Shown: positions 1 through 64,000 of the stretch, one piece after another
Layout: every line of letters begins with the position of its first letter
How positions within the stretch are numbered: the first letter of the stretch is position 1
NCBI RefSeq assembly: GCF_006345805.1
Contig: NC_042998.1
Location: 198,400,001-198,464,000 of the forward strand
Length of the DNA: 64,000 nucleotides
Reading direction: 5' to 3'
DNA from: Octopus sinensis
Taxonomy: Eukaryota
Notes under the pieces: generated by a model
Databases searched by the model: none
What the model was told of the DNA's origin: nothing
What the model saw: the letters and a program-made list of their open reading frames with translations, nothing else
Position numbers and translations under genes: made by a program

Positions 1-1112
1 ATCCTGGCTCTTCTGTGGTTGTTGCTTTCTTTCCTATACAACTCCTCAGTCATGTTAACTTGAACCTACATGCCCTTTGTTCACACGGAGCACCAGGCAA
101 CATTTCTTGGTCTGGTGCCATGATAAGTATCCACTCAGCACACTCTGCAAATTGGTAAGCAATAAGTAATGACATCCAACCACAGAAATCAAATCAAAAA
201 AGCAATGCACGACTCTCTTACTTCTCTATGAGGGAACGTGACCCCTAATAAGAGCTAACAGAGATCATGACAATCCATCTATCCCATGCCAGCATGGAAA
301 GCAGACAGATGATGATAATGATGATGGTGGTAGTGGTGGTGGTGATGATGATGATGATGATGATTTTCTTGAAACAAATGGCATCAACTAACACAACGAA
401 CTTAATATGAATGAAGGGTGAAATATTTATTTTGGTTGAAATCTTGTTCACTCTTCTCTTCAATAATTACTTTATCGTTAGAATTAAATTAGTTGCTGCT
501 ACATTCATTAAAAAAATACTTTGTTAGCAATGTATTTATTTATTTATTTTCGCAACATAGCTAAGCTTAATTACAATATAACTGGAATGTCAAACCCAAC
601 AACATTTGTAAATCTAATAAAGATTGGCTTTTTTTTTTTTAGCTATTTTTATCTCCATTTCTCCTGGATTCAAATATTTAGACCTTAATCCATTAAGAAA
701 ATCCAAGTGCTTCATGAATTAATTTCAGTGACCTCATTTCACTAACTTTTAAACATTAATTACTGCCCCTTCTACACTACACAAAATTAAAATTTTTATT
801 TACCCCCCCCCATCAAATTTACCTTGTTGCCTCCCTTTACATCATTCCTTACAGAAAAGTTTTGGAATTTTTAAATATTTTATAACCGTTTCACCTTTTA
901 TTTACCCTCCCATAATCCATAACACTTTACTCTTCATGTATATTTCCCACTTCAACCCCATCTAACTTTACAAATTATAGAATGCAGTTAGTAGTATACT
1001 ATACTACTGTAAATTATTAGTAGCTTCGAAGCTCAAAGTAATAAGGTCGAGTAAAGGTGAAATAAAACAGGCATACCGTTATCACATCAGCAGCTTCGAA
1101 AGAGTTACTTAC

Positions 1113-1195
1113 CTATATTTCCTTTGGAACTGCTGCACTTCAAAGAACTTAAATCTGCAGGTGGAAGACTGATGTAGGAGTCACTATCAACTTCA
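1113..1195 (-). CDS. FNIP: FNIP exon equivalent to vertebrate exon 6 (83 nt, phase 2 to 1)
   Basis: gttttattgtttcag|T GAA GTT GAT ... GGA AAT ATA G|gtaagt; encodes [27 protein letters not shown]. The phase continues from the previous exon, and it ends in GNI like the recalled vertebrate exon (LLGNIG). Confidence 0.8.
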
Positions 1196-4100
1196 CTGAA
1201 ACAATAAAACAAAAGAGATGTGAGTGTTGAACAAGTAGGCTGCAATAGTCATTAGCGTTGAGACATTTTCAACAGTAAATTCTTGCCACGTACAACGTAG
1301 GCTACTGAACTTGGTAGAGATGACAGTGATCCATGCACACTGTTTAAAAATACTTAGTGCTTTATTAGAGAAAGAAAGAGTGGCTTATAATTTTTTTTAA
1401 GATGTGACATTAAACCTGCTATAATAGACAAACCAGAAGATATATTTTCTGAAACAGTATATCATTGTCATCATTGTTTAAAGTCTGCTTTCCATGCTAG
1501 CATGGGTTGGACGGTTCGACTGGGGTCTGGGAAGCCAGGAGGCTGCACCAGGCTCTAGTCTGATCTGGCAGTGTTTCTACAGCTGGATGCCCTTCCTAAC
1601 GCCATCCACTCCGTGAATGTAGTGGGTGCTTCTTACGAGCCACCGGCACAGAGATATATGTGAATAATTTCTCATAGGCAGTTCTGTGTCCTGAATTTTT
1701 AGCCTCAATATAGTTATGTTCTGGATCTGAAGATTCTGAAATGCAATATTTAGAGCAAATAGCATGAATATTGCTTTGTAATATTCTAAGAAACTAAGAA
1801 ACTATGCTGATTTTGCAAATTGTTGTGGCCAGTGAAAGAATAACCTTTTATTTGACATTGTTGTTCTTGTGACCTGAATAAGAGCCACAAAAGAATTTGA
1901 TGTGAAATACATGAAGAAATTGAATAACTACAAAGAAGAAATCAGTTATTGTTCATATACTGTTCGACAAAGTAAATAATTGTGTTTGCCTCAAACCGAC
2001 TGGTTTACCATAGGTTCCACGCATTTCTTGTTTGCATGACAATGTTATTTGTTTAGAGCTGGCACACAATGCCAAGACAAAGAGACAGAGACAGAAATAC
2101 ACACACACACATAATGGGATTCTTTTCAGTTTCTGCCAACCAAATTCACTCACAAAGTATTGATCGGCCTGGAGATATAGCAGAAAGCAAGATGCTATGC
2201 TGTAGAATTGGAGCCAAAACCACATGACTGCAAAGTGTACCACACAGTATGCATGGTGTTAGGAAGAGTATCCAGTCATAGAAGCCATACCAAAGCAGAT
2301 ATTGAAGCTTGATGAAGAATTCCTCTAGCTCCTCGAATCCTCCAACCCATGCCAACAGAGAAGGTGGATGCTAAATAGTGATGACGATGCTTCATCACAC
2401 ACACACCACTTGAACAACAGTGTAAATGTTTACTGCTTCCATAAACAATACATCCCGTGGCCCCTCAGTTTCATGTGAAGACCAGTAGAACATGGCACCC
2501 CTCTTAAAGGACAAGAGTTAGTAATAGGAACAGCAAGCATTACAGAATATTGCCTCAATAAGTTATACCCAACACAAACCAGAATGACAAAAAGCAAGCA
2601 TAAAACTGATAATATTGATTAAACAGTTTAGCTTAAAAACATAACAGAGATAGAGAACCATAATTTTGAAGGAAGAGTGCAGGAGAGGTTTGTAGTTAAG
2701 ATGTGTGCTTCCAAGCCACACAATGTTCAATTGCAATGCATAGCACATCGGGCAAGTGCTTTCTATGCAAGCTCAATCTACTTTGTGAGTAGATTTGGTA
2801 GATGGAAACTGAAGGAAACCCGGTGCAGCCTTCCAGCATGCCAGCCAATGACTGGCATCCGTGCTAGCAGGGTGCAAAGAGCACCATCTAAGCATGATCG
2901 TTGCCAGAACAGCTAACTGGCTTCCGTGCCAGTGGCATGTAAAAGGTACCATTCGAGCAGGATCGTTGCCAGCACCGCCTAAATGGTTCCATTGCCGGCG
3001 GCACGTAAAAGCACCCACTACACTCTCGGAGTGGTTGGCGTTAGGAAGGGCATCCAGCTGTAGAAACTCTGCCAGATCAAGATTGGAGCTTGGTGCAACC
3101 ATCTGGTTCGCCAGCCCTCAGTCAAAATCGTCCAACCCATGCTAGCATGGAAAGCGGACGTTAAATGATGATGATGATGATTAGTTAGTTGGACATTTAA
3201 CCAACTGACTAATAATAAAGGAGTGGAACTGAACCAGTGTATTGTGTGTGTGTATGTATGTGTGTGTATATATACACACATATACATATATCTACATATA
3301 GATAGATAACTATCGTGTTGTATGGAAACAGGTAAGGATTGGCAGCAGGAAGATTGGCACCAGCCATAGAAAACCTGCCTCAATAAAAACCATCAAACTA
3401 TGTCAGAATAGAAAAGTGGACGTTAAAATGATGATGGTGGGGTATGGCAATACCTGAGTATTTAGTTGACCTGAAAAGCTAAAGGGCAAAGTAGACTTCT
3501 CAGAGTGGGTTCAGGAATATGGAAGAATATATAACAACACACTACAAAGTGTTTTAGCAAGTATTCTGCCAGATCTGTTATCAGCTGTTCTTCTAAGATG
3601 ACATTCCCTCTCTCTCTTTCGGAGAGGCACTGAGCAGCTATACGCACACATACACACACGGCAGTAACTCCCGCCTACCGAATTCAATCACAAAGCTCCT
3701 GTCGGCTCGGGGCTATAGTAGAAGACACCCACCCAAAGTGCCATGCAGTGGGACTGAACCCGAAACCATGTAGCTAGGAAGTTGTAATAACGAAACTCCA
3801 CACTATGGTTTAGCTATTGACACATACCTGCCGGCTTCTTTCTTTTCTTGTTCAGGTAAGAAGACTTTGGTCAACATGAGTTGATGTGGAGATCTGGAAA
3901 GAAAAATCCATAATTAATGTTGAAGTAAGGACATATCACACTAAACGGAAAAATACTTCAATAAAAAAGTGGTACAACAATTACTGCCTCTAATTACGAA
4001 ATGGCAATGGAACAATTTAAGTGTGAAGATCAAGTTAAGAAGACAAAATAGTTAAATAGTGACTCTAATAAAGATGTCCAAAATTAGACAAGAGAGAAGA

Positions 4101-6823
4101 TAAAGGAAGGTTAATGGAAGGATAAATTGAAATTGAAGCTCGAATAGATGATGGTAGTATGGATATGTGATAATGGGAGTTACAATAGAAGAAGGTGTTG
4201 ATAGTATGGCATGTGGTTTTAGCGGATTCGTAGTGATTATAATAAAGATCACTGATTTACTAATGAGACCAAATAGTTTAAATGTTACAGTTAGAGTGTA
4301 GTTAAAAGTGAAGTTGGTGATAGGACAATATCCGAATTATAGCAATTTTTTGGAAGGACTCCGTCGGTTACAACGACGAGGGTTCCGGTTGATCCAAATC
4401 AACAGAACAGCCTGCTCGTGAAATTAACGTGTAAGTGGCTGAGCACTACACAGACACATGTACCCTTAACGTAGTTCTCGGGGATGTTCAGCGTGACACA
4501 GAGAATGACAAGGCTGGCCCTTTGAAATACAGGTACAACAGAAACAGGAAGTAAGAGTGAGAGAAAGTTGTGGTGAAAGAGTACAGCAGGGATCACCACC
4601 ATCCCCTGCCAGAGCCTCGTGGAGCTTTAGGTGTTTTCGCTCAATAAACACTCACAACGTCCGGTCTGGGAATCAAAACCGCAATCCTATGACTGCGAGT
4701 CCGCTGCCCTAACCACTGGGCCATTGCGCCTCCACTATAGCAATTAGTGAATATATTAATTAAAGATTTGAAGACGTACCTAAGGATGTGGACTTTGAGT
4801 GAGGCTCCCTTGTAGGCCATTGCTACAGAACCAAATATCATCTCTTCCAGAATTTCAACATCACTGCCAGGTCGTGGATACTGTTAAGAGAGAAGAAACA
4901 ATTGTGATGAAATAGGTGAGGAAAGCAAGAGGTCGGGATGTCGATATTGGCTGTGTAGGATTTCACAAAACATAGTGCATGAGCACACTCAAACTGACAT
5001 ATGTAATGTTATGTGCTTATCCACATACATATATTGCACATGCACACTCACACATACAGTGCTGTACGGAGGCAACAAAGAACTGAAACTGTGCCATATT
5101 AAGAATAATAATTTAATGTACACCTTAGAAAAGTAAGACAGATAAACAGACAGTGCCAAGATCAACCAGCCAGCAGCCCAGTTGACTTCAAGCTGAAATA
5201 AAATGCTATCAACTCATAAAAAGAAGGAGAAAAACATCAGTTTAACCCTTTCGTTACCAATCCGGCTGAAACCGGCTTTGGCTCTGAGTACAAATGTCTT
5301 GTTTTCATAAGTTTTGAACCAAAATCTTCCACCAAACCTTAGTCACAATGTATGTTCCTAACACTAGCTGAATGATAACAAAGTTATTTTACTAAATTCT
5401 TTGTTAGATTTTAAATTAATTGAAAGAAACACAGAGCATCTCAAAATAAATACAGTAACGAAAGGGTTAAATGAATTCATGAAGCTACCTCAAGGTTCAG
5501 AGGAATATGATGATATTTACAAGAGTTTATATAAACTATATTCATATTACATATATGTTCCAGATAGAGTAGAATTTAATGGCTATAACATCATGTTATA
5601 CGTTAGTTTCTTGCCAATCCTACTTGCTGGGTGAAGATTTTGTCCCCACTGGCAGAGGTCTAACAATTCTGTATGAAAGATCACCTAAAAGAGAGCAATC
5701 ATCAAGAACAAAAACATGGAAACTTAAGCTGATGCTAGTTAAAAATGTCTCAGTGAATGGTAAAATTATTGGCAATCCCTCAATAGACTTATCGGATAAT
5801 CTTCCCAAGATTTATAGCTCATAAATATTGGGTAGGGTTCATGCCATCAATGGAGCTAATCCTAAAAAAACATCAACAGAATTACTAACTAAAACTTCCA
5901 AATTTGGTTTTGTTTCGTTTCCTCTTCTCTGATTATGAAACGGGGAAACTAAAACAAACAAAATCACAATTAAAAATCTGTGTATAAATAAATGAAGACA
6001 ATAGACATGTTAATGATATGAATTTTCTTTCGAGTCTTTTGTGTTTTCTGTAAATTACACAAGGCAGACGGAGGAAAGAGACAAAACATTTAATCGCTTC
6101 CCTCTCTTACTCTTTCCACTCAAAACTGAAACAGATATTTGTAAACCTCTGAGAAAAACTAATGAGAAGAATCACACCAGTTTTACAGAATGCTTCATTT
6201 TCACAATCAAAACAGGTTGGCCTGGGATTTGAAGAAGTCATTCATCAGAAACTAAAGAAATTTATATAAGAGAGAAAAACTGAGGACAGATTACAAGACA
6301 AACAGTGAATAACAACATGGAACTTAATTACAAAGAAATTTATCAGACTTGTACGTTAGCCGTTAGGAATGGGACTGAGATCATTAATGTAAGAAAGCAG
6401 TTATTGTTTAACTATATGTAGGTTCAATGAATTTGAAGAATGTTGTTCAGGAAAGTTAAGCCAAGCCTACAAAAGCATAAAGCAAGAATAACTACATTTT
6501 CTAAACTGAAAGAAATAGATTAAGTCTTTAATATCCAACATTGAGTATTAATAAATTTCAGAAATATTTAGTGGTTGCTTGTGAGAACTAAAATATTGTA
6601 AGTGGAATGATTATAAATTACAAAGATGAATAATAAAGAATAAAGAATAATGAATAGGTGCAGGAGTGGCTGTGTGGTAAGTAGCTTGCTTACCAACCAC
6701 ATGGTTCCGGGTTCAGTCCGACTATGTGGCACCTTGGGCAAGTGTCTTCTACTACAGCCCCAGGCCGACCAATGCCTTGTGAGTGGATTTGGTAGACGGA
6801 AACTGAAAGAAGCCTGTCGTATA

Positions 6824-6878
<55 letters not shown>

Positions 6879-9800
6879 ATGTGTTTGTGTGTCTGTGCTT
6901 GTCCCCCTAGCATTGCTTGACAACCGATGCTGGTGTGTTTACATCCCTGTCACTTAGCGGTTCGGCATAAAGAGACCAATAGAATAAGTACTGGGCTTAC
7001 AAAGAATAAGTCCCGAGGTCGATTTGCTTGACTAAAGGCGGTGCTCCAGCATGGCTGCAGTCAAATGACTGAAACAAGTAAAAGAGTAAAGAATAGAATG
7101 TCTAGTTAGTTCCTACATAGCATTTACATGAGTACTATTATGGATATGGTACATCTAGGGTTCATCTTAGTAGCTTAACTACTCTTGCTCTTCACAATAT
7201 TATTCAATTTTTATCTCCACCTGTTCTAAACAAGGTAGCTATTTAAATTGAATAACGATTTTTTGCCAGGCTGGTAAAAAAATCCATTTCCAAGTTGTAT
7301 GTATAAGCTATATACCTTACACATATCTTTATATATAAAAGTAAGGTTATGTGTCTGTCTCCTACAATTTAGATTCCTAACTACTCCCACATTTTGCGGT
7401 GCAGTTTAACCAAAACTGGGTATCTTATAGTCGTGATTCATATCGAGCCCTTCTGGGTATTAGCGCGCATCTACGATGAGTCTACGATTTTAAAAAAAAT
7501 TTACCATCATTTTTTTCCATTTTAATGCATTTTTTCGCTATTATATAAGGGAAGTAACTCTCTAAAAATGTCTACGATGAGTCAACGATTTAAAAAAAAA
7601 TTTACCATCATTTTTTTTCCATTTTTAATGTATTGTTTTGCTATTTTTTGGCTATAACTCTAAAAATGCTTATATAGTTATTTCCCTTACAAACCCGAGC
7701 AACGCCGGGCGATACTGCTAGTTACAGATAAATACATCTAACTTTATGAGTTACAATCAACGAATACCTTGCCACGTCGACAACCAGATCTATAGGGATT
7801 AGTTGATAAGTAAAGTCAGTGTTTTTAAGTAATAAATGCATTAACTCTTCTTTTGATTGATTCCCCTAACAATGTAAAATAGCATCTATGAAACACACAA
7901 TTATCACTAAAACACCAGTATTAAATTACAAATGATCAAAATGAGTTCTTTTACCAACAAACTATAATGATTTTCAGCCACTATTTTTGAATAATATCTG
8001 AAGAGATGAGATAGTTACTTATAAAATGATGAAGAAATATGGGAGCCAACAAGCTCAAACTCTTAGAAACAACAGCTAAGACATCCTCCAATAATACAAA
8101 GTAAGGAAATATTGGAAACTGTAGTCCTGGATAAGCTAGAGCCAGACCAAAAAAAGAAAAAAAAGAGGGCCATGGCTGGATTGCTTTTGTGTTTTATTGG
8201 ACCATAGCTGAGCTAGGACAAAATATAAGACATGGGTACAGAAAAAACTATGGTCCATAGAGATAGATTTACCAAACAGAAATAACGTCTTGAGTTTGAA
8301 GAAATAATGTAAAAAGCTCAATTGGTAGGAAAAACATCATTCTATAGCAGTGGTTTTCAACCAGGGTTCCGCCAGTAAAGTCCAGGGGTTCCACAAGAAG
8401 TTACAAAACTGCTAACATCGTCAGTAATTTTTAATTCTCCTGTGCAGATATGTGTGCATAAGACTATTAAATTATTGCACAGGGGTTCCTCGAGCCAGTG
8501 GAATGTTTCCTTGGGGTTCCGCTCCAGCAAAAAGTTTGAAAAGCACTGTTCTATAGCAATGTCAGAAAATGCAGAAACGTTAGCAAGCCAGGCGAAATGC
8601 TTAGCAGTATTTCATCTGCCGTTACGTTCTGAGTTCAAATTCCGCCAAGGTCGACTTTGCTTTTCATCCTTTCGGGGTCGATTAAATAAGTACCAGTTAC
8701 GCGCTGGAGTCGATGTAATCGACTTAATCCGTTTGTCTGTCCTTGTTTGTCTCCTCTGTGTTTAGCCCCCTGTGGGCAATAAAGAAATGAAAAATTTGTT
8801 GTCATATCAAGGCGCAAGCATGGCTTTGAGGTAAGAAGCTTGCTATCCAACCAAATGATCATAGGTTTAGTTCCACTGCATGGCACCTTGGTCAAAAGTC
8901 TTCTACTACAACCCCAGGTGAACCAAAGCTTTGTGAGTGGATTTGGTAGACAGAGATTGTATGCATGTACCTTTGTCTTGACATCATGTAATGCTTATGT
9001 TGTCCGTTTCCAGTCTTCAATGCAAAACTTTCTTGGTTATCACAAAATATTACATTACTTGGAAACTGGTGAAGGTTGGGAGCAGGGAGGGTATCCAACC
9101 ACGGGGGGAGGGGGCACTGCCTTAACTAATTCTATCCAATCCATGCTAGTATGGAAAAGCAGATGTTAATCAATTGATGATAACGATGGTTTAGCTATGT
9201 CCTACTTACTGGATCCAACTCTGCTCTTCATTCTTCCAATGTGAATATCAATTCTGCGATCAATGAGCAACTGCTCCTTCCCTATATTGGCGGTCTTGAG
9301 TTTAGCTTAGAAATAATTATCAGCACTAATTTGCAGGCAATGAGCCCATTCATAATTTCTTAAACATGGGACAAAGCACTCCAGTGTCAGCAATTATCAT
9401 TATTACAGTCATTAATGTGCAATGAATAAATTACAGCTAATTCAGAAAGACAATAGGAGTGGGACAGTGAAGGAGGAAAGAAGGAGTGGGAGTGAAATTT
9501 AGTAAGGCTACAGTTGAACGTATCTCTACAAGCAATTACATAAATGGATATTCATTCATCATCCTAATGCAAACATGCACGTACACACACACACAGAAAT
9601 ATATTTGCATTTCATTCTTTGATGGAGTTTGAAATTAAGCAGTTGTGAACAGTGATTCAGCAGGACTATGATCAAAGGTCTTACAATCGCAAGGTCGTGG
9701 TTTCGATTCTCAGACTGGGCGGTATGGTGTGTTCTTGATTAAAGCCCTCCATTTCACACTGCGCCAGTTTGCTCAGAGCGACCCGACCCTGTGATGGACT

Positions 9801-12800
9801 GGAAATCCAGTTTAGGAGGGATGTTGTGATTTCAGTCACAGATACACCATGGACACTGGATAAAAGTTGTTCCGGCCATGACAGCCCTGTCTAACAACTT
9901 AATGTCCAGTTTATTTAAGACAGCAAGATATAATTTGAAGGATGTTTGGTTGTTATTTCTAGGAGGTCAAAAGTTTATGTAGATGCAGTATACAAAATCT
10001 TTGACCCTTGATACTACAATCTATTTCAATTCAATTCAATTCAATTTTTATTGGCTCAAAAAGCAGAAGCAAGGCCATGTAGGGGGACAGGGAGTTATGT
10101 ACAGGGAGGATAGTCATACAAAGAGTTCAGACCATGTCTGGTCAAGAGAGACTTTGAACCGAGCGGTCGTCAGCATCTTCACTATCTCATCCGGCAGCTT
10201 ATTCCAAAGATCTGCAACCCAGACAGAGAAAGCCCCTCTCCTTCGACTGAGATGAAATCGTCGTAGATAGAGCTTTTTGGAGTGACCCCGCAGCCCACGC
10301 TCTGGAGCAGGAGTGAAGAACAGACCCACTGATTCTGATTTCTCTATTTGTAATAGACTTCTTGTTTTGGCAGGATGTGTAGTAAAGAATTTTACTTCAC
10401 AAGCATGTGGCTAGTTTCAGTTTCAATTCCACAGCAGGGCACCTTGGGTGTGTGTCTTCTACTATAACCATGGGTTGACTTCTGACTCATCAGTGAAATT
10501 TGATAGCTGGAAACTATATGGGGATTGACTGTATATATATATCACTATCATCATCATTTAATATCCATTCTCCATGCTGGCATGAGTTGAACAGCATGAC
10601 AGGAACTGGCAAGGCCAGGGGCCGCACCAGGTTCTGTGGCTTGTCTTGCCTTTGTTTCTGCAGTTGGATGCCCTTCAACGATACCACTTAGGGAGTGATA
10701 TCATTGCAACGTAGGCGGCGAGCAGGCAGAAACGTTAGCACGCCGGGCGAAATGCGTAGCCGTATTTCGTCTGCCGTTACGTTGTGAGTTCAAATTCCGC
10801 CGAGGTTGACTTTGCCTTTCATCCTTTTGGGGTCGATAAATTAAGTACCAGTTACGCACTGGGGTTGATGTAATCGACTTAATCTGTTTGTCTGTGCTTG
10901 TTTGTCCCCTCTATGTTTAGCCCCTTTTGGGTAATAAAGAAATAGGTATTTCGTCTGCCGCTACGTTCTGAGTTCAAATTCCGTTGAGGTCGACTTTGCT
11001 TTTCATCCTTCAGGGGTCGATAAATTAAGTACCAATTATGCACTGGGGTCGATGTAATTGACTTAATACCTATGTCTGTCCTTGTTTGTCCCCTTGTAAG
11101 TAGTAAAGAAATAGGTATCGTTGCAACGTATTTTAAGGACAAAGTCCAGTACCCCAGCAATGCAATATGCAAAGACATGGTGTAAAGTGTCTCACTTGAA
11201 AACAAGTAACAGTTGACATCAAGAGGGGTGTCCAGCTGTAGAACAAAGCCTCTGGAAATTTTGTTCAATGCATGCTGACATAGAGAAAGTGAATGTAAAA
11301 ACGAAAATGATGATTGATTAATTGACTGGAAGCACATCACGTACATGGACAATGTGTATCATCAAACGATTTTTAGCACTGTAACTTGCCAATGTTTGGG
11401 CTTAAATGCTAAAGATATGAAATTGCGGCTTCTTTGCTTTTTTTTTTATAATACTTATCAATAAAGATAGAAACAGAATAAACCAATAACTGAATACATT
11501 TCAGACAAGAAGGCAAGTCAAATAATGTGTAATATAGATACAAGAAAACAGTTCTTATGCATAGTAAATGCTGTGAGTGGCTCACCCCTTGGAACGAAGT
11601 ATGTAACCCAACATGTAGTATACCTTAACATGGAATATCATCATCATCATCATCGTTTAATGTCCGTTTTCCGCACTAGCACGGGTTGGACGGTTCGACC
11701 GGGGTGTGGGAAGCCAGGGGCTGCACCAGGCTCCAGTCTGATCTGGCAGAGTTTCTACAGCTGGATGCCCTTCCTAACGCCAACCACTCCGCGAGTGTAG
11801 TGGGTGCTTGTTACGTGCCACCTGCACAAGTGCCAGGGGGGGTCTGGCATCGGCCATGATCGGTTGGAGCTTTTAACGTGCCACCGGCACGGAAGCCAGC
11901 CAAGGCAGCGCTGGCAACGGCCATGTTCGGATGGTGCTTTTTTATGTGCCACCGGCACTTAAAAAAATAGTCAAAGATAAAAGCTTTTGATCTTAACCCT
12001 TTAATATTCAGATTATTCTACCAAATGTGATGCTTGTTTATTCCCATTGCATTGAATTAATCCTGCATTATCTCATAGCTGTGAGATTTCTGCGATGTGA
12101 CTCTTTACTTTGGGAATAATATTGTAGGATAGGGTAAGAGGCTGGATCTGACTGGTTTTGAACAAAAAGGAGGTAAAATATTTAATAATAATAATAATGA
12201 AATTATTATATAGTGCTCAGGTGCACCACAACTTGTCATAAAGTGCATATAAAGCATATGCAGTAATGTACAAATGTCTGGGAAGCGAACAGTGTATGAG
12301 TCAGATACATGCTTGCTTATGTGTATGGAGGGGAGAAAATCAGGTGTAGTGTTGGCGAATCTCAGGAAGCATGGAAGCTTTGAAGGATGCAGTGCTCCGA
12401 CAACTAACAGCTGATGCCGGCAGTTTGTTCCATGCTACAGCAACTCTCAGCGTGAGAAAAAGGAGGTAAAATATTTAGGCCGGATATGGCCGGTTTGAAT
12501 GCTAAAGAGTTAAATCTTGGCACTAAACATGGTCAATACCACTGATAGCATTAATGATGTCTTACGATGTCTTAGAATGTTTTCAAAATACTCACATATA
12601 CAGCATGTAAGCCTTATTTATCTTGTGAAGAGGAGTGTTTAAAAAATACATAACTTTACAGGCCAAATAACACTGACAGTAGCAATAACGATATAAAAGA
12701 AAGTACCATTACTTCCTTGTCCTTATGTTGTAAGTCTGCACAGAATATATTGAAAATAAATGTTTCACACAAAAAAATAAACTCTGGAAATACAATACAA

Positions 12801-15800
12801 AATATTGAAATCTTACAATGCTTCTGGTTCAAAAATACCAGTAATTTAGGAACCATTTTTACAATCGGTACACTGAACACCCACTTTTCCATATTATACT
12901 CATATCAGATTTGAAAGACCCTTTTCACAATGGGAGTAGTCTTAGACCAGATATATAAAAACATTGCATTCAACAACACATATAGATATCATAAATGACA
13001 TTTGTAAACAAATATGCAAGCTTACAAAATAAAATTGGCAACAGGAAGCACAGAAGCACGTGAATGTAATAATATACGCATACACCCACCATCACTCTCA
13101 TTAACTATCCCACAAATTAGCCATTCCGAGCTAGAACATTTTAACAGTGGGTCTCACAAACACCATCACTGGGAGAGGGTTCAATGCCCTCGGCTCGGCT
13201 GGTGGGTTTTCAGTGAACACAAATTATATCATCACGACTCACACCTTTCCAACCAATCGACCTCGTTTCTGTGTCTTCAACTAATTAACCTCCTTTCTCT
13301 GCTTTTCCACCCTCTCCTATACTCTATTCTAAACACACAACCCCTTATGTATCCCCTCTCCACTCACACACACACATACTCTCACTCTCTCTCTCTCTCT
13401 CTCCACAGACCCTACACCTTACACATCCTTCTACTACTTTCTGTTTATTCTCCTTCCTGAGCCACTCCTATGCCACCCACAGCACTTCACACTGGTATTC
13501 CTCACCACCTGCACCTCCACCTTTGTTCTTCACTCACTACACCAACCTCTACTTCCACCTGTTTATTCCCTCCTTACACTCTTATAAAAGCATCTATTCT
13601 CTCATCCTCTGCCATGAACCACTGTCTTCATCTCTTCTTATGTTAACCTTGTTCCTGATCCTTGAGAGCTTGCTCTAGCACCCTTCACTGTTTTCCTCCC
13701 ATCTCCTTTATAGCAAAACACCTGTACTTGTCCCTCTATCAAACTTCAGCCATTCGACACTGGCAGAAACGTTAGCATGCCGGGCGAAATACTTAGCAGT
13801 ATTTCGTCTGCCGCTATGGTCTGAGTTCAAATTACGCCGAGGTCAACTTTGCCTTTTATCCTTTCGGGGTCGATTAAATAAGTACCAGTTACACATTGGG
13901 GTCAATATAATCGGCTTAATCCATCTGTCTGTCCTTGTTTGTCCTCTCTGTGTTTAGCCCCTTGTGGGTAGTAAAAGAAATAGGTATTTTGTCTGCCGCT
14001 ACATTCTGAGTTCAAATTCCGCCATGGTTGTCTTTGACTTTCATCCTTTCGGGGTTGATTAAATAAGTACCAGTTACGCACTGGGGTTGATATAATCAAC
14101 TTAATCCGTTTGTCTGTCCTTGTTTGTCCTCTCTGTGTTTGGCCCCTTGTGGGTAGTAAAGAAATAGGTATAAAGCCAATCATCTCCCCCTCCTTCTCCT
14201 CTGTTCAATTCTGTCTTGCAAATTACACGGCAACTTCATTAGTGCTGGTGCCACAAGAAAAGCACCCAGTGCACTCTGCAAAGATGACATTGGGGCTCAT
14301 CACAACCCTGCAGTTCACTGGTTACTCATCGAATCACCCCTACCTGTGCCAGCATGGAAAGCAGACCTTAAATGATGATGATGATGAATTCAGTTTCTTA
14401 GATACTCCACGCCAACACATACACAAACAGAGCCTGCAACTCTACTCTTCCTCAGACATTACGTCTGCTTCACACATCCAACTATTACAACTACTGGCAA
14501 ACAATCCCCCATTTTTTTTCTTACACTATTATACACCGATTATCACCACAACATATTTGCACATAAGGAAGAAAGCGAAAACACTTTTATGAATGTCAAA
14601 AAAAAAAAAAAAAAATCATTATGGGACAAGTTCTACTAAGAAACAGAATCAGAAATCACCAGCATGGACAGGGCAGTACATATTATTCAATGAAATAATT
14701 ATACACACATCTAAAGAAAAAAAAAATCTTACAATGTAATAGGAAAAAATACAACCTTAAAATTACACACATACTACAAATAGCTATCACACACGAAAAA
14801 AAAGTACAATAATCAGAATTACACAAATGGAAAAGGAAATGTAAAAAAAAAACCCATAAAACTAGTAGTTGAACACTATACAGAGTAATTAGAAGTATTA
14901 GCATTAACAAGTCACACCACACCCATAACACAATAACACATACATTCGCATACACAAAACATACATACACACACATACACATACACATACATACATACAT
15001 GCTGTAACACTAAGTAGACAACAAACATTTCTCAAAAAATCAGCCACTAAAATAACGCACAGCGATTAAAAAAAAAAGGAACGTACACACACATACAAAA
15101 AAAAATACATACACAGCTTCACTCATTGTCACCCCCTCAAGCCCAATCTCTAACCATTTCTCGCTCTCCTCCCGTACTCTTATGGAATTACCCACTCTTT
15201 CCTTCCCTCCTGATCCAGTCCACGGTCTCCTTTAAACGTACCTTCTTGTACCTTGAGAGTATGCTCTAGCACCTCATCATCATCATCATCATTGTTCGAC
15301 CGTGGTTGAGACAATGGAATTTACTATGTTACGCCAGACTTCACGGTCCATCATAGCATTACGGAGGTCCTGTTGCTTGATGCCTGTATCCACCAGCACA
15401 GGTATCACAACTACAATTTCCATTAGATATTTATTTTGATGTTGATGTACTTGACTCAATAGGTCTCCTCAAGCACAGCAGGTCATGTGCCACCAGCACA
15501 GAAGCCAGTCAAGGCGGCGCTGGCTTCGGCCACGTGCGGCTGGTGCATTTTACGTGCCGCCGGCATGATATTAAATCAAGATGATGATTTCGTCTACACC
15601 ACATTTCTGACTCCTCTTTTCAATTGATAACCATCTGTTGTGCTCTAATTGCCCCACCCCCACTAGAGGAGCCACTAAAATCTAGGGATGTACAAGAATA
15701 GATTAGGCAGGACAGTGGAGAAAACCTGTCTGGATTGTGGTGCTGCATCCTAGCTGGCTAGACGGTGACATGGTAAAACTGGGAAGATAAATGTGGGTCA

Positions 15801-16952
15801 TGCCTCACTATTTAATCAGTGCCACAAGACAACTTGATCAGGAGTGAGTAAGGTGACACAACACCAGTAACACCATAGCTAATAGCATCATTGATAACAC
15901 CACTACCTATTTCTTTATTACCCACAAGGGGTTAATCACAGAGGGGATAAACAAGGACAAACAAATGGATTATAAGTCAATTATATCGACCCCAGTGTGT
16001 AACTGGTACTTATTTAATTGACTCCAAAAGGATGAAAGGCAAAGTCGACCTCAGCGGAATTTGAACTCAGAACGTAGCGGCAGACGAAATACCTATTTCT
16101 TTATTACCCACAGGGGGCTAAACATAGAGGGGACAGACAAAGGTATTAAGTCGATTACATCGACCCCAGTGCGTAACTGGTACTTAATTTATCGACCCCG
16201 AAAGGTTGAACTCACAACGTAACGGCAGACGAAATACCGCTAAGCATTTCGCCCGGCGTTATAACGTTTCTGCCACTTCGCCGCCTTCGACACCACTACC
16301 ATCACCAGCTAACTTCTACATAGACATTCGATCAACTAATAAACAGCAGCAAAATCTTCAAATCACAGCCATCCATGTTAAAAAAAGGGCATGGTGAAGA
16401 ATGTAATCCAACATGTAACATGTAGTATACCTTAACATGGGATGATCATGGATGAAAGCCTTTGATCCTAAATTTTGGCACTAAACATGACTAACACCAT
16501 TGATACAAATAGTACCATTACATTGATAATAACACCATCACCACCACCACTGATACCAAAGACAACACCACTATTATGATAACACCATTATTAATGATAA
16601 CAACACTGATAACAATAACAGAACTACTGCCACCACCACCACCACTACCAATACAGATAACAATTACATCACAATGAACATCAATAACTCTCCACCACCA
16701 CCACTAACATCAATGACAACAATAGTGACACCACTGATGACAACACCACCACCACCAACCCTACTGGTACCAACACACCAGCACCACTGATCCAAGTACA
16801 TAGGTGAGTGGGAAACGACCCATGTGTCTACAGTGGATACACTTACTAGTCCGTGTGAACATTTTTCCCAGAGAGAATCACTGCATTATTTTGGTGCACT
16901 TAACAGAATTTCCTGGAAAAAGATAATAGCAGCACCACTAATAAAAACAGGT

Positions 16953-16983
<31 letters not shown>

Positions 16984-19900
16984 CACTTTGTGTACTCCCA
17001 TAACACACAAATATCTACTCAAGCAAAAGCGTAACAAGGGAAACAACCGCACCAATTCTATCGGTTAAACCAACACCACCAACACAATCAGCATCACTAT
17101 AGGTAACAACCACCAATAACATGACCACCACTGCCAATACCAACACCAAAGCATAATACAAAAAAAAAAAAAAAACACCAACACAACACAATCAATTTAA
17201 GACAAAGTGTGCTACTGGCTAATGAAAAGAGAGAAAAGCCCAAACCCAGTCACAAAGGTGATTGAGAGAGGGCCCGTGAAGAGACAAAAAGCCCAAGCCG
17301 AAGCACATAGGTGGGTGAGAAAGGACCCATGTGTCTACAGTGGATGATACACTTACTAGTCCGTGTGAACATTTCCCAGGGAGCATCACTGCATTATTTC
17401 GGCGCACATGCAGAAACTCCTAGAAAAAGATAGTTTATAAAGAAGTGATAAAGACAGGTTTACATGCACCCATGCACCCATGCACCCACACACACACACA
17501 CATATATATATTATGTACACTCACATAACACATGTATAATATTTACACAAAAAACAAACAAAAAACATAACAAAGGAAACATTTATTTGCATGGATTTTT
17601 TCTTCATGAATGAATGAATGAAAAAAAAGAAATAAAAAGAAACATACATGTGTAAACTGATAAATATATAATACAATATCTTAATTAGCATTTTGCAATC
17701 AACATTTTCATATATAATTTTTTAAAAGTCTACCAAAACTGAAATAATTTAGAGATGCCATCAACGTGGAAAACAAGTGGTAAGTTAGTTAGTTAGTTAG
17801 TTAGTTAATTTTTTGGCTCAAAAAGCAAAAAGCAAGGCCATGTAGGGGGGACATGGAGTTATGTACGGGGTGGTGTTCATGTAAAGAGTTCAGGCCACTT
17901 GAGGTCAAGGGAGACTTTGAACCGAACGGTCGTCGGCATCTTCACCATCTCGTCTGGAAGCTTATTCCACGGATCCACAACCCGGACGGAGAAAGCCCCT
18001 CTCCTTCGATTGAGATGAAATCGTCGCAGATAGAGCTTTTCGGAATGACCCCGCAGCCGACGCTCTGGAGCAGGAGTGAAGAACAGCTCTTTCGAGAGGT
18101 TAGTGTTGACATATTTAATGCATAAAGCATTAAAAATATAATTAGAAATAAATAAAGTGACAAGAAATAGTTAAAAATCATTCAATGATAATATTTCCTT
18201 TCTTTCAGTAATTATGATAAATAACTGTATAATTCAATCTTAATTTAAGCTAATTAGCAAAGCCTAGCCTTTCCATACAAGTTATACATTGTTAACATAG
18301 TAAACAAATGTATTTCATTATAACAACAAAGATTTGTACATTTACTCAATGTTTCATTCATCACTAATTTGGCAAGTACAGAAAGACTACACTTAGCTAA
18401 AGAGGTTCAAATAAGACTGAAACAATGTCTAAATTTATCTCCCCATTTACCAGGAAAATGAAAATAATATTTGTTTCTACTCTAGGTACAATGCCTGAAA
18501 TTTTTGGGGAGTGGGATCAGTCAATTAGATTGACCCTAGTATGCAACTGGTACTTAATTTATCAACCCCAAAAGGATGAAAGGTAAAGTCGACCTCAGCA
18601 GAATTTGAATTCAGAATGTAAAGACAGATGAAATACCACTAAGCATTTCGCTCAGCATGCTAACGTTTCTGCCAGCTCGCTGCCTTAAATGAAGATAATA
18701 TTAGCTATTTATATATTTTTCCTCTTCACATATTTCAAGAATGATTGTGTGATATTACACATATTAAATATACTGGTTTCAAATTTTAGCACAAGGCCAG
18801 CAACCTCTGGAGAGTGGGTAAGTCAATTACATTGAGCCCAGTACTCAACTGATACTTATTTTATCGACTCATGAAAGGATGAAAGATAAAGTTGATCTCA
18901 GCGGAATTTTAAACTCACAACACAAAGATGGACAAAATGCCACTATGCATTTTATCCGGTCTACTTACAATTCGGCCAGCTTGGTGCCTTACACATGTTG
19001 AATATATTAACACTAATTTAACTACCTGTCTGTATCACCACATATACATTTCGATTATTCAGTTAGATTATTTGGTCATCTATGTATTAAATATCATCAT
19101 CATCATCGTTTAATGTCCACTTTCCATGCTAGCATGGGTTGGACGATTTTGACTGAGGGCTGGCAAACCAGATGGCTGCACCAGGCTCCAATCTTGATCT
19201 GGCAGAGTTTCTACAGCTGGATGCCCTTCCTAACGCCAACCACTCTGAGAGTGTAGTGGGTGCTTTTACGTGCCACTGGCACGGGGCCAGTCAGGCAGTA
19301 CTGGCAACGACCTCACTCGAATCCTTTACACGTGCCACCGGCACAGGTGCCAGTAAGGTGACGTTGGTAACGATCACGGTCGGATGGTGCTCTTAGCACC
19401 CTACTAGCATGGGGTTCAAGTGCCAGTAAGGTGATGCTGCTAATGATCATGCTCAAATGGTGTCTTTTACGTGCCACCGGCACGGAGGCCAGATAGCCAC
19501 TCTGGCAACGATCATGCTTGGATGGTGCTCTTGGTACCGTACTAGCACGGGGCTCAAGAGTCAGTAAGGTGACGCTGGTAACGATCATCTATGTATTAAA
19601 TTTGTAATCACTAAATCATCAAAATCGGAACCCTGATCTTTCATTACTAACAAATGCATGTTACAACGACCACATACAAAATAGAATTAGTCTGATCCTT
19701 TTACCTGTGTAAATAAAATCTACTGCAGCTATAGAAAACAGAACTTTGTTACTCCTATTCCTGTTTGTCTACAGAAAGTAATAAGCAGAGGGGACACCAC
19801 CAAAAGAAAAGCCATTAGAAAACCGATTATAGCAGCGACTCCATCTAAGAATATCTGAAGAAGGAATTGTATTCCGAAATATCATATCAGACTATGAATG

Positions 19901-20136
19901 ACTAAATTACAACAGGTATATAGCCCATTGTTTGTATTATAGTGCATTGTTGTACCATTCAAATCTTTTCGTTCTTTACAAACAATACACAGTGCTTCAA
20001 GCAAACTACAATACTCTCCTTATATTCTTAATTCACCCTGCATATTGTGCCAGCAATCCAATACTTTACCTCACAAATTATACCCACAATCCCATACTAA
20101 TCTATCTGACATAATGTGACCTTCTATAAAGCTGCA

Positions 20137-20179
<43 letters not shown>

Positions 20180-23100
20180 TTATTGTATACAGTGCTCAGG
20201 TGCACCACAACTTGTCAAAAGTGCGTATAAAGCATATGCAGTAATGTACAAATGTCTGGAAAGTGAACAGTGTATGAGTCAGATACATGCTTGCGTGTGT
20301 GTGTGTGTATGGAGGGGAGAAAATCTGGTGTAGTGTTGGCGAATCTCAGGAAGCATGGAAGTTTTGAAGGATATAAAACATCTTTCAAGTTTACTGGTCA
20401 AAAACATCCACAACTGTTTGTATATTTGTTAATGTCATCTAAATACTGAGAAAAGAGCTACAGTGTTTAGAAACTTACATAATTGATTTTATTTAACCCT
20501 TTCATTACCGGCCTGGCCAAAACCGGCTCTGGCTCTGTAGTACAAATGTCTTGTTTTCATAAGTTTTCCATTAAAATCTTCCACCAAACCTTAGTCACAA
20601 TTTATGTTCCTAACATTAGCTGAATGATAACTAAGTTATTTTACTAAATTCTTTGTTATATTTAAAATAATTGAAAGAAACACAGAGCATCTCAAAATAA
20701 ATACAGTAACAAAAGGGTTAAATATTGTTAGTGGCAGAATTATTGTATAGAAGAGAATGTAGAGGATTTTTGTGTACAGTAATGGTCAGAAATATGTAGG
20801 CCTCTGAAGTGCTCTTTGTGAGTCTAGGAACTTTTCTAAAGACAAAATCTTCAAATTTCATGAATTTATGGGCTGTTGATAACTTTTAGACAGTGTTTTG
20901 CAACACAATTTGTTTAACATTTGTTTACAATAAGCATTACCAGTGGTGGATATGAGGGCATATTCTTATCATCGTTCATCATCGTTTTAACGTCTGCTTT
21001 CCATGCTAGCATGGGTTGGACGATTTTGACTGAGGGCTGGCGAACCAGATGGCTGCACCAGGCTCCAATCTTGATCTGGCAGAGTTTCTACAGCTGGATG
21101 CCCTTCCTAACGCCAACCACTCCGAGAGTGTAGCGGGTGCTTTTTACGTGTATGATATTTTGATGTGAGCCACACGTTAAAGTAAAAAGCCAAAAGCTAA
21201 CCATTATAAAAAAAGTTGCTGTAGAATATTACATAGGTCTTATTGGTTGGTGTCATTTAAATATTGATAGCGTGGGGGCGTTAGAAACAAAGATGAAGAA
21301 GGTTAGTGTATATAGAATACAATGTAGCTCTTATTGGTCGATACAGTATTATGGTTTGGTTTACTTGTTGTTTACATATTACAATCCAGAATAATTCCAT
21401 ATTTGATTATGTTGACATAATATTCATTGCTAGGTGTCTCTCTCACTCTATCAATCTCTTACACACACACACATGCAGAGTTTTAAGTGGCTAGTTAGTG
21501 AACTGGCAGTAATTCACGGTTTAATGTCGAGTTGAAAATGTTCATGTGTAAAAATAAATATATAAAAATTTATAAAACTCAATGAAAAAAAAACAAAAAA
21601 AAACGGAGGAGTCTGAAAAATTCCAGAAATTGGTTTGCTGAACTAGAAATTTGTGATAAATGTCTAAAATAGTTGTAATGTTGTTTGGTAATGTATCTGT
21701 AGCGTCGCTGGACAGGAAATGATGTCTGCTAGAATGATACACACTTGAGAGTCAGCAGTTAGTTTCCTATGACACACACACACTCACACATTTCCTAATC
21801 TGGTATAAACTAAAAGCACTCTTGTAGAATATAACTCACGCACTTGTAAGCTAACATCATGACCTTATATACTGACATCATGACCATTCACACTCTAACC
21901 CACCCCACAATGTCTACCAAACTGATTGGCTGCAGCCACAATTGGCAGATCAATTTCACAAAAAGAAATAGGAGTGGCTGTGTGGTAAGTAGCTTGCTAA
22001 CCAACCACATGGTTGCAGGTTCAGTCCCACTGCGTGACATCTTGGGCAAGTGTCTTCTGCTATAGCCCCGGGCCGACCAATGCCTTGTGAGTGGATTTGG
22101 TAGACGGAAACTGAAAGAAGCCTGTCGTATATATGTATATATATGTATATATGTGTGTGTGTTTGTGTGTCTGTGTTTGTCCCTCTAGCATTGCTTGACA
22201 ACCGATGCTGGTGTGTTTACGTCCCCATAACTTAGTAGTTAGGCAAAAGAGACCGATAGAATAAGTACTGGGCTTACAAAGAATAAGTCCCGGGGTCGAT
22301 TTGCTCGACTAAAGGCGGTGCTCCAGCATGGCCACAGTCAAATGACTGAAACAAGTAAAAGAGTAAAAGAGAGAGTATTTGCGAAAGTAGTAGATTGTAT
22401 TCACAAAGTGGGGCAAAACGGGAATTTTTGTAGAAAACTAAAAACTACATAATGATTACCTGAAGGTCAATTTTGAAATTACAAGCTGTCCCAATTAAAC
22501 ACACGGTAGTAACAGCATGTCCGAAAAGCAGTCTAATCTGTATGTTGTGGCCCAATCTGGTAACCCTTGCTGTGCCACCTTGCTAGACCCCCAACTGATC
22601 ACTTTATCAGACGTTAAAACCGTAATGAAGAACCTGTATTTTAACCCCCACCTCTTTCTCCCTCTCCCTCTCTCTCTCATACATAAATACAAAATAGATA
22701 TTCAAAGCTGAGTCCAAGATATACAACCCTGAGTTTCATCTGTTCAGGTGCAAAAAAGGATCACAAATGAAAAACACCAAGTAACAACTTACACTTTCAA
22801 CTTAGAATATTCAATCTTAAATATTATTTGAATATTCAATCATCATCATCGTTTAATGTCTGCTTTCCATGCTAGCATGGGTTGGACGGTTCAACTGGGG
22901 TCTGGGAAGCCAGGAGGCAGCACCAGGCTCCAGTCTGATCTGGCAGTGTTCCTACAGCTGGATGCCCTTTCTAATGCCAACAACTCCCTGAGTGTAGTGG
23001 GTGCTTTTTACATGCCACCGGCACAGGTGCCAGGGGAGGCTGGCAGCAGCCACGATCAGTTGGAGCTTTTTACGTGCCACCAGCACAGAAGCCAGTCAAG

Positions 23101-26100
23101 ACAGGAATACTCAGTTTTAAATATTATTCCACTTCACCTAACAGTATTGAGTACTTTCTTCCCCTTTTTTGCAACCAAATTCGACCTTTTCTCTGTCTGT
23201 CTGTCTGCATCACAGCTGTATTTGTTTGACAATCTAACTTGAAATATGTTGAAAGCATGAAAGTAGTATTCATGCATCTTGAGAAGAGACCCATTAGCCA
23301 TTTCAAAACACAAATATATCGTTATATATCACTTTTACTTATTTTTTTGTAATTCAATTAATTAAAATAATTTTATCGGACATCCACAACCACGTCACTG
23401 ATATTAATTAAACTGTGCGTGCATATGCACTCCCGTACTCTTTCTCCCTCTCTCACTCAAACACACCTGTAGTCATCATCATCATCATCACCATTGTCAT
23501 TTAACTCTCCAATTCATACCAGTGCTGGCATGGCTTGGACAGTTCAACAAGACCCGATGAGCCACAGGACTGCATATAGTGCCAAATGTCTGCTGGATGC
23601 TCTTTTTTTCATGGTAGCAGCACTAATAAGGTCACCAAGTAAATCCAAACAAGACCTTTTGACAGAGTTGGGGTTGCAGTATTGAGGTGGGTGGTGGTCT
23701 TTGAGCCAGGTGCTGAGAGGCTAAAGCATGCCAGTGGCATGTAAAAAGCACCACCTGTATGTGGTCGATGCCAGCGCCGCCTTGACTGGCGTCCGTGCCG
23801 GTGGCACGTAAAAAGCACCAACCGATCGTGGCCATTGCCAGCCCCGTCTGGCACCTGTGTCGGTGGCACATCAAAAGCACCCACTACACTCACGGAGTGG
23901 TTGGCGTTAGGAAGGGCATCCAGCTGTAGAAACACTGCCAGGTCTGACTGGAACCTGGTGCAGCCTCCTGGCTTCCCAGACCCCGGTTGAACCGTCCAAC
24001 CCATGCTAGCATGGAAAACGGACTATTTAACACTATTGGATAGACCAATTTACATATTAAACATGTTCCTGGCAATTGGTATGTACAGCTTTGTCTGGCA
24101 CCTGTGCTGGTGGCACGTAAAAAGCACCCACTACACTCACGGAGTGGTTGGCGTTAGGAAGGGCATCCAGCTGTAGAAACACTGCCAAATCTGACTGGGC
24201 CTGATGAAGCCTCCCGGCTTCACAGACCCCAGTTAAACCGTCCAACCCATGCTAGCATGGAAAGCGGACGCTAAATGATGATGATGATGATATTAATTGC
24301 TGGTAGGGACACTGTATTTTGGTTTGCAACCATAATATGCTACCATTATTATGATAATTTAATGTCCAATGTCCATGGCTCAGACGGTTTGGCCAGAACT
24401 GGCAAGCTGGGGGGCTGCTCCAGACTCCAGTTTGATTTGGCATGGTTTCTTACGGTTGGATGCCCTTCCCAACACCAATCACTTCACAGAGGATGCTGGA
24501 TGCTTTTATGTTATCCCTGCAGATTTCCCATGGAATTTAGAGCCAGCACTGACAGTTATGACTGTTTTATATATGAATACATCCATGTCAACAATGCAAT
24601 GAAAGATAGAAAATCTGTAGAAGCAACTTAAACGATATTCATCATCATCGTTTAACGTCTGCTTTCCATGCCAGCATGGGTTGGACGATTTGACTGAGGT
24701 CTGGCGAACCAGACTCCAATCTGATCTGGCAGAGTTTCTACAGCTGGATGCCCTTCCTAATGCCAACCACTCCGAGAGTGTAGTGGGTGCTTTTACGTGC
24801 CACCGGCTCGAGGGCCAGTCAGGTGGTACTGGCAACGGCCATGCTGAAATGGTGCTTTTTATGTACCACCTACACAGGAGCCAGTCCAGCGGCACTGGCA
24901 ATGACCTCGCTCAGTAGACACAAATACATCTGTGAAGTTAAGAAGTTCATTTTACAACAATAAGGTCTTAGGTTCAGTTCTGCTGTGTAGTACCTTGTGG
25001 CAAGTGCCTTCTACTACTGTCATGGACTGCCTTACAAATGAAATTCGCAGACAGAAACTATATGTATTTAAGTGTATAACTGCATATGTGTGAGCATGAA
25101 AATTGTGAAAGTTGTCATTTTCACTTCTAGGCAGGAGATCTCTGATTGCAAAAAAAAAAAAAAAAGAGTTATGTTTACATTCCTGGTGAACATCATATCC
25201 TGTAGCTCTGCATTCTTGAAGCAGTGGAATAAAAATACCCTTGCTTATAAAACAGTACAGAGTTAGCAGCAGGAAGAATATTCAACTATAAAAAATACTT
25301 CCTCAAATAAGTACCTGTCCAACCTATAATGGTATAGAAGAATTTGAAATGTAAAAACAGATGTAAAACACAGAAAGACATGTGAATGATGTGACACATC
25401 TTAGTCACAACAGCCGTAACAGCACTTGTGGGAGATGCTGTTACACAGGTGATGATGATGATACAAAGAGCAGAATGTTTAGTGGAGTTTTATATCATCA
25501 TATAATGTTCGATTTTCCATTTCTACATGGGTCAAACTATACACACATATGTGTGTGTATATCATCATCATCATCATTTAACGTCTGCTTTCCATGCTAG
25601 CATGGGTTGGACGATTTGACTGAGGACTGGCGAACCAGGCTCCAATCTGATCTGGTAGAGTTTCTACAGCTGGATGCCCTTCCTAACGCCAGCCACCCCA
25701 AGAGTGTAGTGGGTGCTTTTACGTGCCACCGGCATGAGGGCCAGTTTGGTGGTACTGGCAACGGCCACGCCCAAATGGTGCTTTTTACGTGCCACCTGCA
25801 CAGGAGCCAGTCCAGCAGCACTGGCGACGACCTCAAATATAAAATCATTTTTTTTAGTTGATTTTTTTCTTCCAGTGTAAAAATGGGTGCCTCATAAAAA
25901 GCACCCAGTGCAGTCAGTAAAGTGTTTGCCATTAGGAAGGGTACCCAACAGTAGAAACCATGCCAGAGCAGACAGTAGAGGTTGATAAAGTTCTCTGGCT
26001 CACCAACAGCTCCTGACAAACAGTGCAACCTATGCCAGCATGGAAGACAGACATTAAATGATGATGATGATGACGACAAAAACCATGTCTCAAACGACTG

Positions 26101-28356
26101 ATGGAAAAATAATTTGGAACATAGAAAACATTTAAGTATCTTGAGAAGTGCAGAAACCAATTATTCAATTGGATTTTCATTAGCACTTCCTGTCTTCAGA
26201 CGGCACACGCAACCCAGATACACACATTTCAGGCACTTACACATTTGATCAGGTTTTTTGTTTGTTTTTAAGGACAATCCATTTCATTGACAAACCTACA
26301 AGGCTTCACTCAAAATACTTTCAAGTAGTTTCTATATCTTTACTACCAGTACTACAACACTTTGCAAACAAGCTGATTGAATACCAGCTTCTACTTAAAA
26401 CTACTCCACGTTTTCATCTAAATAAAAACAACTATAAAACAATCTATACTGAACACCAACTATTGCCTTTACATAGTTACTAGCAGTATTGCCCGGCGTT
26501 GCTCAGGTTTGTTTCGACCCTTTAGAATTGGAATTTTTGAAAAGTAAAAAGTTTGCATTAAGTAGCTTGTTATTCTTTTTAAGTGAACATTTCCCTGGTT
26601 GAAATACACTGAAAAATGGCAACACAGCAGTAAAAAAATCGTAAAAAATAGGGATTTTCATAGAAAAAAAGCACCTTTTTGATGCAAATACATTTTAGTC
26701 TTAACATGGTCCGATTTGAATTTTTTCTTCTATGGAAGGAAGAGCAAGCCTTCTTCTATCATACTCTCAATTTTGGTCAACTTGTGCCGCAGGGTCTCGG
26801 AGGAGATAGTGTTAGTCGAAGGCTACCAAACCTGCCACACACACACGGACAACTTCAGTTTTATATATAGAGAGATTACTATCAGCCAATCAAGAAAAGA
26901 TGAAATGGTTAGAGCATGTGTCTCAAGATGGGGTGTCGCAATATCTTAGTGTAACATGAGTTACTTTAAAATCAGTAAATCAGTCGTAAGTAGGTTAACA
27001 AATCAATAAAAGTTGCAATAAAGTTTTAAATCTACTTTTGAATAGAAATGCTTTATATTAAGCTTTGTATACTCATGGTGCTGGAGTGCACGTTTTGTTG
27101 GTTTGGTTTAAAATTGAAGAAGGGAGTGGGACAAAAAATGTTGAGAAACAATGGGGTCATGTTTCTCAGACTGACAGGTAAAGATGAAAATCAAGAATAT
27201 AATTCTGGGAAAAGACATGAATTGATAAATGTGTATGTGGTTGTGAATACAGAAGTTTGTTTCATCATCATCATCATCATCATCATTGTTTAACATCTGC
27301 TTTCCATGCTAGCATGGGTTGGACGATTTGACAGGGGTCTGATGAACCAGATGGCTGCACCAGGCTACGATCTGATCTAGCAGAGTTTCTACAGCTGGAT
27401 GCCCTTCCTAACGCCAACCACTTCGAGAGTGTAGTGGGTGCTTTTACGTGCCACCGGCTCAAGGGCAAGTCAGGCGGTACTGGCAACGGCCAGTCCAGCA
27501 GCACTGGCAACGACCTTGCTCAAATGTTTTTTCCACATGCCTCCAGCACAAGTGCCAGTAAGGCGACGCAGGTAACGATCATGCTCGAATGGTGCTTTTT
27601 ACATGCCACCGGCATGGAAGCCAGTTTGTTGCTCTGGCAATGATCACGCTCGGATGGTGCTCCTAGCGCTCCACTAGCATGAATGCGAGTCACCGAATTT
27701 GATTTCGATTTCACTTGCCTCAACAGGTCTTCGCAAGCAGAGTTTAGTGTCCAATGAAGGAAAGGTACGCATTATATAAGTGGGCTGATTACACCCAAGG
27801 CATATGCCACGATGTTATGGTCTAACTTGGCTTGCCGAGACTTCTCAAGCACAGCATATTTCCAAAGGTCACAATTACTAGTCATTGCCTCGGTGAAGCC
27901 CAATGTTCGAAGGTCATGCTTCACCACCTCATCCCAGGTCTTCCTGGGTCTACCTCTTCCAGAGGTTCCCTCAACCACTAGAGTGTGGCACATTTTCACA
28001 TTCAAGATAGTCATATGGTTGATGAAACAAATGACTTATCTACAGCCAGAATAACAATATAGAAGAACACCCCCACATTATAGAAGAGTTCCTTTCTATG
28101 AAGCTCACTTTCCCACTAACCTTTATGTAATAATTGAAATATGCTTCTAGAAAACTTTTTCTGGGGTAAAAAAAAAAAAAAAAAAGAAAAGTAGAATAAC
28201 CAGTTTTATAATCATAACAGGAGTCCCCATAGCAAAAGGAGTCTTTTAAAATGAATGTAACAATTATTGAAGCTTTGTCTAGATATATCTTTCTGAGTGG
28301 TATAATTCTCAAATATGTAAAAAAATTGGTAAAAGGTATGTTTGGGGATTATCATA

Positions 28357-28443
<87 letters not shown>

Positions 28444-31400
28444 TCTTGTGATTTTGTCGGTTTGGTGAATGTTGGAGGAAAGCCGAAAAAAAATCACATG
28501 CTTTTTCAAACAAATATTAGAACTGAAAATGAAAGATATGTCAATAGGTAGACAGCCAATGTTTCCCAACTAATATTTCTTTCACTTCATTTTTGGATTT
28601 GGTTTGCAAGATTCTTTGTATGAGTTCGTGTGCTGAAGCATATTCTGTTGTGTCTGGGGAGAGTCATTTTCTTTTTGTGCCTTATAATGAGAGTCAAGAC
28701 TATTGAAAAGGTTGCAAGACGCAACGAAAATTTTAGGAAAATAAAAATAAGAAATAAGAGGAAATTTTACCGGTGAGTGTGTTACATTATAAGGCACAAA
28801 AAGAAAATGACTCTTCCCAGACACAACAGAATTACTTTTACTATTTCACCTGAAATCTCACTAAATTTTAAATAATTGTTTCTTGGGATATGAAGCTTCT
28901 CTAGAAGACATCAAACTATTTAGTGCAGGAGTGATAAGAGAAAGAAAAGCAGTTCACTAGCTGAGAGCAGATACTGTTGCTACAGAAATACAAGAGAGAG
29001 TGGAGGGGAAACAGTACATCAATGTGCTACTGGGGGTGGTCAGTGGTCTGTTTAGGAGTGAAGCCTTGATAATTAGTTTGAGGGCCTTTTTTATTTTCTG
29101 GATGCTGCCTTTAGCATGTAACAGTAACACCAACTTTGATATATGAACAAAACTGTAGTACGGAACACAATTATTCAGAAACGATGAGATGAAAATGATG
29201 AGAGATGAAATAAACGATAATGCTTAATTTGGGATGAAGTTTACATCTTAATAAAAAAAACATCAAAATATGGCTCCTATATAACACGAGATGGTCTGAT
29301 GGAGAAGACATGTCTAGGGAAATAAACCATTAAATATAGTTACTAACATAAGATATTTTAAGCAGTATTCAAGACCCATCCACCCCAGCAGAAGTATTAA
29401 AGCGGCATCCCCTGGTCAAGAGTATTGGCCTGCAAAAGTTCTGTGCCAGAGCCACATAAAAGTGCTCTTGCCAGTGCACCCAGCTCACACTGTAAAATGG
29501 TTGGCATTAGGAAGGGCATTCAGCCATGGAAACCAAGCTAAATCAAACTGGAACTTGGTGCAGCTCACTGGATAGCCAGCTCTGGTCAAACTGTCCAACC
29601 CATGCCAGCATGGAAAATGAAAGTTAAAAGATGAATGATGAGTGGTAGTGACGGTCAGGGACAGCTAGGAACAACATAAAATTGTCTGATACTGCACCTT
29701 TGCAGAAATACATTCTACACTCTAGAGTACCATTACATCTTCAACAAAGAACAGTCAGGTGATCATCATTATCATCATCGTTTAACGTCCGCTTTCCATG
29801 CTGGCATGGGTTGGATGGTTTGACTGGGGACTGGCAAACCAGAAGGCTGTACCAGACTCCAATCTGATCTGGCAAGGTTTCTACAGTTAGATGCCCTTCC
29901 TAATGCCAACCACTCCGAGAGTGTAGTGAGTGCTTTTTACATGCTAGTCTCAAAGAAAACATGCATTTTGAGATGCCATTTGCCCCTGCAAACTACTGAG
30001 CCATAAAAATATCAGCAGTGGGCTATTTTGATGTAGCATAAAGTGCCTCGTTAAAAGACACCCTTAATCCAGCATTCATTTAACCCTTTAATGTTCAGAT
30101 TACTCAGTCAAATGTAATGCTTATTTATTCATATTATTTTGAACTAGCAGTATAGCCCGGCGTTGCTCAGGTTTGTTTTTTAGTTGTGCTTAAAACGGCA
30201 GACTTTGATGTCGCGTTAACAAAGTTTTGACATAGTTTCAATCTATGACTAAAAGTATAATGTGGTGATGCTGGAGTTTGCTCTGAATGTGCTGCAAATG
30301 TGTAATGCCGATTTCAGTTGTTGGTATTGTTGGTTAATATTCCTTCTATTAACAATATGGAGAAAACAATTACCCGTAGATTCAAAACAGAATGAGGTTC
30401 AAGTTTCAAACTGCACTGAAAATCTATTAAGAAGTTAACACTGCAGCAGTATTCATTAAGAAAAAGTACACAGCAGTCAAAAAATCGTAAAAAAAAAAAG
30501 GGATTTTCATAGAAAAAAAGCACCTTTTAGGTGTAAATAATTTTTGGTGTTAACATGGTCCGATTTGAATTTTTTCTTCTACGGAATGAAGAGCAAGCCT
30601 TCTTCTATCATACTCTCAATTTTGGTCAACTTGCGACGCAGGGTCTCAGAGGAGATAGTGTTAGTTGAAGGCTGCCAAACCTGCCACACACACAGACAAC
30701 TTCAGCTTTATAGATATAGATTAATCATGCATTGTCTCATAGCTTTGAGATCTTGATGTGATTGTTTATTTTTAGAACAACAATATCGGGTAGGTATGAG
30801 AGGCTGGATTAGGCCCGTTTCAACATAAAACCAATAGAATATTTGGGCTGTATTTGATGGGCTTCAATGCTAAAGGGTTCGTATCACCACTGTGGAGGCA
30901 TATGGCTTAGTGGTTAAGGTGTTGGGCATTTGATTGTGAGATTGTGGTTTCGATTCCTGGATCAAGTGATGCATTGTGTCCTTGAGCAAAACACTCCATT
31001 TCACATTGCTCCAGTCCAGCTGGCAAAAATGAGTAATCCTGCAATAGACCAGCATCCTGTCCAGATGGGGTATGATGATGATGAACATCATCATCATCAT
31101 CATTTAACGTCCGTTTTCCATGCAAGCATGAGTTGGACGGTTCGACTGTGGTCTGGTAAGCCAGAAGGCTGCACCAGGCTCAAGTCTGGTTTGGCAGTGT
31201 TTCTACAGCTGGATATGCCATGGAAACCAACACAATGAGTTTACATGGCTTAGGATGGAACTTTACTACTGATACCACTACTTGGCTCTTGGATGCCATT
31301 AGCAGAGTTCACTCGGACATAAGCATTCCAGCCAAGAATGCTGGTCTTGAGCTTAAGGATATAAAGACATTTTTCCTTTTTCCCATGAACTCAGAGACTG

Positions 31401-32188
31401 TCCCCTGACTAAAAAGTAAAATGGTCATAGGCACAACCCTTTCTCCTTTGACAATAAGTATATAAAAAAAACTAGACAGTAACACTATTGATGTATCAAA
31501 GTATAAGTTAGTTGTCAACATCATCGTTTAACATCCGTTTTCCATTCTAGCATGGGTTTGATGGTTCGACCGGGGTCTGGGAAGCCAGGAGGCTGCATCA
31601 GGCTCCAGTCTGATCTGGCAGTGTTTCTACGGCTGGATGCCCTTCCTAACACCAACCACTCCGTGAATGTAGTGGGTGCTTTTTACGTTCCACCAGCACA
31701 GGTACGACGGGAGGCTGGCAGCGGCCACAATCAGTTGGTGCTTTTTACGTGCCACCAGCACAGAAGAGGTCGAGGTGGCACTGGCATTGGCCACGTTCGG
31801 ATGGTGCTTTTTACGTGCCACTGGCACAGGTATCACAGCTGCAATTTTCATTTGATATTACAGATAATAGCTTAGAGCCTTAACTTCAAAAGTGCTTTTT
31901 GTCTGTTAGTAAATGAATCAAATTTCAGTGTGTGTGTGTTTGAACGTACACACATATGCACACACACATACATATACAAGTATGTAACAATCATAGAGAA
32001 ATAATCACCATCTGAACACTGGTCTCTACATAAGAAATGTGGTTAACAAAGCAAATAAACATACCTCGTTGTTGTCTTCCATCTGTGGGAAAGCTTTTGA
32101 ATCAAACAAAAGCTGACGGCCACGCAGGTCACTGTCCAGGTACACAACCAACCGGACTTGCTTCTTGTCAAATTCAGGTGAAATCCAT
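1113..32188 (-). CDS. FNIP: Folliculin-interacting protein (FNIP1/FNIP2 ortholog), N-terminal portion; multi-exon, 5' and 3' incomplete in window
   Basis: Exons have canonical AG/GT sites and compatible phases (2-0, 0-2, 2-2, 2-1). Peptides [64 protein letters not shown] and [11 protein letters not shown] match recalled FNIP motifs ([60 protein letters not shown]). Confidence 0.93.
3828..3893 (-). CDS. FNIP: FNIP exon equivalent to vertebrate exon 5 (66 nt, phase 2 to 2)
   Basis: tttttctttccag|A TCT CCA CAT CAA CTC ATG TTG ACC AAA GTC TTC ... GGC AG|gtatgt; encodes [21 protein letters not shown](S). Confidence 0.93.
4346..4733 (-). mobile_element. tRNA-derived SINE (family D)
   Basis: Minus-strand head ggaggcgcaatggcccagtggttagggcagcggactcgc...ggttttgattcc has A/B-box-like motifs but no tRNA acceptor stem, followed by a long non-tRNA body. 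Confidence 0.75.
4780..4880 (-). CDS. FNIP: FNIP exon equivalent to vertebrate exon 4 (101 nt, phase 0 to 2)
   Basis: cttctctcttaacag|TAT CCA CGA ... ATC CTT AG|gtacgt; encodes [33 protein letters not shown](R). Confidence 0.97.
5246..5466. mobile_element. piggyBac-type MITE
   Basis: TTAA|CCCTTTCGTTAC ... GTAACGAAAGGG|TTAA. Confidence 0.88.
6657..7092 (+). mobile_element. tRNA-derived CORE-like SINE (family B) with internal (TA)n(TG)n
   Basis: Head ggagtggctgtgtggtaag...ggttcagtcc, CORE-like ccttgggcaagtgtcttct, tail (aaaagagt)n. Confidence 0.85.
7326..7721 (+). mobile_element. Non-autonomous Helitron (subfamily 1)
   Basis: A|TCTTTATATATAAAAG ... CCCGAGCAACGCCGGG CGATACTG CTAG|T: 5' TC, subterminal hairpin, 3' CTAG, A^T target. 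Confidence 0.82.
8348..8548. mobile_element. hAT-type MITE
   Basis: TIRs CAGTGGTTTTCAAC / TTTGAAAAGCACTG; perfect 8-bp TSD ttctatag (8340-8347, 8549-8556). Confidence 0.88.
10024..10325 (-). mobile_element. Shorter copy of the same CR1/L2-like LINE 3' end with (GAATT)n tail
   Basis: [48 protein letters not shown]; tail ttcaattcaattcaatt on plus. Confidence 0.85.
10714..11120 (+). mobile_element. tRNA-derived SINE family C, dimeric form
   Basis: Head ggcggcgagc(t/a)ggcagaaacgttagc, B-box-like gagttcaaattcc. The second unit restarts at gtatttcgtctgcc. TSD ttgcaacgta (10704-10713, 11121-11130). Confidence 0.85.
11997..12509. mobile_element. piggyBac-type MITE (second family) carrying a nested LINE fragment
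   Basis: TTAA|CCCTTTAATATTCAGA ... TTTGAATGCTAAAGAG|TTAA. Confidence 0.8.
12185..12456 (-). mobile_element. Short 3' copy of second CR1/L2-like family nested in a piggyBac-like MITE
   Basis: Flanked by 21-bp direct repeat aaaaaggaggtaaaatattta (12164-12184, 12457-12477). Confidence 0.85.
13761..14170 (+). mobile_element. SINE family C, dimeric form
   Basis: Two tandem units as above. Confidence 0.85.
15907..16285 (-). mobile_element. SINE family C, dimeric form
   Basis: Two tandem units; TSD acaccactac (15897-15906, 16290-16299). Confidence 0.85.
16847..16912 (-). pseudogene. Degenerate tandem copy of the probable exon 3 (66 nt, in-frame TAA, splice sites intact)
   Basis: attatctttttccag|GAAATTCTGTTAAGTGCACCAAAATAA...CACACGGACTA|gtaagt; has +1 and +2 insertions relative to 17357-17419 and stops in all three frames. 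Confidence 0.6.
17357..17419 (-). CDS. FNIP: Probable FNIP exon 3 (63 nt, phase 0 to 0)
   Basis: ctatctttttctag|GAG TTT CTG ... GGA CTA|gtaagt; open only in frame 0, encodes [21 protein letters not shown]. There is weak resemblance to vertebrate exon-3 (F/S)(G/A)KCCQ. It retains CpGs that are decayed in its duplicate. Confidence 0.55.
17784..18101 (-). mobile_element. Shorter copy of the same CR1/L2-like LINE 3' end
   Basis: Near-identical to 41051-41360, with a gttagttagttag tail. Confidence 0.85.
20140..20372 (-). mobile_element. Short 3' copy of second CR1/L2-like family
   Basis: Reverse complement of about 51640-51845, with a (TAA)n tail on plus. Confidence 0.85.
20497..20717. mobile_element. 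piggyBac-type MITE (same family as 5246-5466)
   Basis: TTAA|CCCTTTCATTAC ... GTAACAAAAGGG|TTAA; body near-identical. Confidence 0.88.
21970..22372 (+). mobile_element. SINE family B
   Basis: Full-length copy with the same architecture as 6657-7092. Confidence 0.85.
26480..26875 (-). mobile_element. Non-autonomous Helitron (subfamily 2)
   Basis: Same terminal structure, different body shared with 30144-30720. Confidence 0.8.
27264..28015 (-). mobile_element. 5'-truncated RTE-clade LINE: ORF C-terminus plus 3' UTR (VNTR, family A tail)
   Basis: ORF 27772-28014(-) [42 protein letters not shown] is a typical RTE C-terminal GRPRKTW..V..D motif. It is contiguous with the family A VNTR and (GAT)n tail. 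Confidence 0.8.
28575..28832. repeat. Rearranged copy of a dispersed repeat forming a 48-bp inverted repeat
   Basis: Arms 28642-28689 and 28785-28832 with 1 mismatch; a colinear, unrearranged relative lies at about 32948-33150. Confidence 0.85.
30084..30877. mobile_element. piggyBac-type MITE (second family) carrying a nested Helitron
   Basis: TTAA|CCCTTTAATGTTCAGA ... TCAATGCTAAAGGG; the body matches 11997-12509 on both sides of the Helitron. Confidence 0.75.
30144..30720 (-). mobile_element. Non-autonomous Helitron (subfamily 2)
   Basis: Same termini; carries an additional ~200-bp internal segment relative to 26480-26875. Confidence 0.8.
30893..31075 (+). mobile_element. Decayed tRNA-headed SINE (V-domain-like)
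   Basis: tggcttagtggttaagg...ggtttcgattcctgg head and gaccagcatcctgtccag-gggg motif; a similar relic lies at about 9660-9830. Confidence 0.5.
32065..32188 (-). CDS. FNIP: FNIP exon equivalent to vertebrate exon 2 (124 nt, phase 2 to 0)
   Basis: tttctcttaaaatctag|A TGG ATT TCA CCT GAA TTT ... AAC AAC GAG|gtatgt; encodes [41 protein letters not shown]. Confidence 0.95.
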
Positions 32189-32344
32189 CTAGATTTTAAG
32201 AGAAAAAAATATATATAAATAAAAGCAAAAGGATAAATATTTCCATCACTGTAGCAATTTCATATTCTTATATGCTAGTCTACCGAGAGAAAGGCCAGGT
32301 TCCAGGGTGCCAGTCTGGATTTACCTCAAGGCTAAACATTGTAA

Positions 32345-32736
32345 CGATCTTTTCGGCTTGACCGGCAGTTTTTTTAAATAATTTCCACGGAACTAAACAC
32401 ATTTAAACTTCGTATACTGGTAGAATGTGTTTATAAAACATCTTTTTCTCTTGGCTTTATTGAGAAAATTCTATAGTTTGTAAGATATTTGTTGTGTTTT
32501 TTTTCTTCAATTTCAACCAATCAATGACGTCTATTGAGGTGTAAACATTCTGTGCCGTATGAATATGTCCCTCGTTTAAGAAACAGATTGGGTTTATTTA
32601 CATTTCTGAAGAAAAAAAAGATACCCTAACCCTAAAACAGATTGAAATGCAATAGATCGATACTAGGGTCATAATTATGGGTGACAATTTCCTATGACAC
32701 CGCTAGAAAAAACTGCCGTTCAAACCGAAAAGATCC
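32345..32736. mobile_element. MITE with ~29-bp TIRs and 8-bp TSD (Merlin/hAT/P-type, superfamily unresolved)
   Basis: GATCTTTTCGGCTTGACCGGCAGTTTTTT / AAAAAACTGCCGTTCAAACCGAAAAGATC; TSD cattgtaa (32337-32344, 32737-32744). Confidence 0.8.
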
Positions 32737-34029
32737 CATTGTAAAGTGAGATTAAGTCGATCCCTTACAAGTGTTTCATGTTCTTATTTCAACCCTAATC
32801 AACCCAGTTGAAGCAGGTCTCTGATATTCCCATTCATTATCAAAGTTTAGTGCATTAAAAACTACATTATCTAATATGTCATTCTACTTTAAACATGGTA
32901 GATGGTGATACCAAGTGTTCAGATGACTGCTATTTCTAACAGGTCAACTATTGCAAAGGTTGCAAGATGCAACGAAAACTTTAGAACTATAAAAATAAGA
33001 AAAAAGTGGAAATTTTACTGGTGAGTGTGTTAAATAATAAAGCACAAAAAGAAAATGACTCTCCTCAGACAACAGAATATGCTTCAACACGCAAACTCAT
33101 ATAAAGAATCTTGCAAGCCAAATCCAAAAAGGAAATATAACAATGAGATTGCCTCATTGCTTCATATATCGTTGATGGTGTAAAAAAAATCTAGTCATCA
33201 TGAAGAAGGTATAGTTTGCAAAGGGCAAATAGAGGATCTGATTTTCAAAGGTCAGATTCTGAAGTTATCTAGCTTGAATAAATAGCAACGTTTTTGTCTC
33301 ATAAAGACGTAGGAAGGTTAAAAGGAGTGGCTTATAGGACAGATCCCTACAGCAGCTCCAGAAATAACAGACATTTAGATATATTGCAAACATAGGCTTG
33401 GGGACCTGAAAGAGATATGGTTTACCAACCATTAGGTGGTTTATTTGCTATTTGTTAAAGTTTTCGGTATCTTAAATCCACTTAGTGATAAAATAATGAA
33501 GGACAACAGGATGTAATAGAGCTTTCTGTTAAGTACAGCCGGGGTATGTTTGTGTGAACTTGCACACACACGCATACACAGAAGCACACACCAATCATTT
33601 CTCCTTTGATGACATCCACCAGTTTTACTTCCCAACACCCACATTAATTGCTACCCGTAACTCATTCTTCCTTGCCATCGCCCATTTTCTGGCTTTCTTA
33701 CTACTCTCCAACTCTTTTAACTCCTTCCTCTCACCATATTGACATATACCACAGGCCCTCAATTTCATTACTCTTCCTTTCAGCACAATATCTTCTCCAA
33801 TCTTAACAGGTGTGTTAAATAATTCTGAGCGCTAGTGGTAACATGTAATCCATCCAGTACAACCTTATAACAAGATCAGATCATCCGCGAATAAGCCAGA
33901 ACACCAATCAGACTAGTCTAGTGAGTAGAGTTACTAGAAACCCAACAGGATAACAAGATCTGTCCAAAGGACAGGTGAGACTAGCATAAAGTTAATGACC
34001 AGCAAGCAATAGTGTGCAGGGATCCAACC

Positions 34030-34390
34030 GGATGGAACCTACACTCGCCTCCTTATGAGAGCTCAAAATCTCTCGTGGAAGCACCATCCAACCAAAATGC
34101 AAATATATGGGAAACTACCACCTGTGTCATCTCTTGTGAAAGGTAGAAGAGTCCAGTTTACTGGACATTGTTGTAGAGCTGAAAACGAGGTAATTTCTAC
34201 TCTTCTCCTCTGGAAGCCATCTGCTCGCGATACCAGAGGGCGCACACTCTCCTACCCTGATGTAATCTCCAGGGATACAGGCATCCAGCAACAGGACCTC
34301 CGTAATGCCATGATGGACCGTGAAGTCTGGTGTAGCATGGTAAATTCCATTGCCTCGACCACGGTCGAACAATGATGAATGAATGATGAT
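34030..34390 (+). mobile_element. RTE-type LINE 3' fragment (second family)
   Basis: ORF LSWKHHPTKMQIYGKLPPVSSLVKGRRVQFTGHCCR...SYPDVISRDTG...AMMDREVW, then a tgatgaatgaatgatgat tail. A short copy of the same 3' end lies at about 15277-15395 on the minus strand. Confidence 0.8.
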
Positions 34391-35610
34391 GTGCAGGGGG
34401 ATATAGAAATACTTGAAATAGTGAACAAGTCTATCATAAAATAACTTTAGGAGCGATGGACCCCTAGTTGTTTTTAGAATGTTTGTCTAAGTGAAGGATG
34501 CCCTGATGTAAAGCATGAAGATCATTCACATACTGGTCATCCCAACCAATGTTGGGCCCCTGGGAGGGAAGTTGTTCAGTCTAAAAAGTATAAGTTGTTC
34601 TTCATCATCATCATCATTTAACGTACGCTTTCCATGCTAGCATGGGTTGGACGGTTCAACTGGGGTCTGGGAAGCAGCCCGAAGGCTGCTACAGGCCAGT
34701 CTGATCTGGCAGTGTTTCTACAGCTGGATGCCCTTCCTAACGCCAACCACTCTGTGAGTGTAGTGGGTGCTTTTTATGTGCCACCGACACAGGTGCCAGA
34801 CGAGGCTGGCAAACGGCCACGCTCGGATGGTGTTTTTTACGTGCCACCGGCACAGAGGCCAGAGCATGCTTTTTTTACATTTCAATAAATTTCATTTACA
34901 AGAATTTCTGAGAACCACAAACAAATAACGGACCTCTTAAAAGTGGTTGTTATTGTTGTTGAAGTCAATGTCACACAAACAAACACATCTGTGACAACGA
35001 AATGCTTCCGCTTCCATAGTTTCCTCACTCGTGTGAACACATGTTGGGTGCAGCATAGTTAGTAACATTTGCATTTCTCTACTTGTCCATGCAGCTGTAT
35101 CCAGCATTCCACCTCTTCCTTTTCCTCAAGAAGTGAATATATTTGACAGGGGTTCAATTCCACTTTGCAAGTATGTTTCATTCGGCACATGCCAATTTTT
35201 GGTTTCTCAGTTCCCTGTCCTCTATGCTAAAATACGTAGCCAGCGCCGCCCGACTGGCCTCCGTGCCGGTGGCACGTAAAAAGCACCATCCGATCGTGGC
35301 CGTCTGACAGCCCCGTCTGGCACGTAAAAAGCACTCACTACACTCACGGAGTGGTTGGCGTTAGGAAGGGCATCCAGCTGTAGAAACATTGCCAGATCAA
35401 GATTGGAGCCTGGTGCAGCCTCCTGGCTTCCCAGACCCCGGTCGAACCGTCCAACCCATGCCAGCATGGAAGGCAGACGTTAAATGATGAGTACTTTCAT
35501 GAGACAAACAACATTTTGCAAGAGTAAAAATAGACCACCTCTGTTAGTAATGAAGGGCCTCTCCCTCAGAATGGAAGGCAGGCTACAGGGCAGTCACACA
35601 CACACATTAA

Positions 35611-36025
35611 GGTGGCGAGCTGGCAGAATCGTTAGCACGCCAGGCGAAATGCGTAGCCGTATTTCGTCTGCCGCTACGTTCTGAGTTCAAATTCTGCTGA
35701 GGTCGACTTTGCCTTTCATCCTTTCGGGGTCGCTAAATTAAGTACCAGTTACGCACTGGGGTCGACGTAATCGACTTAATCCGTTTGTCTGTCCTTGTTT
35801 GTCCCCTTCATGTTTAGCCCCTTGTGGGCAATAAAGAAATAGGTTTTTCATCTGCCGCTACGTTCTGAGTTCAAATTCCACCAAGGTCGACTTTGCCTTT
35901 CATCCTTTCGGGGTCAATTAAATAAGTACCAGTTACGCACTGGGGTCGATGTAATCGACTTAATCCGTTTGTCTGTCCTTGTTTGTCCTGTCTGTGTTTA
36001 GCCCCTTGTGGGTAGTATAGAAATA
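35611..36025 (+). mobile_element. SINE family C, dimeric form
   Basis: Two tandem units. Monomeric or partial copies occur at 8571-8789, 18520-18686 and 53030-53172. Confidence 0.85.
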
Positions 36026-36039
36026 TAGGCTACATGGCA

Positions 36040-36190
36040 GTGAGACATGGGCTGTGACTACTGAGGATATGCAAAAGCTTGAAAGACATGAAGCCAGTAT
36101 GCTCTGCTGGATGGGTCATAATGTCAGTGTACATATGCAACAGAGTGGAAGTGATTTGAGAGAAAAACTGGGTATTCGAGGCATCAGACA
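36040..36190 (+). mobile_element. Decayed RTE LINE fragment
   Basis: KLERHEASMLCWM..NVSV....LREKLGIRGI resembles the RTE post-RT region (E..MLRWM.GV...IR..LG). Confidence 0.5.
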
Positions 36191-36466
36191 ATCGAAGCGA
36201 AGCAGCATGACAAAATATAAGGAAAAATATTCAAAAACAGATAAAAAAATAAATTTAAATTCATCCAGTCATCCACTTAATTTTGTTTTCCACATGTTGG
36301 ACTTATCACACATTTCAAAAATGGTCACACATATAAACAAACAAAACATTGTTTCATCACCACTTGGAGTAAACTAAACAGTCACTTTCTTTTGTGTATT
36401 TTACACATATAATACTGAAGCCATGAAAATAACAAGTTTCCACGTGAATAAATGAATTATATTACA

Positions 36467-36825
36467 CTAGCACTATGACCCGGCAACGCGGGGTCATAGT
36501 GCTAGTGCATGCATATACAGCTGCGTGTGTGCGCACATAGACGCGAGTACTGTCCAAATCTCCGACCAATCACATACAGCTAGCTGGCATTCAATTGGCG
36601 TATCAAATTTCGGGCATTTTGATTGGGTTTGGGATAGAAAATTCACAAAAAAGTCACTTCTATTGATCTTTTATTGGCTTTGCGGGGTGACTGGGGAAAT
36701 GTAAAGATGTGCACGACCACCCTTTGACGGTTTTGAATGACCATAGAAAGTGCGAGCCCTCTAACTGAAAACTTGTGAATTTGTATAAAGGACATGCACA
36801 CGCACACACACAGATAGACATTTTG
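36467..36825 (-). mobile_element. Non-autonomous Helitron (subfamily 3), 5' end interrupted by a family A copy
   Basis: Body is the reverse complement of 55030-55330; perfect 17-bp outer stem at 36465-36507. Confidence 0.8.
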
Positions 36826-39800
36826 TCGTTTATGGCACATAAAAAGCACCATCCGAACGTGGCCGATGCCAGCGCCACCTCAACTTGCTTCTGTGCCGGT
36901 GGCACATAAAAAGCACCATCCGAACGTGACCGATGCCAGCGCTGCATTGGCTGGCTTCCGTGCCGGTGGCACATTAAAAGCACCAACCGATCGTGGCTGA
37001 TGCCAGACTCCCCTGACACCTGTGCCGGTGGCACGTAAAGAGCACCCACTACACTCACGGAGTGGTTGGCGTTAGGAAGGGCATCCAGCTGTAGAAACAC
37101 TGCCAGATCAGACTGGAGCCTGGCGCAGCCTCCTGGCTTCCCAGACCCCGGTCGAACCGTCCAACCCGTGCTAGCGCAGAAAACGGACATTAAACGACGA
37201 TGATGATGATGGTGATATATAGAGATGTTCTGCAAACAATATTAAATAGATGGCAATGCGGCACATTCTCCGACGGTTTTTTGGTAATCAATCCAATCCT
37301 GATGACTAACAGCGCCAGGCTGAATCAGGTGTCGGTGACTAATCATGGTTTGATGTGTTTGCGAAGAGCTTTACTTATATATTATTTTCTTCAATCATCA
37401 GAATAAATAGCAACCCAGAATAATGATTGGAGGAGCTTCATCTACTTAAATATGCAGACTAATGTATGCATTGGGTACTTTTCCCTTTGACTGTAAACAA
37501 AAACATTCATTGCTATCCATCATCTATTTTTGCTTTTACTTCATCACTCCCCCTAACCTTTGTCTGCCCCTGCTCCTGCCAATCCCTCTTGACTTTTACC
37601 CTTAAACAATCCTGCCTTTTCCTCACCACACCCTTGCTCCCTTCACCCAATCATTCTGGTTCTTCTGATGTCATTGCTCTTTCTCTCTCTCTCTCCTATT
37701 CCCCACCTCAGTAACCAGAGCAAATGTACATACCCTTAGTTATTGTGTACACGCTACACTTAGACACCTATTCCTTTCACCCACCCATTTCAGGCTTTTC
37801 TGCAGTCGATCGTGGCCGTTGCCAGCTTCGCCTGGCACCTGTGCCAGTGGCACGTAAAAAGCACCCACTACACTCACGGAGTGGTTGGCATTAGGAAGGG
37901 CATCCAGCTGTAGAAACACAGCCAGATCAGACTGGAGCCTGGTGCAGCCTCCTGGCTTCCCAGACCCCGGTCGAACCATTCAAACCATGCTAGCATGGAA
38001 AATGGACATTAAACAACGATGATGATGATGATTGATCTCTCTCCTGTTTTTCTCCTTAATCTTTAGTCAACTTTAGTCTTACATAACTGAATACTCTCCA
38101 CAAGGCACATGCCCTCTTGTGCAGGTGCTATAACAGAATGCACCCACCCCCATCATATTCTTTTTCTACAGTGACTGTTGAACAAGACAAATCTAGCCAC
38201 ATGACAACTAGGAGCCCCAGCCTATGGCGAAGTGGTTCCCTATAAGAAATGATTCAGACTATGACGACCCCGGCCAACCCATACCAGCATGGAAAGTGGA
38301 CATAAAATTCACGATAACAAATAGTTGCAGAATGGCTACTTGGTTAAGAGGTCCTCTTTGCAATTTCAAGGTTTCAGGTCCAGTCCCAATATGTGACAAC
38401 TTGGACTAGTGTCTTCTACTTATAGCTTGGCCAAAGTCTTTCAGTTTCCATGTAGCAAACTGAAAGAAACTCATCAACTACATGTGTGTTTGAAATATCA
38501 CTATCATCATCATTTAATGTCAATGCTCCACTACAGCATGTACTAGGTGTTTTTTTTTCCATAGCAGCAATACTAGGGGGAGGTCACCAAACAGCTTCCA
38601 ATACTATGAACACTAAGGGGAGTGACTCTATGCTGGAAGCAAGGAACTAAAGCATGTGAGAAAGGGCCAGAACAGTACTAGTTTCTTACAGTAGAGGAGC
38701 TATAGGACCACTTACGTATTAGAAGAGAGGCTGGTAGTGATCAGATGGAGGTGGACAGAGATTTTTAAAAAAAAAAGGTGGTAATGCGATGTCTGGACAA
38801 ATCCTCAAAGTATGAGGTGAATAGGAGTGAGTGACAACAGAGGAGCCAAGGGTGTTGATGGATGGGGGTTGCAAGTGTGTATGAAGAAGTGAGAGATGAG
38901 GAAAGGCTGAGGGGGGTCAGGTGACAAGTACAAAGATTGAGCAGGTTTGAAAGAAGAATGTAGTGACTAATAGAAAAGGGGCGGAGTAGATAAATGATGC
39001 ATGCGTTGGGGGAGGTAGGATTGAGCAGGTGACCATTGGCAGAGCAGAAAAATGGGGAAAAGTAGCAGAATAGTAATAATGATACGGTAAACAGGGGAAG
39101 GATAAGAGAGCTTGGAAAAGTGACCATGATGATGATGATTGTGATAATGATATAGGCATGTGTGTATGTGCAGCATGATGCATGCTGCATATCTGTATGA
39201 CAGTGTGTATAAAAAATATGTGAATGTATGTTTTTGTTGATGATTAGCTTCAGATCAATCCTAGTCAAGGGTGCTCTGATCAAAGAGCTAACCATTCAAC
39301 CTGTAATGGCTATCTAGGACTACATTATCCAATGTAGTCGTCCCTCTATTATGCATGTTGCATCCGAGTGTGATCGTTGCCAGAGCAGCCAACTGGCTTC
39401 CGTGCCGGTGGCACGTAAAAGGGCACCATTCAAACGTGATCGTTACCAACGTCGCCTTACTGGCACCTGTAAAAAGATTTGAGCGAGGTCGTTGCCAGTA
39501 CCGCCTGACTGGCCCCCATGCCGGTGGCACATAAAAAACACCCACTACACTCTCAGAGAGGGTGGCGTTAGGAAGGGCATCCAGCTGTAGAAACTCTGTC
39601 AGATCAAGATTGGGGCCTGGAGCAGCCATCTGGTTCGCCAGCCCTCAGTCAAAATCATCCAACCCATGCTAGCATGGAAAGCGGACGTTAAATGATGATG
39701 TATTTATGTATGAGTGTATAAAATAGTGTACAAGAAAGACATCTAAGTGGTTGACATGTGATGTAGAACTGTCTGGATTTCTAATACAGTTAAGTAACTC

Positions 39801-40594
39801 ATGGACTGGCAGTCTCAATTACAGAAAAGTACTAAGCCAACTTCACAAATATCTGCAGAGTTTTTAATTTGTGGCGTCATTTGATGTACCAGACCAGTTG
39901 ATCATGTGAACTACATGCCAGTTGAGATTTGATCAACCAAATGCTTCAGTATCTGATCACAAGACCAGGTCTTGTGATGGTTAATCATTTTTTCACAATC
40001 ACACCTCTCCACTACCACTATCAAATTACTTCTGACATGTGACCTTGCCTAGCTGATCATTGCATTGTTTAACTATTGTAAACTGATAAGTGACACCACC
40101 CTTCCAGGAACACATATATATTAATTCACATACATAAACACATAATTAATATACACACAAACACATTGGACGATTGTTATAACCAAAATGTTTCTAAATT
40201 ACACACACACACACACATTAATATCACTATAATTCCTAATTAATACAAATTTGAAACTAAAAAAATGTGACATAACTCATGTCACATGTTTAAATTCCAT
40301 TTTGCTGGTTAAGAATGAAACCTGACAACAGGCTTAAAAGTAGTTACCAGCGCTGGACGTAAACTAAAATAAATATTTGCTTTCATGACATCAATACCCA
40401 AAGAGCTTAATTTTAAGATATTTCAACTACAAGTATCAGTGGAGCACTCTTATAATGTTGAATGAAAAACAAAGGCACAAAAGAGCAAGAACTAATGAAG
40501 CAGTCACAAAGGTACATCAAACTCGTTGATACCCACAACCAGGGTTATCATGATGAGAATACTTTTGATCAGAGCTGACTTGGGACTAACACCC

Positions 40595-40924
40595 ATAGAC
40601 ATGTTTACAAAGTCAGAAAACAGCACAACTCCCATCACTTTCGGAAACATTTTTTCATGCTAAGAGTTGCTGAAGCATGGAACAAACTGCCGGCATCAGT
40701 TGTTAGTTGTCAGAGCACCGCATCCTTCAAAACTTCCATGCTTCCTGAGATTCGCCAACACTACACCTGATTTTCTCCCCTCCATACACACACAAGCGTG
40801 TATCTGACTCATACACTGTTCACTTCCCAGACATTTGTACATTACTGCATATGCTTTATACACACTTTTTACAAGTTGTGGTGCACCTGAGCACTGTATA
40901 CAATAATTTCATCATTATTATTAT
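40595..40924 (+). mobile_element. Short 3' copy of second CR1/L2-like family
   Basis: Near-identical to 51517-51845. Confidence 0.85.
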
Positions 40925-41050
40925 ACTCACAACCATTTAATATATGACAAGCAAAAGAGGGAGCCTCTATGCACTTACTTCACATATCAAATATATCAAC
41001 CAAATTTCCTTTACATTATTCTCAACTATTTTTTCTTTTAATGACATATT

Positions 41051-41760
41051 GTTAGTTAGTTAGTTAATTATTTGGCTCAAAAAGCAAAACGCAAGGCCAT
41101 GTAGGGGGGCACGGAGTTATGTACAGGGTGGTGTTCATGTAAAGAGTTCAGGCCACTTGAGGTCAAGGGAGACTTTGAACCGAGCGGTCGTCAGCATCTT
41201 TACTATCTCGTCCAGCAGCTTATTCCACGGATCCGCAACCCGGATGGAGAAAGCCCCTCTCCTTTGATTGAGATGAAATCGTCACAGATAGAGCTTTTCG
41301 GAGTGACCCCGCAGCCGACATTCTGGAGCAGGAGTGAAGAACAGCTCTTTCGAGAGGTTACACCTTCCACTTATGATTTTGTGAGCAAGAATGAGATCAC
41401 CACAGCAGCAGCGTTTTTCTAGAGAATAAAGGTCGAGCGTCTTCAGCCTTTCTTCATAAGACAAATGCTTGAAACCCAGAACCATTAAGGTAGTTCTTGT
41501 AATGATTTATCTAAATGACTTGGGACTAAAACAACAACGTTGAAATATATGCTGTACAGTGGCAATGGGGTCAGGCCCTCCTCCAACACTGGCAAAAGCA
41601 AAGCAGTTTGCATACATCTTGAACAACTGCAAATCATCACCTGGCTGAAGGGGGGACTCTACAAGGATGATGTCTAAGGAAGGTAGAACCTGGAAATGGT
41701 GATTATTGGGTTGCGTGGGTAGCGTAGGCACGGTATGGGTAACGAGAAGGGTAGCAGTAA
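41051..41760 (-). mobile_element. CR1/L2-like LINE 3' fragment with (TAAC)n tail
   Basis: MVLGFKHLSYEERLKTLDLYSLEKRCCCGDLILAHKII...[19 protein letters not shown]...WNKLP is the CR1-group ORF2 C-terminus. Confidence 0.85.
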
Positions 41761-41780
41761 ATTATAACAGGTGGGTTTGG

Positions 41781-41812
<32 letters not shown>

Positions 41813-41820
41813 CATATAGA

Positions 41821-41989
41821 CGCAGGAGTGGCTGTGTGGTAAGTAGCTTGCTAACCAACCACATGGTTCTGGGTTCAGTCCCACTGCATGGCATCTTGGG
41901 CAAGTGCCTTCTGCTACAGCCCCGGGCCGACCAATGCCTTGTGAGTGGATTTGGTAGACAGAAACTGAAAGAAGCCTGTCGTATATATG

Positions 41990-42039
<50 letters not shown>

Positions 42040-42232
42040 TCCCCCTAGCATTGCTTGACAACCGATGCTGGTGTGTTACGTCCCCGCCACTTAACGGTTT
42101 GGCAAAAGAGGCCGATAGAATAAGTACTGGGCTTACAAAGAATAAGTCCCGGGGTCGATTTGCTCGACTAAAGGCGGTACTCCAGCATGGCCGCAGTCAA
42201 ATGACTGAAACAAGTAAAAGAGTAAAAGAGTA
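41821..42232 (+). mobile_element. SINE family B
   Basis: Full-length copy. Confidence 0.85.
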
Positions 42233-43384
42233 TATATAACCAGCCAATTCCAAAAAGTAGAACCCATTGCAGCAGTAGTAGAAAAGTTGAGGTGGGGAGA
42301 CTATGTACAGGGGCTAGAAGTTGAAATGTGTGGATGAGTGACTCTGTACGAACCAACTGAATGGTTTTCACATAAAAGTAGGGATGCAGTACTCATCATT
42401 ATCGTTTAACATCCGTTTTCCATGCTAGCATGGGTTGGACGGTTCGACCGGGGTCTGGGAAGCCAGGAAGCTGCACCAGACTCCAGTCTGATCTGGCAGT
42501 GTTTCTACAGCTGGATGCCCTTCCTAACGCCAACCACTCCATGAGTGTAGTGGATGCTTTTTATGTGCTACCGGCACAGGTGCCAGTGGAGGCTGGCAGC
42601 AGCCACAATCAGTTGGTGCCTTTTACGTGCCAGTGGCACAGGAACATAAAGAAAAAACAAAAAAAATAATTAACTATTAATGTTGATTCCAGTAAATCTG
42701 ACAAGAATTTTGTCTTTTTACATGAAACCTGGCCTCAATGGCTTCTTACTGTTTCTAAGAAAGTAATGATGATAATAGTGAAAGTATGATGATGACGACG
42801 ATAATGATGATAGTAGTTTGTAATGTATCTGCCCCCCACCACTGTGATTCTCTGTTAATTACCTCTGTTAATGAACAGAGCATAACTTCATTATTCCAGA
42901 ATTCCATCATGTTATGTAAGATCTTCACCATGACACATGAGAAACTTCTTGAAATGAAGCTATTTGCAACATGAATCCTCATCACTGTCAGCATCACCTC
43001 AACCCCCAACCATCACCACCACTAGTAACATTACACCAACCCTATCAATGTAGTCTTTCAACCCACAACCAACCCACCATCACCATAATCTTCATTACAC
43101 TGTCAGTCCATTTCTCGATTGCAAGAACTGGAATACTTCATTCACACAACAGAATATTTCTTGAAACTTGATGAAGAAAAAGGTTTATCGTCTGGCGGGG
43201 GGGACATGGCCTGAATGCCTTGCCACAGAGTGGACTGCCAAATGCAACTGAAAGCCACCCCTCTAATGAACCTCCACAGTTATCACCCACTGAATTTAAC
43301 CCACAAGGTTTTGATCAACCCATGGTTGGTAGAAGATACCTGCCTAAGGTGCCTTGCAAAAAAAAAAAAAAGCACATACATATA

Positions 43385-43777
43385 GGCGCAGGAGTGGCTA
43401 TGTGGTAAGTAGCTTGCTTACTAACCACATGGTTCCAGGTTCAGTCCCACTGCGTGGCATCTTGGGCAAGTGTCTTCTGCTATAGCCCCGGGCCGACCAA
43501 TGCCTTGTGAGTGGATTTGGTAGACGGAAACTGAAAGAAGCCCGTCGTATATATGTGTGTGTATGTGTTTGTGTGTCTGTGTTTGTCCCCCTAGCATTGC
43601 TTGACAACCGATGCTGGTGTGTTTACGTCCCCGTCACTTAGCGGTTCGGCAAAAGAGACCGATAGAATAAGTACTGGGCTTACAAAGAATAAGTCCCGGG
43701 TCGATTTGCTCGACTAAAGGTGGTGCTCCAGCATGGCTGCAGTCAAATGACTGAAACAAGTAAAAGAGTAAAGAGTA
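43385..43777 (+). mobile_element. SINE family B
   Basis: Full-length copy. Confidence 0.85.
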
Positions 43778-44992
43778 TTCCAAGCAAACTTTTGCATTAG
43801 TCATGCCTGTGCTAACACTATTAGTTACTATGTCACAAAATACTGTCATATACTGGCTTGTTACCAACGTCACCTTACTGGCACCTGTGCTGGTGGCATG
43901 TGTAAAAGGATTCGAGCGAGGTCGTTGCCCGTACCGCCTGACTGGCCTCCGTACCGGTGGCATGTAAAAAGCACCCACTACACTCTCGGAGTGGTTGGCA
44001 CTAGGAAGGGCATCCAGCTGTAGAAACTCTGCCGAATCAAGATTGGAGCCTGGTGCAGCCATCTGGTTCGCCAGCCCTCAGTCAAAATCGTCCAACCCAT
44101 GCTAGCATGGAAAGCGGACGTTAAACAATGATGACTGGCCAGTATGTGATACTCAGGATAACAATTACTACATCATGCCCTAATTATTGTGGCACCAAGA
44201 TCCTAGTTGAGGTTTTAACCGTAGCTCTCAGATTTTCTCAGTCGAAAACCACAAACTAATGTATTTCCATGAAAGATACATGAATACAGCTCAACCAACC
44301 AGCACCAACTGACTTATGGGTGAGGCATTAAACTTCAAAGGAAATGTGTAAGTTTTCCTGCTAAATAGTTTGGATCATAATTCTACAACTTTTGGGCTGA
44401 GGGGAATAATCTACTTTAAGCAAAGATATCTCAAGTTTATACGGGTCATGTTACATTTCCCCCCAATACAGAAGACTCTTACCTCTCTTGCTTATTCAAC
44501 CTCAGGCCAGAGAGCTACTTGTCATCTAGGAGAATCTGTTGCCTGCCTCAGCAAGTTGCTGTCTCTTCCCCGCTTTTCTTATACAATATGCTTATGTTAT
44601 ACTCGACAAAAGGCACCCACCTTAACTTGTAGTGTTGAGTAACACACATTAATTATATGCAGTAATTTAAATTCCTTGCACTACTTTCATATTATCCAGC
44701 AAGTTCTATACAGAAGATACCTAACAGCTATGTTCTCTGAACTTTGTTCCAGTAATTTATTCAATGTACGTTTGCAAATATAACAACACACATTAACAAA
44801 ATACTGGAAAACTCAAACTTTAGTGTGGTCATTACCTACACAGGCAACCTACCTCACTGTAACTGGTGTATGTAATACACTAGTTACTGTCAGAGACAAT
44901 TTACTGTGCTGTACACTAGACATGGTTTTTTTTCATCATATTACTCCAGGGACAAGACATATTTTGTCTGGCTCAAAATATTCTATAAAATA

Positions 44993-45387
44993 CTAGCAGT
45001 ATCGCCCGGCGTTGCTCGGGTTTGTAAGGGAAATAACTATATTAGCATTTTTAGAGATGTAAAGTATAATAGCCATCTCAATATGGCTAACCACAAAGGG
45101 GGGTGTTACTGTAGCTTTTTAAGTTCTGAGATTTAATAATACATTTTTAGAGAGTTACTTCCCTTATATAATAGCAAAAAAATGCATTAAAAGATGGTAA
45201 AAATTGATGGTAATTTTTTTTTTAAATCGTAGACTCATCGTAGACGCGCGCTAATACCCAGAAGGGCTCGATATGAATCACGACTATAAGATACCCGCTT
45301 TTGGTTATACTGCACCGCAAATGTGGGAGTAGTTAGGAATCTAAATTGTAGGAGACAGACACACAACTTCACTTTTATATATAAAGA
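44993..45387 (-). mobile_element. Non-autonomous Helitron (subfamily 1)
   Basis: Reverse complement of 7326-7721 with the same termini. Confidence 0.82.
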
Positions 45388-46189
45388 TTTGTTGCAAGCT
45401 TACATTTAGAGTCCAACTAGAGTCTTCATTAACATTGGTTCCAATTAATTAAATCAGATCATCATCATCATCGTTTAACATCCGCTTTCCATGCTAGCAT
45501 GGGTTGGACGATTTGACTGAGGGCTGGCGAACCAGATGGCTGCACCAGGCTCCAATCTTGATTTGGCAGAGTTTCTACAGCTGGATGCCCTTCCTAACGC
45601 CAATCACTCCGAGAGTGTAGTGGGTGCTTTTACGTGCCACCGGCACGGGGCCAGTCAGGCGGTACTGGCAACGACCTCGCTCGAATCTTTTACACATGCC
45701 ACCGGCACAGGTGCCAGTAAGGCGATGCTGGTAACGATCACGCCCGAATGGTGTCTTTTACGTGCCACCGGCATGGAGGCTAGATAGCCGCTCTGGCAAC
45801 GATCACGCTTGGATGATGCTCTTAACACCCTACTAGCACAGGGCTCGAGTGCTAATCTTAGGAAATCTTTATTACCTTAACTAATGAAAAGAAGCTTATG
45901 AATTCATATACAAAACGATGTGATCTATTTCCACTACACTTTGTCTATACACATTGAGTTAAATGGAAGTTTTTCTTGTTATTTCTCTTTCTGCTTCAAT
46001 GTAGCTCATGGTCTAATCAGGACCGACGCCAAACATGTTTGACTCCCCTACACAAGACACTAGTTGCTTACCAAATTACTCCCGGGACAACAAACTATAC
46101 TATCAAATTCTTTAGTATGGAGAGACAGAGCAGATTTCTTGTAAGTTCATACCAACACTCACCTAGTCAAAGACCAACTTAAGCAAAAG

Positions 46190-46342
46190 TACTTAGGGTT
46201 CAATATGAACCCTAAGTAGGGTTCAATATGAACCCTAAGTATGTAATAGGTATAAGTATGTAATAGGGATAAGTATATAATAGGGATAAGTATGTAATAG
46301 GGATAAGTATGTAATAGGGATAAGTATGTAATAGGGATAAGG
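46190..46342. repeat. Duplicated 23-bp palindromic unit followed by 17-bp minisatellite
   Basis: (agggttcaatatgaaccctaagt)x2, then about 6 copies of taagtatgtaataggga. Confidence 0.9.
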
Positions 46343-46954
46343 CTGAATAAAAAGTGTGTTGAGGGGATGTTGTAATTGTGGTAAAAAAAAAGATTCAATA
46401 TTAGTGTTGGAAGTGATATAGAGTAGGGGTGACTGGAGAAATGTCTTATAGGGTGGATGTAAAGAGAAATTTACAGAGATAGCAAAATCTGAGACGATTT
46501 GAATAAAGGTGTGGAGAGATAGCAGGAGAAAGGTGGAGGAGAAATATAGCTGATGGCAAATTAGTGAAGACACTTGAGTCGTTAATGTAGCCACCATATG
46601 AACTTCCTCTCAAACTGTCTCTTATCTTTGAAAGCCACGTCACAGTTTCACATCAGGAAACTGAAGGATAGCAGCTGAAGCAAACTCACAATACGCACAG
46701 AGGATGGTCCTGTTAAGAGCATCAATTGTAGAAGCCCCCACAAAAGCTGGTGTATACGTAAATGTAGTTTCTGGAGACAGAAAGGGACTACTCTCAAAGC
46801 CCAACTTCAACTTCAGCTCTACACAAAAGCACAATAGGAAAAAGCTGGAATAAATTTTTACTCAAATCAATCATTTCTTCATTATCACTACTGCCATCAT
46901 TGCTACTGCTATCACCGTGACTATCCTCCTCCTCCTCCTCATTATCATTATTAT

Positions 46955-47515
46955 TATTATTGAGTGAGATAGCAGTGCATGCCATCAAAGTGACACTGGG
47001 GTAAAATATACGAAGCCCAGTATACCCACCCATCTGATAAGGGTACGCTAGGCAAATGCATCACAACTACATGTGCGCGACATGGTGATCTCATATCAAG
47101 ATAAACAGCACATGACCTTGCAGGTGGGGCCCAGTTAGCATTTTCTTCAGGTCGAGTAACCCATCCCACTCGAAAGGTCCCTGAATAAGGGTTGTTTAAG
47201 GATGTTGAACGAAACACCCATGTTTCCAGAGGTGAATTATCCAAACCCCAAAGAATCCCTCTCAACACAGGGCTATGATGCTCCCCCACTACTTCTGCTC
47301 GTGATCAGAGATGCATAACATATCGTCAGCCACTAAGGGACATAGTCAACTGGTTAAGGTCAAACAACTGACAAGCAAATCTGTGGTATTGAGCAGAATA
47401 TTTACCGTAGCCCATCTTTTATACCAAGACAAAACAATGCACATAATAATACTTCCAATCAGTTAAGATTAGAAGCCATGAGAGCCACTGCCTGGTACTG
47501 CATCAGGGCATTTAT
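46955..47515. mobile_element. Unclassified ~560-bp interspersed element between (ATT)n tracts
   Basis: GC/CpG-richer block sharply bounded by ttattattatt on both sides; no coding motif recognised. Confidence 0.45.
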
Positions 47516-48519
47516 TATTATTATTATTATTATTATCGTTTCACCTTCTTGTTCTCACAGCCAACAAGCAAGTTGGTTGTGTCTGAAGTAAACTTTCCTT
47601 GGCATACTTCCAAACAGCCTTATTTCCAACAGAAATCCTGTATTCAGCTGCCTCCCTGCTTCGTTGAACAGAGCTATATCTTCCAAGCTCTGTGTGTGTG
47701 TGTGCATGCGCGCATGTACGTGTGTGTGTGTGTGTAAGAAAGAAAGGGAAAGACTTAACACTTGGATTTGAAAGTCGCATGGACAAATATTCATTCAGCG
47801 TGCTTTACACATGTTAGACGCAAGGTGTTTATTAGAAATTAATAAGATTGCTATTGTTGATGATGATGAATACTGCTTCACATATGCTAGGTGCTCAGAT
47901 ATTTATCAGAAAAGAAGAAAGACTTGTTTATGTTTTCGGTGATGATGATGATGATGATGATGATGGTGACTACTTTTCACTGAACAGACAAGTGGAAGAA
48001 ATTCAGCGCTTCATTGCCTGTGCCATAATAGTGGCATTAAACCTTGACTGTGTCACAATGACACTGTTAAAAAGCCACTGAAATCAAACCAAATATCAGA
48101 AATAAATAACCTTAACAGATTCACTGAGGAAAAATCAAGTTCCAAAAATAAATTTACCACAAATACAAAAATTAAGTTACGTTCAAATAAATTTGAAAAG
48201 AAAAAACCAAATAATAATAATTACCAGACAGTAAAAAGAAAAAAAAAAATGGTATGTATGTATATATAAACAACTTAAAAATCTAAGCGTGAGTGTCAAA
48301 CTGACCTACAATGATAAGTTACCAAATTATTGGTAGACAGATTCTGACGTTTGAGGAGCGAAGCGATGGAGAAGGCCAGGCTGAATCTAGACAGACAAGA
48401 CAGTGATACCAAGGGTCTTCTATTGAAATTACTCCAATCAATACACCATTAAATTAGCCTCTCAGACTGATATGATGATGATGATGATGATGATAATAAC
48501 AATGATGAAGATTTCTTTA

Positions 48520-48978
48520 ATAATAATAATAACAATAATAATTATTATTATTATATAATTATTGTTATTATATTATTATTGTTATTTTATTATTATTATT
48601 ATTATTATTGTTATATTATTATTATTATATTATTGTTATTATATTATTATTATTATATTATTGTTATTATATTATTATTATTATTATTATATTATTATTA
48701 TTGTTATATTATTATTATTATTATTATTATATTATTGCTATATTATTGTTATTATATTATTATATTATTATTATCATTATTTTATTATATTATTATTATT
48801 ATATTATTATTATTATTATCATTATTTTATTATATTATTATTATTATTATCATCATTATTTTATTATATTATTATTATTATTATCATCATTATTTTATTA
48901 TATTATTATTATTATTATCATCATTATTTTATTATATTATTATTATTATTATCATCATTATTATTATTATTATTATCA
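48520..48978. repeat. Long imperfect (TAT)n microsatellite
   Basis: Direct inspection. Confidence 0.97.
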
Positions 48979-49899
48979 TAGCTACATAATTCTGGAGAAG
49001 CAGAAGAGAGAGATTCCTCTTTTGTGTGTTTTTTTTTATAGTTATTTTGTATTGTTTTGGCAATCAGCTACACCTGGCTGCTGCTCCTCCCCCCCCCGCC
49101 CCACCTTCACCAGTCTACCTTCCTCCACGGCCTACCATTCCATCAATGTTAACTATTCCACATGCAGCATGTTTCTTTCTTCCACCGTCTTATTTCCTTC
49201 CAACTGCATGCCTGCAACTTCAGATGTCTTATAAACACACAGACACACAGACACAGACATGCATACGCATGCATGCATCGCTTCGATGCCAGCTATATCT
49301 AGCCAGAGAAAGAGAGAGAGAGAGACAGAGAGAGAGACAGAGAGAGAGAGACAGAGAGAGAGACAGAGAAAGACAGAGTCCTTAGATTCAGTCTATTGTG
49401 CAACGAATCAAGTGGAAAAAACTAACGTTTGCACTAGACAAACAGTTGTTACATACCAATACATTTTAGTGTTAGTCATGAATCACAAATGATGATAATG
49501 ATAATGGTAATGGTTGGTAGTGGTCATGGTGGGAGCAAGGTCACTATTTATATATTTCTACGGAAAGGGAAAAAGGATGATGGAGATGAATTGATGAACG
49601 TTACTGTTGCAGGTTAGACTACAGAATAGGTAGAAAGGATGCGGAGAGGCTGCAGTGATGGGGATGTTCTATGCAGATGATGCAGTTGCAGGGACAGTGA
49701 TTGAGGCGGGGGCATGGGGCAGGACGAGGAGGGAGAGACAAGGTCTATGAGAGTCAATAGAAGTGACGGAGGTGAAAATGGATAGTGTATCACATAACTC
49801 AAGATCTGTCAATTAAAACATACATATTCATGTGTATATGGACATGTGTGTATGAATATATATATATATATGTGTATATGAAAGTACATATATATATAT

Positions 49900-50303
49900 T
49901 ACTCTTTGCTCTTTTACTTGTTTCAGTCATTTGACTGCGGCCATGCTGGAGCACCGCCTTTAGTCGAGCAAATCGACCCCCGGGACTTATTCTTTTTGTA
50001 AGCCCAGTACTTATATTCTATCGGTCTCTTTTTGCCGAACCGCTAAGTGACGGAGACGTAAACACACCAGCATCGGTTGTCAAGTAATGCTAAGGGGGAC
50101 AAACACAGACACACAAACACACACATATATACATATACATATATACGACAGGCTTCTTTCAGTTTCCGTCTACCAAATCTACTCACAAGGCATTGGTTGG
50201 CCCGGGGCTATAGCAGAAGACACTTGCCCAAGATGCCACGCAGTGGGACTGAACCCGGAACCATGTGGTTGATTAGCAAGCTACTTACCACACAGCCACT
50301 CCT
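49900..50303 (-). mobile_element. SINE family B
   Basis: Full-length copy, reverse orientation. Confidence 0.85.
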
Positions 50304-50694
50304 ATATTATATAGATATAATATATAAATAATCAGAAAATGGAGAAAACCTCAGATTAACAAACACATCGATTGGGCCACACTTATAACATGTTTTTTAA
50401 TACAACGCATGACATAACAAATAGGTGACATAACGTATCTTAAGGCTGTTTCCGATCCGTTGCCAAAATGCTGTCTATAAATAAATGCAAGAATAAAGTT
50501 CTTCATCTTCATAGGACATTCGAATTAAGGCACGGAGCTTCATCGGAGTAAAAAAACAAGAGCATCCAATATAAAACAAAGGGAAAAAGGGAAAGGAAGG
50601 AAAACATGGCCTAAAAAAAAAGTCTAGAAGCCCAGTTTGTTAAAAGCATATAATCTACCATCTCAGGGCTACGAGGTCTGTAGGTAAAAGAGAG

Positions 50695-50882
50695 TGTATA
50701 TATGTGTGTGTATATATATATACACACACACATATATATATATACATATTCATACATATACACATATATATACATACACACGCACACACACACATATATA
50801 TACACATATATACATATACTCATATACATACATATACACACACACACATACATATATACACACACACACACACATATACATA

Positions 50883-50923
<41 letters not shown>

Positions 50924-50945
50924 TACACATATACACACACACCAT
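50695..50945. repeat. Compound (TA)n/(CA)n microsatellite
   Basis: Direct inspection. Confidence 0.95.
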
Positions 50946-51235
50946 AACACATCCCAGTTTTTAGCTTAGAATAGATACACTGCATCCCAGCATGATGTAA
51001 GAGATAACTAGAAGGGCTAAGCACCAGGAAGGGCATTTGAGTGTAAAACACTGCCTTAAAATTTTACATCCTGTGTTAGCATGGCAAACTTAAAAGAAAA
51101 ATAATGATGAAGATACATAAATATATAGAAATACACACATTATAAGCTTATTATACATACTTGTAGAAACACCACTCTCCCAGTGGTTTTCTTTTAGTTA
51201 TTATTATACGCATGTACATTATGTAACATTTATAT

Positions 51236-51845
51236 AGCTATGGTGCGACCTCACCTGGAATTTGCATCACCGGTCTGGAACCCCTATCTTGCCCAGGATA
51301 TTAATAGTCTGGAAGCCGTTCAGCAACGTGCAACCAAGAGAATACCCTCCATCAGACATTTGCCATATTCTGAACGCCTTACTTCCCTAAGCATAGATAC
51401 ATTTGAACTCCGACGTCTGGCAGCTGACTTGGCAGACACCCATAAAATTATTAACCATCTTACAAACAATAACTCTGAGCACCTTTTCAAACTCCACCCG
51501 TCTAACACATGTGGACATGTTTACAAAGTCAGAAAACAGCACAGCTCCTTCCATGACTTTCGGACACATTGTTTTCATGCTAAGAGTTGCTGAAGCATGG
51601 AACAAACTGCCAGCATCAGTTGTTAGTTGTCGGAGCACTGCATCCTTCAAAACTTCCATGCTTCCTGAGATTCGCCAACACTACACCTGATTTTCTCTCC
51701 CCTCCATACACACGCAAGCATGTATCTGACTCATACACTGTTCACTTCCCAGACATTTGTACATTACTGCATATACTTTATACACACTTTTTGACAAGTT
51801 GTGGTGCACCTGAGCACTGTATACAATAATTTCATTATTATTTTT
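51236..51845 (+). mobile_element. CR1/L2-like LINE 3' fragment (second family) with (ATT)n tail
   Basis: MVRPHLEFASPVWNPYLAQDINSLEAVQQRATKRIPSIRHLPYSERL...[15 protein letters not shown] is the CR1-group ORF2 end, with one frameshift. Confidence 0.88.
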
Positions 51846-53964
51846 TTTTATTTGTGACAGAAGCTGCAGACTGGCCTTCACGGAAGTTACTGTTCCTCGT
51901 CTTCCACAGGCTCTACTCCCCAGTCAGCTTGACAGATAAATGCTACCTACATTGGATTACGTTTTCCAATAATTAAAGTGAAAGTCGAAGGAAATTTGGA
52001 TACCGTATCATCTACCAAGTCGAACACATACACACAGTGGCCTTCAATCATTTGTTCAAAGCAAAATTTGTTATTGAGTATTCTCAGATCAGCTGTCGTC
52101 AAACAAAAGGAAGGAAGATGCTATAGTTGTGACAGTCATGTCATTTGGGTGTATATGTAGGAATTTACTGTTCAATATTGCCTGTAGAGTATGATGTGCG
52201 AAAGTTTAAGGTCCTTATTTTCGGCAGGTTAAGCAACTATGTGTCAGTTCCCTGTTAAACCATGCTGTCCTCCAATGAACAACTCTCTCTCTCTCTCTTA
52301 TACTGTCTAAGCTGTATCTTCAGAGGAGGAGGCTGAAATAACAGGCTATATAGTTCATTAAGCAAAGAGGTGATCTTTTGATGACATGAGTTTTAATGAA
52401 GAGAGGGTGATAGAGTAGGAAATCCAATAACATTGTCAAATTGTCATTGGATATCCATAAAAATACACATCATCATCATCCTTTAGCGTCCACTTTCCAT
52501 GCTAGCATGGGTTGGATGGTTCAACTGGGGTCTGGGAAGCCAGAAGGCTGCATCAGGCCCAGTCTGATCTGGCAGTGTTTCTACAGCTGGATGCCCTTCC
52601 TAACGCCAACCACTCCGTGAGTGTAGTGGGTGCTTTTTACGTGCCACCCGCACAGGTGCCAGATGGAGCTGGCAAACGGCCATGGACGGATGGTGCTTTT
52701 ATGTTCCACCGGCACGGGGGCCAGGCAAGGCTGGCAATGGCCATGAACAGATGGTGCTTTTACGTGCCACCAGCACGGGGGCCAGGCGAGGCTGGCAACG
52801 GCCACGAACGGATGGTGCTTTTTACGTGCCACCGGCACGGAGGCCAGTCGATGGCTGTGTGATGATGACGTTCACTTTGGAAACATGGTTTGAGGGTCAT
52901 TGTCCCTGCATGTATGCTGTCAGCTGATGTCCTCTACTACAGCTGTGGATAAAATAAAACCTTGAGACTGAAACTTTGTGGACAGAAACTGCAAGAAGCC
53001 ATTGTATGAGTATATATATTTCTTTACTGCCCACAAGGGGCTAAACATAGAGGGGACAAACAAAGACAGACAAAAGGATTAAGTCGATTACATCGACTCC
53101 AGTGCGAAACTGGTACTTTATTTATCGACCCCGAAAGGATGAAAGGCAAAGTCGACCTCGGCGGAATTTGAACTCATACACACATACATACGTGTGTATT
53201 TGTATGTGTGGATCAAGTGTATGCATACATGGTTTCAAACTTAATTCCACAGCATGGCACCTTCGGTCAGTGTCTTCTACTGTAACCTCAAGCTGGACGA
53301 AGCCTTGGGAGTGGCCGGAAACTGCAAAACAGTACGTTGCTGTGTGTGTGTGAGAGAGAGAGAGAGAGAAGCAGAGACAGGCAGACAGAGTGTGTCTGTT
53401 TTCAGTAAATGCTTTTACCAGCAGTTACACCTTGCTCTGATGAATATCTATCCCTTTAAAAAAAAGAAAAAAAGAGAAGTTATTGGATAATGTAATGCTA
53501 GATAGAGCATGTCTGAACAAAAGATAATATATAAGAGCTTCTTAACACACATGACCATTGGCCTGTTTCACGAAGAAGACTAAACGTTTTATTATCATCA
53601 GTATTATCAGGTTACATAGGAAATACCAAAGATAACCTTGGGCAGATTCAAAGCTGTGTCTCTAACTAGAAACAGTCAGCAACATCAGTGACTGGGTCGC
53701 ACTCGGGGACCACCTTGTTGGGATAAAAATAGCAGCATCAGAACAAAGCAGTGATTAGGGGTAAATATACTTTAGCAAGTTAAAATCTGTCAGATGCATC
53801 CCAACTTCTAGAGGCAAATTCACTGCAGTTATTGTAGAGAATAAGTTCCATTCTATGGTAAAAGACGTAACGCATATGGGGATCCAATAGGGGGAAGCAC
53901 TGCGTAGACAGTGTTTTTGCACCTTTCACCATCAGAGAGAATATTTTCTCCGTGGTAATTAGAA

Positions 53965-54016
53965 TGAGTTTGCCATTAGAAGTTGGGAGATGTCACAAAC
54001 ATATTCAACTGAAAGG

Positions 54017-54052
<36 letters not shown>

Positions 54053-54280
54053 TGAGAGAAATGAGAGAGGAGAGAGAGAGGAGAGAGGAGATGAGAGAGA
54101 GAGAGAGAGAGATAAGGCGAGAGGGGAGAGGGAGGGAGAGAGTGAGAGAAGGAGAGAGAGGTGAGAGTGAGAGAGGGAAGAGAGAGAGTCAGAGAGATGA
54201 GGGGAGAGGGGAGAGGGAGGAGAGAGAGAGAGAGAGGAGAGAGAGGAGAGAGAGGAGATGGAGAGAGAGGAGGAGAGAGA
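53965..54280. repeat. GA-rich polypurine tract
   Basis: Direct inspection; a shorter (GA)n lies at 28362-28441. Confidence 0.97.
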
Positions 54281-54309
54281 GTGTGTGGTGTGTGTGTGTG
54301 TGATTTTTT

Positions 54310-54600
54310 TAGTCTGCTTTCTTGCTGGCATGAATTGTATGGGCATCATAGTCTATTCATATTCTGGAGTGCTTGTCTTGTCCTTCTAGACAGGTTGGAG
54401 AACCTTGTCTCTTTCAGTTTGTTCCATTTTGAACATGGTTTCTCTAGTTTGGTGCCTTTCCAAATGCCTGCCATTACAGAGCGCACAGTACACATTATTG
54501 TGACGCAAATACGAGAGATACCACTTTGTCTCATGACTTGACTTAAGAGTCCTTGTCTGCTCTCCACAGTTTCCATACTTTCGAGGCAAAGTGTGAATAG
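54310..54600 (-). mobile_element. Decayed non-LTR retrotransposon fragment (L1/Tx1-like C-terminal region)
   Basis: Broken frames with C..ETVE..L and Trp-containing motifs resembling the L1/Tx1 ORF2 C-terminal cysteine-rich region. Confidence 0.35.
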
Positions 54601-54997
54601 AAGAGGAGTGGTAACCGAAAGTGTGAAAGTGGAGGAAAAGAATGCATGAGAGAGAGAGAGAGAGAGAAAAGTAGATGAGGTAGAGAGAGTGAAAGTGACA
54701 TGTTAATAGGAGACAGAAAAAGAAGGTATGTAATATGTGTTTACGCTTGGCTGCTTCTCCATATATTTTAACCAACAGTTCAGCAAGGGCGTACTACACT
54801 CACTTTCCTTAATTCATCACCGTCATAACAACAACATTAACCATTAACTCTTGCCTACATTTGAATTTACAATATAAAAAGACATAACTTGAAGACCACA
54901 AGGTATCTTGTTCAGCTCCCTGCCAATTTTGCCCTTTACTGATTTAGATATGAATATCATCACACTTAATTCTTGAGGCATATCTCATAATTTGTCA

Positions 54998-55369
54998 TCT
55001 TTATATATATAAATGGCAAAATATCTGTGGTGTGTGTGTGTGTTCTTTATACACATCCACAATTTTTCAGTTAGAGGGCTCACACTTTCTATGGTCATTC
55101 AAAACCGTCCAAGGGTGGTCGTGCACATCTTTACATTTCCCCAGTCACCCCGCAAAGCCATTAAAAAAATCAATAGAAGTGAATTTTTTGTGAATTTTCT
55201 ATCCCAAACCCAATCAAAATGCCCGAAACTTGATACGCCAATTGAATGCCAGCTAGCTGTATGTGATTGGTCGGAGATTTGGACAGTACTCGCGTGTATG
55301 TGCGCACGCATGCAGCTGTATATGCATGCACTAGCACTATGACCCAGCAACGCCGGGTTATAGTGCTAG
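54998..55369 (+). mobile_element. Non-autonomous Helitron (subfamily 3, long terminal hairpin)
   Basis: A|TCTTTATATATATAAATGG ... CACTAGCACTATGACCC AGCAACGCC GGGTTATAGTGCTAG|T. Confidence 0.8.
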
Positions 55370-55814
55370 TGAAATATCATGTGATCAGTCTAAGTCTGGC
55401 AAAAGTCTGTCACAAATGGTGCTCCATTGCAGTTACTGTCAGAAAGATAATAATAAAGATTGGCGGGGAGAAGACAGGTAGAGCATGTTTGTGTGAGAGG
55501 AAAATTGTGTACGTGATTGAAAAGGAGGAACTGAATAATGAGTAAATGTGTGTAAGCGAGCATGTATATGCACAAAGGACTGTGTGTGCATGAAAGAGCA
55601 ACTAAAGGGGAAAGTGTAAGAAAATGAGTGGTTGAATGTGAGAGCAAGTATATATATATATGAGTGTGAAAATGTGTACAAGAGAGCATGGGCGTGTTGT
55701 GTGTAACATAAAAGAGACAGATTATGCATATGAGAGAAAGTGTATAATATAAAGTGAATGTGTATGAGAAGGCGTGTCAGTAAGTATGAAGAAAGAAGTT
55801 GAACAAGTCAATAC

Positions 55815-55860
<46 letters not shown>

Positions 55861-57109
55861 GAGCCTTTCATTTCACCAGACCTAGTTAATGAAAGACATG
55901 ACATCAATTAGTAGAGAATTATTTAGAACTTGGTGGAAGTTGGTCCTGGTTAATGTAAAGACTATTTACACCGCCAGTGAACTGGTAATTGGTCAATATA
56001 CCAAGTGGTAACACATGGCGAGGGCGTAGATGGGTGTAGGCAAGTGGAAAGACATATACAATAATTTCAAAGACTTAACAGAAATCATAGAAGTTACAGA
56101 CATTCTTATAATATCTGAAGAACTAATTAAGAGAGCTGAGTAATTAAAATATACATTAGTATAAGATGATTTTATTAAGTTCAAGTAATGTCCACACAAA
56201 CTAGTTTTACTTGACAGAATTCAATACTGAAATTATATTTGATTCTTCCACTTCTTTTTATCATCATCATCAACATCATCATCATCGTTTAACGTCCGTT
56301 TTCCATGCTAGCATGGGTTGGACGGTTCGACTGGGGTCTGGGAAGCCAGGAGGCTGCACCAGGCTCCAGTCTGATCTGGCAGTGTTTCTACAGCTGAATG
56401 CCTTTCGTAATGCCAACCACTCCGAGAGTGTAGTGGGTGCTTTTTACGTGCCACCGGCACAGGTGCCAGGGGAGGCTGGCAGCAGCCACGATCGGTTGGT
56501 CCTTTTTACATTCCACCGGCACAGATGCCAGTCAAGGCGGTGCTGGCATTGGCCATGTTTGGATGGTGCTTTTTATTATTATTATTATTATTATCATCAT
56601 TACCATTTTACTGTGCCAGATGAAATGCTTAGCGGCATTTTGTCCATCTTTATGATCTAAGTTCAAATTCTACCAAGGTCGACTTCACCTTTCATCCTAT
56701 CGGATTTGATAAAATAAATACCAGTTGAGCACTGAGGTTGATGTGATTAAACCATGCCCTCTCTTGAAATTGCTGGCTTTGTGCCAAAATTTGAAACTGT
56801 TATTATCATTATTGTTATCAATAACCCATTCTGCTATAGGAACAAGGCTTGAAATTTTGGGGGAAGGAACTAGTCATTTACATCAACCCCCAGCGCTCAA
56901 CTGGTACTTGTTTTATTGACCACAAAAGGATGAAAGGCAAAGTCAACCTCAGCAGAATCTGAGATTATAAAAAAAAATAATAATAATAATGGTTTCAAAT
57001 TTGGTACAAGGTCAACAATTTTAGGGGAAGCAATTAGTTGGTTATTTTGATCCCAGTGCTTAACTGGTCCCTTATTTTATCAATCCTGAATGAATGTTTC
57101 TTCTTTTAA

Positions 57110-57322
57110 CCCTATAGCATTTCAACTGGCCATATCCGGCCTAAATATTCTACAAGCTTTAAGTTTAAACCACCAGGATCTGACCACTCACTACAATGTA
57201 ATTCTGAAAAGAAACAATCGCATCATTTGGAATCATGAAGCTACAACATAATACATGATTAATTCAAAACAATTAAATTAAATAAGCATAACATTTGATA
57301 AAGCAATCTGAATGCTAAAGGG
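57110..57322. mobile_element. piggyBac-type MITE (second family, opposite orientation)
   Basis: TTAA|CCCTATAGCATTTCAA ... TCTGAATGCTAAAGGG. Confidence 0.7.
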
Positions 57323-58330
57323 CGAATGAAGAAAATGGAAGTTTTAACCCCAACAAGTCGGTGATGTCTAGACAAAGAATTAATAGTTCCTATTAAGTTA
57401 TGCATAACCTAAACAGATCTAACAATACAGTCTTCAGTGACGTGACAGCATTGCTAATAACTTGTTGCATTGCCTCGGAGACTAGGATGAAATTAGTCAC
57501 AATGGTCACGTTTCCTATCAACGGTCACAGATTGATTATGGATATTGTGGCAGCAAGCCCAGACAGGTTTCCTTCGGGGGCTGAGGGTCATGAGTACACA
57601 CACTCACACAAGTATATGAAAACAAACACTAAAAAGAAACTGATACACAGTAGTAAGAAGTGTCCTCCCCAATCCATATTGCAACAGAGAAAACATTATT
57701 TCCATTTGACATAGTCTGTCTGACCTGACAAAAAATATTTTAATTGTTGAGTTGAAAGTAACCTGTGAAGATAATAAAGTATATGAAAGGCGGAGTCTAA
57801 TAGCAATGTATCATGCTTCCAAGTAAGGTGAGATGTCGCCATGTCCAACCAAGTGAGCATGGAAGAGAGGAATGATATTAGAGGAGAGATCTATCACTAC
57901 ACTCACAGAGTGGTTAGGAAGAGCATCCAGCTGTAGAAACACTGCCAAATCAGACTGGAGCCTGGTGCAGCCTCCATGGCTTACCAGACCCCGGTCGAAC
58001 CGTCCAACCCATGCTAGCATGGAAAACGGACGTATGATGATGATGATTTATGAACAAGAGAAGGAAGTAGAAAATGCTTCACTATAGACATGGTACAGGC
58101 ATTGGAGAGAGAAATATCTAAGCTAAGAGCAAAGGATTAACCTTCAATTAATAGTAAAACAAAGTAGTTGTTGCCATGTTTGGAGTGGTTACAGCTGTCC
58201 TTGGTTTGGTGTAGTGACTGCATGGACAACAGGGGGGGGAAGCTTGCTACAACGTGGGTCAAAAGAACCGGCACATTCACTAGTAACTCTTGTACCACTC
58301 AGAGTTACACTGTCTGAAGCTACCAATATC

Positions 58331-58722
58331 CTCTTTTACTCGTTTCAGTCATTTGGCTGTGGCTATGCTGGAGCACCGCCTTTAGTCGAGCAAATCGACC
58401 CCCAGGACTTATTCTTTGTAAGCCTAGTACTTACTCTATCAGTTTCTTTTGCCGAACCGCTAAGTGACGGGGACATAAACACACCAGCATCGGTTGTCAA
58501 GTGATGTTGGGGGGACAAACACAGACACACGAACACATAAATATATATATACATATATACGAAAGGCTTCTTTCAGTTCCGCCTACCAAATCCACTCACA
58601 AGGCTTTGCTCGGCCCGAGGCTATAGTAGAAGACACTTGCCGAAGGGGCAACACAGTGTGACTGAACCCGGAACCATGTGGTTGGTAAGCAAGCTACTTA
58701 CCACACAGCTACTCCTGCGCCT
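58331..58722 (-). mobile_element. SINE family B
   Basis: Full-length copy, reverse orientation. Confidence 0.85.
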
Positions 58723-61209
58723 ATATAATCTTCAGTATTTTGCACTGTAAAATAATCTTCAGTCAATTGCTGATGAAGAGAACACTCCACTGAAATATCT
58801 TCTGAATGAGAAGATCAAAAGTGCTCTAACATTTCATGGTAATTTCTATAAACCTGGTCAAAGACGGGAACTGCCTAAAATCTTGGATAACTTCATGAAG
58901 AAATCACAATCATACACCCTTCATCTCTCACACGCAAACACAAATTTGTTTTAAAGTGGGATTTTTTTTTGTTTACGTAACTTTTGTATTGTCTTTATTC
59001 TTACTGTATCTATTACATCTGCAGATGTGCACACATACAGATATGCAAACACAAAGAAAACAGAGCAGATAGAAGCTGGTTTTAAAGGTATGTTGAAGAG
59101 GACAAGATAGACAAGATAAGTGGCATAGCTAACAGAGAGAGTAACACAAGATGTTATGAATTAACTTCCTAGTTTTAAAAGGTATGTCACAGAGGAATAA
59201 GATAGATAAGTAATAACACAGCTAACAGAATGAACACAATGCTATAGATAAACTTCTTCAGCAATTTTACTTTACCGTGCAAAATACTGAAGATCAGGTA
59301 AATCAATTGTCCTATATCCACTATTATTTCTATATAACACCTATACTGTGTTTTGAACTACAAACAACATAGTATGAAAACAAAAATAGCATAGAAAACT
59401 GGTTTGATACCAAAACACATAACTTAAAACTACTAACCCACATTGGTACTGAAACAGCTTAAAATCAGCCTACTTCAGTACCAAAACAAACAGCTTAAAT
59501 TTTAACTAGTTCAATTTGTTGACATACATTTTCACACACCTTTAAAAAATGATTTCTTATTTAGGCCTATGAAAAACAATGCAACATTCTTGCCTCTCTT
59601 AATTAACAATGCTCAAAGTGAAATGGTTTCAAGCACCATGCACTGATTAGTCAGAAGCTAATGTCTGGCTTACCTTCTGAATTACCTAGCTCTATACCAA
59701 TGTGTTACGTCACACGTTCGGGTGTCCTCTACTCAACTTGATGTCTAGACCTCTCCCTCTATATCTACGTGCCGGTGACATGTAAAAAGCAACATCCGAA
59801 CGTGGCAGATGCTTGTGCCGCACCAACCGATCGTGGCCGTTTGCCAGCCTGCTCTGGTCCCTGTGCCAGTGGCACATAAAAAGCACGCACTACACTCACA
59901 GAGTGGTTGGCGTTAGGAAGAGCATCCAGCTGTAGAAACACTGCCAGATCAGACTGGAGTCTGGTGCAGCCTCCATGGCTTACCAGACCCCGGTCGAACC
60001 GTCCAACCCATGCTAGCATGGAAAACGGACGTTAAATGATGATGAAGATGATGGGCTAGCCTACTTTGTCATCTGGGTGCGTCCACACAACACAATGTTA
60101 CCCAGGTACACTTGTTCTGCCAATTTCTATTTCTCTTGTCATTCTTATTGTGTCTCACTGCCCAAATCCTGCATCAAATATTTTCCCCAATTCTTCCAAT
60201 CACAAACTGCAATCCACTGGAATTCAAGCAGCTGCCTACAGCATCCTTTAGATGAACATCAATCTTTCAATCAACTGGAAGAGTGAAATGGCTAAACGGA
60301 TATAGTCTGAGAGCCAAATCCATTGTAGTTGTTTTGTGTTCAAGGACAGGAAACTTGATTCTACACACACCAATTCATCTAGCTGTTAAGAACAGAAGTA
60401 CCAGAAATTCAAGGAAGAACGTACCAATAATAAACTAACATCATATCTAGGAGCTAAGAATTCTTTGAATAGCTTAACATCTCAGAAATCACAGCAATGT
60501 TTCTGTGGTTTATGAAAAAACTGAACAGTTCACCCATCCTCAGCAGAGCAGACAATAAAAAGCTGAAGAACATGTGATGGCATCAAAGGAATCTGTGTTG
60601 GCATTTCTGAGAGTGTAGAGTATTCTATTAATAAATCGAGATTATAGGTCCACTGTCTGTAATTTTTAGTTTGATGGTACATGGACATTTTTTAGAGTGT
60701 AGTGTCTTCTGTAAATGCAGTTTGGATTACAGATACCCTTGGCTAGTTTGGCAAAATGAGTGCAGTCAAACCAACAGATAAAATAGCACTATTATAGAGT
60801 AGTACAAGGTGTGCAATATTTATTCACTCAAAAATCTCACAACTGCTGGGGAATATCAACAACAAAACATACAATATATAGACGTGCATGTATCTATATT
60901 ACGTATCTATAAAAATCTCTGCTTCAATGCTTATTTTTCCATGTTAGCAAGGGTCAGAGGAAACACAATGAGGCAAGACTTTCTACGGCCAGTTGCACTT
61001 TCTCTCACCAAACCTAACCTGTACGAACAACGAACAGATCAATGGCCAGAAATGCTTTCACAGTAGCCCCTTGTGGGCAATAAAGAAATAAGAAATGCAT
61101 TCGCAGAAGTTTGTCAATAATGACACTGTATAAAGCTTTTCATGCAGCATGTACACATCAGCCAAAGACAAGGCATAAACACACACAAGCATGCATGCTT
61201 GTATACATA

Positions 61210-61589
61210 GGCGCAGGAGTGGCTGTGTGGTAAGTAGCTTGCTAACCAACCACATGGTTCTGGGTTCAGTCCCACTGCATGGCATCTTGGGCAAGTGTCT
61301 TCTGCTATAGCCCCGGGCCGACCAATGCCTTGTGAGTGGATTTGGTAGACGGAAACTGAAAGAAACCTGTCGTATATATGTATGTGTGTGTGTTTGTCTC
61401 CCTAGCATTGCTTGACAACCAATGCTGGTGTGTTTACATCCCCGTCACTTAGCGGTTCGGCAAAAGGGACCGATAGAATAAGTACTGGGCTTACAAAGAA
61501 TAAGTCCCGGGGGTCATTTGCTCGACTAAAGGCAGTGCTCCAGCATGGCCGCAGTCAAATGACTGAAACAAGTAAAAGAGTAAAGAGTA
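61210..61589 (+). mobile_element. SINE family B
   Basis: Full-length copy. Partial or decayed copies also occur near 2083-2230, 3655-3782, 8810-8960 and 53180-53345. Confidence 0.85.
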
Positions 61590-62499
61590 GACTACATGAG
61601 CTTCTTAGTTTCTATCTACCAATTCCACTCAGAAGGCAACTGATTCAGCGTGAGGCCATAGAATAGAAGGCACCTGAATAGAATGAGAATGAATCCTAAA
61701 TCATGCAGTTACAAAGCAAATTCTTAAATCACTGAGTCTTGCCTACATCTCTGCACACATACAAACACACACACAGAGGGTATGTGGAAATTATGAAAAC
61801 TAGATATAATAATTAACAGGTTCTATTTTCAGCATAGCATCAGAGACATGGCATAAAAGTAAATTCAATGTTGCTAAAGAATGTGTTGATATCCAAACCG
61901 CTTATAATAATACAAGTCTGAATCAAACAGTTATTTACATAGAGAAATGCAACAATTTTAAGTGTTAGGAAGATCATCATTATCATCATCATCATCGTTT
62001 AACGTCCGCTTTCCATGCTAGCATGGGTTGGACGATTTTGACAGAGGGCTGGTGAACCAGATGGCTGCACCAGGCTCCAGTCTTCATCTGGCAGAGTTTC
62101 TACAGCTGGATGCCCTTCCTAATGCCAACCACCCCGAGAGTATAGTGGGTGCTTTTTACGTGCCACCGGCACGGGGGCCAGTCATGCGGTACTGGCAATG
62201 ACCTCGCTCGAATCTTTTTACACATGCCACCGGCACAGGTGCCAGTGAAGCGACGTTGATAATGATTACGCTCGAATGGTTCCCTTTTACGTGCCACGGG
62301 TACAGAAGCCAGTGGCTGCTCTGGCAACGATCACGCTCGGATGGTGTTCTTGGCACCCTACTAGCATAGGCATAGACAGGCATGACTGAGAAAAAAGTTG
62401 GAGAGTCTGAGGGTAAGAAATACATGTAGTTTGAACAGTAAAATGCATTTAAGGTGAAATGAAGAAATCAATGCACAGGGTTTGTAACATGGCAGAATC

Positions 62500-63501
62500 A
62501 AGAAACAAGAGCCAGCTGACCCCTCGTATTTCAGCCCCTCGTGCCCTACCTACTATAAAGCCTGCCACCCACCACCTCTCGTGGAGATTGTACCCTTGCG
62601 ACCTACATGGCGAGCTCACTAGTGATGTTGGCACGAAAACAAGCACTCGGTATACGTTGTAAATTGTTTGTCGTTAAAAAAAGGACATGCAGACATCGAA
62701 AACATGCCAAAGCGGACATTGGAACACGATGCAATCCGTGCCCAAATCGGATCCTGTCAACCCGCCCAACCCATGCAAGCACGGACCATGACCGCTAAAC
62801 GATGATGGATGTTGATTAAAAATATATCGTTGCTACAAACAAAATACAGAGCACTTAGGTCTAATAGTATGCATGTATGTATGTATGTAGGTAGGTAGGT
62901 ACTTTTTGAAGTACCTGTACGGTAGTGTATACTGACTGACACGTTGTCAATTTCCATTTGTTTATTTTATTTGTTAGATTTTTCCCCGTAACACAACGAA
63001 GCAACAAATTATAAATAAAGAGAACGGCAAAGAGAGAAATGGCGACTCGCCATGTGGGAAAATTAATTTACAGAAATACCACCACCACCACGACCCACCC
63101 TTCATGCAAACACCAGTAATCGCCACCGCCTTCATGTCTGGCGAAGTATTATTATTGCTACCATACCACTACTACTACTACTGCTACTATTATCATAACC
63201 ACCACTATTGCCACTAATATCAACACTACTACTAAGATTTACAACTACTATCACCATCGTTCCTATTTCAAGGTAGCCACATACCATGTTAAGATAGGCG
63301 CAACATCCACCCACGATTTCGGGGTCACAGTAACGAAATCAATTGCGCGCGCGCGCATGTGTGTGTGTAGATAGATAGAGACAGACAGACAGATAGATAA
63401 ATAGATAGACTTGTTTAGATAGACAGATAGATAGATAGATAAACAGACAGACAGACAGACTTGGATAGATAGATAGATAGATAGATAGATAGACAGACAG
63501 G

Positions 63502-63589
<88 letters not shown>

Positions 63590-63634
63590 GATAGATAGAT
63601 AGACAGATAGATAGGTGGATAGATAGATAGATAG

Positions 63635-63694
<60 letters not shown>

Positions 63695-64000
63695 CAGATA
63701 GATAGACAGATAGATGGATAGATAGATAGATGGCTAGATAAACAGATAGATAGACAGACAGTCTTATTTAGACAGATAATCACACATGATTTCTTAGGGT
63801 GTACATATGTGGACGTCTTAAATTGTAGAAACAGGTTTCTTCATCAAAGCTGATCATATACACTTCGTCGAGTTTCTCCTCGTCTATGTATTTCTTTAGG
63901 CGGCAAGATTGTGTGTATGCGTGCACGCAGGTCGTTGTTTGCTTAGCAGGTCACTACTTCAATATTTACAAACAACTGACGATAAAAGTGTAACGTAATC
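62500..64000. promoter_or_regulatory. CpG-rich region, probably promoter-proximal to FNIP, with an inverted pair of YY1-like motifs
   Basis: Unique sequence here has visibly more CG dinucleotides than the rest of the intron; AAATGGCG-ACT-CGCCATGT at 63037-63055. Confidence 0.4.
63368..63778. repeat. (ATAG)n/(ACAG)n tetranucleotide microsatellite
   Basis: Direct inspection. Confidence 0.97.

What the first reader, a model, noticed from the sequence alone, without database searches (positions are those of the whole stretch)
16795..17580. Tandemly duplicated FNIP exon: one coding copy and one stop-containing twin with intact splice sites
Seen: a ~250-bp block occurs twice (about 16795-17045 and 17305-17580). 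Copy A (17357-17419) is a 63-nt open phase-0 exon. Copy B (16847-16912) keeps a strong acceptor (tctttttccag) and the identical donor (CTA|gtaagtgt) plus ~45 nt of downstream intron. However, B has +1 and +2 insertions, an in-frame TAA, and both CpGs of GTGCGCCGA decayed to GTGCACCAA. Inference: A is under coding constraint. B is either a dying duplicate or a retained poison exon that could couple alternative splicing to NMD and tune FNIP (mTORC1/AMPK regulator) levels; it could also be the relic of a mutually exclusive pair.
Basis: partly seen in the sequence, partly recalled or inferred. Interest (0 to 1): 0.7.

Follow-up and report, generated by a model that had tools for sequence, protein, structure and literature searches.

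The report
Duplicated FNIP mini-exon with decaying twin
A 63-base optional exon of the octopus FNIP gene was copied about 500 bases downstream within the Octopus lineage, and the copy drifts like unconstrained DNA (still readable in O. bimaculoides, broken by two insertions and a stop codon here), so this is ordinary exon duplication and decay, not a demonstrated regulatory 'poison exon'.

Summary
A block of about 250-290 bp occurs twice on the minus strand, 507 bp apart, and nowhere else in the window. It lies in the 27-kb intron between two clear FNIP exons.

Copy A (17419-17357) is a real exon that is already annotated. RefSeq isoform X1 of O. bimaculoides and O. sinensis contains its 21 residues verbatim, and isoform X2 skips them, so it is an optional cassette exon. 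In Argonauta hians it is a single copy with 21/21 identical residues and only two synonymous differences.

Copy B (16912-16847) arose after the Argonauta/Octopus split and before the O. bimaculoides split. All five A/B differences shared by both species, including both CpG losses, are derived in B. In O. bimaculoides B is still an open 63-nt frame. The +1 and +2 insertions, and therefore the TAA, are specific to the window's lineage.

B changes at the same rate as its flanking intron (pN/pS about 0.8; 5 substitutions and 2 indels between species, against 0 for A). No annotated isoform contains it.

Best reading: a decaying tandem exon duplicate. The stop is not conserved between species, which speaks against an established poison exon. 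No transcript data could be reached to test whether B is spliced. Interest is low to moderate.

The parts
32065..32188 (-). FNIP exon 2 (..P)[41 protein letters not shown]. It ends in phase 0 and supplies the upstream donor for exon A, copy B or the next constitutive exon.
   Evidence: Matches Pfam FNIP_N and human FNIP2/FNIP1 PDB chains. 100% identical to O. sinensis XP_029656928.1. Sequence read.
17357..17419 (-). Copy A: a 63-nt, phase 0/0 cassette exon encoding [21 protein letters not shown]. It is included in isoform X1 (941 aa) and skipped in X2 (920 aa).
   Evidence: sequence. (present verbatim in O. bimaculoides and O. sinensis X1, absent from X2). (single copy in Argonauta, pN 0, pS 0.126).
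17420..17581 (-). Upstream intron flank of copy A that lies inside the duplicated block. It contains the polypyrimidine tract/acceptor and a (GT)n/(GGGTGCAT)n microsatellite.
17301..17356 (-). Downstream intron flank of copy A shared with copy B (gtaagtgt...cacctatgtgctt). It is also conserved in Argonauta.
16847..16912 (-). Copy B: a 66-nt duplicate of exon A with AG/GT intact, +1 and +2 insertions and an in-frame TAA at codon 9 ([21 protein letters not shown]). It is a pseudo-exon in this species.
   Evidence: The O. bimaculoides orthologue is an open 63-nt frame. Its divergence is neutral-like.
16794..16846 (-). Downstream intron flank of copy B. Homology to A ends at about 16794, where a GGT-rich low-complexity stretch begins.
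16913..17045 (-). Upstream intron flank of copy B inside the duplicated block (acceptor and (GT)n microsatellite).
4780..4880 (-). Next constitutive FNIP exon, [33 protein letters not shown](R). Its acceptor is used after exon 2 or exon A.
3828..3893 (-). Following FNIP exon, (R)[21 protein letters not shown].
1113..1195 (-). Following FNIP exon, [28 protein letters not shown].

Best explanation
The window holds part of the FNIP gene of Octopus sinensis or O. vulgaris, on the minus strand.

Copy A is an old, conserved 63-nt cassette exon. When included, it adds 21 residues to the variable linker of the N-terminal FNIP_N region, between the WxxPEFD...LFDSKA block and the [15 protein letters not shown] block. 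When skipped, exon 2 joins the next exon in frame.

A short tandem duplication copied this exon and its immediate intron flanks to a site about 510 bp downstream. It happened after the Argonauta/Octopus split and before the O. bimaculoides split. The block is about 290 bp, and the copies start 507-514 bp apart.

The new copy (B) was never under coding constraint and has drifted. Five substitutions, including both CpG-to-CpA changes, accumulated before the species split. In the window's lineage three more substitutions and two insertions followed, which create the in-frame TAA. B is therefore a decaying pseudo-exon.

B's splice signals look intact because too little time has passed to destroy them, and perhaps because gene conversion from A refreshed its 3' part.

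Shown: the duplication, its age bracket, the direction of the changes, the constraint on A, the neutral-like rate of B, and the annotated inclusion and skipping of A.

Inferred: that B is not, or only negligibly, spliced; and that if it were spliced, the transcript would be an NMD target.
For: The gene is FNIP. The block occurs only twice, and locally.

Exon A is verbatim in XP_014777165.1 and XP_029656928.1 and absent from the X2 isoforms, which are shorter by exactly 21 aa.

Both copies are present in O. bimaculoides, 514 bp apart. Argonauta has a single copy.

Octopus A versus Argonauta: 0 nonsynonymous and 2 synonymous differences, while the block aligns at about 74% overall. This block is the only unique collinear alignment in the 27-kb intron.

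Window versus O. bimaculoides: A has 0/63 differences. B has 5 substitutions and 2 indels. B's flanks have 7/100 each. Fisher p=0.029.

B versus A in O. bimaculoides: pN 0.105, pS 0.129. About 80% of random 7-substitution derivatives of the exon stay open, so the open B in O. bimaculoides needs no selection to explain it.

The 90%-identity cluster that holds all Octopus FNIP models contains no B-containing isoform.
Against: B keeps a good polypyrimidine tract, AG and a consensus gtaagt donor in both species, so the sequence alone does not rule out splicing.

The 3' part of B (last 20 nt of the exon plus about 55 nt of intron) is only about 5% diverged from A, against about 29% for the 5' part. 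This could reflect selection on a donor-proximal element rather than gene conversion.

Net +3 of the two insertions restores the exit frame, which would matter only if B were used.

All rate comparisons rest on a 63-nt exon and very few substitutions. No RNA-seq junction data could be examined.
Confidence: 0.75

Rival explanations
1. B is a functional poison exon. It is spliced in under some conditions, its TAA triggers nonsense-mediated decay, and this tunes FNIP dosage and hence FLCN-FNIP control of Rag GTPases/mTORC1 and AMPK signalling.
For: B has intact AG/GT with good surrounding signals and an in-frame TAA far upstream of later exon junctions. It sits next to a regulated cassette exon whose flanks are conserved. 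The low divergence of B's donor-side segment from A would fit retained splice competence.
Against: The stop and both frameshifting insertions are absent in O. bimaculoides, so any poison function is at most lineage-specific and young. B and its flanks diverge between species at the same roughly 7-9% as intron, unlike known poison exons, which are typically highly conserved. No B-containing model is annotated. No transcript evidence was obtainable.
Confidence: 0.1
2. A and B were, or in O. bimaculoides still are, alternative coding versions of the same 21-residue segment (a young substitution or mutually exclusive pair). The window's species has recently lost the second version.
For: In O. bimaculoides B is an open 63-nt frame of the same length and phase as A, with AG/GT, encoding EILHVHQNNAVTLSGKCSHGL. 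It keeps the GKCSHGL end that resembles the Pecten linker motif PKCYHGL.
Against: pN/pS of B against A is about 0.8, and 80% of random derivatives with the same number of changes stay open. O. bimaculoides RefSeq lists only X1 (with A) and X2 (with neither), and nothing with B. Transcripts with neither exon exist, so the pair is not mutually exclusive. Both units are multiples of 3, so double inclusion would not be removed by a frameshift. B was disabled without any visible compensation in the window's lineage.
Confidence: 0.1
3. The repeat is part of a dispersed transposable element, or a chance similarity, and neither copy is an exon.
For: The intron is packed with multi-copy SINE-like repeats, including directly beside the block at 15904-16290 and 17792-18102. 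The Pfam FNIP_N score does not rise when A is added (64.1 against 63.5 bits).
Against: The block has exactly two copies in the window, two in the 83-kb O. bimaculoides locus and one in the Argonauta locus, always at the same intronic position. A is present in two RefSeq protein isoforms and is perfectly conserved at the protein level in Argonauta.
Confidence: 0.02

Closest known systems
Tandem exon duplications within animal genes (Kondrashov & Koonin 2001 and Letunic, Copley & Bork 2002, from my own knowledge; reviewed in PMC9013439)
   Same: An exon and its immediate intron flanks are copied in tandem within the same intron. The copy has the same strand, length class, phase and splice signals. 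Many such copies are unannotated. [quoted passage not shown]
   Different: The source exon here is itself an optional cassette exon. The copy shows no sign of having been recruited: its rate is neutral-like and it is disabled in one of the two species that carry it.
Mutually exclusive duplicated exon pairs, e.g. U2AF1 exons 3/Ab (PMC5224494) and the human MXE catalogue (PMC5740500)
   Same: Two homologous exons of equal length lie a few hundred bases apart.
   Different: In true pairs both copies are open and conserved, and exactly one is included. Here one copy carries a stop, transcripts with neither copy are annotated, and no B-containing isoform is known.
Poison (NMD-coupled) cassette exons, e.g. 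those of SR-protein genes (my own knowledge)
   Same: An intronic unit with usable-looking splice sites and an in-frame stop, whose inclusion would be predicted to lead to decay.
   Different: Classical poison exons are strongly conserved, often ultraconserved, and their inclusion is documented. Here the stop is species-specific, the sequence drifts at the intron rate, and inclusion is undocumented.
Vertebrate FNIP1/FNIP2 N-terminal linker
   Same: Exon A sits where human FNIP2 has an unaligned linker of about 49 residues (78-126) between the two conserved N-terminal blocks. Other lophotrochozoan FNIPs have a 45-55 residue linker with an early Cys, for example Pecten ..QPKCYHGL...
   Different: In cephalopods the linker is reduced to 21 residues, or to none when the exon is skipped. 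Homology of GKCSHGL to PKCYHGL is suggestive only: MAFFT did not place them in the same columns.

Membership tests
FNIP (folliculin-interacting protein) gene | N-terminal FNIP_N domain sequence (Pfam PF14636) in the exons flanking the finding | tested here: met
   64.1 bits against a cutoff of 25. Human FNIP2 PDB chains match at E=1e-17. Exons are 100% identical to O. sinensis FNIP1 isoform X1.
FNIP (folliculin-interacting protein) gene | Copy A is part of an FNIP coding sequence | tested here: met
   Its 21 residues are verbatim in XP_014777165.1 and XP_029656928.1. These are predicted RefSeq models, and the underlying reads were not seen.
Tandem exon duplication | Significant sequence similarity between an exon and a nearby stretch of the same intron, on the same strand | tested here: met
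   73% identity over 284 columns, E=1.6e-40, 507 bp apart, same strand.
Tandem exon duplication | Not a dispersed repeat | tested here: met
   Two copies in the window, two in the O. bimaculoides locus and one in the Argonauta locus. Only these three loci were searched, not whole genomes.
Tandem exon duplication | Copy retains exon-like boundaries (AG...GT) at homologous positions | tested here: met
Mutually exclusive exon pair | Both exons have open frames of compatible length and phase | tested here: not met
   In the window B has an in-frame TAA and two indels. The feature is met only in O. bimaculoides.
Mutually exclusive exon pair | Exactly one of the two exons is present in every transcript | tested here: not met
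   The X2 isoforms and other models contain neither exon. No model contains B.
Poison exon (NMD-coupled cassette) | In-frame premature stop on inclusion, upstream of later exon junctions | tested here: met
   TAA at codon 9 of B. At least three coding exons follow within the window.
Poison exon (NMD-coupled cassette) | Documented inclusion in transcripts, with NMD sensitivity | not testable with these tools
   No RNA-seq junction data are reachable.
Poison exon (NMD-coupled cassette) | Conservation of the exon and of its stop across species | tested here: not met
   The stop and the indels are absent in O. bimaculoides. The divergence of B equals that of its intron flanks. B is absent altogether in Argonauta.

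The most novel reading that the evidence does not exclude
In the O. sinensis/O. vulgaris lineage, a still splice-competent in-frame duplicate of a regulated FNIP cassette exon was converted by two small insertions into a stop-carrying exon. That would be the birth of an NMD-coupled switch on FNIP dosage caught at an early stage, with O. bimaculoides preserving the in-frame precursor state.
Probability: 0.07. Interest if true: 0.5.

Novelty: new member of a known kind. Interest (0 to 1): 0.25.

Why it matters
The finding matters little beyond annotation.

Exon A is already in RefSeq. The new information is as follows:
- Exon A is an old, protein-level-conserved optional exon. It is intact in Argonauta, although the A. 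hians gene model omits it; the O. vulgaris model omits it as well.
- It has an Octopus-specific tandem twin whose decay can be dated between two speciation events.

This makes a tidy, small example of what usually happens to a duplicated exon: one copy is frozen and the other drifts and then breaks. It also warns against reading intact splice sites plus a stop codon as a poison exon.

If B were shown to be spliced, the three-species series would be a useful natural experiment on how NMD-coupled exons arise. The series runs from a single copy, to an open twin, to a stop-bearing twin.

Tried and rejected
- **Short protein queries.** Two word-index protein searches found nothing useful, although exact matches exist in the collection. 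These used 96 aa of exon 2 + A + next exon and the 243-aa N-terminus. The HMMER scan of representatives and a full-length query were what worked.
- **Pfam scoring.** Scoring with A, without A, or with B (X at the stop) gave 64.1, 63.5 and 64.2 bits. The family profile says nothing about the linker, so it could not be used as evidence for or against A.
- **Closest species.** O. vulgaris and O. sinensis loci could not be fetched because the gene range exceeds 100 kb. B could not be compared between the two closest species, and the window's species could not be fixed. The residues fit both and exclude O. bimaculoides (KKEAG against KKETG).
- **Truncated products.** I did not try another route.
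- **Transposable element or chance repeat.** Rejected.
- **Other open pseudo-exons in the intron.** A simple scan found only one other open phase-0/0 unit with decent sites, 7537-7505 (33 nt). It has no homology support.
- **Other scans.** Rfam found no hits and tRNA search found none. The bacterial promoter/terminator scan is not meaningful for this animal locus.
- **Literature.** No paper links FNIP with octopus. No relevant FNIP1 poison-exon paper was found.
Full report

Yes. On the + strand, 16794-17045 and 17301-17581 align at 73% identity over 284 columns (E=1.6e-40; alignment). Two perfectly identical cores, of 29 nt and 22 nt, occur exactly twice in the 64-kb window and never in 100 shuffles. 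Everything else that the region matches in the window is either a neighbouring multi-copy SINE-like repeat (15904-16290, 17792-18102) or a microsatellite. The block is therefore a local two-copy duplication with a start-to-start spacing of 507-510 bp.

The features read on the minus strand are as follows.
- Copy A (17419-17357) is ...ctatctttttctag|GAG TTT ... GGA CTA|gtaagtgt. It is 63 nt, open, and encodes [21 protein letters not shown].
- Copy B (16912-16847) is ...ttatctttttccag|GAA ATT CTG TTA AGT GCA CCA AAA TAA ...CTA|gtaagtgt. It is 66 nt and encodes [21 protein letters not shown].

**2. What gene is this?**

The minus strand carries FNIP.
- Exon 2 (32188-32065) and the next constitutive exon (4880-4780) match Pfam FNIP_N (64 bits against a cutoff of 25).
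- They also match human FNIP2 and FNIP1 chains in the PDB (E=1e-17 and 4e-14).
- Two further exons lie at 3893-3828 and 1195-1113.
- All of them are 100% identical to Octopus sinensis FNIP1 isoform X1. O. vulgaris has the same residues, and O. bimaculoides differs (KKETG against KKEAG).
- Exon 2 ends in phase 0 and the 4880 exon starts in phase 0. A 63-nt unit can therefore be included or skipped without changing the frame.

**3. Is copy A a real exon?**

The family profile cannot tell. The Pfam score is the same with A, without A, or with B (64.1, 63.5 and 64.2 bits), because this part of FNIP is a variable linker.

Relatives decide the question. A HMMER scan of 1.84 billion representatives, followed by a full-length search and cluster listings, gave the following.
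- O. bimaculoides isoform X1 (XP_014777165.1, 941 aa) and O. sinensis isoform X1 (XP_029656928.1, 941 aa) both contain ...[38 protein letters not shown]..., which is exon A verbatim.
- The X2 isoforms of both species (920 aa, exactly 21 fewer) join exon 2 directly to the next exon.
- So do the O. vulgaris model CAI9716948.1 and the Argonauta hians model GAB1598979.1.
- So do full-length cDNA contigs of a more distant cephalopod. These encode 919 aa, are 74% identical, and are indexed in 66 blocks of the collection (Logan run assemblies; four contigs fetched, each from a different sequencing run).

A is thus an already annotated optional cassette exon, not a constitutive one.

**4. How old is A, and is it constrained?**

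The Argonauta hians locus (L002) has one copy only. Both window copies hit the same place. It lies at L002 39427-39489, between the orthologues of exon 2 and the next exon, with AG and gtaagtgt intact.

It encodes the same 21 residues. The two nucleotide differences are both synonymous (pN 0 over 47 sites, pS 0.126). The 394-column block that contains it aligns at about 74% overall. This roughly 390-bp block is the only unique collinear alignment in the whole 27-kb intron between the two genera, apart from one weak 64% stretch. All other hits are dispersed repeats.

Exon A is therefore under purifying selection on its peptide. It sits in a conserved intronic island, as regulated alternative exons often do.

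Other lophotrochozoan FNIPs have a 45-55 residue linker at this position with an early cysteine. The scallop motif QPKCYHGL resembles GKCSHGL in exon A. I regard this as suggestive only, because MAFFT did not align the two motifs.

**5. When did B arise, and how has it evolved?**

The O. bimaculoides locus (L001) is syntenic with the window throughout. It holds both copies, 514 bp apart. Argonauta holds one. The duplication therefore falls between the Argonauta/Octopus split and the O. bimaculoides/window-species split.

With Argonauta as outgroup, all five differences shared by both species' B copies are derived in B. They are GAG>GAA, TTT>ATT, CGC>CAC, CGA>CAA and CCT>TCT.

The decisive point is the O. 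bimaculoides B sequence: GAAATTCTGCATGTGCACCAAAATAATGCAGTGACGCTTTCTGGGAAATGTTCACACGGACTA. It is 63 nt, open, and encodes EILHVHQNNAVTLSGKCSHGL. The +1 T, the +2 AA, and therefore the TAA arose only in the window's lineage.

Rates between the two Octopus species:

| Segment | Differences |
|---|---|
| Exon A | 0 in 63 nt |
| Copy B | 5 substitutions and 2 indels |
| B upstream flank (100 nt) | 7 |
| B downstream flank (100 nt) | 7 |

Fisher's test for A against B gives p=0.029. Both lineages contributed changes to B: 3 substitutions and 2 indels in the window's lineage, and 2 exonic substitutions plus 1 donor-region change in O. bimaculoides.

B against A in O. bimaculoides gives pN 0.105 and pS 0.129, a ratio of about 0.8. 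In a simulation, 80% of random 7-substitution derivatives of the exon remained open. The chance that AG and GT both survive 8% divergence is about 0.72.

Neither the open frame in O. bimaculoides nor the intact splice dinucleotides therefore require selection. None of the six members of the 90% cluster holding all Octopus FNIP models contains B, not even in O. bimaculoides, where it would be in frame.

**6. Best explanation (confidence 0.75)**

A short tandem duplication copied a conserved optional FNIP exon and its immediate flanks. The copy was never recruited, has drifted neutrally, and has been disabled in the O. sinensis/vulgaris lineage.

Shown: the duplication, its age bracket, the polarity of the changes, the constraint on A, the neutral-like rate of B, and the annotated inclusion and skipping of A.

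Inferred: that B is not appreciably spliced. If it were, the TAA lies upstream of at least three further exon junctions and would be expected to trigger NMD.

**7. Rival explanations**

- **Poison exon (0.1).** The sequence features are compatible. However, the stop is not shared with the sister lineage, the exon is not conserved above the intron rate, and no inclusion is documented. At most it would be a newborn poison exon.
- **Alternative coding twin, or relic of a mutually exclusive pair (0.1).** B is open in O. bimaculoides. However, its substitutions look neutral, no B isoform is annotated, and neither-exon transcripts exist. Both units are multiples of three, so nothing would enforce exclusivity.
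- **Transposon or chance repeat (0.02).** Rejected on copy number and conserved position.

**8. An unexplained detail**

Divergence between A and B is very uneven along the block (O. bimaculoides).

| Part of the block | A versus B differences |
|---|---|
| 60 nt upstream plus first 43 nt of exon | 29 of 101 (29%) |
| Last 20 nt of exon plus 57 nt of downstream intron | 4 of 77 (5%) |

Fisher's test gives p=6e-5, and the window shows the same picture. Between species, B's downstream intron still changes at about 9% (5 of 57).

I therefore favour a gene-conversion tract from A over B's 3' part before the species split, or a mosaic 5' flank, over continuing selection on B's donor side. This is not settled. 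It is the one observation that leaves some room for a functional donor at B.

**9. Comparison with what is known**

This is a member of the well-described class of tandem exon duplications. [quoted passage not shown] It fails two defining tests for mutually exclusive pairs. It also fails the conservation test for classical poison exons, while inclusion and NMD sensitivity could not be tested.

No paper linking FNIP and octopus was found.

**10. Verdict**

A is coding and constrained, though it is a cassette exon already in RefSeq. B is a dying duplicate.
- The more exciting readings lack support.
- Novelty: a new member of a known kind.
- Interest: 0.25.

Noticed in passing
L002 39427-39489 (Argonauta hians); window 17357-17419: The A. 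hians gene model GAB1598979.1 and the O. vulgaris model CAI9716948.1 omit the 21-residue exon. In the Argonauta genome it is intact, with AG/GT and 21/21 identical residues. This is either a likely annotation gap or evidence that the skipped form dominates.
   Followed up: partly
window 17300-17356 and 16794-16866; L001 48906-48985 and 49420-49495: Divergence between the two copies is mosaic. It is about 29% in the upstream flank and first 43 nt of the exon, and about 5% in the last 20 nt plus the downstream intron (p=6e-5). This suggests gene conversion between the tandem copies.
   Followed up: partly
window 17227-17328: A 53-bp unit is repeated 1.9 times (78% matches) in the intron just downstream of exon A. 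It is also present in O. bimaculoides and recognisable in Argonauta. Homology of copy B to copy A ends inside the first unit.
   Followed up: no
window 15904-16290 and 17792-18102: Multi-copy dispersed repeats lie directly beside the duplicated block. The first has copies at 36025-35609, 11102-10710, 14170-13761, 8788-8571 and 53012-53176. The second has copies at 41051-41360 (94%) and 10047-10323 (87%). Both are probably SINE-like elements, and many ORF-list entries across the window are translations of such repeats.
   Followed up: no
window 51240-51593 (+), 10114-10329 (-), 34055-34375 (+), 27772-28014 (-): Short ORFs whose translations look to me like C-terminal tails of non-LTR retrotransposon ORF2 proteins (for example ...HLEFASPVWNPY...). 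This is from memory and was not tested against any library.
   Followed up: no
window 9294-9569 vs L002 41489-41758: A second, weaker collinear match between the Octopus and Argonauta introns (64% over 286 columns, E=6e-19). It could be another conserved intronic element or an old repeat.
   Followed up: no
window 16480-16790 and 17060-17150: CCA/CAC-rich low-complexity stretches (GGT-rich on the gene strand) follow each copy of the block. They have internal 9-18-nt periodicities. They may mark the rest of an original tandem unit of about 510 bp, or an expanding minisatellite.
   Followed up: no
Pecten maximus XP_033750955.1 (P0002) residues ~70-80 vs exon A: The scallop FNIP linker contains QPKCYHGL, which resembles PGKCSHGL of exon A. 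Several other molluscs have a Cys at the same relative place. This may mean that the cephalopod cassette exon is the remnant of an ancestral constitutive linker.
   Followed up: partly
tool behaviour (vs 29-30): The word-indexed protein search returned nothing for a 96-aa query that is an exact substring of two proteins in its own collection. Short queries can miss exact matches, so an empty result there is not evidence of absence.
   Followed up: yes
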